Assembly: GCA_965649825.1 (NCBI GenBank)
Contig: OZ287704.1
Span: 728,301 to 792,300, forward strand
Length of the DNA stretch: 64,000 bases
Source of the DNA: Penicillus capitatus
Taxonomy: Eukaryota; Plantae; Chlorophyta
Direction of reading: 5' to 3'
Shown: in pieces, positions 1-64,000 of the stretch
Layout of the letters: each line of letters opens with the position of its first letter
Numbering within the stretch: the first letter of the stretch is position 1
Position numbers and translations under genes: made by a program
The notes under the pieces: model-generated
What the model was told of the DNA's origin: nothing
Databases searched by the model: none
What the model saw: only the letters and a program-made list of their open reading frames with translations

Positions 1-612
1 TACCGTGCCGCTTTCGATGCCGTGGACACGAGTGGCAACGGGACCATCGGTTACGATGAGCTTTCTGATCTCCTACAGTTTCTCAATACGTCGCTGTCGG
101 ATGCCAAGATCACAGAACAGATGGTGAAGTACGATATGGACAAATCGGGACAGATTGAGTTCAATGAATTTCTGTTGATGTTCCACAATCAGTTCTTGGA
201 TCTGAAAGAGGTGCTGCAGTATACGAAACGGGCAGATCAGACGCCGCCAGAGAAGGCAGGGTTGATTCGACTGAAGGATGGTGAAGTGACAAAGATTTTC
301 AGAGAGGAGGAGTTTGACGAGATTCTGAATCGTAATCCGCAGAAGCTCGTTGCCGTGTTCGCAGGACTCACCTGGTGTCGACCCTGTCGAGCTATGAACA
401 GGACCTACGAGAAATTTGCCGTACACTATCCAGATGTCATCTTCCTGAAATTCTTCGGAAACGCCAATTCGAGCACGAAGCGTCTCTTTGTGCAGAGGCT
501 CAAGGCCGAGGCGACACCGGCTTTCTTCTTCTTTAAGAACAATGAAATGGTCCATTCGCACACGGGAAAGGACAAAGAGAAGTTTGAACGGTATTTGAGG
601 GAGTATATGTAG
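1..612 (+). CDS. CRX: Calredoxin-like protein (EF-hands + thioredoxin), 5' partial
   Basis: Frame is open from base 1 (YRAAFDAVDTSGNGTIGYDE). Two EF-hand loops (DTSGNGTIGYDE, DMDKSGQIEFNE) precede a thioredoxin fold with WCRPC. TAG stop at 610-612. Confidence 0.8.
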   Translation, partial: YRAAFDAVDTSGNGTIGYDELSDLLQFLNTSLSDAKITEQMVKYDMDKSGQIEFNEFLLMFHNQFLDLKEVLQYTKRADQTPPEKAGLIRLKDGEVTKIFREEEFDEILNRNPQKLVAVFAGLTWCRPCRAMNRTYEKFAVHYPDVIFLKFFGNANSSTKRLFVQRLKAEATPAFFFFKNNEMVHSHTGKDKEKFERYLREYM

Positions 613-613
613 T

Positions 614-618
614 TGTAA
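614..618 (+). promoter_or_regulatory. Chlorophyte-type polyadenylation signal TGTAA
   Basis: TGTAA lies 2 nt after the calredoxin stop. The same pentamer follows ARP6 (20995-20999), BELL (35270-35274), MEX1 (38584-38588) and RPS2 (49105-49109), and overlaps the SnRK2-C stop (52399-52403, minus). Confidence 0.6.
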
Positions 619-1234
619 CCGTACTCGATTCTTTCTTAAGACAAAGTGTGATCGGCAACGTCTGGCGTCATCCCAGAAAGTGTAACTGGATGCTGCTGTG
701 AGAGCTTCTGTATATGCAGGTCATAGAGATGCATACTTGCCTGTGCGTCTCATGCTATACCCATCGAATGAACGATGGTCAAAAGCACATTCGACCTTAC
801 ATCTTGTATCTTACCTTAGATGGTGACCATCATGGGAGAGGGCGCAGTGAAGAAACGCGGCATCTGATCAGTCAGTCGCCTCAAAATCAAAGGAAGAAAG
901 GTGAGAAGGATGCATGCGTGGGCAACAAGTGCTGCTCCTGCGCTACCCCATCACTGACGTGCCTTTCCTATTTCTCACGTACGGTTAGAACACACGTGGG
1001 TGGTTGATGACGTGGTGGAGCTGATCGTATCCTTCCTTTGTGTCGACACAGTACTAAATCCGTTCGCTGTCGTTGTCACTTCTCACCTGGCTATCATATA
1101 CCTCATTGTATTTGCTGTGATATCCTGACGGGACGTGTTGAACTTCGAGGCAGCATAAAATCAACGGCGTATGTCTATTCTACATTCTCAGTTTTTGGAG
1201 CAACTTTCCTGCCATCAGGAAAGTTTGTTGAACT

Positions 1235-4200
1235 ATGGAGCCACCCACAGCGCGACGAGGCGCCCTACTTTGCCTCATCTGTTTTTCTTTTCTCGCGGTA
1301 CTGCTGCCGCAAGCTACAGCAGAAGGTTTCCTTGCTGAAGAGATTCCACTCGAAATCGTTACCGTCACACCGTCGGCTCTTCTCGACGGCGGACGCGTTT
1401 CCGTTGAAGAAAAACAAACAATCACCGTACCCAAACGCACTTCTCTCGGAAAACAGTTGACCTTCGGTTATAATGGCTGCTTAGGCTGTCTTCAGCCGTC
1501 CCGTCATTGCGCTTGGGGCCGATTTCGGCGTCGAAGAATTGCCAGTCAATCTGGTTCCTTTCACGCTGTCGCCCGAAGTTCCCGGACGACTTCGCTGGGT
1601 AACGACCTATATCGCTCGATTCGATACGGACGAAAACTGGCCACTCGATCTTCATGTGACGCTAAAGTGGAATGCCGATCTCACGACATATGACGGTCGT
1701 GCTTCGGACATGTCCCTCGTGTGCTTATGGGCATGTCTACGATGCTGTAGGTGTCAAGCTGCTGCTTCCGAGTGGACCGACGGCACTTTTGAAAACGCCG
1801 TCGAATCGCATGTCCATTGAAGATATCGTCAGTCAGACGGCGAATAATCTTACCAGCAACAACTGGTCGGCATTCGACGGACTGGACTCTGATATTCTTC
1901 CGGAACGTGTTCAGGACGGTGCGCGCCCCGTTCATCTTCATCTACCAATCACTCTTCTATGGTTCTAGGTGTGATTGAACTGAAATTTGATGCGCCAGTG
2001 AATTTGGAAGTGTTGCAGCGGAATCTGAAAGCGAGTACCACAATAGTGGTCGAGGTGTCTAGATAGTGTGGTTGGTGCAGGTACGTCGTTACCTTACCCC
2101 GAACGACAAATCGGTGAAAGAACCGACAACCCTGAGGACATTCGTCAAGACATGTGATCCTGTGCGACCGATCCAAGATGCCGAAGAGAGCACCTGTGCC
2201 AATATCACCATTATCGCCGGACGCGTCCACGATGATACAAGGCACGTCCACATGAACGCGATACACTTAACAAAATTGACGATTCTTTGCTGTAGGTATG
2301 ACGTTTATATGGAGAAAGGCGTCAAGTACAGTGCACATCACGGGGCACTGAGGAAAGAGATGTCGGTGAGTTTTGGAGGCCTGCGCCCATTTAAACTGCC
2401 TTTCTATCTCTCCCGTCGTTCACTATCAACGAAGCTATTCGACATCTGGCTGCCGCACGGAACAGGCGTCGAACAGGATATCTTCGACATTCCCATCGTC
2501 CTGACCGACAGAGAGAACGGAACAGAGGTCGATCCCCGAGACGACCAGACATAATGGTGTGATCGGTATGGACGATAGGTTTTCTTCACAAGAGAAGAGA
2601 TAAGTCCATCTATTATGCGTCTAACAGCCGACGTTCATCCCGGGAAGAAATACAGGTGCATTTGACGATTTCTTTTTGGCGTGTTCATTGTTTGTGCAGG
2701 ATTCAGACGACTAACTCGACGGTGGCGCGAGATGGTTATGGACAGGAATTGGTGGCCACATCATTGAATTTCAAGACACAATCGATTCAAAACAGCTTCA
2801 GTCCCATGAGGTCTCAATATAATAACGAGATCGTTTTCGAGAAGGGGCAGAAATGGGGTTCCAATTTCGTACTGTTTACGAAGGGTGTGGCAAAGAAAAG
2901 GGAATGCAACACACTCAGTTTCTGGCCCATTGAGAATGTCACAGATGCAGCTGTGGTTGCTGTACACGGCTCTACATGGTCGTATGGCCGCAAGTCTATG
3001 GAGGACGCTCTAGGAGAGCCTATCCTGAAGGCAGAACCTTCTTTCGATGATCAACTGGGAAGCATCAACACCTACGACATGGGTCCTTTCATGAACAAGA
3101 CTGGCCTTGTCGCCGTCCAGCAGTGCAAAAAAAGAAGGTTCCCAAGCAGCAGTATCTCCCATATCGATCTGACAAATTCTGTGTGTTATATAGCTTTGGA
3201 TACAGATATAATTCTCTCTTGTCCGAGACAGACATCGCCGTTGCAGTCTTAACGTTCGAAATGAGAGAGGATGGACCATCTGCGTTCGCTTTTGTGACGG
3301 ACATGGCAACGGGGAAGCCCGTCAGCGATGCGTTTATTTCACCCTTTAAGGAAATCAGCAAAACTCTTGGTGTTCGTCAACTTGGCCCTCGTGTCAAGAC
3401 GAACGCCAGAGGAGTTGCACGGTTCACCATGGAGAGAACCTGGAATTCGAAAGTGGTTGTCGTCGAAGTGGACAGCCGTCTGACAGTTGTGCGTGACATC
3501 CGAGTCAACTGGATCAGAAGGGATACCATCTCTGATTTCTTGTATTTCGATAGAAAGCTGCTTCAGCCGAATGAGACGCTCTATGTGAAAGGCAAGGATA
3601 TTTTTCGCCCTTTCTTACACATCCTGTTCCATCCTGTGCAGGTTACATTCGCGAGAAGAACAAAACCGAATTCTCCGTTCGTGACAATCTCAATTTTCGA
3701 ATGGAAATTTACCCTCGCTTCGACAATGGCCCTAGAGCTATTAAAATCCCGCTGAATGTGTCTGGAGAGTATGGCAGTTTTGAGGCGAATGTGAAGATTC
3801 CAGAAGATGCCACATTGACGGAGTACTCCATTAGTGTCTCTCGCCACCAAAAATACGGCTCTTATCGCGGACGCAGCAAGAGCTTCACCGTCGGCGTTCC
3901 GAGAACACCGACTGTCGAGCTTGGAGTGAAGGCACCGAGGTGGGTTTCTCCAACTGGGGAAGCGTCTGTCACTGTCAAATCAGAAAGCTTCCTCGGTGCC
4001 TCTCTTGGCAATCAAGAGATTACAGTGGAGTGGAGTCTGTACTATGAAGCCGATGGCAAGGAGGTGGATCTCGATGAAACCGAAACCATCATCACGGACA
4101 ACAGTGGCACGGCTATCTTCACTTTAGACCTCTCCAAACTCCAACACGTTCCTCCAGTAGACAGTCGGATCTACTTTACCATACGTTGGGTTGGACCCAC

Positions 4201-7200
4201 CGGAGAGCTCATCGAAGAGACAGCGAACACAGAGATAGCGTGGGAAGATCTCTTCATCGCGCTGAGACGAACGGTATGGACAGAAGTGCCTCAGCAGCCG
4301 TTTGGTGTGTGGGTCGAACTGTCAGATCTAGACGGTGATGCTCTTCCAAAGGGAACGTACAAAGAAGCACAGATATACTTGAAGCAAGTGGCAGACGATG
4401 CCTTTTATGACGAGATGGATCGAGGATCTCTGGATGCAGCCGTCATTGAGACATGCACCTACCGATTCCATCACTCCGACCCCTGCCAGTTTAAGCTTCC
4501 GTCTATGAACGTTTTTGTCTTGGAAGCATGTATTACGCTCGAGCGTTTTGCTCTCTGTCGCCGGATTTCACTCGGCAGGCCAGAGACCAATTGGTCTGTT
4601 CGTCCATTGACGTCCTTCCTGCCGATGGGTATCTACACTGTCGATCAAAGTGCCTACAAAGCTGGAGACCCTTATGAAATCTTTTTCGACAATCCCTACG
4701 AGAATGCACACGCGATAATCGTGTGGGGCAACACAGAAGGCGTCCAGTATCGTGTCGAGAATCTCCCAGATCATCAGAGATCTTCTGTCGTTATCGAACT
4801 AGACGAAGTGTGCGAATACGGATGCTCCTTTGCAGCATCTGTGTCCATTCCACGCCAAACGACCGGTCTTGCCACGATGCTCACCGTTCCGATTTCCAAA
4901 CTACATGATCCAGCTATGCCACATACTGAATTCTGGCAATCCGACGTCCGTCTCGAACCCACCGAAGACAAAGACATTCAAATCGGTCTCAGCTTCCCTA
5001 AGGCCACTTCAGGCGACGTAGACGTTTTGCCACCTGGAGTAGTGACACGATTGGATGTCACTGTCGACCAGGACATGCCGACTGAAGTGACTGTTGTCAT
5101 AGTGGACAAAGCCATCCTCGAACTGATATCGAATCCTCTGCCTCGGATATCCGATTCCTTCGTGATTGACGCACTGTATAGATCTACCCACCAAACATCG
5201 ATCGACTACATGATATCACCTGGAGCGATTCAGGCGCTGTTAGAGAACTTCTCTGAGAAGAAGAAGATCAATGCTTGGTTTAACATCCACTCTGATGTAA
5301 GCCTTCAGTATAGTTTTGTCATCTGAAGCTGTGTTCTGTGGTACAGCTGCACAGGACTTCCTCTTCTTATGATATAGACGCCACGATAGATGCCTATCTT
5401 GAACAGCTGTCGCAGTACATCACCGTCCATCCTGTCAACGATTACGAACCCTCCTACGGGTATGGTTTATAAAGTCATCCAGACGATATGGAACCACAAT
5501 GCCAAATGTATCCGGACTAGGGTGACTTATGGAAGTGGGTACGCATACTACGACACTGAAGATATTTATGCATCCTTTACTACAGCAGAATTTGATCTAG
5601 AAGTTGGCGTAGAAGCTTATGAGGAAGCGACTATTCAAGCTCGTTCAGTAATAGCTTCTGCCAGACGAGAAGAAAAACCTCCCGCTCCGGTTGTCATCGG
5701 CGATGTGCGCTTAGAGTCGGAGTTCAGACCAAATGTCCTTTTCCATACTGAGATCGCCGAGGAAGGAAAGCTGTCCATCGAATTTGACACCCCGATCAAC
5801 TTGGGAACATTCGTCGTTCGTGCCCTTGCAGCATCCAACGAATCTGTTTTTGGAAGTGCAGAGACAGAGGTCGTCATAAGAAGAGACATCTCGGTCACAC
5901 CCTCTGTACCGAGATTCGTCCGTGTCAATGATGATTTCGACGCCGGTATTGTCGTGACGAACACAGGATCTCCAAAAGAGAAGATAACTGTCAGCGTCGA
6001 CACCGAAGGCCCCTTGCTTGTCATCGGTCGTCACGAGATCAGTGTTCGCACCGGCCAAGACAAACAAGAGTCTGTGCGGTTTCAATTCCGAGCTCAGAAA
6101 CTGGGCAATGCGACATTGACTTTCACAGCCGTCGACAAGCACGGCAATCGTGATGGTGTTCAAGTCTCGCTCCCCATTGAGGGACCACAGGAGTCTGTCG
6201 TCGTCGCAACATCTTTCGTTCTCGCAGCATCCGACACTCGATCCGGTACATCTCAAGAAGGACTCGATCTTCCAGAAGCCGTTCCTGGTAGCGGGACGAT
6301 CGAAATGACGGCAGGCGTTGGTCAGCAGCCAGCCGTTCTGAGCCTTGCCGAACAGCTGATCAAGCGAGATCCCGGTGTAACCTGTCCTTACACAGGTGGA
6401 TATCTCCTCAGTATCACTCTCATTCCGGCTATCATCAATCCCTATTCTCCCTGGGGAGAAGCATCTGGTCAGGAGGCGTTGACGAAGATGGTGATCGATG
6501 CCTTTCAAGTGGCGACGGATTTAATCTCTGTTGGCAAGGACAAAATGACACGTTCGTATCTTGGTCTGCTGCATTACCTTCCCTGTCCTCAACACAGATC
6601 ACAGTTTACACCGTCTCTAACGCTCCGGGACAACACAGAAGCTGTGTGGCTCTTCGATCAAGTTCAAGACCAGTACACGGATCACCCAGTGAAGATTGTG
6701 CGTCAGAAGATCGAGGATTTGGAAACGGCCAGAAAGGTGTGGGGCAAAGCAGCAGAGCGGCTCTGTGTGGAAGAGGCTAAAGACTCTCGAAAAAAGCTGG
6801 AGTTTCCTCTCGATCTGCACTCGGTTGCCCGGTGCCGCGCGGCACTGGGAACATCGTGGGAACCGGGCACCAATGTCCCCGATCAGATTCGGAAGGACCT
6901 TTCGATGAGTCGTCTGGAGAACAGTTTTAGTCGCATGGGATTGGAAGCCCAGGCATTGTACATTCTCACTCGCCTTAAAGCAACACCAGAGCATCCCGAC
7001 ATTGCCAAAGCAGTCCGAGAATGGACTGGTCTCTATCGAGTGACCGGCAGAACCGCCTACATCTCAGCTTATGAAGGAGCAGCCACTCCTGCCAGTATTC
7101 TGGCGAATGCCCTTATTCTGATGGCCATGACACGCGTCGGCGAGATTGGACAGCTGCTGCCCAAGCTTGCCACCTACGTTGCAGCTCCAGTGGGCGACTA

Positions 7201-8156
7201 CTATGGCTTTAGCTACTTCGGCAATTACGATATGGCTGTTGCCATGACTGCCCTCGTCGTCTACGACGATTCTCGAAACAACACGCAGCCAGATATCGAT
7301 TTCGAAGCCTTCAGTGGAGACGTCACACTTTTAGAGGTATCTGCCGTCAATGCATATATATCGTCATGCATTCTCACTCTTTCTGCAGGAAACTTTCGAT
7401 GAAGACTCATCGGCTATCGCCCAATCCACGACAGACTGGGATACCCTGGGCGATGAACCTGCCCCCATCAATTTTCGTGTGCAAGGATCTGGTGAAGTCA
7501 GTGTGGCCGTCGCACTCAATTTCATCCCAGCGGAAATTCTCCCCTTCCCTTCTTACAGAGGAATCTTCGTCCAGCGTTCCATACAGTTGGCAGATGACGC
7601 CGAAAACGGCGATTCTCTCTTGGCGGTCCCCCACGGAAGTATCGTCTTCGTCAAGGTGCAGTTCATGACACCAGATAGCCTGCAAGGAACGATCGTACGG
7701 GTTCTGATGCCTGCTGGACTGGAGCCTCTCGATCCAAACATCTTCGATGGCCCATCGCAATGTCCTGTGCCTTTTTTCGGATCCCTATCATTCTACTATC
7801 CGTTCCCATGCCCGTTCCAACAGACCCGACCCGAAGTGGTATCATTCGAGTTCGATTCCGTCCGTGCCGGGACACACTCCGTCGTTTTCAGAGCAGTCGC
7901 CGTGACAAGAGGTCACTTCACATTGCCGCCCACTCGCGTCTTTGTCAGAGATCAACCTGAGGTCATGGGACTCAGCAGTGCCGGTAGTTTCGAAGTGTGT
8001 GACGATGACTGCGATCCAGTCTTCGACAAGGAGTCGATCGAGGCTAAGAGCTGCCCGGATGACTGCAATGGCAATGGATCGTGCAATGTGAAGGAAGGCG
8101 CGTGTGTTTGCTTCAGGGGCTTCTATGGCAAAACCTGCAATCAGACGGCGTCATGA
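1235..8156 (+). CDS. Secreted bacterial-type alpha-2-macroglobulin-like protein with C-terminal EGF domain (about 2100 aa, 13 exons)
   Basis: Signal peptide ...FLAVLLPQATA. Ig-like ITAVFSRPVIALG, MG2-like LYFDRKLLQPNETLYVKG..GEYGSFEANVKIP, A2M-like EFRPNVLF..SVTPSVPRFVRVND, MG10-like LMPAGLEPLD..AVAVTRGHFTLPP, EGF CPDDCNGNGSC..CVCFRGFYGKTC. Introns 1427-1484, 1696-1750, 1919-1968, 2031-2080, 2242-2295, 2528-2578, 2656-2699, ~3181-3227, 3592-3641, ~5297-5348, ~5460-5520, ~7338-7389 join the ORF fragments in frame. Confidence 0.85.
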
Positions 8157-9103
8157 ATGGACCTCAAGCAAAGCTGTTGACCATCAGGCCGCGATGGAAA
8201 CGGCCAAATGTTTTATTGCAAGGCCAGTACGTCTCTATACAAATGTCTGATTTCTGCTGAAACGTCTTCTGCTGTTTAATGGATCTCTCATTGTTATCTC
8301 TGTTATGCACGCTCCATTTAACAGCATGTCTGAGATGACGGCATCCGTTTGTCGATCGATGTGGAGGTGGTGGTGATGTCGATGCATGCATGAAGTTGCA
8401 TGGCGTTTTCGAAACTGCTTTCCGCCGCCACGCAGCTACGGTCACGTTGTCCTGCCGCCTGGTAGCTTCTGCGTCGTAACCTAACTGTGGGCAACGAACC
8501 GCGGCTCCTGTCACATCAGTATAATGAAAAATGACGTCTTCGGCGTGCCGTTTCTGATCGAGAGAGCAATGTCGGTCCTCTTGATCACCGTTTCGCTTGT
8601 CGACGGCGCGTTTCGAGCAGGCATAGATATAAGCAGAAGTCATAGGATATTTGTTCAGAATGTGATGAATGCTAGAGAAATGCGAACATCTGCACATAAG
8701 CCACGGACTTCAGCTGTTCCTGTGCATCAGAGCATCGATACAATCAATCTTCCTTCCTCTTTCCAAAATCGTCGTAGGACACGCCAAACATGTACAAACC
8801 AAATCCAAGATAACGTAAACTATAACACCGCTCCAGTACGTACGGTATGCACGGCTTTGCAACCACTTAAACGGATTCGGCGAAGAATCACAAAACAAAG
8901 TCCAAGAGCTTTCGACGTCATACGGTAACGTCAACCATACCCAAAGCAAGCGGCTATGACCAATTACTGCACATAGGCAATCATTCGACAGAAAGAATGG
9001 TACGACAGACAGAGGTCAGTCAACATCAAATAGGTGTGTGTATGGTATGTACCAGAGGTAAGGATGGGAGATTATTATAAAGACGTAAAGCGAAAAATGT
9101 CAG

Positions 9104-10139
9104 TCACAGATGATCTGAAGCCAGCCAGGGATGGCACAAAAGACTTGAAGCCGTGGCCCTGTCATTGGGGTCTTTCTGAAAGATCTTAGAAAGAAAATCC
9201 AATCCCTCGGCAGAGACCTGCCCCGAGGTTTCCAGTTGCTGAAGTGGTGTGGAGAGACACGCTCCGGAGAAATGCTCTTCATGGGCACGCATCATCTTCT
9301 CCGGAGATTCGGACACAAATGGCAGCATCCCTGTAAGTGCCTCCACCAACACAGCACCCAGACTCCACACATCAATCTTCTCGTTGTAACTTGGAAGATC
9401 CATTTCGCCCACTCCTTGGCTCAGTACAACACGAAAGATTTCTTCCGGGGTGGGTTTGGTGACAACTTCGGGTGCCATATAGGACAGTGTGCCTTCTCTG
9501 TCCGTAAATGTATCGCGACCAATCACACCGGCGACATAGAAGTCACAGAGGTGCGCCTTGCATTGGTCATCAAAAAGAATGTGCTCAGGTTTGATGTCTC
9601 GATGCACCAATCCGGATGCATGGAGATTTGAAAGAATCTTGATCAGGGGACGTGCCACATATTTTACGCACTCTTTTTCGGTTAAGACGCCGCCTCGATC
9701 ATCCATGAATGCCATTAATGACCCCATCGAGCATTCTTTGAGTTTCAATAGGATCAGGCGGTCGTCTTCGAACACGTCCAGAAATTCCACCGTTCCATAC
9801 CTAAGGCAGCACCCACGATCGACTCCAGACTTCATGCGCAAAGACTGGTGTACACACTTGCTGCCGGTTCTAAGAATGTCAATCTCTTTAGCGACATCGT
9901 CCAATTGGCTGGGACTCAGCTGTCGTTTCTCATAGAGTTTAAAAATCACCGCCTTGTACGTGGTTTTCTCTTCAGCCTTTAGGATACGTGCATGACTACA
10001 GCACACATATTCCTCTATATCTTCTCGATGTCCATCACAAATGCACGCACCTCCCACGATGCAGAGTTCGGAAGTTCGTGTATCCTTTCAGGAGACTCGC
10101 CAGCGGATAGGAGGGATTCGTGAATATATCGAACGACAT
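9104..10139 (-). CDS. Aurora-like Ser/Thr protein kinase
   Basis: ATG 10139; intron 9996-10050 gives TLHRGSHARILKA, and a second in-frame 57-nt intron is likely. Motifs VIFKLY, VHRDIKPEH, LCDFYVAG, GTLSYMAPE, DVWSLG. Confidence 0.75.
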
Positions 10140-10838
10140 ACGGTATACCGTGTTTGGACCGATGTCTAAAGAATAGCTCGTCGTTGTTAAATCAATAGCA
10201 GACCGACGACCGCCGCGTGACCTTATTACATCTGTTTCTTCCGCCCTGCACAAACATACGCATCTAGGGCTTTGCAACGAAGCGCCCGCTTACGTTTCTC
10301 GTGTTTCGGCGACGTCGAATACGCAGCTTTCAAACGGCTCGAGCTTTGTCGCCGGGGTTGTGGTAGGTCGTGCGGCAAAGCTCAGAGCAGAACCTGCGCT
10401 GCTGTCTCGCACGCGAGAGCCAAAGAATCGTAGCCAGAACATCGATAGCAAGAACGATGGGTAAATGACGCAAAGATCTGAGTATCAGCGCCGTTCCTTC
10501 AGGCGCAAAAAATCGAGTCGCAATCACCGGGACGAATAGTGACGGGTGGACATACCTTTGTCTTGAAGAATGGCGACGCGACAAGAATTTTAAAACAAAG
10601 TGTCAGAGCGCGCTTAAAAAGGAGAAGATTGCGTGGTTGTAGACGTTGACAGAGAAAAGGTAAGTCATCAAATCAACCGTATTGTACGGGTCGATGTGTC
10701 CTCGACGGCATTTCTTGGTAAGACGACATCGAGGCATATCGTGAAGTCGATCGTGAACGTCAGCGATCGATCGTACGTTTGACGAACGGCCTGCTGTATG
10801 CGAGGCATATGATTCAGAAGAGCTGAAACGAAGCAACG

Positions 10839-12988
10839 ATGAATGGCGGCGGAGTGGTGACTCGCGGCATACGGCAACCGCTGTCTCGACCGACGGGCGT
10901 TTCGGGACGACTGCATCGACGAGGCAGCGAAAACGCAATGGTGCTGTCTTCCCGCGATCGGTGAGAGAGCTCTCGATACGATATTCGACACCGATCATCT
11001 GCTGTGGCAGAGAGATGCCATGGTCGAGGCGCTGCACCCGAGTGAGGACACTAGTGGAGACCGATATCGCATCGGAAACGCAGTAGTGACGCACATCTTC
11101 AAGATGAAAGAAGCGTGAGATGTCTGGCAGAGATATGCGAGATGGGAGCGCGAAGTATTTGGGGAAGAAGGCAGTCGTTGTGGGTGCTGGGCCAGCTGGC
11201 GGAATCGCAGCAGCCTTTTTAGCCAAAGAAGGATTTGATGTGACGGTTTGGAAGAACCTCGAGTATCTATGTTCAAGAGACAGATTGGATGGATGGATCT
11301 CTAGGTCTTTGAACAGAGAGGTGACCCATCCGTCACATCATGTCCTAGTCATCGCAGCAACCTTATCCTCTTACGTTCAAGAACGGCAGATGTCATGCGG
11401 GAGGTCGGCGTCGAGATGCCTTCCGAACCCGGTGTCTTCTACAAAGACATGCATCTCTACTTAGGTCCTCTCTTCTGGCAGGGATGGATGTTCATATGTG
11501 ATGATGCCACAGGGACGACGATTCTGTTGAAGGGTCGTAAGATGACGGTGGAATCGATGATGGATCCCAACAGACCTGGGTTTCAAGCAGAGCGTGGCAG
11601 CATCACCGTGGCAATTCTGGATTCTGTTCGACGTCGCTATGCGGAGCACATCGCTTTTCATTTCAACCACCGATGCACCGTACAGATGTCGGTGTACAGG
11701 GTCCGGCGTGAGAGTGCTGTTTTGTCAGGGCGTTGCGTTTGATGAACAGAGAGTGATGTTTGAAGATGATCATGGAAAGCATGTCTCAGCATCGTACGAT
11801 TTGCTCATTGCTGCGGACGGTGTACACTCACAGATCCGCCAAGGACTTCAGCAATTTGACGCGACACTTGATGTACGTGCGTATGAGAGCACACGTGGCT
11901 ACAAGTCCTTACGAAACCTTGGCGTTCTCAATGACAAAGGTGTGACCTTTGATATCATGCATTTGGGCATATTAGTTAGCGTATATGTTGGCAGATCCAT
12001 TCATGAAAATGGTGAAGCCAGGTTGGCATGTGTTAGTTCCGCCAAAGAACACACGTTACACAACGCCACAGTCTAAGGGTGCTTATCTCTCACTCTACCA
12101 GTTGGACAATGGAGCTGTCCATGGATTGCTGGTTGCTGCCTCGTTGTTTTTTGAAGAGATCAAGGGCCACGAAAAGGAATGGGCAGAAGCTGCACTGCCG
12201 CCAGATTTTCCTACGGTACCCACTGGCCACGATGCCTGCGATCAGCACATAACGCAGTGCAGGAATGGAAGGATCGAATCAGCAAACAGCTCATCGACAT
12301 TCCCTACACACGCATCTCGACAGTTCATATGGTGTCCAAGCTTTGTGGACCGAGAACGATTCTCTTGGGCGATTCAGGTCACAGTGTGACACCTAGCCTC
12401 TCCATTGGGTACTCATGCACTTTGCCTGGACATTGCCCTGCAGAATCCGTCTGTTATGAGGGCGAATATGGCCATTACAGATGGCAAGGCACTGCACAGG
12501 GCATTAGAGACAGCAGACGGTGATCCGGATGCCGTGGCTCAAATCTTTAACAGTCAGCGAAGAGAAGACATCCGACATCAACAACACCTACAAATGGCGC
12601 GTGCTGTTGTGCCGATCGATGGCAGGAGATGTTGTTCGGTGCAGGTCCTGTCGAGTTTTGGAGTAGAGTTGCCACAAAAGTATCGAGTACTGCGATCGCT
12701 GGCAAAAATCCACACGATCTTCTGCACCCTTGGACACTTGATTGCACCCTGGCTGATTCCGATGCAAGTGGCCCATCGCTTCCAGTATGAGTTGGTGACG
12801 GCCAAGCAGGCACTCAACATTCTGAAACGGGATGCCCTAATCCTTGCAAGTACGACTGCTATCACATTCTCTTCTCGGTATGAGGCTTGCCATATCTAGC
12901 GGCTCTACTGACAGCTCTCTTCTTCTTTGTCAAACGTGTTTTGCTACCAGTCCTCAAGAATGCCTTACCCCGTTTTTGGATGGGATGA
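10839..12988 (+). CDS. FAD-dependent monooxygenase (kynurenine 3-monooxygenase-like family)
   Basis: Rossmann VVVGAGPAGG..GFDVTVFE, DLLIAADGVHSQIR, and LLGDSGHSVTPSLSIG/ANMAITD. About 10 short introns. N-terminus looks like a transit peptide and the C-terminus is a hydrophobic helix. The two 5' exons are less certain. Confidence 0.75.
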
Positions 12989-13219
12989 TTCGGAAGGCGA
13001 TTGATTCGGTTTTTGACCTTTTTTGCTAAGACGGAGAAAATGTGTTCGAGACCAAACCACTCAATCATTTGTTGTGTTTAAACAAACAAGTGTGCCGTCA
13101 TTCTCATATATTTGCCGGGCGGTGTGCCAAGCAAATCATTCGGCGTTTTCTGCTGCCCCTTCCAGAACAGACTTGAAGAAATGAAGAACCGTGCAAGGAT
13201 GGGTGGAACAGATTGCTCT

Positions 13220-16200
13220 CTACACCTGAGGACGCGTCTGGACAACGGTAATGCTGCCGTCTTTGCTGACAACGCCCTCCACGTCCTGTGCTGATCCAAG
13301 GGCTTGCTCAATAGCGTATCCCACTTGACAGATCTTAGACAAGAGGTCGTTTCGAAATCGCCCGTCCTTGATCAGCCGATCGCCCACATAGTCCACCTTC
13401 CGCATCTCAGTGGTATCCATAGTAATGGATTCGTAGAGACCGGCTCCGGCATACCCTTCCAAATCCTCGCCGTTGGAATCCGATCGAAAAATGAGCGACT
13501 CTGTGACGAACATTCCGGCACTCTTGGAGGGGTAGAGGAGAACTTGGGGGCGATCCAGTTTGGCTTTGTTGGCCACAAAAGCCATCGAACTCCCAGGGAC
13601 CATTCCAGACACGAGCGACTCGCCCAGTCCCTTTACCAGCTCACAGTAAATCTCATCCTCCTTGCCGTTCGATGGATTCTTGGTGTGAATGACGAAAGCA
13701 TACTCTGCAGGAATGACCCTCTGAACGAGAACGGCCATTCTCAGGTCTTCGATTCTGAGACCCACTTTACGCATGGAGAAAAAAGCACGGTCATTGTACT
13801 TCGACGCCCACACTCCTTTCAGCGCCTCCACCGCCATCTGCCAACGCTCTTTAGATTCCGGGACTGGAATATTGGCATGCTGCATCAGCTGCTTGAGTTC
13901 AGACTCCAGCTCTTTAGGAATCTTCACTTGCATAACGAGCTTACGGCACTGATCCAGGATCACGGGCGGTCGATTTTCGACCTCTTTCAACTTGCTCTCG
14001 AGCTCTTTCTTAACCTCTTTGTTCGCTTTCAGACCCAAGACGTGTTCAAAGGTCCCGAAGGGAAGTGTAATAGAGGACGGCAGTTGGACCCAGTCTGGGA
14101 TCTTCTCACGCAGTCCAGCGATGTTACGAGATTTGGCACCGACGACTCCTTCGGCAAATTCGTCCATTCCCACAACGAATTTGCCTATCCATTTGGGCAC
14201 AGACATCTTCAGCCATCTCCTGGCAGTGCCCTCCGTGCCCTGATGCTCTTCCATGTCCATCTCCGTTTCGGAGACTTCCTCCCAACGAACCTCTCCCGAA
14301 GCAGCTGGATTGATGCGCAGAACCTTTCCTTGGCGTTTTTGGATCTCTTCCAAATGCCAACTGTCATGGCAGGCGGCGAAGAGCACATTCATGTTTCTGG
14401 CACGGACACTGACATGTGACAATACATCTGGAGCATCTGGTGTCAACAATGCCACGACTCCTTCGGGAATCTCTTCCTCCCCGCTCACACGTTTGGCCAC
14501 CATTACCGTCGGCTCCTTGTACACTTCATTTTGAAATTCGTGCAGATCTGGTACCACTAGGACACGTCCAATGGCAGTCACTGGACTGATGATCTGTGGA
14601 AAGGCAGTCGCAGATGAGGAGTCCGGTATGGAATGTGTAAAGGACGCACTTGCCAGGAACCCAGATTTGCTGCTGCTCGGAAGGCGCCTTCGACGTTTCC
14701 GAGCACCATGCTCAACGCAAATGCCGGTCCGCCACGAATAACCTCTTCCGCAAACAGCTGCACCGCCCAGTCCTCACAGCCAAATGCCGTTCCCATGAAA
14801 GCGGACGGGGAGCCAATCCGATCGAAGACGCGGTCCGACATTTCGGCCAAAGCTCTGCGGAGGCGATCGAGCACAGCTACCCCCTGTAATGCCTCTTCCT
14901 GATTGGGATATCCGTTCTTGATGGAATCGGGCAGTCCCTGCCATGACATCAGACAGAAACAGAGCTCTTCGTTGTCTCCAGCCGAAAGACAGAGATTCTG
15001 AAGCAGAGGCGTGATCAGTCCTGCTGCGGCCAAACCTGCCAATACACCACATCGAGGACATACAGAACATACAGTGGGTCATACCTGAAATACCGGCCCC
15101 ACGTTCTGCCGCTTTGCGAATTTGCTCTTCTAGTGCCAAATCTAGGTACATGAGATCTCTGTTTCCTGGAACGTGGTCGCGAATCTCCATGCGTGCTTCG
15201 ACGGCCGCTTCGAGATATGGCAGAATCTGAGGATCGTTCATGTGAGCCTGCACATACCTACATCAGTCACATCACACATTTATATGCAGATCACAGAGGT
15301 CGACTGAGAACCCGACGTAAGCCTTGGCGTTTCCAGGAAGCTTGTTCTGTACAGCTTGGACAGAAGCTTGAAAATCTGCTCCCGAATGCACGCTCTTCAA
15401 AATACCCAGATAGTTATACATGTCACGGATGAGACCATCCTTCTTGTCTGCATAGTATTGAGGATCTCCCACAACTGGCCGATCGTATCCCTCAACACGC
15501 TCACGTGTGATACCTACCATGACACCGTTAAAAGCGAAAGGGCCAGTGAGAGAGGACCTGAATCCGAGAGATGTCTCCAGTAGACGTCAGGATTGCCGCC
15601 GCTCTCCATGAACTTGATATAGGCCTCGCAGATTGGCACATCGTCAGGCGTGGTGTTGTTGTGCAGTTTCTGATGCCAGGCCTCGAGCCATTCTCCCTGT
15701 ATAGGAAAACTGAATCTGAAGCAGCTTTTGCATCGGCGTGTCTCTTACTCGCACTTCTTTGACTTTGTTACGGTGCATGATGTGAAGGATCTCGTCCCGG
15801 ATGCGTTGGCCATCCCCTCCTCGTCCGACAGTTGCCAGCATCGCCCGTATCCATTCCTGAGGTTCGCCCACTGTCTGTTTGTGTCCCTCTACATCACTAG
15901 ACCTCGTAAGGGAGTTCCATAAAATCACAGAGAAGCGTACGTGTAATGGACTGTGTGAGTCGATCCTGTGCATGGGCCAATTCTCGAGGCTTCGTGTTGT
16001 AGTTTCTCTGCCATGTCAACTGTCTCGTGGCACTGTAGCGCAGCCAGATGTACAACCGGGCTGCTCCATCAGCCAAACTGATATCTGAGTAATTGCCACC
16101 GACCAACTAAGACCAACACTTCACTCATACGAGGGACAAGACTTCAACAGAACACACGAACATTGTCCAGCATATCGGCAACGGTATGGAAACGATGCAT

Positions 16201-18211
16201 CAGAGTCCAGCCACTCTTGTTCACTTCCAGATCCACAATGTTCTGTGTCATTGTATCTTTGAATTCATCCACTTTCGGCATGATTGCTTTACTCCCCTTC
16301 GCCCCTAGAAACAAGGTCACACGATTACGATGTGTGTGATGAAACAGAAAAAGTGTGACCTGGTAGTGGGACGACGAAATTGCCGTGCCCATCTTTGTAC
16401 CATCTCGATCGATCCGCACTTCGCAAAACGAACAACACATTCGAGACGCCTGCATCCCATGGAACAATCAGTTTGGCTCTCTGAAGCGGAACGCGAGATC
16501 CGATCAGTTCAACATCGCACTCTTCTTCTTGACAATCTCCAAAAATTGTCTCTGCTGCTCTCTTGTCCTCCGTTACCTCTGTCAGGTGAGGCGGAAGAAG
16601 CTCTGCAGGAGGTGCATTCCAATCGCGTCCTTTTCCTGTCTTTGACACGCCCCAGTGCAATACGAAGGGAAATGCAGCATCTGTGGTGACGCTGACCGTG
16701 TAAGGCCCTTGCTCTTCGGATTGACTTACAGAAACGAACAGCTCCACATGCGAGCCAAGATTGTAAAGCCTTCTCCATTTAGTATTGGGATCGACTGCTG
16801 CATTCTGTACGATGTAGTCCATGGGCTTCTCTTTCGCTGTCTTCTTTTCTTCTGACAGCAATGGCACTTCAGAAGGCTTGATCAAGGCACGGACATCCAG
16901 ATCTTTGAGTCCTCTGGATGCACCCAACTCGACATCTTTAGGCGCTGCCGGAGGAGGACTGGGAGGCGGCTCCTCTCTCACTGCTGCTGCTGGTGGTGGT
17001 GGCTGCTTCTCTTTTTTCACTTCCGGCGGAGGGGGAGGAGGAGGAGCTGGTGGGGTTTCGACGACAGCGACAGGTGATGAAGGTTCGTCGAGTCGCTGTT
17101 GTTTTCGGAAATCTCGAAAATCCACTTCACCTCGACCAACCTTCCAAAGCTCGTTGAGACTTATGCCACTGTAGAGAAGATTCTTGATCTCTTTGATCCC
17201 GATCTGGTACTCTGCCGCTGCATCTACCTAAGCTCACAATCCCTGTCACATCACACAGCGATCCAGATCTCCCCCTACCTCTGAGCGATTGGGACATCCA
17301 GACACCTCCCACTTGAGATAAGCCCAAATGTCACACAATTTCTAAAGCCACACCGTGAGAAACATCGACGGCGACAGCGAGAGCGATCGTACGGAAGGGA
17401 TGTCGGGAATGGTCGTCACTTTCTCTTTTGTTGGCTTTAGTCCCATTGCAAAATTGCTTCCATTGTTATCGGACCATCGTCCACTCGCGTTATCTTTCAG
17501 CACAAAATTCAACACGTCAGACACTTCGTCTCCCCTCAGTTGAATATTTACAATCCCGCCTTCTGCTTCTCTCCTATCATGTGCATCCCATGTATCCATG
17601 ACAACCACCACACAACGATCGATGACGCCTTACTTAAACTGCGTTTGGAGGGCGCGGTTTTTGTATTGAACGGTGCCGTCAGGTCGACTTGCTTTTCCGG
17701 GCAGCCGCCATCCACCCTTGTAGTTCTTCCCGCCCTCCAATCCCCAATGCAGAATGAGATTGGGACTGGGGTAGTTGGTCTTCAGGTGAATGTCTTGCTC
17801 TTCATCTGATGCATGTACCACCACCTAGCCTCTTATAGAGTGAGATCTCGTATACAAAATTAAAACGCGTCATACTTTGATGTATTCGCCAGTGGGGAGA
17901 TGAAAATTCTTCTCCAAGACGGAACGCGTTGCCGTCGTCGACACAGCCAGTGGCACAAAGGACCGTTCTCGCGGATGTTCCCTCACTGGTAGACCGCGGT
18001 ATCCCCCGGGCAACGGCATTCCGATGAATCCCGTCATCCGACGGCGCAGCAAACGACATCGTCTGTTGGCATGACACGTCACCGTTCGTCTCAGATCTCT
18101 CGGGGCAACGCACGTGGTACATGGCAACGTCCAGAACGTTGGCCGTGTGCACAGCGTCCAAGACGGCTTTCCCACAGGAGACGTCTTCAGACGAAAGGTC
18201 GGACAGGACAT
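13220..18211 (-). CDS. GWD1: Alpha-glucan water dikinase 1 (GWD1/R1)
   Basis: CBM45-like LILHWG and FVLHWG modules, WLRYSATRQLTWQRNYNTKPREL, WHQKLHNNTTPDD, phosphohistidine DVLSHVSVRARN, and a PPDK-type C-terminus ending VVQTRPQV. About 11 GT-AG introns. The start could be a downstream ATG. Confidence 0.92.
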
Positions 18212-18250
18212 CGTTCCTTAGCCAAAATGAAAACGACCCGACGTTCCTCT

Positions 18251-18274
18251 GTTCGTTCGTTCGTTCGTTTGTTC
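18251..18274 (+). repeat. (TTCG)n microsatellite in the GWD1 / choline kinase divergent spacer
   Basis: gttcgttcgttcgttcgtttgttc, ending 14 nt before ATG 18289. Confidence 0.9.
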
Positions 18275-18288
18275 CTCTTGTGAATTCA

Positions 18289-19556
<1,268 letters not shown>

Positions 19557-19589
19557 ATTGATCATACACACAGTTATTCGGGATGAAAG

Positions 19590-20957
19590 ATGAATGTTGT
19601 TGTGATCGACAACGGCGGTGGTTTTGTGCGACTCGGTGTAGCAGGGGAGGAACGCCCACGGGTCGTGTGCCCTAATCTTTCGTTCAAGGCCAAAGGCGAG
19701 ACGCGCATGACGACAGGAGACGCGCTGCTGACACGAGACGATATTCTGTCGCTGACGATTCGGCGGCCATACGATAAGGGATACCTCGTGAACTCGGAGC
19801 TGCAAAGGGAGCTCTGGGCAAAGCTCTTCAAAGCACATCTCGATATTCCACCCACTCAGTGCGGCTTGATCTTGACACAGCCGCTGTTCAATTTCGATTC
19901 CTGTCATGCCGAAATGCTAAAAGTGTGAGATTCTCGCTGCAAAAAAGAGAGAGATTGATGTGACAGTTGGTGTTCGATGTCTTCGGCTTTGCATCGGTGG
20001 TCATGAAAAGCGCTGCAGAGTTGTCTCTGTTACATGCCTTATCTCTGGACGCCACCTCCCTGAGCAGCTCTGCTCAGACTGGAGTGGTGGTGGATGCTGG
20101 ATTCTCTTTCTGTCACATCGTCCCCATCTGTCGTGGATCCGTCGTCGCTCAAGCTGTCCGGCGTATCGACTTCGGTGGAAAGGCCATGACAAACTACTTT
20201 AAAGAACTCATCTCTTTCAGATCTCTTCACCTCATGGAAGAGACGTATCTGACGGAGATGATCAAAGACACACTCTGCTTTGTATCGCAAGATGTCCGAT
20301 CGGATCTGCAAGTAAACGATGCTTGCCGAAATGGAGAGGATGTGACGGCTGAAGGTGGAATTAGATGTCTAAGAAGAAGGGATGGGAATCTCCGTTTTAT
20401 AGAGAATTCGTGTTGCCAGATGGAGTGACCAATCTACGCGGGTTTGTGCGAGAGGCAGCGAAGGCGGAAGAGGGAGAGATGGTCAACGCATCGAAGAGCA
20501 AGGAACAAGTGTTGGCAGTTAATTCAGAGCGTTTTATGGTTCCAGAAGTTCTGTTTCATCCCACCGACATCGGACTCCAGCAGAGTGGTTTGGCAGAGAC
20601 CATCGCGAACGTACAAACATCTTCTCAAAACACGGCACTGCTGTGTATGTATGTATGTGTGGACGGTTATGTCTTCTCGTCTAGGCTGTGGAATCTGTGC
20701 CTTCTATCTTTCATGCACTGCTCTTCTCGAATGTGCTGTTGACCGGTGGCGTTGCCTGTTGCCCTGGATTCGTAGAGAGGCTCAGAATGGAACTGCGCCC
20801 GTTAGTGAATGATCTCTTTGATCTCAATGTTATCGCTGTCGATCATCCAGATACCTTTGCCTGGGAGGGTGGATCAAAACTTGGCGACTCCTGTTCATAC
20901 CACGCACTTTGCTTCACAAAGAAAGACTACCAGCACCACAAACAGCAAACGAAATAG
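19590..20957 (+). CDS. ARP6: Actin-related protein 6
   Basis: MNVVVIDNGG, GVVVDAGFSFCHIVP, RRIDFGGKAMTNYFKELISFRSL, REFVLPDG, ERFMVPEVLFHPTDIG, LTGG. Three introns. Confidence 0.88.
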
Positions 20958-21047
20958 AGCGAGCACTCTTTCTCTGTACAGAATCTCGAAGTCTTGTAAA
21001 TGAACGGCGTCAAGATGTCAGTCAAACCAGAGAATCAAACGTTTGTG

Positions 21048-21950
21048 TTAATTGTTGCCTTTCATCGATACGATGGTCCTTGTTTCGGGGGCCAGTCTCT
21101 GTGTGTGTGCGGCTCTTAATTTCGTCCCATTGGACGCTGTATGTCCCTCATCTTCCTCTGAAGACTTGGTGTTTTCTGTCTTGATCATCTCTTTCTCGTG
21201 CTCTTCTTGGGATGTGTGATCGTCATCATCCTTCTCCTCTGTTGGTCTCTCTTCTATCGTCGGCAGCTCTTTGGCGGCCGTTTCTGGTGATTCAGACGGT
21301 CCTTCGAGCTCTGCCATGATCTCTGCTTCTAAGGCATCGATGTCCAGTTGCATGCGCTTGGCACTCTTCTTTTTCACGGCCCCCCTCTTGACAGCTGCAT
21401 TTTCTGTCTCTTCCAAATCTTCACCCCTCCGCTTGCGATCGGTCGGTTTGTCCGCTACCGCCTCCTCCTCCTCAAATTTCGCATACTGTACGATTGAGTG
21501 GCTTCTAGAGTGAGATAGACAGGAAAGCGAACATACGTACTTGATAGTTATTGGCAAGTAAACAATGCTGTTCGTGAGGCAGAGAGAGTCCCTGATGCGG
21601 CTCAATGCTCGGAAATTGCTTTTGATTGACACACGAGGCAAATTTGTAAATATCCTTCCTTACACAGCATCCGACCGTTCCACTCCTCTGTGCCTCGTCT
21701 GAGTCATGGGCTAGGGTGGAACCTGTCGTTGTATCCTGCTCTTTGTGAAGGAGCAGAGGTCATAGGCCAAATGAATGTGCTCTGGAGTCACTCCTTCATT
21801 CCCTGTTGTCAAATCCTGTAGCCAATCACTCTTTTCTCTCCGCAGACAGGTCTGAAATCGTCACACATGTGCATCGCTTCTGAGATTCGTGATAAAACTA
21901 TGGCTGAAATGCGCCAATTGATACGTCACATCAGGGGCAGCGCTGACACC
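21048..21950 (-). CDS. TAF9: TFIID subunit TAF9 with long acidic C-terminal extension (5' end unresolved)
   Basis: Spliced exons give GVSAAPDVTYQLAHFSHSFITNLRSDAH / HIHLAYD / KFASCVNQKQFPSIEPHQGLSLPHEQHCLLANNYQ, matching the TAF9 histone fold and its G-x-x-LP..LL..NYQ tail. No clean start codon was found. Confidence 0.65.
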
Positions 21951-22132
21951 CTAGAAACCCAGACAGTCCACCATCGTTCAGACCCCTTCATGGACTGCAT
22001 CTCGAGCGGCGACAGGCACAGAAGACGGAGCTCAGCTCTGCGGGTTTCGCTAACGAAGGCACAGAGAAAAAGAAAAGCATCCCCCGTCCCGTCGCTCTTT
22101 ACTTGCTCTTGAAGCAGTTCCGCAATAAAGCA

Positions 22133-24287
22133 ATGAAAATCGGATTGGCAATTCGTTTTTGGCATGGTTCGAAAAACAGAAAAGCGCCCACTCAGCAAAC
22201 GAAAAGAATCTTTGCAAAATGCAAAAGACTCTGGCAAACGGTCGGAATGGATCGAGTCAGCAACAGTACGACAGGGCGATCTTACTGTCGTGTCTCCTTC
22301 GCCTTCATGTACCGACGACGCATGATGACATACTTTCTCACTCACACCTGTCGATCGCTGCACCGACAATGTACACGTCAGCTTTGCGCCCAGACAATCG
22401 CACTCTGTCCGACTCCTACATCCGATACGCCAAATGATAAGGCGCCTCCAGTGGACGCGTTGACATCGAGTAAAAGGAAAGGCGCCATTGGCGAAGCCGT
22501 CTTTCTTCCGAAGAAGCACCCTGGTGAACAGCCGTTTGTATCTTCGGAGATTATGGTTCTGGTCCATCTGCTGCTGGATGTGGATCTTCGACATGAGGCA
22601 CAGCTCAAGAGACTCATCGCGAAATATGGCTTTGCAGAGACGATAAAAAGGCTCCATAGACTGAAGCGCCTCCTGGGAGAAGCGCAACGGAACCTGGACG
22701 ATGTCTTCGTGCGATGTCTTCGGACAGTGTTGCCCTGTCGCGATGTCTATCATCTGGCGCACTGGTTTCGTGCTGTCTCTGCGCGTCTAGGCCCTGCAGA
22801 AACGGCCAAGATATTGATCCAGGATCATCGAAAACTGTTCGAGATGGGAGAGCAAATCTTTATCAAGAAGAAGTTTGCGACCGCGTGGGGATTGAAAGAA
22901 GATTTCGAACCGCATCGGTCGTTTGTTCGTGGATATTTTTCGGGTTCACGAAGCACTAGGATAAAAATCTATCGACTCAAAAGTCTCCTACCGAATTGGT
23001 GTCTGAAGGCACTGGCAGAGAAAGCAGATGTCACGTGGTCAGCGTTCAACGAGATAAAGATACGTTCCGTCCTCAGAGCAATAGGAAATGGATTAAAGAC
23101 CGTTATGTCGGAAAGCATGGTTAAGGACGTCACTTTTTTGTGCCTGTCTCAATCCCCCGATATCCTTCATTTTGCACCAAGGGAAATCTCTGAGAGGTAC
23201 GACTCCTTTTTGGCATAGATTTTCGATGTTTCTCGCACGCTATAGGATGGCATCGGCCAGCCAGTGTATGGGAGAACAAGCAGGCGATTGGATTATTAAT
23301 CGTCCGAGTAACATTGTGAAACTCGTTAGGACGGATGATCTGGCAGGACGGATTCATCGAACAAGAGCATGGCTTTATGCAGCGCTGCCCGATGCAGATC
23401 CAATTGCAGTAGAATCTCATCTAACGAATCTTGATTTTCTAACACGGCGTGACTTCGATATCATGATGCGTCGCATGGAATACGTTGCCCTCACAGGCTT
23501 CAACTGCGAAACCAGCTTTGCCCCTTCCCTCTGGGCGAACAAAGCCCATTTTGAACAGTTCTATCCCGGCTTTTCCAAATGGTTCGTCCTTCTGGAATCC
23601 ATACGGAGGTGAAGGAATGGAGTGCGTTGTAGGGTTTCTGTGATCTACGGAACAGAACAGGACGATGATTATGTTCAGAAATGGAAGAGTTATCTTCAGG
23701 AAATGTTAAACAGGATCCAGATAAGGAAGTTCGTTTGCGATTTTCCCGTCTTTTCATCTGCTGCTGCGAAGTATCCATCTTCGCTTATGCTGAGCAGGCT
23801 GCCCTTTTTGAAGAAGTTTTTTGGCGCACATCTATTGAAAGAGATGAAAGTTGAATTAAGGGCCGACAGAATCACACGCATCACATCTGAAGAGCTGATA
23901 CGAGTTTTTTACGTCTTGCGACAGGCTGGAGGTGCAACGAAAGAAGACGATCTCAAACGAATAATGTTGTTCTGGCCACAGATCCTGACAGATAAGGATC
24001 AACTGAACAATCTTCTACGCAACTTGAGACTCTATACTTCCATCTTTCCCAAAAGAAAGGCAGTTGGAGAAGAAAGTCGACACTTTTGGACGAAAGATTC
24101 CAAAAAGCAACTGTCGAGATATCTCTTTGCGGAGGCCAGAGGAAAAAAGATCACACCAAGACTGCTATCTGTGGGCACAGACCAGGATTTCTGTGAGACA
24201 TTGGGATGCACATTCGAAGATTTCTGCGCGTTCCGAAATGTAGCAGCGAGGACGAATGACAAACAGAGAGTTAAATCTTCTAAATGA
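22133..24287 (+). CDS. mTERF-like organellar helical-repeat protein
   Basis: Three long ORFs are joined by two GT-AG introns. Basic, transit-peptide-like N-terminus, repeated LLSxxPxIL-type units, and a C-terminal VGTDQDFCETLGCTFEDFCAF reminiscent of mTERF ends. Confidence 0.55.
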
Positions 24288-24314
24288 TAATAGATAGGAG
24301 GAGACAATGGTTTG

Positions 24315-27300
24315 TTAAGTGGCAAACTGAGACAAGACCTCTCTGAATTTGACCAATCCAGCATCGGCTGGTAGATCAGATTTCACTTGAATCTTTGCTT
24401 CTGATGTCGCCACACGGACAATCAACTCCACCAAATACCAATTCGCGGTATTGCCAACTGGCTGTGCGTAGAAATAGTATCTAGCAGAACATCATGTGTG
24501 TCAAGTGTTATGTGCGTGTGACATAATGGACTTGTAAGAAGAGGTATCGCCGCCGGAGGCCATGGCATGGAAATTCTGACGCTTCATGTATTGGCAGAAA
24601 TCCTGATGGCCGTTCTGAGCCATCGAGCTGACAGCGATCGGAGGCAGCACTTCTACAGCCTGGGCGGCGTTTGTAAAATGCACCCATTTAGACTGGAAGT
24701 CTTGTGGCTTCATGCGAGACGGTGCCTATACCATCATCAAATTCCAAACCAAGTCCATCATTGCTCACTCACCGTCGGATCCAGATCCAGTGTTGGCTGC
24801 GGGGGGGATGCCGTCGATGGAGGCGCTCCTCCTCCAAGAAGATCATCCAGATCTAGCAAGTTGCTCTCCGGAGCCGACATCTCCACCGGTTTTGTCAGTT
24901 CTCCTGACGCTGCAGGAGCAGACAGTGGTGGGTTCGCGCAGTAGAGAGCATCTGCATCTCACCGATCGAGAGTCTCTCAACGTCCGATTCGTTTCTCCTG
25001 AGAAAGCTGCTATCTTTCTCCGGCGCTTCTGACGGCGCCGTCTGTGCCGCTTCGGAGAATCCTTCATCAATGGTGAACAGAGCTGTTTCGCTGTCAATGA
25101 ATGTGGCTGCAGGGCATCTACACAGCAATGCCACGACTCCCATGGTTTGTCGATTTGACACTCCCGACTTGTAGATGACGGAAAACGTATTGAACTCATC
25201 GAAAATCTTGTCTTGGATTTCGGGCGTTAAATCTTCGGAAAAATGTGCGATGACAGGGTGGGTACCGTTGATCACTTTGTTTGCCACGTTCACATCATAC
25301 TTCAGCAACCTAGGGTTTATGCACGGATCGACACATCTCATCATCTACTGCTTCACCTGAAGTAAAGCAAGGCACGGTCATGCACATCTTGGTTGTCGTC
25401 CTGCACACCGGCAGACAGTAATCCTCCCAATAGCAGCTGACTCTCAGGCGGTCTCTTAAAGAAGAGCTTTGCAGCGGCCGAGAGCAGGGCCAAGCGCACA
25501 GAGGGGTCTTCTTTGTCGTAACCCTTGGCAAAATCTTCCAAGATGTATGGAGCTTCCTGTAGGAACAGATCGATGGCATTGAACGCGATGTGACAGCATC
25601 GTCGCCAGACCTGAATTCTTTCTCCATGTTCTCCCAGAATCCATACCAGAGCACAACGAGCATCTGGTCTGTTCAGCTGATTCTGAATGATGGTGCTGAT
25701 GCTGGGAAGGCAGACCTCACACATGTCTGGGTACCTTCTCAACAGATCCTTCATCTGAACCAGAGTCTCAGCAATGATCTCCTGATCTCCATAGTCCAAA
25801 AATCCAATCAGTCGTTCGATAATACCGCTGACATCTGGAACCTAAACCCCAGAGGTGACACGAGAAGATGGGCAGCAGGTATTGCTTCATACAGAAAGGG
25901 CCACTTTTCCCACAGCCTTCACCGCTTCTTGTGCCATGACAGGATTGATATCTCTTACGTACTCTGTCAACTCCGATGCGATTTCGTACGCGTTGGAATT
26001 GTCCACAATCTCTGACAGAATCTGCAGTTTGATTCTCTTGATGTAGAGTGGGTCATCTGAACGGCAATAGAACGTTGTGTATTCCTAACAGACAGCAGCC
26101 CCTCTATCTCTACCCTCCGTCACCAAACGCGTCACACATACCCGTGCAAACATGACTGGAGCACGCTGGGCCAGAAGGAGAATGTGATTCAGAATGGTGT
26201 AGGTCACTCCAGCCTGTTCCCGGGAGATAATGAGACCCAATGGCTCTCGAATGCGATCCAAGACTTGCTGATGTGTCGCAGGCATCATCAGCGTGAGAAA
26301 GAGAAAGACTTTGATGATGGCCACGACGATGGCGCTGTTGGTAGATGTCAGTCGATCTTCAAGGACATTCATGATGTTATAGACCTGTGTGCAACAACCA
26401 CATCCACGCGTATGCCTTTGAGCCAGACGACCTCTTGTTCATTTTCGGGGCTGTAGTGACTCACAATTTCGAGTACTTGACATTGATGCCACTCGGAGAA
26501 CTCCTACAGCAGTCATCTCCTTCGGTCCGTTGGGCGTAGAAAAGATCGTTGGACTTTGAGTTTGGTCAGTAGTTTGTAGACCATGCCTTTGGTCGTCAGT
26601 TTGCTATAGCCTTCGACCTAGACACACAAGATTCCCGCCGTGCCATCTCCTATCGACGCAGTGTCGAAGAGCTTACCACTGTCACAACGTAAAGGCAGTT
26701 TCCTAACACGCCAGCATCTGGTGTGCGTTGCATGAGGCCACGTACATTTTCCACAAGCCCTGGTCAGACAGCTGCACCTCGGTCGTTGAGAGAGTAACAT
26801 CTAGACCTCGATTTTCTGCAACGGATGGTTCGATGTGGTGCACTTTGAGGACACCCATCACTGCTGTGCGCTGAACGTAAGGATGGCGATCGTTCAATCC
26901 TCTCACAATAGGATCCACCTAACGCACATATACATGTGCCTTACATACCACAGATGCAATCCCTCTCTGCATCTCACGGACCACATATTCGAGGAGATTG
27001 GCCACTCTGAGTGAACAGAGACTGCGCAATGCCAGACCGCGGACATTGGGATCCGCATCGTTGCAGTCTTTCTGCAGCTGATTGATCGCCATTAATGCCA
27101 GTTCAGGTTTCTGTTTGGCGTAGGTGCAGATGTAGAGGTACATCATTTTCTTGAGAAGAACGTCGTCTGGACTCAGATTGGCGGCTGAGATGACTTTCGG
27201 CATCAGGGGAGACATATCCATCCCCATTGTCATATAGCCGACCATCTTCTGAAAGACCTGGCGTTTGGATGTGAGTATATCGGTGCGGTTGCGGTCGGAT

Positions 27301-27365
27301 TTCTGTAAAGTACTGAGAACACTCTCGAGCTCTGCGAGCTCGCCGCGAGGACGACTGCCGGGCAT
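24315..27365 (-). CDS. AP4B1: AP-4 complex beta subunit (beta-adaptin-like)
   Basis: KRQVFQKMVGYMTMGMD, LKKMMYLYICTYA, DPNVRGLALRSLCSLRV, FYCRSDDP, VWILGEHG, NQDVHDRALLYFR, plus a C-terminal appendage. About 10 GT-AG introns. Confidence 0.85.
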
Positions 27366-27375
27366 TTCTCTCGCA

Positions 27376-27405
27376 CGAACGAACGAACGAACGAACGAAC
27401 GAACG
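27376..27405 (-). repeat. (TTCG)7 microsatellite just upstream of the AP-4 beta ATG
   Basis: Reads as a cgaa repeat on the + strand and ends about 10 nt before ATG 27365. Confidence 0.95.
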
Positions 27406-27530
27406 GAAAAGACAGGTGACAGGATCGAGCAATTTGCTTTACACACAAAACCGTCTGATGACTTCACCATGTCTACAAAATCACGATCTCCGTACAAAGC
27501 GTGGACTCCCACTGTGTACGGGCCCTCCTG

Positions 27531-28229
27531 TCACACAGATCTCTCTCCTCTCGCGATCCAGACCTGTCTTTTCGGTCTTCTAGGCTCAAAGAGATGCTCA
27601 ATGTTCAATCTCTCGACAACATGATCCTTTTGATCCCTACACCAGAGCACGCTCCTCATCGGAAACCCGGGATCGAAACGACCATCGATGTGCGGTTCTT
27701 TGAGAGGGCGCAGCGGTCGATGGACGATTCCACGCTGTGCCTGTTCGACGAGGGACGACAAGGACTTTGGGAACGGATCTTTCAGAGTTCTCGTGCGCAT
27801 GCGATCCTCGACGTCTCTTGCTTCCTCTTCTCTAACGACCCACACCATCTCTGCATACGCAAATCTCTTCGCACAATCCCACTGTAAAAATCTTCGGTTT
27901 ATCGATGACCAAGACATAGGGCGTCGTCGATCTTTCATGCCTCCCCTTCGACATCTCCCTCGCAGCACTTTTCTTCTCGATCCCTCCACTTGAATGCAAA
28001 AATATGTGACAAACGCCTGCGAGGGTGCTCTCTCGCCACCTTACAGAAACAGAAGACGACTTGGTATGCTTGTGCCTCGGCCGGGTATTCTATCAACGAG
28101 ACAACGTGTGTGTCAAGGCCTTCGTGGAGGAAGTGAAGATGAGAGGACTTGTCGCTGTCGCAGTCTGTGAATATCGTCGAGCGCCATATCGAGAAATCGC
28201 GAAGTCTCGGGAACAGACATTGTAGACAT
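27531..28229 (-). CDS. Hypothetical protein with an N-terminal LDMALDDI motif (REF/UAP56-binding-motif-like)
   Basis: ATG 28229 gives MSTMSVPETSRFLDMALDDIHRL. Plausible ~50-nt introns follow, but the frame of the last exon is ambiguous. Confidence 0.4.
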
Positions 28230-28330
28230 TGTGAGAATCGTGTCACAGCAAATGGCGGATGTGGCGATTCACATCGTCATCAGGTTGTCGACGACATCAT
28301 CCAACTATCTGTCGGGAACCGTCGCCGTTG

Positions 28331-28448
28331 CAAACAAACAAACATAAGGGAACAAACAAACGAACAAACAAACAAACAAACATTAACCAACGACAACGAT
28401 CGACCAAAAAACGAACGTACGTACAACGAACGAACGACAAACGGAACG
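28331..28448 (-). repeat. Mixed (TTTG)n/(TTCG)n low-complexity tract
   Basis: Reads as caaa/cgaa repeats on the + strand, 100-220 nt upstream of ATG 28229. Confidence 0.85.
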
Positions 28449-28668
28449 CACGCAATCTTCCACCCATGTCTGTCCGACTGACTGAAGATATGCAGTTCAT
28501 GATTAGTAGTTGACTATTGATTATAAAACTAAAGGTTTCCAAGCGCGCGATGGTTGTGGTTGGGCACAGATCACGAAGAGGGTGGCGGTCTTCACCAACA
28601 CAGACGGATTGACTGCAAGCGATGACTCCCGGACTCCCAACTCTCCCAAACACTCCCAACGGACGCCG

Positions 28669-29326
28669 TCAATCATCAAATTCGTCATCGAATTGTTGTC
28701 TTTTTACAAACTTGAAATCTTCTCTCCCACGGAATAATGTCACTCCTAAGGGCACACCACACAAATGCATGACGCCTCATTGGCATAGATACGTGACAGA
28801 ACGCACCGACAGAATCGAAGGAGTCTGTTGAGCACGGCAAAGGGCAATCGGGCTTCTTTATGGAAATCTGTACTTTCTGTACGAGTGGATAACCCTCTAG
28901 AATTCTATAGCACATCATCTCTGCCAGATGCTCAATCAAATTGACATCATAGTCTTTCATGATGTTTTCGAGGTCCCTTGCATTGCAAAAGCATCAAAGC
29001 GTAAGATCGAGTGCGTTAGAGGCAGGATACCTGAGAACCGAAGCGTAGTTGACAGTGTGTTTTAGGTTGTCCGTCAAACCCGCGTTCTGTAAATGGAGAA
29101 ATAGTGCGGTGTCGACGGTAAATTTCTGTCCGTATTGCTTCTCTTTCCGTCCACAGCCATGGAACCCATAGAGCTGAAGCGACCTTAAATCTATTCTGTC
29201 CAAAGGTTGGTCTGTTTGGCTTTTATGGGCAGCGTGCGACGTATCCGTACAGAAACTGTTGAAGAAAAGTGCCCGAATGAAACGCGCGTGACGAATTCTA
29301 AACAGTCGCGATAAATGTCGTCCCAT
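28669..29326 (-). CDS. folB: Dihydroneopterin aldolase
   Basis: DRIDLRSLQLYGFHG..EKQYGQKFTVD, LKHTVNYA, NLIEHLAE, VQISIKKP..DSVGVTLFR. Two introns and an N-terminal targeting-like extension. Confidence 0.88.
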
Positions 29327-29602
29327 GAAAGAGGTACCAAGCGCCGACGCTTGTCTGTTGTATTTTTTTCGAATCGGATTTCCATTGTTATGACCATCGG
29401 AGCCCAGTTATGCGTCGACAGATGTCACATCAATGTCACTTCATGCTGACGGGAACGATCGACCCACATCCGTGCGTACGTGCATGTATGTGGTGGCGAC
29501 GACGACGGCGACGACAGCGAAACCTACGTGAACTCAGATAGTTTATTTTGTCCCAAACGGATCATCCATAAACAGTGCCATTGTTTTGATACCACCCAGG
29601 CC

Positions 29603-30970
29603 ATGTCTTCTGTTCTGTCACGCCCCGGAGCCCATGCAGCAACGCGTGCCAAAATTCGTTCCACGCCATTCCTCATGCGCCATGTCTGGCATCGCTTGAC
29701 GCTAAGGCAGCCATGGCGACGCGTCGTGCAGTGCTGGGCAACGTGGCAGCAACGCCGTCGACATAACAGAATGCGCATGTCGAGGCGAATCCTGAATCCC
29801 ATCGTCGTCATCGCCGCTGCCGCGACGGAGCATTCCGTAGAATCCGACACATCACCCTCCGTGCTTTCGAACGGCCCATTACCCTCTTCCCTTGTCAAAA
29901 GAGAGCTGATCGGAAGCGGGACGTTTGGTGAGGTGTTTCGCGGCTACGACTGCGACAGCGATCGGGAAGTGGCGATCAAGGTCATCTCCAAAAAGAGACA
30001 GGGATCGGATCCTGCGTCGATGGCACTCATGAAACAACGCATTGAACACGAAGTCTCTATGTGGTGTGCATTACAGTCATTCCCCCACGCCGTCCGACTG
30101 AATAACTTCTACGAAGTCTGTGACGCCTATACCACATCCCACGCTTCGAACATAACGTTCTAGGATGAAACGCACGTCTATTTTGTGCAAGAGATCTGCA
30201 ATGGAGGGAGTCTTGAAGACTTGATGAAGGTAGGAGCATCGACACACACTGATGACCATGTATCTGTGCGATTGTAGATTCGCGGATGTCTATCCGAGGT
30301 GGAGGTAGCGCAGATCATGAAGACAGTGCTGTCGCTCGTCGCTTTCTGTCACGAACGTGATATCTGTTACTGTGATATCAAGCCAGCCAACTTCATTCTT
30401 CCGTCTTCTGTTCCTGGACTCGACGGAGAAGGAAATGTAACAGAGTATGTGAAAGTGATCGATTTTGGATCTTGTGAACACGTGCCTAAGAATGGACTCA
30501 GAGGAGAGAAGGGCACGCCTCTGTATATGGCACCCGAAGTGCAGAACTCGCGTTACGGTGTGGAATCGGACGTGTGGTCCACCGGTGTCCTTATGTACTA
30601 CCTCATTTCTGGAGAGATTCCTTTTATCGGAAAGCCGTCTAAAGACCTATCGCCCTCTGCCCTGTCTTTCTACATTCAGTTCGGCGAAGTGAGCTTCTGA
30701 TCACCGTTTCCAATCTCTTATGGGTGGTGGATGGTTTAGTTGAAATTTGATGCCCCAGTTTGGCAGCATGTTTCACAGGAAGCTCGGGATTTGATCTGCT
30801 GCATGCTTGAGCGCAATGTGAAGAAGCGCATTGATGCAAAAGATGCATTGGACCACGTGTGGATGCAACGATTGGCATCCCAAAATCGACCCAACAATGT
30901 ACCCAACAAAGCGCTCTCTGATATCTGTCCCATCGACCCATCCGTTCGCATCGTGGAACAGACATCTTGA
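29603..30970 (+). CDS. CDPK-related Ser/Thr kinase without EF-hands, with transit-peptide-like N-terminus
   Basis: IGSGTFGEV, VAIKVISK, CYCDIKPANF, KVIDFG, GTPLYMAPE, W..VSQEARDLICCML. Three introns. Confidence 0.8.
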
Positions 30971-32292
30971 CGGATGCATGCATTCCCAGGGAGTACGCTG
31001 TTTTCTGAAGTCCATCACCGCTGCTGCTGTACGCTATCGCTGAATAATCTGAGCTTTTGCTTATTATATGAGCTTCTTACCGGGTCTTTGCTCGTCATAG
31101 CCATTGGGGATAGGGCAGGCAATAAGTCCTACGCAACATTAAAGTGGTCCCAAGGGAATCTTTATGAATCTCGCTGCTGTGATGTGCCTAATTGGGTGCG
31201 GTTTTGTTATTCTTTTGGGAACCTATTGGTACCGCTTTGTCTCTCGCACATTATGAAATCCCCTATACTGGATGCTAATCCTCAATTGTTGGGCACACAC
31301 TCAGTATCTTTTGTTGTTGTTGTTGTTGATTGTTCTTAGTTTCCTCGACCGTCAACCAAATGCTGTGTCATTCTTAACGACATTATACAAACCAGTACTA
31401 CAAACAGAGGGGCACAGCGTGGCATTTTATAATTCAGCCAGAATGCTGGCCCTCCTTGTGATGTGACGGAATCGTCGCCTTTATCGCGCGCACAATTCCT
31501 GAACATCATCACAAATAGAGTGGATTCAATATCAAACCTCGACAACAGTTGAAAACTAACTAACTTTCAATCCATAAGTACAAGAACAGATTGTTGCCGC
31601 GGGATCATTCTTTTCTTCGGGAAATTGAAGAATGAGAGTAGAGAGAGATTTCTTAATGAAACGAGAATCCTCTTGTCGAAGGCAACAAAGAGATTGCTAC
31701 CCCGGCCGGTCGTCACTCTTAGTGCAGTTTTGCATGGACTGGAATTTGGACACGATTTGATGTTGATAAGGACTGTATTTTTCGGAGTTCCCTTCCCCTT
31801 GCTGTTTTCAGTTCCCATTTCCTGCTTTTTTCATGCCATCGTGGATATCCCAGTTGTTCTATTTGGGTGATCATTAGAGGGATGGACTGCTGGAGGCTAT
31901 TTTTAGGCGATTGACATGAAAAGTCAGTAGTGAGCTCGGAATGCTCATCAAGTCAGGAAATGCCCTTAACTCTTCACCTGTCCGATCCCATTTAAATTGA
32001 AAAGACCACGTTTAGCGCCAAACACAACGACCACATACAAATCCATCTGCTGCCAACTAGCCAGTCCACTTATCCAAACAGCAAAGTGTTCAAACGTTCA
32101 GGAGAATTTAAATTCTGAGTCCTCAGCCGACGCACAGCTCAGCTCAGCTCACGATCATGAAACAGCATCGTCATCAGACAAGGCAACGTCGCCTTCATTT
32201 CAATATACAACAGTAATTTCTTCCCAGAGAAGGCATTAAGAATGTGCTAGCGATGTTCTTCAAAGACTTTCTAATGTCATGCATGGCGAAAT

Positions 32293-33655
32293 CTAAGCCA
32301 TGGAGGTGCTAACGTTGCGATTCCACTTGAATTGCACACAGAGGGCAATGTGGTCCGATCCATAACTATCCATGGGCAGTCCTTGCTCGCCGATCTGCGA
32401 ATCCGACAGCATCGACCATCGGCTGACCAACTCCAAATCTCCTCGCGATGTAAACCTGCAACGAAGGACGCACGTTCAGAGAGACGGCCACTCGTGAAGG
32501 GGAAGGGATCTCTGACCAGACGTAGTCAATAATCCTCTTGGCCAAGCCACTGGGCCTCCACTTGTAGGTTGTGATCGGCGCCGTCTCCTCTTCCGTCTCG
32601 ACCTTGAAATCCCAGATGCTCAGGAATGGAAAGGTGTTGTTTCTTCGCATTAGATGACAGCTCTGAGAATGAGGCTCGTCGTTGAAGTCTCCGCAAACGA
32701 TGACGGGCACTTGGGCGCGATCTTCTTTCCTCAAAGACGACTGAAACCTGTTTAACTCCTCCAGCAGTTGAGAAACCTACATGCAGATCTCTCGTATCTC
32801 GCCGAGCCCTGGATGCGGCGTGAGGCACCTGCAGACTGCGCGTTTCTTGACTCTCCATGCCGTTCTTGGCTTTGAGATGTGTTGTCGCGAGAACGAATTC
32901 TTTGTTCTCTGTCTTGTCAAAGAGGGAGAGAATGATGAATCCTTGACTCATTGATGAACCGTCTGCATTGATGTAGCTCTTCCCTACCGCATTCTCACTC
33001 ACGCGTTCAAAAGTGCGAGAAACGACGCTTCACCCAAAGGGATGTCTTTCAACTCAAATTTGGACGTCCGGTAGAAAATGGCACAACCATCCGAGGGTGC
33101 CCCGTACTTAACGGCAGGACTCTTCTGCTTTGGGAGAAAGTATGAATCATATCCAGCCTCTTTCATGACAGGCAAAAAGAAATCATCTGCGTACACACCA
33201 AACATGTGATGGCATTCACAAGGCCGTCGCTTTCATGCATCAGACGCACCGTACTTGTTCACCTCCTGCAAGCAAACCAAATCCGCATCTGCCTCCTGAA
33301 TCTCTTTCAGTATCAAAGGCCAGCGTCTTTCCCACTCCAACAAAGATGAAGGGACCTGACAGCGACGTCTTTTCTCTCATAAAAGAGTGCGTGATGTCGA
33401 TACCTGAATGAAGTTTCCATTCTGCGCCAAGCCATCAGCCAGGACGTTCCATTGCAGCACTTTGATGCCAGGTGGAGGAGGTGCATGGAAAGCTGATAGA
33501 GACTTGGTATTGCTCTTGACGGCGACCCAAGAGCGTGGCAGCTTGTCCATTCGGCCTTTCTCCGACGGAATGATGCCTCGTCGTACGGACCACTTCCACC
33601 AGCTCAAGAAAAAAGCACTCGAGGGCAAGGGACGACCACACCACGGAACACGCAT
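32293..33655 (-). CDS. Nocturnin / CCR4-like EEP-family phosphatase
   Basis: IKVLQWNVLADGLAQ, ADADLVCLQEV, DGCAIFYR, LATTHLKAK, VIVCGDFN, IIDYVW, YGSDHIAL. Five introns. Start codon uncertain. Confidence 0.85.
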
Positions 33656-33866
33656 CGACGACACATACGAAACCCGAAACGGGAGAGATACGGTCGAAAT
33701 ACGGTCGGTGGTCTGTTCAGTGGCGACCACCAAGATGACGACGGTTGACACACTCTATCACGTCACATCATCGCGGTATCTTGAATCTCGTTTCCAACAG
33801 CATCGCTCGCTGGCTCCCCACATTCACTTACGTGCTTGTTAGTTCGTGTGTGCGCGTTTGGACACC

Positions 33867-35165
33867 ATGATGCGTGAAGGAGTCCAATCGATCAAACGAC
33901 CTTCGGATCAGACACTCGAAGAAAAGCACCACGTTTCTCAGCCTCTCGGTAGCGCTGGTCAGGCGATCGTCAGGACCGAGGCAGACCAGACGGTGCCATC
34001 TCAAACGACCTCGCCTGTCCCTTCGCATCGAACACTTGACACTTCACCGTTTGGCGCCTGGCCGGCAACAAGTCCTCATCCTACACCCGCTCTCCATTCC
34101 TCCACTAACCTTGGACACGAATTCGGCGCGAATGCGACGTCAAGCATGTCGGAGGGCAACACATTTCTCCAGCGCATTGATGAATGGCGTCAGCTGGCCA
34201 CAACGATGCCCAAGTCACATCACTCGCTGTCTCCCTATGCTGCCATTCCTCACCGTTCTGTGGTTTCCAGTTGGTTAGACGCGCTCAAGGCAAGCGTCTT
34301 ACATCATTGCTTTGCCTCTGATCTCTCACTGCCCAACCGGATGGATGATGTGACGGATGCTGAGGTCACTGAGTTTGTTGCCTCACTCAATCCGCCGCCC
34401 TACTTGACGGGACACCAAAGGATGCTGTTCTCTGAGCTGCTGCAGAACATGGAGGCGTGGTGGAGTTCCAGTTTCGGCGTCATGCAGTCCATCCATGAAG
34501 ACAGTGTGCAGATTATGGGATTCGATGCCTTGCCCGTACCTCCCAGTCCACTGCCGATGCAGATCCAGCGGCGTCTCAAAATGATCTTCCGTTCCGTCAT
34601 GCAGCTCATGAGAATTCCACCCGCCCCTGCGAACATGTTAGGCGGGAATTCGGCGGCGGAGGATGTCTCTCACCCCTGTGCACCAGACGATGTCCGTTTC
34701 TGGAGAATGCTCGGCCAAGAGCACCGCAACAATCCAAAGATGGTGCTCAGGGAATGGCTCTTTCAGCATTTCGATCGTCCCTATCCCACAGATCAGGACA
34801 AGCACTTGCTGTCCAGCATCACGGGACTCTCAAGGACGCAAGTGTCGAACTGGTTCATCAACGCCCGTGTACGCATTTGGCAACCGCTGGTCATGGAGTT
34901 GGGCAAAGAATTGGGAGAACATGAAGATATGGGTGACTCTGCTGAGGAAGCATCGCCTTTGGGACTGAAGGTCGAGGTAGACCATCAGAGATTAGTAAGA
35001 GGGAGCGTTGTACAAGAGAGTGATCATCTCTCACCTGTCACATCGTACAGAGATCTCACATCTCAGCCGTTTTGCACTTTCGCCACTGCTCCTGCTGGCG
35101 TCGCTGCCGTCATACCACCTGAGTCGCCGGATCATGCCGGAAGCGCTCACTCAAAATTAGAGTGA
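33867..35165 (+). CDS. TALE homeodomain transcription factor, BELL class (intronless)
   Basis: [48 protein letters not shown] has the PYP loop and the BELL-type WFINARVR. Confidence 0.9.
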
Positions 35166-35335
35166 GAAATGCCTCCATCGATTTTCGTTGTTTCCATGGA
35201 CCATCTGTTCTGTTCGATACATTCGTTGCGGAAACTTCGTGTCATTAGGGACAGATGGCGTGGTTGCTTTGTAAGGTAAAGCAGAATAAATGTTGTCTGC
35301 CTTACACCCGCCCACCTCACACTTCTCACACATTT

Positions 35336-36557
35336 CTATGCAGAAACGTTTGGCCCTCCCATTAAACTACCCAGCAGATTTGCGAGCATATTGTTCGATC
35401 GAGGCGGGAAGAATTTCTCAGACACTTTTGTCAGGAGATGACTCAGATGTTTATCCCGATCGAGCGCCCGCGTATACTTTGTCCGAAGCATATCGACCAA
35501 ACCTTGAGAAGGTATCTGCAGTGCCTATAGGAGCGACAGACCAACGTCGCATCCTTCTTCCGAAACGATCGAACCTCGATAAGAAAGGTGACGAAGTTGA
35601 TCAGAGGACTGTGTGGTATCGATCTCTGTTCCTCGTACGCTTTCAGAAAAGCGGCAGCACAGGAGACCGACTCGCTGTTCGAGTACAGCAGAATCTGCAG
35701 AACGGCTCGACATACGAAGAGATCTTCCTCTGAAGCTTCAGCCTCTTCCAAACATGCTGACAACGCTGTCAGTCCATACCCCTCTCCGTGACTATGATAG
35801 GGATAGGGATCGGCACTCGCCTTGGATCAATTTCTCCCATCCTTGACCGCGTGCATAGAAGATGGTGATGCGACCCAACGACGACCATCCTTTCCAATCG
35901 AAAATGTAATCTCCGGCAGACACATTCATCTCACGGTACCATGCGTCGTTTGCGTGTGATCTGGAGGATCACTCATGGTCACACTTTTTCCTTCCGTTTC
36001 TTTTTCTTACTTTTTCATAAATCGGATGCCGTTCTCCAAGAAACGTATCCCTTCTTCGACCTCTGCCCGATCTTGATTCAGCTCTGGATACAGCGCCGAT
36101 CTGGGCAACAGCTCCACGATTCGACGCAGGGCGGCCATTCTTGTCTCAGTCAATTCCACGAATCCTTCCTCATACGACTGTCCAATAAGTGCATCACCGT
36201 TGCTGTCACATCCATTGCATTCTATCTACCTGGATTAACAGATTTCCCAGTTCAATCCCTCCATTAACCTGTCGATTCTCCAGCAGCGAACACGTTCCTT
36301 CCTATGCATCTCCCGATCGGATGCCTTGTGTGAGGTAGACAGAGATCAGGGGACTGACTTCTAAGACAGTGTGGCTTTCTCCATGAAGGTCTTTTGCTTT
36401 GTATCGGTGGTAGACGGTTTTATAACTTTGCTGGGCTTCATAATAAGCCCCGTTCTCGATTTGACCACGAATGCGGTGTAGCACCTGCCATAACCGTCAC
36501 CGCGACTGCTCACTGTGATCCCGAACGCACCCGTTCAATTCCAGCGCCTGTCGCCAT
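35336..36557 (-). CDS. GET4: Golgi to ER traffic protein 4
   Basis: MATGAGIER/VLHRIRGQIENGAYYEAQQSYKTVYHRY, EEDLFVCRAVLQIL, PLINFVTFLIE, ending NLLGSLMGGPNVSA. Six introns, one of them GC-AG (35766-35820). Confidence 0.85.
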
Positions 36558-36623
36558 TTGTTCAGATATGCTCTCTGCACAATCTGCTTGGTTAGGATGC
36601 TTCGAAGGATACGGGGCGATGTC

Positions 36624-38441
36624 ATGGACCGAATAGCGCTGCGTCGTTGTGACGTCGACGTGACGCGTCGTGCCCTTTGGACTAGCCTTCGTTCCTTCTC
36701 TCGCAGTGTTTCGTGCAACGCCTCTTCTCCTTTCCCGCGTTGTCGGATCATCTTTAACCATTCTCCCTCCACGTGCACGGCTCGTGCTGAAAGGTGTCTC
36801 GCCCAGGCTGCCGCCATACGGCTGTGCAGTAAAGCGTCTTGTGCGGCCCTCTCGAAGACGACACCGACACAGGGGAGAGATGACCGATACCTGTCTGCTC
36901 TCCGACACCTGTATCAAAAGCTGCAGCTGTTACGCGAAAGAACGCGCTTCGCGTCTGGAAGCGGCAAAGTGTCGTGTTCGACTGTTTCAGTCCAGTGTTG
37001 TGGTATCGATGAGTCGACAGAAGAGTGAAGCGCTGTCGAACAGGGAGAGCTATGTTTGTACAGAAGAGAACTGTGAGAAGACGCGCTACTCGAACAGCGA
37101 TGAGGATGTGGATGATGACGATCAGAAGGATTGGTGGTCGAAAACAACGAACGATCTCGTTCAGCTCTCGACATTCCCTTTCCTCTTCCTCTCGCTACCG
37201 CAATTGCGAACGAATGCTATTCACTTGAGAAACGGAAATCTGCTTGCCCTCTCTGTCCTGTCATGGAAGGTGCCTCTGTTCAAGCAAATGTCGAGGGAAG
37301 ACATGTATGTGTGAACTAGGGTTTCTTGACGGCACTTGCTGCAAATTCCATTCTGATGAGCTATTTCTTCAAGAAACGAGAATTTGGAGCGGCGCTCGTC
37401 CAAACAATTGGCGTTATCAGCAATTTTATCTTACTTGTGCAAGTCGGCCTAACCGTCTTCCATCGACAGCCGCCCTCTTGACTCGGCGATGGCGTGGATG
37501 TGTAGATCTACATGGCTAGTCTGTTGGATGGTGCCACACTGACAGGCGTCTTCATCTTCATTCTCATCAGCGCCTTTGTCAACGGCACGGTCGCACTCGG
37601 TAAGCAATGCCGTGATTGATGTGACAGGCGTCAGTGCGTGATTGAACAGGGACATCTCGCAAATGGAGTTTGATGCGTGCTCCATGGGTCATCCGTTTGT
37701 GGGAAACATGTCTCTCTGTGCTTGGCCTGAGTCTCTTTGTCCATGCTCTGTGGTCTACCTTGTTTCCAAAAACGAATCTGACACCCGCTTACATTACAGC
37801 TGCCTTCAGTCTGACCATCGATGTTCTGGTAAGGCGGCCCTCTTGGCGATTGGGCCATGTAGCTGCGCTGTGTCTGTAGCATTGGATGGATGCATTAAGT
37901 CCAGCAATTAAGAAAACCTGGAATGGGATTTCTGCATGGACAGCGACCCTTCTTTTCGCATTTCAGCCCATCGGTCAACTTGTCTGCAACTTTGCAAATC
38001 CCTCCAGTCTTGCTGGACTCTCTCTGAATTTCAGCCTCCTGGCTATGGCTGGTAACGGACTCATGGTTCCACGTGCCCTCCACACAAGAGACAAAATCTG
38101 GTTGACAGGTATGTGAGCATCTCGCCAAACATCTTTCCTTGATGTGACAGGATGCGTGACAGGAACGTTGTGGGGATCATCTATGATGGGATGGGCCCAA
38201 TTGCTTTGTCTGTATGTGGCTGGACTCCAAACGGGGTACGTACGCACGGCCTCTGTTGCTCACACATTTATAATGTCCATCTGTTCGTCCCTGTAGGTCA
38301 TGTTATCTGAGTGCCACGCTTTTTTATTTGATCTCCATTGGTGTAGCGCTTTATTTCTTCTTTGTTTTCTCAATGGAAGCCAAAGCGAGTAATCTTAGTC
38401 ATCCGTTAGAGGCACTGTTCCACACGTATTTCTTACACTGA
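36624..38441 (+). CDS. MEX1: Plastid maltose exporter MEX1/RCP1
   Basis: Transit-peptide-like start, then FPFLFLSLPQL..N..HLRNGN..ALS..SWKG..LMSYFFKKRE..AALVQTIG, WTATLLFAFQPIGQL..NF, MAGNGLMVPRAL..RDKIWLTG. About seven introns. Confidence 0.85.
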
Positions 38442-38740
38442 TAGAATTCGATGTCGTCTATCATGATTCTGTGCAGTCCATTCGAACATTTAACCGTAGG
38501 AATGATCTACGTCCGCAAACAGAGTCTGTTCAACAAAAATCTCTGCTTGTTTGATAAGCATGAGGCGTCTAGTGATGACACATTGTAAATAAAGGTGCTA
38601 AAAGTGAATTACTTTACCACATACAATCAAGTCTCGCACGTGCTTAGAAAGCGCATGTCTTTCAATGATCAATTCTTTCTTGCGACAAAAGAAAAAAATC
38701 GTGCAGATATGGAATGCTGCCCTAGAAGACGTGAAACGGA

Positions 38741-40264
38741 TCAAGAGACTGCCGTTTGGAGACTGCTCTCGAAGAATTGCATGGCGGTGTCTTCCATCCA
38801 CGCTCGGCCAAACGGCCACAGTCCTGAACAAACAATTCCCCTTCCTTCTCTGTTAGGAAAGCCAACCTTGAAGAAAAGCAACATGACCGCCATGTGATGT
38901 GACAGCAAGTGCTGTATTATTGTTTTCAAGGCATTGCTTAATTGGCATGTTCCTAAAGGCAAGCTTATCCACCAAGAGAGCGCTTGCGTGGTTGGTATGT
39001 TACCCAATGAATGGGTCATCCTCTGATACGAGAATGAGAGACTTCGTTTGAATGTGCGGTATGTGAAACTGACTCGACCCACGACGGCAATACTCATCTA
39101 ACGAAGAAAATCCAAACAGCTGACAAACAGTAGCTTCTTCAAAATCCTTAATTGTCTTGCATTTCTTCACGACGTCTGCCAGAGCGCTCTCACTCTCTCC
39201 AAAATCATCTCTGTGCTCATTCGCATAGGAACGCAATCTGCAGCAATGCATCAGAAGACAGAGAGCAGCTGCGCAATCGAACACACCTATATGTGAGAAC
39301 GAGGTTAAAGAGCCAAGGAATGGTCCATGGCTTGCTGATCCTGTTCTGTGACGTAAACATGCAACACGGATTGCTCACCATGACCGCTCCATGCAGTCGA
39401 CTCCCTTCTCCTCTGTCACTCTCTCCCAGGTACTTACACAACATCAAGCTGCCAAGAGAATACGCCGCCGCAAACAATGGCGCCTGAGGATACTTCCTGA
39501 ACACACAAACCATCCAACCTCCGTGCCATCCCATACCACATTGAACCATTTGATCTCGTCGATGACGGTGTAGACATCGTCCGTCACCACGGGACTGTAT
39601 CCCTTAGGAGACGTCAAAGGCACGCCATTGCAGCCACGGTAGTTGAAAACGACGGATCTCCATTTGTGCTCGTATGCTGTGTAGCACATCCATCGACAGT
39701 ACCCTTCATGACTGCCACCTGGATGGGCACCCTTAGTGTTGCTTCGGTGTGGTGCTGAGTAAGACCTGTCAGTCCGTGCATGACCAGGACAATGGGAGTG
39801 CTCGGTGACCATCTGTCTTCCTCGTTGCTATCGGCAAACCAGTCCAATCCAACAGTACCACCATCTGACATCGTCACTAACTGACGCTCGTAGCAATCGC
39901 TTCCCATTCGACGCAGTACTGAAGATCAGTATTGGCATCTGCAAACGGACACTGGGAGAAATGCGACCTCCAGCCACGGTCATCAAATGCGAATTCAGGA
40001 GCCATGGCGATGGACGATAGGGCAGAAAGAGATTCGGCACACCTCTCTCCAGCATCTCCTTCAAGCGTCCGTCGGCGACATACAGTTTCGGCTTCTTACA
40101 GTAGTGCGTTAAGTAAGTGTACCTGATCGAGACATGACAACAGCTGAAGGCAGTCAAGGGAGGTAGATAGGGAAGGGATACCAGCCATAGGCAGCGGACG
40201 AAAAACCGACCAGTCCTGCAGCGACGACTGCGACATCTCTCTTTCGACGAAAGAGAACATCCAT
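38741..40264 (-). CDS. Alpha/beta hydrolase (ABHD1/3, YheT/EMB8-like)
   Basis: PSPWLLNSHLMT, RQLVTMSDGGTVGLDW, VMHGLTGGS, VVFNYRGC, AAAYSLGS, SEDDPF, TSHGGHVAFLQG. About seven introns. Confidence 0.88.
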
Positions 40265-40354
40265 CACGCAGAGTCGAATATCCGATCGACACACAGTACG
40301 AATACCGATTGCCGTGAAGGCTCGCGTTGATGTGACGTTTCCGACTTGGATACC

Positions 40355-41218
40355 ATGTCAAGCGTGCTCGATGAACTGACGCTGCTGTCAGATGGCGCCT
40401 CGGCGGCGTTGCTGGAATTCTTTGAAGAACAGTGCACAAGGCACGGAAGTGAAGAGACGCCGTCTTTTCCTGAGGACTGGAATCTGTCTCAGGTCCGCAG
40501 CCCTGCCGTTATCTGACTCGCATCTTCCGGTCAGTTTTGGTACACAGAGGAGACGGCAGATGTCGTGTGCCGTGAGGTAGAGTCCGCTCTGGCAGCGCGG
40601 AAGGATCCTCGTGTCGCCTGCATTTCATGTCCCACACTGGCGCGGCACTTTCGAAAGCGGTCCGGCTGCTCCTCCATGAAAGAAAGTATATCTGTGTGTG
40701 CTTGTTTAGGAATTCTCCTGTCAAGCAGACGTTGTTCGAATACGACAAGCGTTTTGCCTCGCTTGGAGATTTCGTGCATTTCGACTATCGCCGACAGCCT
40801 TGCGACATCGATCTCTCATGGCATCACTTTTTTGATGCCGTTATCGCCGATCCGCCTTATCTTGTAAGGACAATAGCAATGGCAGGCGCTCAAAACAGAC
40901 GCGTCCTTTGATCAGAGAGAGGAGTGTTTGGTAAAGACGTTGGATGCAGCGAAGCTCTTGCTCAAGGATGAAGGAGAATCGAGAATCTATCTCCTCACAG
41001 GTTACGTCATGATTGGTCACTCTTCTCTCTCACTCTTCATGATATTAGGCGCCGTAATGGGGGCCATTGCTTTACGAGAGGCCGGTCTGAAGCCCGTCGC
41101 CTTTCAACCGCAACACACAAACAAACTCGGAAACGATTTCCGACTCTATGTGAACGCAGAACCCTCTTCACTCGTCGGTCCACTGATCTCTGAACACGAA
41201 TGGAATGGAGGACAGTAA
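40355..41218 (+). CDS. EEF1AKMT1: eEF1A lysine methyltransferase 1 (N6AMT2)
   Basis: EDWNLSQFWY, VACISCPTL, LFEYDKRF, VIADPPYL.EEC, QPQHTNKLGNDFRLY. Four introns. Confidence 0.9.
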
Positions 41219-41453
41219 GAGAACGTCTCTACCTCAGGCAACGTTTCATACTTGTTTACACGGGTGTAACCCATCGCCCCCACACCGATGTCTGAAATGT
41301 GTTTCCAGTATCCAGGAATCGAAGAGCCTGTTTCCTCCCAGAGATGACCACCTTCAGGAGCATCTCATAGAATTGCACAACCACCATTTGCCCCTCAAAA
41401 AAAGTGTCCTTGTGTTGTTCATTTCTTCTCCTCGTTTGTATGACTGCTGCGAT

Positions 41454-42090
41454 CTACGCACCCCCCATTCCTTCCAACAGAATTCGGGAGGCCTCTTCTC
41501 GCATCTGCCACGCACAGAGAGACCATCCCATTGCATCATATACCATTGCCATGTTCATCAAACAGATACAGAGACTGGGATGCCGACGTTCCATCGTTCT
41601 CCGAATCAATGCTCGAGTCGCGAAGCACGTTAACAGAGCCTCTGTGTAATTTCCTTGCACAAAGAGCGCGAGGCCCAACCAGTCGAGAGAAGAGCTCAGT
41701 TGTGGATGATTGGAGCCCAGTCGTGTAGAGCCAATGCACAGAGCACGACGGTGCAGGATCTCGGCCTCATGCGGTTCGTTTCGAGCAATCAGCTGAATTC
41801 CCAAGTAACTCAAGAGATAGGCCACTTGCAGATTATCCGGCGTGCACAGACTGTCTCTCAAACAGGCCCAGATGCGCCGGGAGAACGTCAATGGAGGCGC
41901 TTCGACGGACGAGATGAGTTCACGCAATTCTGCTGTCACCTTGAGAGCGCACACAGATCTTGTACATAGCACCTTCGTGGGAGACCCCCTACACGCCGCG
42001 ATGCCGTCCCGGGTCTTTCAACTTTCGCAAATTCAACGAACGGGATGCTGGCGGACAGACATAGTGATCGCGTTATCTGCACCATACCGA
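41454..42090 (-). CDS. Tetratricopeptide-repeat protein (kinesin-light-chain-type TPR), 5' end uncertain
   Basis: Repeats AEILHRRAL.I....LGSNHPQLSSSLDWLG, GNYTEAL, RALIRR..HPSLCICLMNMA.VY. Confidence 0.5.
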
Positions 42091-42418
42091 AATCTTACCG
42101 ACGTCGCAGAGGGACAGGCGTCATCCACGTCGTAAACGTTGCTGCCGAAGCGTCATCCTCCTCCGAAGCGACATTGGACGGTGCATGCATACGAGAGGCA
42201 ACAGGACTGCGCAAGCACGACGCCAGAAGACAACTCTGCACTCGCGACGAGAGCCGCGTCGGTAATGAAATCGTTCACGAAAAAGGAATCCGCGCGACGT
42301 CGGTCGGAATCTTGATGAGATGAAAAGGGAAGTTACGCAAAGCGCATGTCTCTGATGCGGATCCAGATCTCGACAGAAACTCTCTTAGAATCTCAAAAGT
42401 CCGATCTGCGAAGACATG

Positions 42419-43202
42419 TCACATCAAACTCTGTTCGACCAGCTCCGCCACACGCTTTGAACTCTGTGGGTTCTGACCCGTAATCAGTTGACCGTCCTGC
42501 ACCGCATGCGGTTGCCAGTCGCCTGCACGTTCGAACAATCCGCCGAGTTCCTTCAGTTTATCTTCCAAGAGGTACGGCACATATGGCGTGTTGCCTGTCA
42601 CATCTTCTTCGGTATTGGTGAAGCCGGTAACGCGCTTTTCTCGAACAAGTGGTTCACCATTGGCGTCCTTTGCGCCCAGCAGAGCACCTGGGCCGTGACA
42701 GACGGCACTGACGATTTTGCCTTGTGCCCAGGCGTCGCTCAGCACTTTCCCAACGGAGGTATTGTCAGGCATGTCATACATGACACCCAATCCACCAGGC
42801 ACGAACACGGCATCGAAGTCGGATGCCGAGACATCTCCAACAGCCTGGCTCGATTTCAAAGCAGCGACGGCCGTTTCTGCAATGCGACGTTTGAAAGATG
42901 TGTTTACTGAACAAACGCACCGTCTTGAAGGAAACGCTCGACGTCGGCAGTCTTGAACCCTTCGGCGAGACTCCCCGGGTCGATCGGTATCTCTCCTCCC
43001 TTCACTGACGACAGCACAACGTCGAAGCCTTTGTCGACAAAGTGATTGTACGGAGCCGCGATTTCTTCATACCTGACACCGTAAAGTGTAAAGAGTGGGA
43101 TAAGAGTGAGATTCCTAGATTCCTGTACCAAACGCCTGTTGGTTGATCCCATTCGCCTTTGCGGTCGGACGATGTCGCAACGAAGAGAATCTTCTTAGAC
43201 AT
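42419..43202 (-). CDS. DJ-1/PfpI family protein (Hsp31 / glyoxalase III-like)
   Basis: ILFVATS..TGVWYEEIAAPY, FDAVFVPGGLG.MYD, VSAVCHGP, GQLITGQNPQSS. Two introns. Confidence 0.9.
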
Positions 43203-43263
43203 TTAGAACGAGCGACACGGTACAATTGGAACGCATTGACGGTGACGTTACTTGCCATTAAAG

Positions 43264-46200
43264 ATGGACGACTTCGACGAAGAGGCGAGCGTCTATTCGC
43301 ACAAGCGCGAACGGACAAGGCGACCCACATCGACACGAAGCGCCTCCCGTCGACGACTCGAGCCAGCAGGTATTGCCCTCTCGCCGAAAAAGAAGTCCGA
43401 TCTCACATGCGTTTGTACGTATGGATGCGTCTACGTGTCCAGAGCTGAACTCGAATGATCAAGAAGGCCGTTCGAAGGCGGCATACAACTGGGTGGTCAA
43501 AGGAGAAGCCACAGCGCCGCGACGCAAAGTGCAGGTACGCGAAACGCATTCATTCGCGTTCGCTACAGTGTAACGGTTCAGGGCTACGACTTGAAGATTC
43601 CGGCCGACGGAGGCCATGCAGGACAGCTGCTCAGAGTCAAGCTCATTCACTTCATGTGCCACGATCACTTCGAGATCTACTTTGGGTATGTCTCCCACGT
43701 TCCGATTGCGCCGAGAGGTGTCCCATAGGAAACATGTGAATTTCGTTTCTGGCAAGAACGGATCAGGGAAATCGGCGATCTTGCAGGCCATCCAAGTCTG
43801 CTTTGGCTCCAAAGCATTTGACACCGGTCGTGGAAAGAACATCAATGGCTTCATCAAGACGGTGGGCATCATGCGAGGAAAGGGACAACGATGCATGGTT
43901 GCTGGTTGGGGTGTCTAGGGGAAGAGCTATGCCAAGGCGTCCGTTAGCCTGTGGAATACAGGCAGCAATGCATATCGACCAGAAGATTACGGACGGGTCA
44001 TTACAATAGAAAGATCGTTTGCCCAAGGAAGCAGTCGTTACTCGCTAATCAGCGAAAAGGGCTACTGTCTTTCAAACAAGAAACACGATCTGGATGAGAT
44101 GATTGTGGCGTTCGGAATTTTGTGCAAGAATCCAATGGTGATTCTCACTCAAGTGCGACCAATAATTGACATGGGTGCTGTACAAGAGGGTGGATGCTGC
44201 ATCTAGGGAGCTGCCAGTTCTTTTCTGAGAGGACGGAAACTGGCAACCGATCTGTACTGTCTCTATATGAAGGCAACGGAATTCGAGGAAGCAGCTGAGG
44301 AACATAACGAATCGAGCAAACAGATTCAGAACCAGAAACAACACATCGAATCTGTCGAGGAAATGCTAATGGTCGTGCACTTCCTTGGATTTGTGCATTC
44401 TTTGAAGGCGTGTTTAGGAACTGCATCACGAACGGATGGATCTGTCCGCGAGATTGGAGCGTGCTCACGAACAGAGAACAGCAGTCGAATGCCTGGAACA
44501 CGCCCAGAAAGTCAGCGGATTTCTCGAAGTCCGTCACACATCGCCTTTGGTGCCTCATAGCTTTCCGTCGATGGCAACAGGTTAAGGAGCGAGAGAGGGA
44601 GGTGGTCGAACAAGAGGCCAACATCAAAGAAGAGACAGCAGCTGTGGCGGCGCTGACAGAAGATCTAAATGCGAAGAAACGTGAAGTAGACAAAGCGAAT
44701 ACAGAAAAGCAATCCTTCGTGCGTTCGTCTAAATAAATAACCCTGGCGCAGCCGATCTGTTTCTGTCTGTATTAGGATGCCGAGAGCCAGGCTGCCGCGA
44801 TCCGGGCAATGCTTGACCGCCTCCGAAGAGAAGAACACGAACTCAAGGAACAGAAAAGGTGATGATCCTTCTGCCTGAAGGCTTTCCAGTTTCCGAGATG
44901 CATCTCCAGAGCGGCCGAGAAAGCGTGTCGAGATCCCAAGAAACGTATCGTCGATTTAGAGAAGGAGGTTCAAGAGTTGAAGCGTAAAAAGAGTGAGAAG
45001 GAGACAAATCTGGAGGCATTGAGAAATGATGACGGAGAGGAAGTCCGAGTGAGCGGCATCCCATGGTCGATCGGCACACCATCCATGGTTCTGTGCTGGC
45101 CAGGCGGCAAGGGCGGAATTTGCAGCTGCAGTGGCAGCACGAGAGGAATGCGTGCAGAAACTGACATCCGACATCGAACACCGTCGTCAGGAGATAAGGT
45201 TTGTCAAGAAGTCAATGGCGTTGTCGCGTATCTGTTGCTTGCCTGGTATGCAGCAAGATGCGTGAGAATATTGCCGACCATGAAAAGAAGCTCAAGAGAC
45301 TGGTGGACACCTGTGATGAACACAAAGCAGATGTTCGTCACAGATTTGACAGCCAACGGTCCTTTCTCACACAGATGTGTTTTGCAGATTCGCCGTCTGG
45401 AGAGCAGTCTCAATGAGCTTCGCCGTACGCAGCGCGATCCGCTGTCCATGTTTGGCGGCGAGGCGATCCGACGACTTCTAGCTGCGATACAAGGAATGAA
45501 GGTTCACACACTGCCGACCTAAGCGATCTCTCATTTTTCTGTCATTAAGGACCGTTTTGAGCACGAGCCCATTGGCCCTGTTGGACGGTACCTATCGGTG
45601 AGGGATGACAGATGGAGTGTCTCAATTGAGTTTGCCATCGGTCATCTGTTCAACACCTTCATCGTTCACAGTTTCCAAGATGAAGAGACACTTCGGGTAC
45701 CTCTCTTGCAACAATGTGCCCATCCGACATGCTCTTCCTGCAGACGATCTGTCACCGAGTGGATTCCCGAATCCGTCTCCACATCGTGGTCTATCCGTTC
45801 GATCGTGCCCCTTACAATATCGGCACCTATGACAATCCTCCGCATCTGACGATTCTCAGGGTCTGAGACATACGACGCACGTTTTTTGGGCTAATGGGGC
45901 ATTTTTTGGTGCAGATCCTGCAGTTGGTCGATTTCCAGTTTCGGCATGTCATTCGCAATATCTTGATCGATTACGGAGGAGCAGAGCGGATCGTTTTGGC
46001 TGACAGCGAAGATAACGCTTTTCAGATCTTGCAAGAGAAAACAGATGGCTTTGTGCCCAATTCTGTTCGATTACCAACCGGCAGAAAAGTGTACATGAGT
46101 CGCAATTCGAAAGTGGAAAACGATCATCGAATACGGATCGATGTGGAGAGACGATGGTATGTAGGCCTCAGTGCATGATGGGAGAAAACTGCATCCGCGT

Positions 46201-47930
46201 CTTGTAAAGGACATCACACAACAGATCAGCCGATTGGCCCAGGAACTGGAAGTCAGAAAAGAAACATTCGCAGCAAAGCAGGTGCCTTTATCATACTGTC
46301 TTTCAAGATGACTGGAATGCCATGTTACGATTTGTGGTTTAGAGTGAGAGGCAAGAAAGTGAGCAGATATTCCGAGACCTGTCAAAAGAGCATGATAAGG
46401 CAGAATCTGAGCTCTTTTCTGTGAGCATACCTTTCACGGAGAGACTCCATCGAGAGAGGCTTTGATGTGACAGATCCAACAGGCACACAACCTTGAGCAT
46501 ATCGAATTACAACAGCTGAAGGAACGTGGGCCGTCTTTGCCTGCCTATGCTGCTTTCGATATCGAAAGCCTCGTCGAAGAAATTGCCAAGATCGAGACCG
46601 CCATCCAAGACGTCCAACGAAGAGCAAGTGCCGTTCCCCACTGTCCTCCCTTTGACGAGAGATTCCGCAGATCGATGAGGTGGAGAAGGAACTGAAGTTC
46701 AAGGAGCAGCAGGTGACATCGACAGATGAACGCATCGCCACACATCGGACAGAATTCCACAGCAAGAAGAAGGACGCGGATGCCTTGAGTGTCCAGATGA
46801 ACCGCATCCTCTCCCGCTGCCATTCAGCAACCACTGCTTTCGAACGTGCCCAAGTGCTGGTGACACAGAAGGAGAATAAGCTCAAGCAGTTGGTCGAAGA
46901 TAGCGATGCCATGATGCAAAAGGTCACAGAGCTACAGAGCAAAGCAATGGACCAGTGCAGCGAAGAACAGTTCCAACAGTCGATGCTCTATATCGACGCA
47001 CAGAGAGTGGGGGAACCGGATGCGAACAGGCCATTGACGACGGAGAGGTTGCAGTCGTGGGTGGTCGATCTGAATAGAAGGATTCGCAATTTCCGCTTGC
47101 ACTCCAACGATGACTACGATGACCTACAGGTCCAGCCACCCTTCTGCTGAACCACGATGCCATTCTCTGATCGTTACAGGATCAGTATGCCGACATATCA
47201 ACGCACATCGATAGCAAAACAACAGCCGTTCAGGGTCTCAAGCAGCTTTGCGAGGAATCGGAGATAGGGCTGAAGAAACGCAGCCAATTGTACAGAAAGA
47301 ATCAGAAAAGAATGGACACCATGATCAACGCACACTTCAACAGGTACCATCTCCATCTGTCGCTTCTGCAGGTCTAAATCGCCGCCAAAGGTACATGAAG
47401 AAGCGTGCTCACCACGGCAACCTCAAACCGAACCACAAGGAACAGATCGTCGATATCCATGTCTCTCTATCTGTGGTTGGTATGGGATGGCATCTGTCTG
47501 GTGCGTGCAGGTGAAATTGGCGAACCAAGACGAGGACGTATGTGATATGGCATCGCTCTCGGGTGGAGAACGTTCGTTCACAACCGTCTCCCTGTTGTTG
47601 GCACTAGGTATGGCATTTCTGCCTGTCCCTTCTCATCTGTCTTTCGTGTTCTTAGCGTCTGTTGTGAATTCTCCCTTTCATTGCATGGATGAATTCGATG
47701 TCTTCACAGATGCCATCACGAAACATTGTGCCATTCAAGCGCTGTTGGAAACGGCGGCGTATGAGAAAACGGAATCGCAGTTCGTCTTCTTCAGTCCACA
47801 AGATGTTGGAACGGTGGAAGATGTACTGAGAGAGATCAATAAAAAGAATGCATCGAATTCCGATCAGCTTCCGATTCCCTCAGATTTCGTTATGATCTAT
47901 CGCATGGCTGCACCACTACGTACTGAATAA
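43264..47930 (+). CDS. SMC6: Structural maintenance of chromosomes protein 6
   Basis: LIHFMCH, NFVSGKNGSGKSAIL (Walker A), hinge EPIGPVG, SLSGGERSFTTV, FHCMDEFDVFTD. About 20 short introns, one GC-AG (46624-46670). Confidence 0.9.
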
Positions 47931-48054
47931 AGAGCATGAGAAAAGATATCTGCACGGCGTAAGGTCTGTGCAGGGGTGAGATGTGACATCGTGAAAAGGA
48001 CCCTTTATATTCATCAAGCATTCCGATTTCGCATCCGCCGCCGTTCGGTCATCC

Positions 48055-48070
48055 TTCGTTCGTTCGTTCG
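48055..48070 (+). repeat. (TTCG)4 upstream of the RPS2 ATG
   Basis: ttcgttcgttcgttcg ends about 19 nt before ATG 48090. Confidence 0.9.
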
Positions 48071-48089
48071 CGTCCTATAGATCTCTCTC

Positions 48090-49076
48090 ATGGCAGAACG
48101 TGGAGGTTTTGGTGGAGGATTCGGTGGTCGCCGTGGACGTGGCGATCGAGGACGTGGTCGAGGAAGAAGTCGTGGACGTAAGGACGAAAAAAGCGAGTGG
48201 GTCCCGCTCACAAAACTCGGCCGTCTCGTCCAACAGGTCTTTCCCCGCGCAACGCCGCCATCAGGACACACCACGGTTGCTTCAGGGTCACATCAAGAAC
48301 TTGGAGCAGATCTATCTCTTCTCCCTTCCCGTCAAGGAATTCCAAATCATCGATCACTTTCTGGGTGAATCTGCGCTGAAAGATGAGGTTCTGAAAATTA
48401 TGCCGGTGCAAAAACAGACACGTGCAGGACAGCGAACACGATTCAAAGTGAGGCGCGACGCAAATCTGGCGGCATAGGATGACACAGAATGCCCCTGTCT
48501 GATTCCTCAATGATGTCACTCATTATGTCACTCTTTTCTGATGCCGATCTCCGAAGCGCACACCGAGTGAGATAACGTCTGTCTCAGGCCTTTGTGGTGG
48601 TGGGTGATATGAATGGGCACGTTGGATTGGGAGTGAAATGCGCCAAGGAGGTGGCGACTGCCATCCGTGGTGCCATCATTGCCGCCAAGATGTCGGTGAT
48701 CCCCGTTCGTCGTGGTTACTGGGGAAACAACATCGGCAATCCACATACCGTCCCTGTCAAAGTCACCGGACACTGTGGATCGGTGGCCGTACGGCTGATT
48801 CCTGCCCCCAGAGGTGCCGGTATCGTGGCTGCTCGTGTGCCCAAGAAGGTTCTGGAGTTTGCTGGCATCGACGATTGCTATACATCATCGAACGGTCACA
48901 CCAGAACGCTGGGAAATTTTGTGAAAGCGACGTTTGATGCTCTCCGACAGACATACGGTTTCTTGTCGCCTGAGTTGTGGCGCGAGACGACTTTCACAAA
49001 ATCCCCAATCCAAGAGTTTACAGATGCTCTGTCAATTGCCCCCAATTTGGCAGCTAAGAAAGCAGCAGACTTCTGA
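48090..49076 (+). CDS. RPS2: 40S ribosomal protein S2 (uS5)
   Basis: RGG-rich N-terminus, [54 protein letters not shown]. Two introns (second at 48448-48587). Confidence 0.97.
48471..48545 (+). ncRNA. Candidate intronic box C/D snoRNA in RPS2 intron 2
   Basis: The 140-nt intron is about 2.7x the local norm. It has a GGCA...TGCC terminal stem, C-like AGGATGA (48476), D' CTGA (48499), C' ATGATG (48510) and D CTGA (48538). No rRNA target recognised. Confidence 0.45.
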
Positions 49077-49516
49077 GTTGAGGAGGCAAACATGCGTCGT
49101 TTTCTGTAACCTCATGCCTTGGTTTAAAATTCTGTTAGATGATAAATCAATGTTACCCCGCCGTCCAGTACACAACTTCATTCAACAACAATACAGTCGG
49201 TGTCAATACACGCATCAAGGTCAAAGCCTACACGCATCAAGGTAACATGCACTTCGACAGATGTCGGTTGCCCTTCATTAAATGATATAAAAAGTCAGAG
49301 ACATTGTGACAAATAGGGGGTCGTCGTGACTTAGAACGGTGGTTGTTTGTTGCTGATTGAGACATCCAGATAGTCCTGTAGAGCACAGAGAATGCCTCGT
49401 GCACACTTGAGTCGTTCTATGTTGATATTGCAACAAACGGAAAAGAAAACCGGCCCATTGGATTAAGAAAATGCGTCGAAAGAGGAGAAGCGATGCTGAC
49501 ATCCATCCGTGTCGAT

Positions 49517-50692
49517 TTAGCTGAGTTCCGTCGTGAGCTCGTTATCGATAAACTCATCGATGAGTGAATCGGGGAACTCGACGTTCATTGGATCGGCACC
49601 CAATCGGACGCTCTGGATGATCTCTTTGATCTCCTTCTCACTCTGACGTTTCTCAACCTGTCACATCATGCTCACTCTATGGCATTGAGATTCCGAGGCG
49701 GATGTCGCACCTGCTGCATCATGTCGGAATCGGATCTGAGAAGCTGATCATTCATTTGGAGTGCAGCAGTTGGCAGACGTTTTTTGAACCATGGATGATT
49801 GATGATCTGTTCGATCGAAAAACGGTTATGCACACGGGAAAGGCATCCCTTGATCAAATCCACGGCACCCACGGAGAGGAAACTGGGCAGACGATAGTTG
49901 AGTTCCCGAACACGTGACCGGACGATCTCTTGGTAACGGGGATCGCCAGCCGGAACATCCCGAGGAGAAAACGGATACTCGCCAACAAGCATCACATACA
50001 AGACGACCCCACATGACCACAGATCGTATTTCTGAGCTTCGTATTTCATACGGTCCACATTGTTAATCACCTCAGGTGCCATGTAGTCGAGCGATCCCAC
50101 CATCGATCTGCACAAACGAACATCTCACCAACTGCCCATGCACAATGCACCATCATGACGTCGGATCCGATTGGACAGCTTCCATGCAGGAGTAGCCAAA
50201 ATCGCAGAGCTTGAGCAGGGGACACTTTGAACGACCATCATGATACTGCAACAGAAGATTCTCGCATTTGATGTCCCTTGATGCCACGCCTCTCTTGTGA
50301 CAGTAATCCACTGCCAAGATGAGTTGCTGAAACATCGTTCGTGCATCGTTTTCTGTCAGACGGCCCCGACTTGCCACAAAATCGAATAGGTCTCCACCGT
50401 TGGCATGCTCCATGACAATAACCAAATACCCAGGAACGGCAAAACATTTTTTGTATTCGATAATATGTGGATGGTGCAGTGCTCGGTGATTGAGAACTTC
50501 GCGTTCGAGGTTGCGCATCTTGGCGCCACCTGTGACAAATTTGAGTGCCACGTGTCGACATTTGGCTGCGTCCAATGCTTCGGCGACCGTGCCGAAACTT
50601 CCATTCCCAAGCACTCTCACTAACTGGTAGCGCGGCTGTGAGCGCAAAAGGTAACTAACTTTTTTGTGTTCGAGTTTTCTCCCGCCTGTCAT
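49517..50692 (-). CDS. SnRK2-like kinase, tandem copy A
   Basis: LGNGSFG, EREVLNHRALHHPHII, VASRDIKCEN, LCDFGYS, SMVGSLDYMAPEV, SnRK2-box-like QSEKEIKEII. Two introns. Confidence 0.85.
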
Positions 50693-51119
50693 TTCGCTCT
50701 GGCTACAAGACACCGACAACGGCGAAGATTATCGTTATGCACAGCTGAGTTGGCGGATTTGATAATACGAAGCGAATGAGAAGGCTGATGAGGCAAAGAA
50801 ACGAAGAACGGTTGAGGTGACGTTCGATTATTCTCTCGACAGGGAATGGATCAGCGTCTGCAAGTTGACCTCACTCTTTTGCTCTCTCTCACTCATCGGG
50901 AATTGGACAGAGATGCCAAAAGCAGTCATCCTCTTCATTATCATCAATAACAACAAGAAAGTAGACTGTACTTAAACACAACACTCAAGCCACGAGATGC
51001 AGGCAGACCAGTAAAGCAGCAAAACAACCGGTATAGAGGTAGAGACGGCGTTAAAAGTTAATCTCTTTCGTCCGTTACGAAAAAGCAGATCCACGCGTCA
51101 CACTTTGGAACAGCGACAG

Positions 51120-52247
51120 TCATTCTTTTTTGTTGAGCTCATCCGACAACGTCTCTTTGATCCAGCTCTCCGTGAGTGGTCGGGAGAAGGGTTTGGATGG
51201 CTGGTTTTCGGAACGGGCTCTGTTGAGAATGGCCAGAACTTTTTCCTTGCTTTGGTAGCGCTCCACACGTGCCATCGTCTGAGAATCGAGTTTCATGATA
51301 TCGTCGTTCATCACCTTTGCTTCGGGGGGAAACTCGACGAGAAACCAGGGGTCTTCAAGGATTCCTTGAATAGAGATCCGATCTCTGGCAGAACAGAGGC
51401 ATTTCTTGATCAAATGACGCGCTTCGCGTGGCACGAATGACGGGAACTTGTAGTTCAGAGAGCAAATGCGCCGTCTCAGGGCGTCAATAAATTCGGCACT
51501 GCGGCGGTCCATGTCAACGGGCGAAAAGGGATACTGACCCACGAGCATGATGTACAAGACGACGCCGCAAGACCAGATGTCGGCTTTGACAGGATCATAG
51601 GTCTGCATGTTTTGGTTAGCAATCACTTCCGGTGCCATGTAATCCGAAGATCCCACCATCGATCTGCACAGACCGCCGCCAATTAGAGAACAGAGAGAGC
51701 AAACATGTAAGGCGGCGTACTGAGGGTCACTTTGAGCATTTTCGTCGTGAGAGTAACCAAAATCGCAGAGTTTTACGATCGGTGTGTTGCAGCCGTGGTT
51801 CAGAAGAATGTTCTCACACTTTATATCGCGAGAAGAGACGCCTTTGCGGTGGCAGTAATCGACGGCAATGATGAGTTGCTGAAAAATCCATCGAGCCATG
51901 TTGCAATTCAGTCGTCTGCAGCGCTTCACGAGCTCAAAGAGACTGCGCCCGTCTGCATACTCCATCACGATGGCGAGATAGCCAGGCACAGCAAAGAGCT
52001 CGTGGAGTTCGATGACGTGAGGATGGTGGAGCAAACGGTGGTTCATGATTTCGCGTTCGGGATATTTCTTCTGTGTCAGAAGCGACCGTATAAACTTGAT
52101 TCCCACTTTGCGTCGCGTCTTTAGGTCTTCCGCCAAAACCACCATTCCAAACGCACCGCTGCCAAGAATACTGACAGCATGATAACGCGACTGGTGTTTC
52201 AGAATGTCGCGGACGCGATGCAAATCGACGGAGATTGCTTCCGACAT
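51120..52247 (-). CDS. SnRK2-like kinase, tandem copy B
   Basis: LGSGAFG, EREIMNHRLLHHPHVI, VSSRDIKCEN, LCDFGYS, SMVGSSDYMAPEV, QSKEKVLAIL. One in-frame 57-nt intron is read through by the ORF track. Confidence 0.85.
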   Translation of the reverse strand: MSEAISVDLHRVRDILKHQSRYHAVSILGSGAFGMVVLAEDLKTRRKVGIKFIRSLLTQKKYPEREIMNHRLLHHPHVIELHELFAVPGYLAIVMEYADGRSLFELVKRCRRLNCNMARWIFQQLIIAVDYCHRKGVSSRDIKCENILLNHGCNTPIVKLCDFGYSHDENAQSDPQYAALHVCSLCSLIGGGLCRSMVGSSDYMAPEVIANQNMQTYDPVKADIWSCGVVLYIMLVGQYPFSPVDMDRRSAEFIDALRRRICSLNYKFPSFVPREARHLIKKCLCSARDRISIQGILEDPWFLVEFPPEAKVMNDDIMKLDSQTMARVERYQSKEKVLAILNRARSENQPSKPFSRPLTESWIKETLSDELNKKE

Positions 52248-52398
52248 CTTCTCCGAAGACTGTTTTGTGGAGTTAATACACTAAACGCAAGGCACCACCG
52301 TGCTTCGTATGATGATGAAATGTTACAACCGTTCGCTCAAAAGGACGATGCATAAACTGTCGTCAATGGACACGTGATGCATACACATTAAACAGCGT

Positions 52399-53580
52399 TT
52401 ACAGTCCTTCAGTGGCAGTGTCGGTGTGAACAGACGATGATTGCTCATTCTTAGAATACTTTCGAAAGTCTTCGTCGATTTCTTCATCGATCACACTGTC
52501 GGGTACACAGTCACGTTGTCGCTTCACCTTGTCAAACCACCCGGCTCTCATGATTTCATTTTCGACCTCCTCATCTGTCTGCCAATCGGTGCCCGGAGGT
52601 ATGCAGTTACGTTTCTTTTCTTCCTCTATCAGCTCGTCGTTCATTGTCTGAGCGCCGTCTGGAAAATTGCGACCGAACCAAGGATGCTGTATAATCTGAT
52701 GGATGGAGAATCTCTCGTCTGGTAAGGTTAGAATGGAACTGATTAAACTGTGCGCTTCGCCTGATAGGTGTTCAGGAATTTTATAATCCAGAGCGGCCAC
52801 TTTTTTTCTTATGGAGGCACGGCCGGCGACATTCGTCCGGGGAACATGTTTACGGGTAAACGGATAATGTCCAGCGAGCATCACGTAGAGTACGACTCCA
52901 CATGACCAAATATCTGCCTTCATCGCATCATAGTGTGAGGCATCGTCTTTGCTCATCACTTCAGGCGCCATGTAATCCACAGAACCAACCACAGACCTGC
53001 GACACCATCACGCTTGTCAGACATAGGCATTGGACCCAATGGGTCAGTTGATGACATACCTCGCTCCTTCTCTCGGGGATGTCGATTTAGAATAGCCGAA
53101 ATCTGACAGTTTCACGATTGGTAGTCGGTGCCCTCTTATCAACAGAACGTTCTCACACTTGATATCCCTGGAGGCAATGCCTTTGCGATGACAGTAGTCC
53201 ACGGCAAGTATCAGCTGCTGGAATATCCATCGAGCCAGTGGCTCACTGAGTCTTCGATTCATCTTGACTAGACGAAAGAGACTCGACCCGTCGGCGTACT
53301 CCATCACAATAGCTAAATGACCGCCCACTTCCAACACCCGGTGAAATCCAATAACATGAGGGTGCCGCAGGATGCGATGATTCTGAACCTCGCTGCAGAG
53401 GTAATCGTGCATTTTGGAGGCGTGCACAAACTTGATCGCCACGACTTCTTTGGTGCGAGTATCGTTCGCCTTGACGACTGTGCCGAAGCTGCCGCGTCCA
53501 ATTATCTGTTCGACTTCGTATGGCAGTTTTTTCCGGGACAACTGTGTCCGGACGATGGATAGATTCAAGTCATACTCCAT
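52399..53580 (-). CDS. SnRK2-like kinase, tandem copy C
   Basis: IGRGSFG, SEVQNHRILRHPHVI, IASRDIKCEN, LSDFGYS, SVVGSVDYMAPEV, QTDEEVENEI. Its intron is at the same position as in copies A and B. Confidence 0.85.
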
Positions 53581-54100
53581 TTCTCAGCGATTTTTTTGCA
53601 AGCAAACAATTCCTGTACAAAAAACCTCGACGCGGTTCGTTGGCCGCGGGTGGTTAAATAAACAGACGCTCCAGCTTCACAGAAAGCTCCTGATATGATA
53701 TGCACTTTGAAAATTGTTATGTACTAGCAGTGAGCGATGGTGCTAGCGATGAAACAACGTGCCTTTACGAATGCCCGCCTCAGGAAATCTCCGATGACTT
53801 CACAGCAGCGCTCAGCAAGCAACTGGACTCTGTGTCCTCGAACATGGAAAAATAAAGGAAGACAGCATGAGCAACCTCCGCGGCGGCTGCTTTTATGATG
53901 TCATGATGAGGAAACTCACATGAGCTAGGTATGAATCTGTGACGTCATTTTCTGTGACGAAAACGTAGGTGAAGATTCCGCGTCGAGTCGGACGTCAGAT
54001 CATTCCATTAAGTGTCTCGTCCCATCAGTTTGTCGAGCGTCGTGAGCTTAACCCCATCATCTTGTTGAACGCATTTGACCGACGCGGGCACAACACAAAG

Positions 54101-54839
54101 ATGTCGACGTATCTGTTGCAGTTCGCGCGTTCGGTTTCGTTTCCTTTCGCCAGTCTTGCATCGTGGTACAACCGCGCAGCTGTCGCGGAGCCGTTCAAGA
54201 CGGCTGTTCTCACGAGTCTCGTCAAAACTTCGGCAGCAGATCTCTTCGCACAAAAAGTTGTGGAACGCCGCGATTCGGTCGACTGGCAACGCAATGCCGT
54301 CTATAGCACATTTGGATTCGCATACCTCGGATGTTTTCAGTATTACCTCTACAACGTTAAATTTGCGAAATGGTGTCAAGGCATCATCCACAACTTCGGC
54401 AAAATTGGAATGCCGGTGGTGAAGGTCGGACTCGATCAATTCCTACAGTAAGAGCCAACCCATCGACATCTCATACTTTCTCACTCTTTCTCTAGCCATC
54501 CGTTTATTTACTTTCCTTGTTTCTACCTGATTAAATCTGCGGTGAACGGCAAAGGCATTGACGATGCCTATACGAAGTACAAAACAGAGATCGTCGAGAG
54601 CTGCAAGGTATGAGAATCATCGATAAATGCCTGGCAAGAGTGAGAATTTGTGGATGTGATAGGCATTGTGGATGATCTGGCTACCTGGTCAATTGATTAA
54701 TTTTTCAGTCGTCCCTCGTCATCTTCGCGTTCCGTTCGTGGCCCTCGTGTCCTTTGGATGGACGACGGTGCTGAGTGTGATGCAAGCAAAATTCGATAGC
54801 GAGAAAGAAGGCACAGCAAGGCAACATATTGAGGCATGA
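54101..54839 (+). CDS. Mpv17/PMP22 family membrane protein
   Basis: PFKTAVLTSLVKTSAADLFAQ, DWQRNAVYSTFGFAYLG, KVGLDQF, WLPGQLINFSVVPRHLRVPFV. Two introns. Confidence 0.88.
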
Positions 54840-54973
54840 GTATGAGTGGGAATCAGGGACTGCTTCGGTGTCGACCTCCTCATCCGTTGAGATTCTTTAT
54901 TTGTTTTTGACGCAAATGTCTGGCGTCGGAGAGAAGAATATTGTTTGGATGGATTCGGTCACATTGCAAACAA

Positions 54974-56260
54974 TTAATCTGTTTTCAGATGTTTCTGCAC
55001 CGCGCCGTCTTCTCCAAAGAAATGCCACCATACAAAAGTCCACAAGGATCGCAACGCCTCTCGGGAGAGATGTTCTTCTCGCAGAGAGGCAGGGGGTGAT
55101 GTGACAGTCGTCGGCTGTAAGAAATAGGTATCGATGGCTGAATGCAAACGATGGGTGATAAGGTGTACAGGAGGCTTCCAGTCGATCTGTTTCTTCTGTG
55201 CGATGTCTTCAACCAAAGCAGTGACGGCGACATGTGCAAAGGGACTCCACTGAAAGGGCAGCAGACGATGGATGCGCTCACATGAGAGCCCCGATGTCAA
55301 GAGACAGTCAAGATAGGGATTCTTTGTCAACGTCACATCAACGGTGGAATAAATGATGCCTCGTGGCCAGTCAGCCTCTGGAGAGGCATGATCGACCGGA
55401 ACACATGTGGCAAGCATCAGAGAGAGCACTCTCGTCAAGAGGAACTGTGTCATCCAGAACGACATTTTCTGAGCAGCGATGAATTGCCAGATCTCGATTG
55501 CCACCAACATTCGAGCGAGTAAACATCCAATGAACTGATAGAAGGTATTGACAGATGGGTGCTTGAAGAAGAGGTGAAAGCAGCGCAAAGGTGTCCAGCA
55601 GGATGTGAGAACGGATAGGAATCCGAGACACGTGTCCATTGGAATGCGGAAGCCGCGAGGAAGCTGCTTCAATTGCGCCACGTGTTGCGGTTTGGAACAC
55701 ACCGTGGCAACGGTGGTCCTCGCTTCGCCTCGGTAGTCCATTTCAACAAGGTGACTGAGAGTCACGTTAAGCAGAGATGCCTTCTGAAAGGCGAAGCTTC
55801 TCCCGCTGGCGGCCAGGCAGATGCGCGTTGCTGCCATCCAGACCGCATAGGGGATAAGTTTAACATCTCCCTCCACTGCCCTCCAATGGAGATACGCTCC
55901 GAAAACAACGAGCGTCAACAGTACGGCGGCGAAGGCGATGTTGCTAAGGATAACAGATTCTCGCCACTTGTGCTCGGCGAGGTGCTCGTGCACTTCTTGC
56001 AAGAATCCGGTGTCGTCGCGAAAACTGTGTGGTCCGTCGACCGTCTCTGTTTCGACGGCATAGCAGGAAAGGAGTGCACGCAGACGCGAAGATTGGCGAT
56101 GCCGCGTGTGAAAAAGCGTTGAGATATCCTGTCCGCGTGTTCGATAAATAAAGACAGCACCGCCGGGATGGTGTTGGGCAAAAGACTCGAGGTCGTAAGC
56201 GACGCCATCAATCGACCAGTAACTCTCGGCTGTCCTCTTGGTCGCCGTCGTCATCATCAT
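54974..56260 (-). CDS. Cytochrome b5-fused fatty-acid-desaturase-like protein with degenerate His boxes (intronless)
   Basis: b5 domain WSIDGVAYDLESFAQHHPGG..QDISTLFHTRH, TM segments, and C-terminal DVTLTKNPYLDCLLTSGLSCERIHRLLPFQ. The likely start is the ATG run at 56260-56252. Confidence 0.75.
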   Translation of the reverse strand: MMMTTATKRTAESYWSIDGVAYDLESFAQHHPGGAVFIYRTRGQDISTLFHTRHRQSSRLRALLSCYAVETETVDGPHSFRDDTGFLQEVHEHLAEHKWRESVILSNIAFAAVLLTLVVFGAYLHWRAVEGDVKLIPYAVWMAATRICLAASGRSFAFQKASLLNVTLSHLVEMDYRGEARTTVATVCSKPQHVAQLKQLPRGFRIPMDTCLGFLSVLTSCWTPLRCFHLFFKHPSVNTFYQFIGCLLARMLVAIEIWQFIAAQKMSFWMTQFLLTRVLSLMLATCVPVDHASPEADWPRGIIYSTVDVTLTKNPYLDCLLTSGLSCERIHRLLPFQWSPFAHVAVTALVEDIAQKKQIDWKPPVHLITHRLHSAIDTYFLQPTTVTSPPASLREEHLSREALRSLWTFVWWHFFGEDGAVQKHLKTD

Positions 56261-57189
56261 CAGATATCGAATTGTATCACTTTCTGAACACGATGTTGGC
56301 GCAAATGCACACCCGCCATCTGCAAAAGAATGCGCGATGCTTCGTACATGGACGCATCCCTCTTTGTCTTCTCCTGAAGTCAATGGGAATGAATGCATAA
56401 GACGTCAATCGGTCAATGTGGTGGCAGGTGTACTTCATAGTAGATGACCTCACGGATGCCGGCCTGTATTAGTAGTTTAGCACACTCGCAGCATGGAAAC
56501 AACGTCACGTACATTCTCTGCACAAAAGAGAAAGTGTGAGATGTCATTGAAGTGTGCGTGAGAACTGGGGGTGACCGAGTTCTTGAGGTCGGCGCTGTTC
56601 TTGTTCAAAATTGCGTTGGCTTCGGCATGGACGACGAAGGGATACTTCGTGTCAAGGGGATTGTTGTTTCTCGAGCGTTTTGCCCAGGGAAGTGCCGAAT
56701 CTGGACATCCACGTGGGAAGCCATTGTAACCGACCCCCAAAATGATGTTCTGGTTGTCCACAATACAACTCCCCACCTACAGACAACGACGCCTTAGAAG
56801 TGCTCCTATCCTTGCTGCCTACCCAATACGCACCTGCTTACGCGGATCTTTTGATCTTTGTCCACTGAGAAAAGCCAGAGTCATGAAGTAATCGTCGATG
56901 GAAAGGTATCCCTTTCTCGCTGCGATATCGAAGGGATCGACCTCAGGCTCTTCCATCACCGTTGCACCGTTCCCGTGTCCCGACGACGCCCGAACAGTGA
57001 CGATCGGTTTCTTCGACGCCGACGCCTCTTCTTGTTTGACACCCTTCCGCTTTGTGCCCTAAAGCCATCGACGCGTCCATTCCTTCCGCGTCGCAAAGGC
57101 AGGGAGCAGTCGACGTTGAGAAACCGTTCGAGGATGGCCGCGATGCAAACAAGGAGGATGGAGACAGAGATACCAGCGACAAACGGCAT
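56260..57189 (-). CDS. DCTD: dCMP deaminase with N-terminal hydrophobic anchor
   Basis: [68 protein letters not shown]. Four GT-AG introns. Last exon 56373-56260 ends ..VIQFDI-TGA. Confidence 0.92.
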
Positions 57190-57739
57190 CGACGCCTCTG
57201 GTTACATGAATGTCGCACAGATCAACACAGTTGTAACGCCAATGTTGTTCATTTGCGCGAAGGAGCATCATTTCAGTGAGTCACAAACCTGTGAAACGCT
57301 GCTGTGCTCTTCAGATGACTAACAAGGAGGTAACACTTTGTGGAGAATTAGACAATTGCATTGTGTTGAAAACAAGGGAATGTGATGGCTATATGTTACA
57401 GACAATGCATGCTTTGTTCGCTGAGCGAGCGCTTCTTCCAAGCCGTCTATTGAAGCTTGAACATTCGATCGAAAACCAGATGGAATTTTTTTCTCTTTAT
57501 GCATTGTCACGGCGTTATTCCATACGGCGGCCTGCGTTTAGTTACTGCCAAACGGAATAAGCAGTCTGCGTCTCTTATACTTCATCAACTAAATCGTGTC
57601 TTCGAATCGGCCGGTTATAGTAAAAAAGACTCAAAGGATATGAAGAAACTAAACGTGAACGTGTATTTGTGCAACTCTGTTCACACAAACTTGGGTGTAG
57701 TAGATGGGATAGTAGGAAAAGAAAAGGGATCAAGAACAT

Positions 57740-58927
57740 CTACATTTGCATGAAATCGGTGTTGGCATCTGCAAACCAATGAAGCGGGCGACCAAATTCG
57801 TCAAGCGGACCGAACACGTTGGCAGGATAATCCCATAATGACACCCAGTCTGATACTTCAGTTGTAAAACTCTTAGCGGATGGTGGCACAGAATTCATCT
57901 CATGACGATGATCATGATCATATTCACAGCTGTTATTCTCGATAGTGGTAGACAACCGGCGTCGAACAGTTTCGGCACTGTACCACAGAAACAAGGATAT
58001 GCATGTCAGTAGGGAATTGGTGGATGATGGATGGTCACACTTACATCTTGTTTCGCTCGCTGGTCTCCATGTTTTCGATGCCTCTTTTTGTGGCGACGGC
58101 AATCTCCAGCAGGTTATGGCTCCATGGACAAGCATCTCCTCGGCGGCAGGCTCCCCTCACGAAGTCAAAGCAAATACCTTGTCCCCATCGTTTTACCTTT
58201 GCTAGACTGATGTCTTCCTCGATCTGTACATAGGGAAAAAATGAGATACTAGAAAAATGCAGACAAGCGAGCTGTACTTTGTAGTCCTGTGCAAAACTGC
58301 TGACGTCATGGCTAAATCTACACATCGCTCCTCTGTTGCAGTCGCCCCTTAAGTGGTCGAAACAGACTCCACGCTTTTTGGAATGCGTTTTTTCTATTTG
58401 GTCCGCATCGTGCAGGTATTTGCAGTTGTTACGAGCGCAGCGTCCTTGAACGAAATCATAACACACCGGGACTGCCTCTTCAGCTGAATGGGGAAAAGGC
58501 GACGTGGGCTCGGCTTCCGCATTCAGTGTGTTCGAGAGACAACTCAGCGGCGGCGGTGAAAGCGGACTATATGGGCTATGTGGCGAGGGGCAGGAGTCAA
58601 CATACGAATAGGTGTCAGAGGCAGTGAACCCTGCACCACAGTAGCCGTCAGGCCCGGGAGCCGCGCAAGGCAGACCGCCCATACCGGTGGAATCCATATC
58701 GTCCTCAAAACGCATTCTTCGTGGCGTTTGCTGTAGCTTGTTGAGTACCTAAACAACAATGGACACAATCTTGCGAAGTTCGAAGGAAACATCCGTCCCC
58801 GCGAAGGGACACGAGGATGACGAAGTAGAGATGAAGTTAGACGGAAGCTTACCGCGCACAAATCGAGGACATCTCCATGCTGACATCTGTCTTGCATAAG
58901 TCGAAGAAGCTCAAGCTGACCGTTCAT
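57740..58927 (-). CDS. CCCH zinc-finger protein (three C-x7-C-x4/5-C-x3-H fingers)
   Basis: CYDFVQGRCARNNCKYLH, CFDHLRGDCNRGAMCRFSH, CFDFVRGACRRGDACPWSH. The first exon is uncertain. Confidence 0.8.
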
Positions 58928-59766
58928 CCTACAACGCTGGCTTCGTTTGGTAATTTTTCAAAGTTGATGGCTTCGAGCTCCGTATGTTTTCCAAAAAGTA
59001 CACAATCTCAATTAAATAAGACAGCACGAAATTTCTATTCGAAGTCACGGAGGTGCGCGCTCTTGAAAACAACAAACAGGCAAGACGGACGCGCTTAAAT
59101 AATGAACCCGACGGGAAATGATGATGTAACCCATGTGAACCATGACTCATCGGCAGCGTGAATTTCAGTATGTGGTCGGCGTTGTGCATAGTAACCGCTT
59201 CCCTTTCTTCACGCGCCACTCATGATGCAGAGTAATTTCATTTTCAGGTCTCTGAAAACCGAGGACCGGACTATTACTGGATGTGATGAGGTATGACAGT
59301 GTGCTGATGCATGCCGACATCCATGCACGCAGATAGCTCGCATCGATGCGTGTTTTTTTTGCGAAAAATCGCGAGACCGGCATCATAGACACATGCGCCC
59401 GCGGTCGTTATGGATTTGTCGACAAACTTGCCGCGCGGCACGGACGCGTACAATAATGGTGCAGAACTCTTACCTTGGGTGTCTGGATGAAATCCCGCAG
59501 CGTTGACACACAGTTTCGTTTTCACTGGAGTTTTCTTCTACAGTCAAAAACGCGATGCAAACGCGTTGCAGAAAAACTTATGAGGATTCTGAATCATCAT
59601 GTTGAGTTAGCGGGAAGGTGTTTATATCGCGCTACAGCTTGCTTTACGTAACTAGATGCTGCATGATTTCTACGAAGGTTAATGAGCGTTTCCTCAGAGG
59701 AGATTCAACACGACACGGGCAGAGACCGTTGTCGACTGGGACACCGAACCGCCTATACCGAATGCG

Positions 59767-60387
59767 TTGCGGCCACCGACAGCATTCGGTTCTCACAGAT
59801 CCACAACCATGTGCTCAGACATGCTGCACCACGCGGTCGGCGGATCTGCTCGCCGTATGTCGACGTCGACGCGGGACAGCATGTTTTCGTACTTCTGGTC
59901 AGGGCATGCCACGACAGCGTATTTGATCGTCACATCCGACAGCAGGACAGGATACTTTGATGCGAATAGAATGGATGCATTGGCAGAGATGCTGCATTCT
60001 TGCTGTCAGCATGGCTCGTGTTTTGGCAGACGGCTACTTTGTTTATTGCGCTTTTGGCTACGAGCCGTGCCAGAATCGTCTGCAGATGCCTCAGCACCGA
60101 CAGCACATGCAGCAGTGGGTTTCGGAACAGAGAAAGGACGAGAGGACAACGAAAAGGAACCTTCCACGACCGACTTGCAGCAAATTCAGCCATCTTTCTG
60201 GCTTCTGCTGTCGACGGAATATTCTCGACGTGCAACTGGACATGCATGCCCATACATGAATGTTTCACATCTCGAGATGAGAGTGAACCGTGAACGGGCA
60301 GTGAGCGTCGAATCCGAAGACCGCCAACTAGTGGAAGAAGTGCATGAGCGTTTCAATGGGTGTAACCACCATTCCATTATAAACTAA
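59767..60387 (+). CDS. Hypothetical protein (unsupported ORF)
   Basis: 206-aa ORF with a TGTAA near its 3' end and no recognisable motif. Confidence 0.25.
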   Translation: MRPPTAFGSHRSTTMCSDMLHHAVGGSARRMSTSTRDSMFSYFWSGHATTAYLIVTSDSRTGYFDANRMDALAEMLHSCCQHGSCFGRRLLCLLRFWLRAVPESSADASAPTAHAAVGFGTEKGREDNEKEPSTTDLQQIQPSFWLLLSTEYSRRATGHACPYMNVSHLEMRVNRERAVSVESEDRQLVEEVHERFNGCNHHSIIN

Positions 60388-61634
60388 ACCCATATACTAC
60401 TATCCTTCTGTACATCGAAATCCATGGCTCCGCTGCGGAAGAAAGAAGTTCGTTGCCCTCGACGGACAGCAGCTATACCACGCGACCAAGACACGTATCT
60501 CGATATAGGTGAACGTCGACGTCATGTATTGTCTTCGATAGCTCGGTTTCAAACTGATGGCATTGTCGAGCGGCTTGCGGATTCGAGTGAAGCCGTCGAT
60601 GCGACCAATGGGATGAGCGCATTACTGTGAACAATGCTGTGCGCTCTCGGTGGACGATATCTGTCTGGAACAGAAGAGAGGAATTCTGTTTTCCGGCAGT
60701 CGATCTCAAAACAGAAGGACCTCGATACTGCCTTCAAGGCACAATTGTAAGAGCAACAGTCTTTAATCCCAGTCAGATACCGACCGTCTCCAGCCGATTG
60801 TTTTCTTTGCATGGGTGATTGTGGCCGGAACGTCCGACCTGAATGCGAACCCAATCTTTTCTCGAGATGCTCTATAAAAAGGGAGGGGATCGCTTTAGGT
60901 TGCATGTATGATCCCCGTGGCGTGGCGGATTGCCAGAAAACGTCGAGAAATCGAAGCCGGTGACTTTCTATTGGCACCATTTGGACATGCTGGTCCCATA
61001 ATTCGACATTGGAATTGTCAAAGGCATGCACGCTTTGCACATGATGGGATATTCAAACGGTGTACATAGGAAGCGATCTGGTTCTCATGGCAGTTACTGT
61101 TTTGGGAACTGGGGTTTTCTTTGTGGGGCTTCGATTTCGTTAGGGGCTCTCCTTCGGCGTTTCAAACATCGAATTCTGGCCCAGCATTATCTATATGTGC
61201 TTGCTCGTATTTGATGGTGACGGTATTGGATATCTCATCGGCGTTTCGATACTCCTTGCTGAGGGCATTGAACTTTTCAGGATCGCCTCGTCATCAAATG
61301 CACGACGTCCGACGAGACAATCCTGCCGAATCTTTTTTAAGCGGCAGCGTGGAAGATGACTTTCACGAATTTGCAACATTCAGTTTTGGTTTTGTCTAGA
61401 CGCGACCGTAGAACCACAGTGTGCTATGAAAGTGAGAATCATGCTGTCTGCAAGGTTCTTCCAGGCCGGAAACTGACAAGTCGATATTTGGCAACGCTGT
61501 CTACACGCATTCGATTCCGCGCAGCGTCGTGCTGCGCTGTCCACGTCACATCATTTTTCGCGTGTGCCGGTCTGAACCGCTTGAATACCGACCGACTTTG
61601 TTAGCGAAAGAGGACCGTCGTTGCCTCTAACGCG

Positions 61635-63077
61635 ATGGAAACAGAAGCCATGCATCCGAGTGGGTCGAATAGTCCTTTGCTGTCCGAAAGAGATGATACC
61701 CTTACCACGGACGTCGCCATCCGTACCATTAAGAAGCTCGATAGAAGGCTGCTACTCCTTCTAACGGGCATGGTGTTTCTCGCTTTTGTCGACCGCAGTA
61801 ACATTGGTTATGCTGCCCGTGATCTCTGCAATGCGCTGGATCTAACACATGAAGAGTATGGTTTGGGTGTGAGTCTATTCTATGGAGGCTACTTATCGAG
61901 TCAAGTGATCAGCAACGTTATTCTCAAGCGACTCGGCGCTCCGGTGTGGATGTCATTGATTATGTTTTTCTGGGGCTGTGTTGCAACTTCTCTGGGTTTT
62001 ATTCAGAATGCGACACAGTTTTATATTCTGCGTGTTTTATTGGGTGTTGCTGAGGGAGGAACGTTTCCTGCAATCTTTCACTTTTTATCACTTTTTTATC
62101 CAGCTGAGCACGTTTCTGGGGCTTATTCCGTTGTGCTTTCAGCCGTTGCGTTCTCCATGCCCCTCTCTTCACCAATTTCGGCCGCCTTGCTGACTTTGGG
62201 CGATCACATCGGCATCGCAGGATGGAGACTGTTGTTCATCGGGGAGGGGATGCTGCCAATTGCATACGCTGCACTACTGTACGCGTTCTTGGCAGAATCA
62301 CCAGAATCATCAACTTTCTTAGAACCAGAGGAAAAGGCGTGGATTGCATCAGAGATGGAAACTTATTACCGCACTTCATCCGACCCACCACTCTTGGCGC
62401 AGCTACGGACAGTCTTCAAAAGTGTGCGGTGGTGGTTATGCTCGACCGTTTGTTCTTTGATTTTTGCCATTTCAAGTCTTCTCATGTCCTGGGCCACACT
62501 CATTGTCCACGACATGCTATATGGCGAAGATGAGGAAGACGAGGAGGAGGACAAGACCTGTGGATCAAAAGAAGGAAACTCGGCAGTATCTGTCCTCCTT
62601 ACTGCCATCCCTTACCTATTCTCTGGATTGTTGTGTCTAGCTGTGCGATTCCACGGTTTAACCAACCAATCGAGATTTGTATGTGCCGTGACAGGTGCTG
62701 GCGGAATCATGCTTATCGTCTGGTCGGTTGCTCGTGAGATCTCGCTCATGCTTGGCTTCATTTTGCTCACGGTATCCATTGCATCTGGATTTATTACTGT
62801 CGGGCCTATCACTGCACTCGCTCTGGACACTTTTGACACTTCAACACATTCTACGGCAAGTTCTGTATACAACATGTTGACTTCCGTTGGCGCACTGGTT
62901 TTTCCACCCATCGTTGGTCGACTGATCGACGATTTTGGATATGGAGTGGCCGTGGCGGCGTCTGGCGGCGTCTGTGTCTTTGCTGGCCTTCTTATGCTGT
63001 TTGTGCCGGAAACTGCGGTCAAACAAGTAACAGAAAAGAACCCCCGACATGCCAATGGCTCACACCCCAACCCCTAA
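61635..63077 (+). CDS. MFS transporter, anion:cation symporter (tartrate/nicotinate permease-like), intronless
   Basis: KKLDRRLL..FVDRSNIG.A, EYGLGVSLFY.GY, RVLLGVAEGGTFP, GIAGWRLLFIGEG, and about 12 hydrophobic segments. Confidence 0.9.
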   Translation: METEAMHPSGSNSPLLSERDDTLTTDVAIRTIKKLDRRLLLLLTGMVFLAFVDRSNIGYAARDLCNALDLTHEEYGLGVSLFYGGYLSSQVISNVILKRLGAPVWMSLIMFFWGCVATSLGFIQNATQFYILRVLLGVAEGGTFPAIFHFLSLFYPAEHVSGAYSVVLSAVAFSMPLSSPISAALLTLGDHIGIAGWRLLFIGEGMLPIAYAALLYAFLAESPESSTFLEPEEKAWIASEMETYYRTSSDPPLLAQLRTVFKSVRWWLCSTVCSLIFAISSLLMSWATLIVHDMLYGEDEEDEEEDKTCGSKEGNSAVSVLLTAIPYLFSGLLCLAVRFHGLTNQSRFVCAVTGAGGIMLIVWSVAREISLMLGFILLTVSIASGFITVGPITALALDTFDTSTHSTASSVYNMLTSVGALVFPPIVGRLIDDFGYGVAVAASGGVCVFAGLLMLFVPETAVKQVTEKNPRHANGSHPNP

Positions 63078-63694
63078 ATAACTTTCAATCACTTTTACCA
63101 GGATTTTTGGTCTGCTTAGCTGTTGCTGTTACTAACTCATCTGTCTGCTATTTACGTTGCAAGATGAAAATCTCATTCTCATAACGAACGGACAACGTTC
63201 ACATACACAATGCATGCAGGTTGCACATCTAAGCATGCACGGGACGCTTCGGGTCTAATACACTTGTTCGTTCGTTCATTCCTGACGCTGCCAGGCTTTG
63301 ACATTCTGCGCAGTTGAGAGGAGTGATCCACATCTGACTGCCGTTTTTGGCAGAAGAAGGCATCATGGAGGAAGTCTACGGATGTAGTGATCACGTAGAC
63401 GCATCTTTTTGCGCATCTGCTGTTTACATGACACTGCATTAGTACTATGGCAATTTTTAGAGAGTCGAGGACGAAGGAGAGCGATCGCATTAACAAATGT
63501 CCAATGCAAGTCGGCGTTTCTTAAAGTGTTTACTTTGCTATGCCATTGAGGATACGCGGAGAATCTGTCCAACTTTGAAGAGTTTTGTTTTGCGGGATTT
63601 GGGAAATCGTCGTGGGCTCGATGACAATACGGAAACGGACATAATTATTAGAGGACCGGTCGGCGATGACTTATCACGCGTGTGATTGGGTTTT

Positions 63695-64000
63695 ATGCTC
63701 GTCGCGCATTCAAAAGCGGACCTGCTATGGAAATTCTCTTCGTTACCCAAAATCGCTTTCAGCGATTCCGCGTTCGGCAAGAAAATAATTGAGGAGCTCG
63801 ATCGACGCGTTTTGTCTCGTCGCGCTAAACTTGTTCTCCTTGCTTGCCTCGATCGTGGCAACGTTAGCTGCATAGCACGAAGTCGATGCAATGCACTAAA
63901 CTTGACGCGCAAAGAGTATGGGCACAGTGCGTGCTGTTCACTGGTAGCCCCGTTTCTGAAACCGTGGCAGCCAGCGTCTACTCAGCCGATTCGGTACACC
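63695..64000 (+). pseudogene. Degenerate tandem copy of the MFS transporter (runs off window)
   Basis: KIIEELDRRVLSRRAKLVLLACLDRGNVSCIARSRCNALNLTRKEYG aligns to TIKKLDRRLLLLLTGMVFLAFVDRSNIGYAARDLCNALDLTHEEYG. After 63920 the similarity (VLFTG vs SLFYG) continues only in a shifted frame, and two Arg fall in TM1. Confidence 0.65.

Follow-up and report, generated by a model that had tools for sequence, protein, structure and literature searches.

In the textbook view, protease traps of the alpha-2-macroglobulin (A2M) type belong to the innate immunity of animals, with periplasmic counterparts in bacteria. The thioester motif CxEQ is not universal in the superfamily of the MEROPS I39 fold, being absent from C5 and from the type II A2Ms, and members lacking it may serve functions other than inhibition, as C5 does. 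Two bacterial groups are among the closest described systems. The type I A2Ms, represented by YfhM/ECAM of E. coli (5a42, 4ziq, 4rtd) and by Salmonella A2M (4u48), have the domain order MG, BRD, A2M/MG7, TED and MG10, and in E. coli K-12 pbpC adjoins yfhM. In the type II A2Ms, P. aeruginosa MagD and E. coli YfaS, the thioester is missing and the bait region is kept. MagD traps proteases non-covalently after cleavage of the bait (PMC5764988). Some A2M-MG-like beta-sandwich domains are also found in the CAGE proteins, which are about 2,300 aa long and occur in Gram-negative bacteria and, among eukaryotes, in protists and green algae; they are described as having a novel fold, form hollow tetramers and were purified from cilia and from soluble cell lysate (bioRxiv 10.1101/2025.09.22.677704).

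The gene described here is located in a 64,000-nucleotide stretch of contig OZ287704.1 from the green alga Penicillus capitatus, referred to below as the window. We regard it as nearly certain that its product is, in identity and architecture, a thioester-less member of the A2M superfamily.

Gene model and genomic context

The sequence-only reading of this DNA had proposed a gene of about 2100 aa with 12 introns. A gene model guided by the Caulerpa homolog P0001 gave the same number of introns and a protein of 2086 aa, and both gene ends agreed exactly with those proposed: the start is the ATG at 1235, the first one after an in-frame TGA (1229-1231), and the last nucleotide of the stop codon is 8156 (Table 1). 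The introns are 44-80 nt long (mean 55), with GC-AG ends in two of them, and the predicted splicing yields one 6.3-kb ORF. Inter-exon gaps of about 43-50 nt are also found in the neighbouring glucan-water-dikinase gene, in keeping with the earlier description of the introns as host-style. Removal of intron 5 leads to an exact length match to P0001. The bounds of intron 4 were picked by the length fit to the Caulerpa proteins P0001 and P0002. Automatic minimal-intron and shortest-intron dynamic-programming models were rejected, as they spliced out coding sequence and did not recognise the GC-AG donors. An intron with the donor GTGAGT at 2366-2434 was likewise rejected, the stretch being coding and its product VSFGGLRPFKLPF conserved with P0001, and a 14-nt micro-exon was judged spurious by homology to the same protein.

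The genes around the locus are eukaryotic. The gene lies next to one for an EF-hand-thioredoxin and one for a protein kinase, and GWD, TALE homeobox, adaptin and MFS genes are also present; the proteins nearest to the GWD exon are chlorophyte. The same locus was found in two independent metagenome assemblies. Contig L002 is collinear with the window at 99.07% identity, with every one of the 12 splice sites and the reading frame conserved. Contig L001, which is collinear at 80-86% identity, holds a part of the gene and keeps the frame and all four of the introns that it covers. The bacterial flavour of the Pfam families bMG10, bMG3 and Big_5 might be taken to indicate that the sequence is a bacterial contaminant, that the assembly is chimeric or that the gene was recently transferred from bacteria into this lineage alone. 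Against this stand the twelve spliceosomal introns of host size, the eukaryotic genes on either side, the recurrence of the locus in two assemblies and the remoteness of the bacterial A2Ms from a monophyletic group of algal and protist relatives (see below), and we give such an origin practically no chance. The earlier exclusion of bacterial contamination is thereby confirmed. Judged by these comparisons, the locus belongs to the nuclear genome of a core chlorophyte and its gene is functional.

The window and L002 were compared codon-wise, with a 3-bp deletion between the two sequences. Substitutions amount to 1.3% in exons and 3.6% in introns. Intron 4 carries four substitutions in its 80 nt, an intron-like rate, and because the downstream in-frame stop is still present in L002, both sequences need this intron. 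If it were retained in the transcript, the in-frame TAG at 2064 would interrupt the frame, as in a decaying pseudogene. Decay is nevertheless very improbable: the ORF is intact in the window, in L002 and as far as L001 covers the gene, all exon indels are multiples of three, the sole indel of another length is intronic, and dN/dS is 0.29. These substitution patterns show that the gene is under purifying selection. The nonsynonymous differences between the two 99%-identical haplotypes are clustered, with 32 of the 45 in aa 327-754. Over aa 625-744, dN/dS reaches 0.83-0.87. The bMG3-like/MG2 region is the fastest-evolving folded part of the protein. The clustering, the high dN/dS over aa 625-744 and a tandem array of family genes in Bryopsis are hints of an arms race; relaxed constraint instead of positive selection could also account for the high-dN/dS windows.

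Table 1. Features of the A2M-superfamily gene, with positions counted from the first nucleotide of the window
Feature	Position	Strand	Remarks
Whole gene, ATG to stop	1235-8156	+	13 exons, 12 introns, 2086 codons; homology-guided model
Introns 1-6	1427-1484, 1696-1750, 1919-1968, 2057-2136, 2242-2295, 2528-2578	+	
Introns 7-12	2656-2699, 3138-3193, 3592-3641, 5297-5346, 5460-5520, 7337-7388	+	
Intron 4	2057-2136	+	80 nt; in-frame TAG at 2064 inside; least certain junction
Intron 5	2242-2295	+	GC-AG, 54 nt, in frame; GC donor kept in L002
Intron 9	3592-3641	+	GC-AG; between bMG3-like and MG2; GC donor kept in L002 and L001
Predicted signal peptide, aa 1-29	1235-1321	+	MEPPTARRGALLCLICFSFLAVLLPQATA, followed by EG; sole hydrophobic segment of the protein; no lipobox
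Three N-terminal Ig-like beta-sandwich domains, aa ~38-405	1346-2841	+	split by introns 1-7
bMG3-like (aa 533-596) and MG2 (aa 619-720)	3279-3892	+	Pfam; intron 9 between them
Further MG domains and bait-region domain (A2M_BRD, aa 971-1131)	3914-5125	+	Pfam, Foldseek
Bait-like linker, aa ~1201-1295	5383-5728	+	disordered, hypervariable; introns 10-11 within
A2M domain (MG7), aa 1299-1384	5738-5995	+	Pfam PF00207, E 2.2e-11
Helical TED-like domain without thioester, aa ~1495-1810	6326-7273	+	helices at model residues 269-584
C-terminal beta domains including bMG10 (aa 1889-2016, 7560-7943)	7292-8003	+	intron 12 within
C-terminal EGF-like domain, aa 2053-2081	8052-8138	+	6 Cys; EGF_2 8e-6, EGF_Teneurin 1.1e-5

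Domain architecture and the thioester site

The N-terminus had been described as an ordinary cleavable signal peptide without a lipobox Cys. This agrees with the hydrophobic segment at aa 5-30, which ends in PQATA before EG and has its two Cys outside a lipobox context. The protein is predicted to be secreted. Its homologs, too, begin with a signal peptide, behind which the motif GFLxxELPLE is conserved. The Ig-like domains come next; the pLDDT of their strands is mostly 70-88 by block (AF2 model mf026edfbe6b9), and Pfam recognised Big_5 in four of nine family members (best E 1.1e-4). No counterpart of these domains was found in E. coli YfhM or YfaS, the hhalign alignments to which start at about profile column 500. 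In the full protein MG2 (5.5e-7), A2M_BRD (1.8e-3) and bMG3 (0.018) matched under the Pfam cut-off; across the nine family members A2M_BRD was found in all, MG2 in eight and bMG3 in six. The region of the further MG domains and the bait-region domain matched the MG rings of ECAM, Salmonella A2M and C3/C5 in Foldseek.

Sequence and predicted model agree on a disordered, hypervariable linker of about 95-170 aa at the bait position, between BRD/MG6 and MG7. Its pLDDT is below 50 at model residues 1-69, nowhere else in the family is conservation so low (0.24-0.30), and against L001 it has a pN of 0.55 and 22 gap codons. It is followed by the A2M domain, which scored 43.9 bits against a cut-off of 21, and by the TED-like domain of about 315 aa, which Foldseek and hhalign aligned with TED-containing chains. 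The bMG10 domain (PF17973, E 7.5e-16) is also seen at the family level, where the profile matches the MG10 of YfhM (4rtd, 5a42, 4ziq) at about 2e-6. A single terminal EGF is present in all nine green-algal homologs whose C-termini were inspected; Dunaliella P0037 and some others are without it. The earlier assignment to the A2M superfamily with bacterial-type signatures thus holds, bMG10 and A2M being found in the protein and bMG3 and Big_5 at the family level. A search of the PDB with the single sequence returned nothing beyond an EGF match, and the NCBIfam scan gave no match. When the N-terminal half was searched as a profile, the PDB sequence matches were all bacterial A2Ms.

The AF2 model of the C-terminal half (pLDDT 76.7) matched C3, CD109, Salmonella A2M, ECAM and A2ML1 in the PDB at 1e-25 to 1e-30 over about 760-890 columns. 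The model of the N-terminal half, which is of modest quality (pLDDT 66, pTM 0.44) and leaves out aa ~409-514, has ECAM (4.6e-21) and Salmonella A2M (1.1e-19) as its top Foldseek matches; against the C3/C5 beta-chains it reaches a TMt of 0.39-0.49 over about 650 columns. The predicted models thus show a complete A2M/C3 architecture, including the MG ring and the helical TED-like domain.

At the position expected for CxEQ the protein has CPYT (6383-6394), a stretch that hhalign places over YPYGCLEQ of YfhM, and no C-x-E-Q was found across the entire 2086-aa protein. The motif is present in 19 of the 22 bacterial hits and in none of the 55 relatives that come from or group with eukaryotes. A further 129 representatives contain six CxEQ strings, all of them away from the thioester site; four of the six are the MG10 motif CPEQ. 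These comparisons show that the thioester was lost across the whole eukaryotic clade. The TED-like domain does carry motifs of its own that are strongly conserved, among them an invariant R-T-A-Y.

The protein shares with the type I A2Ms the collinear domain order and the bMG10 C-terminal domain, and these proteins are the top Foldseek matches for its N-terminal half and among the best for its C-terminal half. Alignment by hhalign to E. coli YfhM was collinear over 611 and 588 columns (E 4.6e-8 and 8.3e-9). In contrast to the type I proteins, it comes from a eukaryote, its gene is spliced and its secretion is predicted; its identity to them is only 15-20%, and it has an additional N-terminal Ig-like region of about 450 aa and the C-terminal EGF. 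The overall fold and domain order would suit a covalent thioester trap of the YfhM/TEP type, but CPYT stands in the place of the motif and neither a lipobox, a lipoprotein anchor nor a pbpC partner is present, which makes such a trap highly improbable. For the same reasons, the label YfhM-like that had been given to the protein is not upheld; by hhalign, moreover, YfhM and YfaS appear equally distant. With the N-terminal profile K-12 YfaS was matched at 1.3e-9 and YfhM at 8.3e-9, and the family appears no closer to YfaS than to YfhM; for the C-terminal half the comparison with YfaS says little, since in K-12 its gene is a truncated pseudogene.

As in the type II A2Ms, the absence of the thioester is combined with a bait-like linker, and by this analogy MagD is the best mechanistic analogue of the algal protein. 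MagD acts in a multi-protein Mag complex, which has no counterpart at the algal gene: no MagA/B/C/E/F (YfaP/Q/T/A) partners were found among the flanking ORFs or the large ORFs scanned in the window. The superfamily fold is shared with metazoan A2M, A2ML1, CD109, insect TEP1 and C3/C4/C5 as well, the Foldseek matches to C5 falling in the same range as those to C3, CD109 and A2ML1 (1e-25 to 1e-30). Metazoan TEPs are secreted or GPI-anchored, as is predicted for outer members of the eukaryotic clade, and C5 also has no thioester. In contrast to them, the algal protein has a bMG10-type terminal domain and N-terminal Ig-like domains of the Big_5 type, and A2M_recep, TED_complement, ANATO and C345C gave no Pfam match at E<=1. 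An identity with CAGE was set aside on the published description; CAGE is reported to be absent from C. reinhardtii, whereas the algal A2M family is present there (P0012, P0036). No CAGE entry was found among the top 50 Foldseek hits either.

A eukaryotic clade of relatives

Judged by sequence, the closest named relatives are Caulerpa and Bryopsis proteins, among them Caulerpa P0001 with 44% identity over 99% of its length. The family occurs in Ulvophyceae, in Chlorophyceae including the model algae Chlamydomonas and Volvox, in a glaucophyte, in Picozoa, in a diplonemid and in an ichthyosporean. The Chlamydomonas reinhardtii ortholog is Cre16.g677205 (CHLRE_16g677205v5). About 1,400 cluster representatives at 50% identity were collected at E<=1e-30, and metagenomes contain hundreds of divergent clusters. 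In Bryopsis the genes form a tandem array (BSKO_12537-12549). Homologs derived from transcriptomes indicate that relatives are expressed. The members share with the window protein the signal peptide, GFLxxELPLE, the Ig-like domains, the A2M domain, the TED without CxEQ and bMG10; the C-terminus of non-green members carries a GPI-like tail or a transmembrane helix.

The phylogeny with bacterial and algal A2Ms that the sequence-only reading had called for places the eukaryotic relatives in one clade. In the NJ analysis both this clade and the group of the window, Caulerpa and Bryopsis proteins were recovered in 100 of 100 bootstrap replicates, with support counted as bipartitions; counting by clades gave a misleading 38% for the eukaryotic clade, as the roots of the replicate trees are arbitrary. 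The sequence matches included no close bacterial donor, the identity to bacterial A2Ms being 18-21%. A bacterial sister or donor was not found among the deepest-branching metagenomic sequences P0050, P0054 and P0056 either, whose contigs contain eukaryotic genes, and no metazoan proteins were among the sequence hits. Since the family is large and is shared by many green algae with several unrelated protists, the gene is not a one-off bacterial acquisition. The proposal of an ancient horizontal transfer or retention can be kept as far as the age is concerned, while a lineage-specific transfer does not fit a single clade spread across protists. Because the bacterial hits without a thioester are interspersed in the tree with those that have one, descent from the type II A2Ms is not demonstrated.

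The clade has no name, and UniProt automatically designates its members as Alpha-2-macroglobulin domain-containing or EGF-like domain-containing protein. The novelty of the gene had been made to depend on whether a broad and already characterised chlorophyte clade exists. The clade is broad; a paper describing a eukaryotic thioester-less A2M clade was not found in the searchable literature, nor was anything relevant on a characterised algal A2M under Cre16.g677205, Bryopsis, Volvox, Micromonas, Ulva or Caulerpa. One review lists I39 solely for Micromonas pusilla (PMC4189545).

Proposed function

By analogy with MagD, the most likely function would be that of an extracellular non-covalent protease trap. 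We propose that the protein, once exported, is located at the cell surface, in the wall or in the medium, where an attacking protease may cut the long, disordered and fast-evolving bait-like linker. A rearrangement of the MG ring and the TED-like domain would follow, by which the protease is held or shielded without a covalent bond, as in MagD. The C-terminal EGF may serve to tether the protein to the surface or to cluster it there, as may the GPI-like tail or the transmembrane helix of non-green members. That the gene encodes a secreted, acidic, predicted glycoprotein of about 228 kDa with the full A2M architecture, no thioester and a MagD-type non-covalent trapping function has, in our estimate, about an even chance; the trapping mechanism itself we put slightly below that. 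A role in defence or in the response to wounding is plausible for this candidate trap.

The same protein might instead have no trapping function and reuse the A2M fold, as C5 does, for an extracellular scaffold, an adhesion or a recognition molecule. It could be a component of the extracellular matrix or cell wall, a factor in cell-cell or gamete recognition, or an opsonin-like binder. The lack of the thioester in the whole clade, the gain of an EGF, GPI-like tails or transmembrane anchors typical of surface and matrix proteins, and the large clade-specific N-terminal Ig-like extension all speak for this, and the invariant R-T-A-Y in the TED-like domain suggests a conserved binding function unrelated to thioester chemistry. 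On the other side, a long, disordered and hypervariable linker lies exactly at the bait position, the predicted models keep the MG ring, TED and MG10 machinery for a conformational switch, and MagD shows that the thioester is dispensable for trapping (PMC5764988). Taken together, we consider these non-trapping functions possible and rather unlikely.

If the trapping function is correct, the protein would be a testable extracellular defence component of algae, and Chlamydomonas mutants would offer a tractable system for the study of trapping without a thioester. If it is merely a structural surface protein, the gene would be an ordinary, though very large, matrix gene. The locus adds a third setting for A2Ms, a large monophyletic eukaryotic clade without the thioester that is tandemly expanded in Bryopsis, a siphonous, wound-healing alga. 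The clade is also informative for the long-standing problem of whether A2Ms passed from eukaryotes to bacteria or in the opposite direction. A wider and less likely possibility is that the family as a whole consists of ancient, eukaryote-wide surface or secreted A2Ms which may provide algae and protists with a fast-evolving, protease-trapping innate defence. Immunity of the macroglobulin type would in that case extend beyond animals and bacteria, and it would be necessary to rethink where the A2M/TEP/complement superfamily originated and in which direction it was transferred between bacteria and eukaryotes.

The A2M gene and its genomic setting

The GC content is 48-53% over the whole window. 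An ORF scan of the plus frames of 1235-8156 revealed long open stretches with short interruptions between them. Even the unspliced translations matched the Pfam domains A2M (1e-11), bMG10 (8.5e-17) and EGF_2; the matches to bMG3 and A2M_BRD were weaker. Manual splicing, guided by the closest homolog, the Caulerpa protein P0001, gave a gene that extends from the ATG at 1235 to a stop codon ending at 8156 and comprises 13 exons and 12 introns, encoding 2086 aa. This model reproduces the coordinates, protein size and intron count of the sequence-only reading. The gene is present in one copy within the 64-kb window. Intron length ranges from 44 to 80 nt (mean 55), and GC content is 0.46 in the introns against 0.51 in the exons. 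Ten introns have GT-AG ends and two have GC-AG ends (2242-2295 and 3592-3641), which is an unusually high share for a single gene; GC-AG usage may be a trait of the spliceosome of this alga. The least certain junction of the model is intron 4.

The scanned ORFs, both near the A2M locus and elsewhere in the window, are eukaryotic (table). The exon gaps of the alpha-glucan water dikinase (GWD) gene are approximately 43-50 nt, and the A2M introns are therefore host-style. The GWD gene is also a useful marker of a starch-storing host in the green lineage. Among named organisms, its exon finds its closest relatives in the chlorophytes Apatococcus (61%) and Chlorella (57%). The alga is a core chlorophyte, although its placement differs by gene, as the A2M tree puts it beside the Bryopsidales and the GWD exon has its nearest named relatives in the Trebouxiophyceae. 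The adjacent kinase ORFs, one of which was scanned with Pfam, appear to form a tandem array of similar Ser/Thr kinases.

Features of the A2M gene, its protein and the surrounding window
Feature	Position	Strand	Basis or remark
EF-hand-thioredoxin fusion	22-612		eukaryotic neighbour ORF
Intron 4 of the A2M gene	2057-2136	+	in-frame TAG inside; placed by length fit to Caulerpa proteins; intron-like variability
GWD	13223-17125	-	plant-type Ig_N_CWD1 domain
TALE-class (Homeobox_KN) homeodomain gene	33846-35165	+	
Protein-kinase ORFs, at least three, adjacent	50153-52992	-	related sequences; motifs HRDIK/SRDIKCEN
Cytochrome-b5 fusion	54974-56398	-	multiple hydrophobic segments; desaturase- or hydroxylase-like
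Types among the scanned window ORFs			protein kinases, GWD, TALE homeobox, adaptin, CCCH zinc finger, cytochrome-b5 fusion, MFS transporter
bMG3	aa 533-596		Pfam, weak
MG2	aa 619-720		Pfam 5.5e-7
A2M_BRD	aa 971-1131		Pfam, weak
Bait-like stretch (candidate)	aa ~1201-1295		between BRD and A2M domain
A2M	aa 1299-1384		Pfam 2.2e-11
bMG10	aa 1889-2016		Pfam 7.5e-16
EGF_2	aa 2053-2081		Pfam 8e-6

The locus recurs on two independent metagenome contigs. L002 (ENA ERZ25074695 ctg340196, 302 kb) is 99.07% identical to the window over 14.4 kb, and L001 (ENA ERZ26696514 ctg303451, 368 kb) is collinear with it at 80-86% identity; L002 probably stems from the species of the window and L001 from a congener. 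A prokaryotic caller was used in the metagenome assemblies, and the genes of both contigs are split at every intron. L002 keeps all 12 splice-site pairs of the A2M gene including both GC donors, the second of which (3592-3641) is also found in L001 (~80% identical). Between L002 and the window, substitutions amount to 1.3% in exons and 3.6% in introns, the exons contain a single indel, of 3 bp, and one of 2 bp falls within an intron. In L001, 1563 A2M codons are covered, all of them open and with the same four introns; every exon indel relative to the window is a multiple of three in length, and the comparison yields a dN/dS of 0.29. Eukaryotic neighbours, host-style introns and a locus and frame kept in two independent contigs exclude contamination, chimeric assembly and pseudogene status for the A2M gene, and the claim that it is not bacterial contamination thus stands.

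Architecture of the protein and the missing thioester

The only hydrophobic segment of the protein (aa 5-30) fits a signal peptide with cleavage after ...PQATA. A lipobox context, a C-terminal hydrophobic tail and a transmembrane segment were looked for in the protein and not found, in agreement with the cleavable, lipobox-free signal peptide proposed from the sequence. The mature protein has a mass of 228 kDa, a pI of 4.9, 24 Cys and 17 N-x-S/T sequons. A Pfam scan of the full protein confirmed A2M and bMG10 domains, with MG2 below its cut-off. The weak single-protein matches become consistent at the family level (n = 9), with A2M_BRD matched in 9/9 members, MG2 in 8/9, bMG3 in 6/9 and Big_5 in 4/9.

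For aa 1227-2086, the AlphaFold2 model (built on a 12-sequence alignment, pLDDT 76.7) consists of ~69 disordered residues, beta domains, a ~315-residue helical domain, further beta domains and a small EGF. Its Foldseek matches are C3, CD109, Salmonella A2M, ECAM, A2ML1 and C5, over ~760-890 columns with E-values of 1e-25 to 1e-30. The model of aa 30-1226 (pLDDT 66) is a series of beta sandwiches. ECAM (4.6e-21) and Salmonella A2M (1.1e-19) are its best matches, and the MG1-MG6 rings of C5 and C3 come next. The hhalign alignments of family profiles with E. coli K-12 YfhM are collinear and span 611 columns (E 4.6e-8) and 588 columns (E 8.3e-9). The N-terminal ~450 residues, comprising three Ig-like domains and a poorly modelled linker, have no hhalign counterpart in E. 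coli YfhM and YfaS.

The motif C-x-E-Q is absent from the protein. In an alignment of all 79 matches from the first homology search, the window protein has CPYT where bacterial A2Ms have YPYxCxEQ. CxEQ occupies this position in none of the 55 eukaryote-type sequences covering the stretch and in 19 of the 22 bacterial matches, and hhalign aligns the YPYGCLEQ of YfhM with the CPYT-containing stretch. In 129 further family representatives, CxEQ strings occur only off the thioester position, four of the six being the MG10 motif CPEQ. The label YfhM-like (type I) is thus wrong as regards the thioester, which defines type I chemistry and is missing from the window protein and its 55 eukaryote-type relatives. 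By hhalign, the family is about equidistant from YfhM (type I) and YfaS (type II), a comparison limited by the fact that E. coli K-12 yfaS (7799-12403 of its yfa region, L006) is an annotated pseudogene open only over a 1372-aa N-terminal ORF.

Distribution and origin of the family

The closest relative of the window protein shares only 44% identity. Green-algal relatives occur in Caulerpa lentillifera (P0001, P0002), Bryopsis sp. KO-2023 (six proteins), Acetabularia, Chlamydomonas reinhardtii, C. incerta, C. schloesseri, Gonium, Volvox, Edaphochlamys, Dunaliella, Tetradesmus, Scenedesmus, Monoraphidium and Hariotina. Five of the Bryopsis paralogs, P0004-P0008 (BSKO_12537, 12538, 12539, 12547 and 12549), have close locus tags on a single 3.6-Mb contig, which indicates a tandem expansion in this siphonous, wound-healing alga. 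Beyond the green algae, relatives were found in the glaucophyte Gloeochaete wittrockiana, Picozoa sp. SAG31, the diplonemid Artemidia motanka and CFRG6822T1, which by its locus-tag prefix alone we take to be the ichthyosporean Creolimax fragrantissima. Some transcriptome-derived non-green members could conceivably be contaminants; as a general account, contamination is disfavoured by the ichthyosporean gene model and by the metagenome contigs. The contigs of three deep-branching metagenomic members also encode eukaryotic proteins: leishmanolysin, P450 and IRX15/GXM on one, longin and synaptobrevin on another, and kinases on the third. P0050, P0054, P0055 and P0056 are single intron-free ORFs on such eukaryotic contigs (L003-L005). 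P0050 is ~3.5 kb away from a Peptidase_M8 (leishmanolysin) gene on its contig, and a single EF-hand gene separates the two.

In a neighbour-joining tree (1665 trimmed columns, support given as bipartitions), the eukaryote-type sequences, the core chlorophytes, the window protein with Caulerpa and Bryopsis, and the window protein with Caulerpa P0001 each received 100/100. When 1.84 billion cluster representatives were searched exhaustively with the profile, 13,118 proteins scored E<=1e-3 and 1,400 of the matches reached E<=1e-30; the best 150 all lie at E<=1e-83. The family is large, and many of these entries are fragments of spliced genes. It is old and widespread and no private acquisition of this alga. 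The sequence-only reading of a bacterial-type A2M gained by ancient transfer or retention holds in part. The term "bacterial-type" is warranted by the presence of bMG10, bMG3 and Big_5, together with the N-terminal half of the family, whose only PDB sequence matches are bacterial. The observation, the A2M type, the predicted secretion and the status as a host gene stand; the likeness to YfhM does not. Among the sampled bacterial A2Ms, which share 18-21% identity with the family, none points to a donor lineage. The distribution may reflect a single ancient transfer, several transfers between eukaryotes or an ancestral eukaryotic origin.

We found no paper describing or testing a thioester-less algal or protist A2M family. 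A 2014 survey of plant peptidase inhibitors gives I39 for Micromonas pusilla only (PMC4189545). Database auto-names of the members are "Alpha-2-macroglobulin domain-containing protein" and "EGF-like domain-containing protein". The recently described CAGE proteins are reported to be absent from C. reinhardtii and to have a novel fold (bioRxiv 10.1101/2025.09.22.677704). That description and the top 50 Foldseek matches, none of which is a CAGE entry, set the A2M family apart, and CAGE identity was rejected. The window gene adds a member to a thioester-less eukaryotic A2M variant that has no name and, although already visible in public databases, is uncharacterised.

Local fast evolution and possible function

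The A2M gene is overall under purifying selection, with local fast evolution. The stretch at aa ~1201-1295 is disordered in the AlphaFold2 model, has the lowest conservation of the family (0.24-0.30, gap fraction up to 0.39) and shows the greatest divergence from L001 (pN 0.55, 22 gap codons). A bait region would be expected at this site and with these properties, and the stretch is a candidate for one. Window and L002, 99% identical haplotypes, differ in 45 nonsynonymous and 28 synonymous codons; aa 327-754 (2600-4000), the N-terminal Ig-like/MG part, accounts for 32 of the 45 nonsynonymous ones, among them a four-residue block GPRA>RRGD in the MG2 domain (aa 666-669, 3678-3689). Against L001, dN/dS reaches 0.83-0.87 across aa 625-744. 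Diversifying selection or relaxed constraint could underlie the fast evolution of both segments.

The protein combines a secretory signal, the full A2M machine without a thioester and a hypervariable linker at the bait site. Experimental precedent for trapping without a thioester exists in MagD, a likewise thioester-less type II A2M of P. aeruginosa, in which the bait region is cut and the protease is then held (PMC5764988; see also PMC3735191). The best-supported reading, which we propose tentatively and at somewhat less than an even chance, is an extracellular non-covalent protease trap or decoy with an EGF tether. The main rival, a non-inhibitory surface, matrix or recognition role, appears less likely than the trap. 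As a trap or decoy, the protein would meet an attacking protease outside the cell and hold it non-covalently, as MagD does. The EGF of the green-algal members would possibly tether it to the surface; the outer members P0050 and P0054-P0056 have no terminal EGF and end in a GPI-signal-like hydrophobic tail or in a transmembrane helix followed by a cytoplasmic tail.
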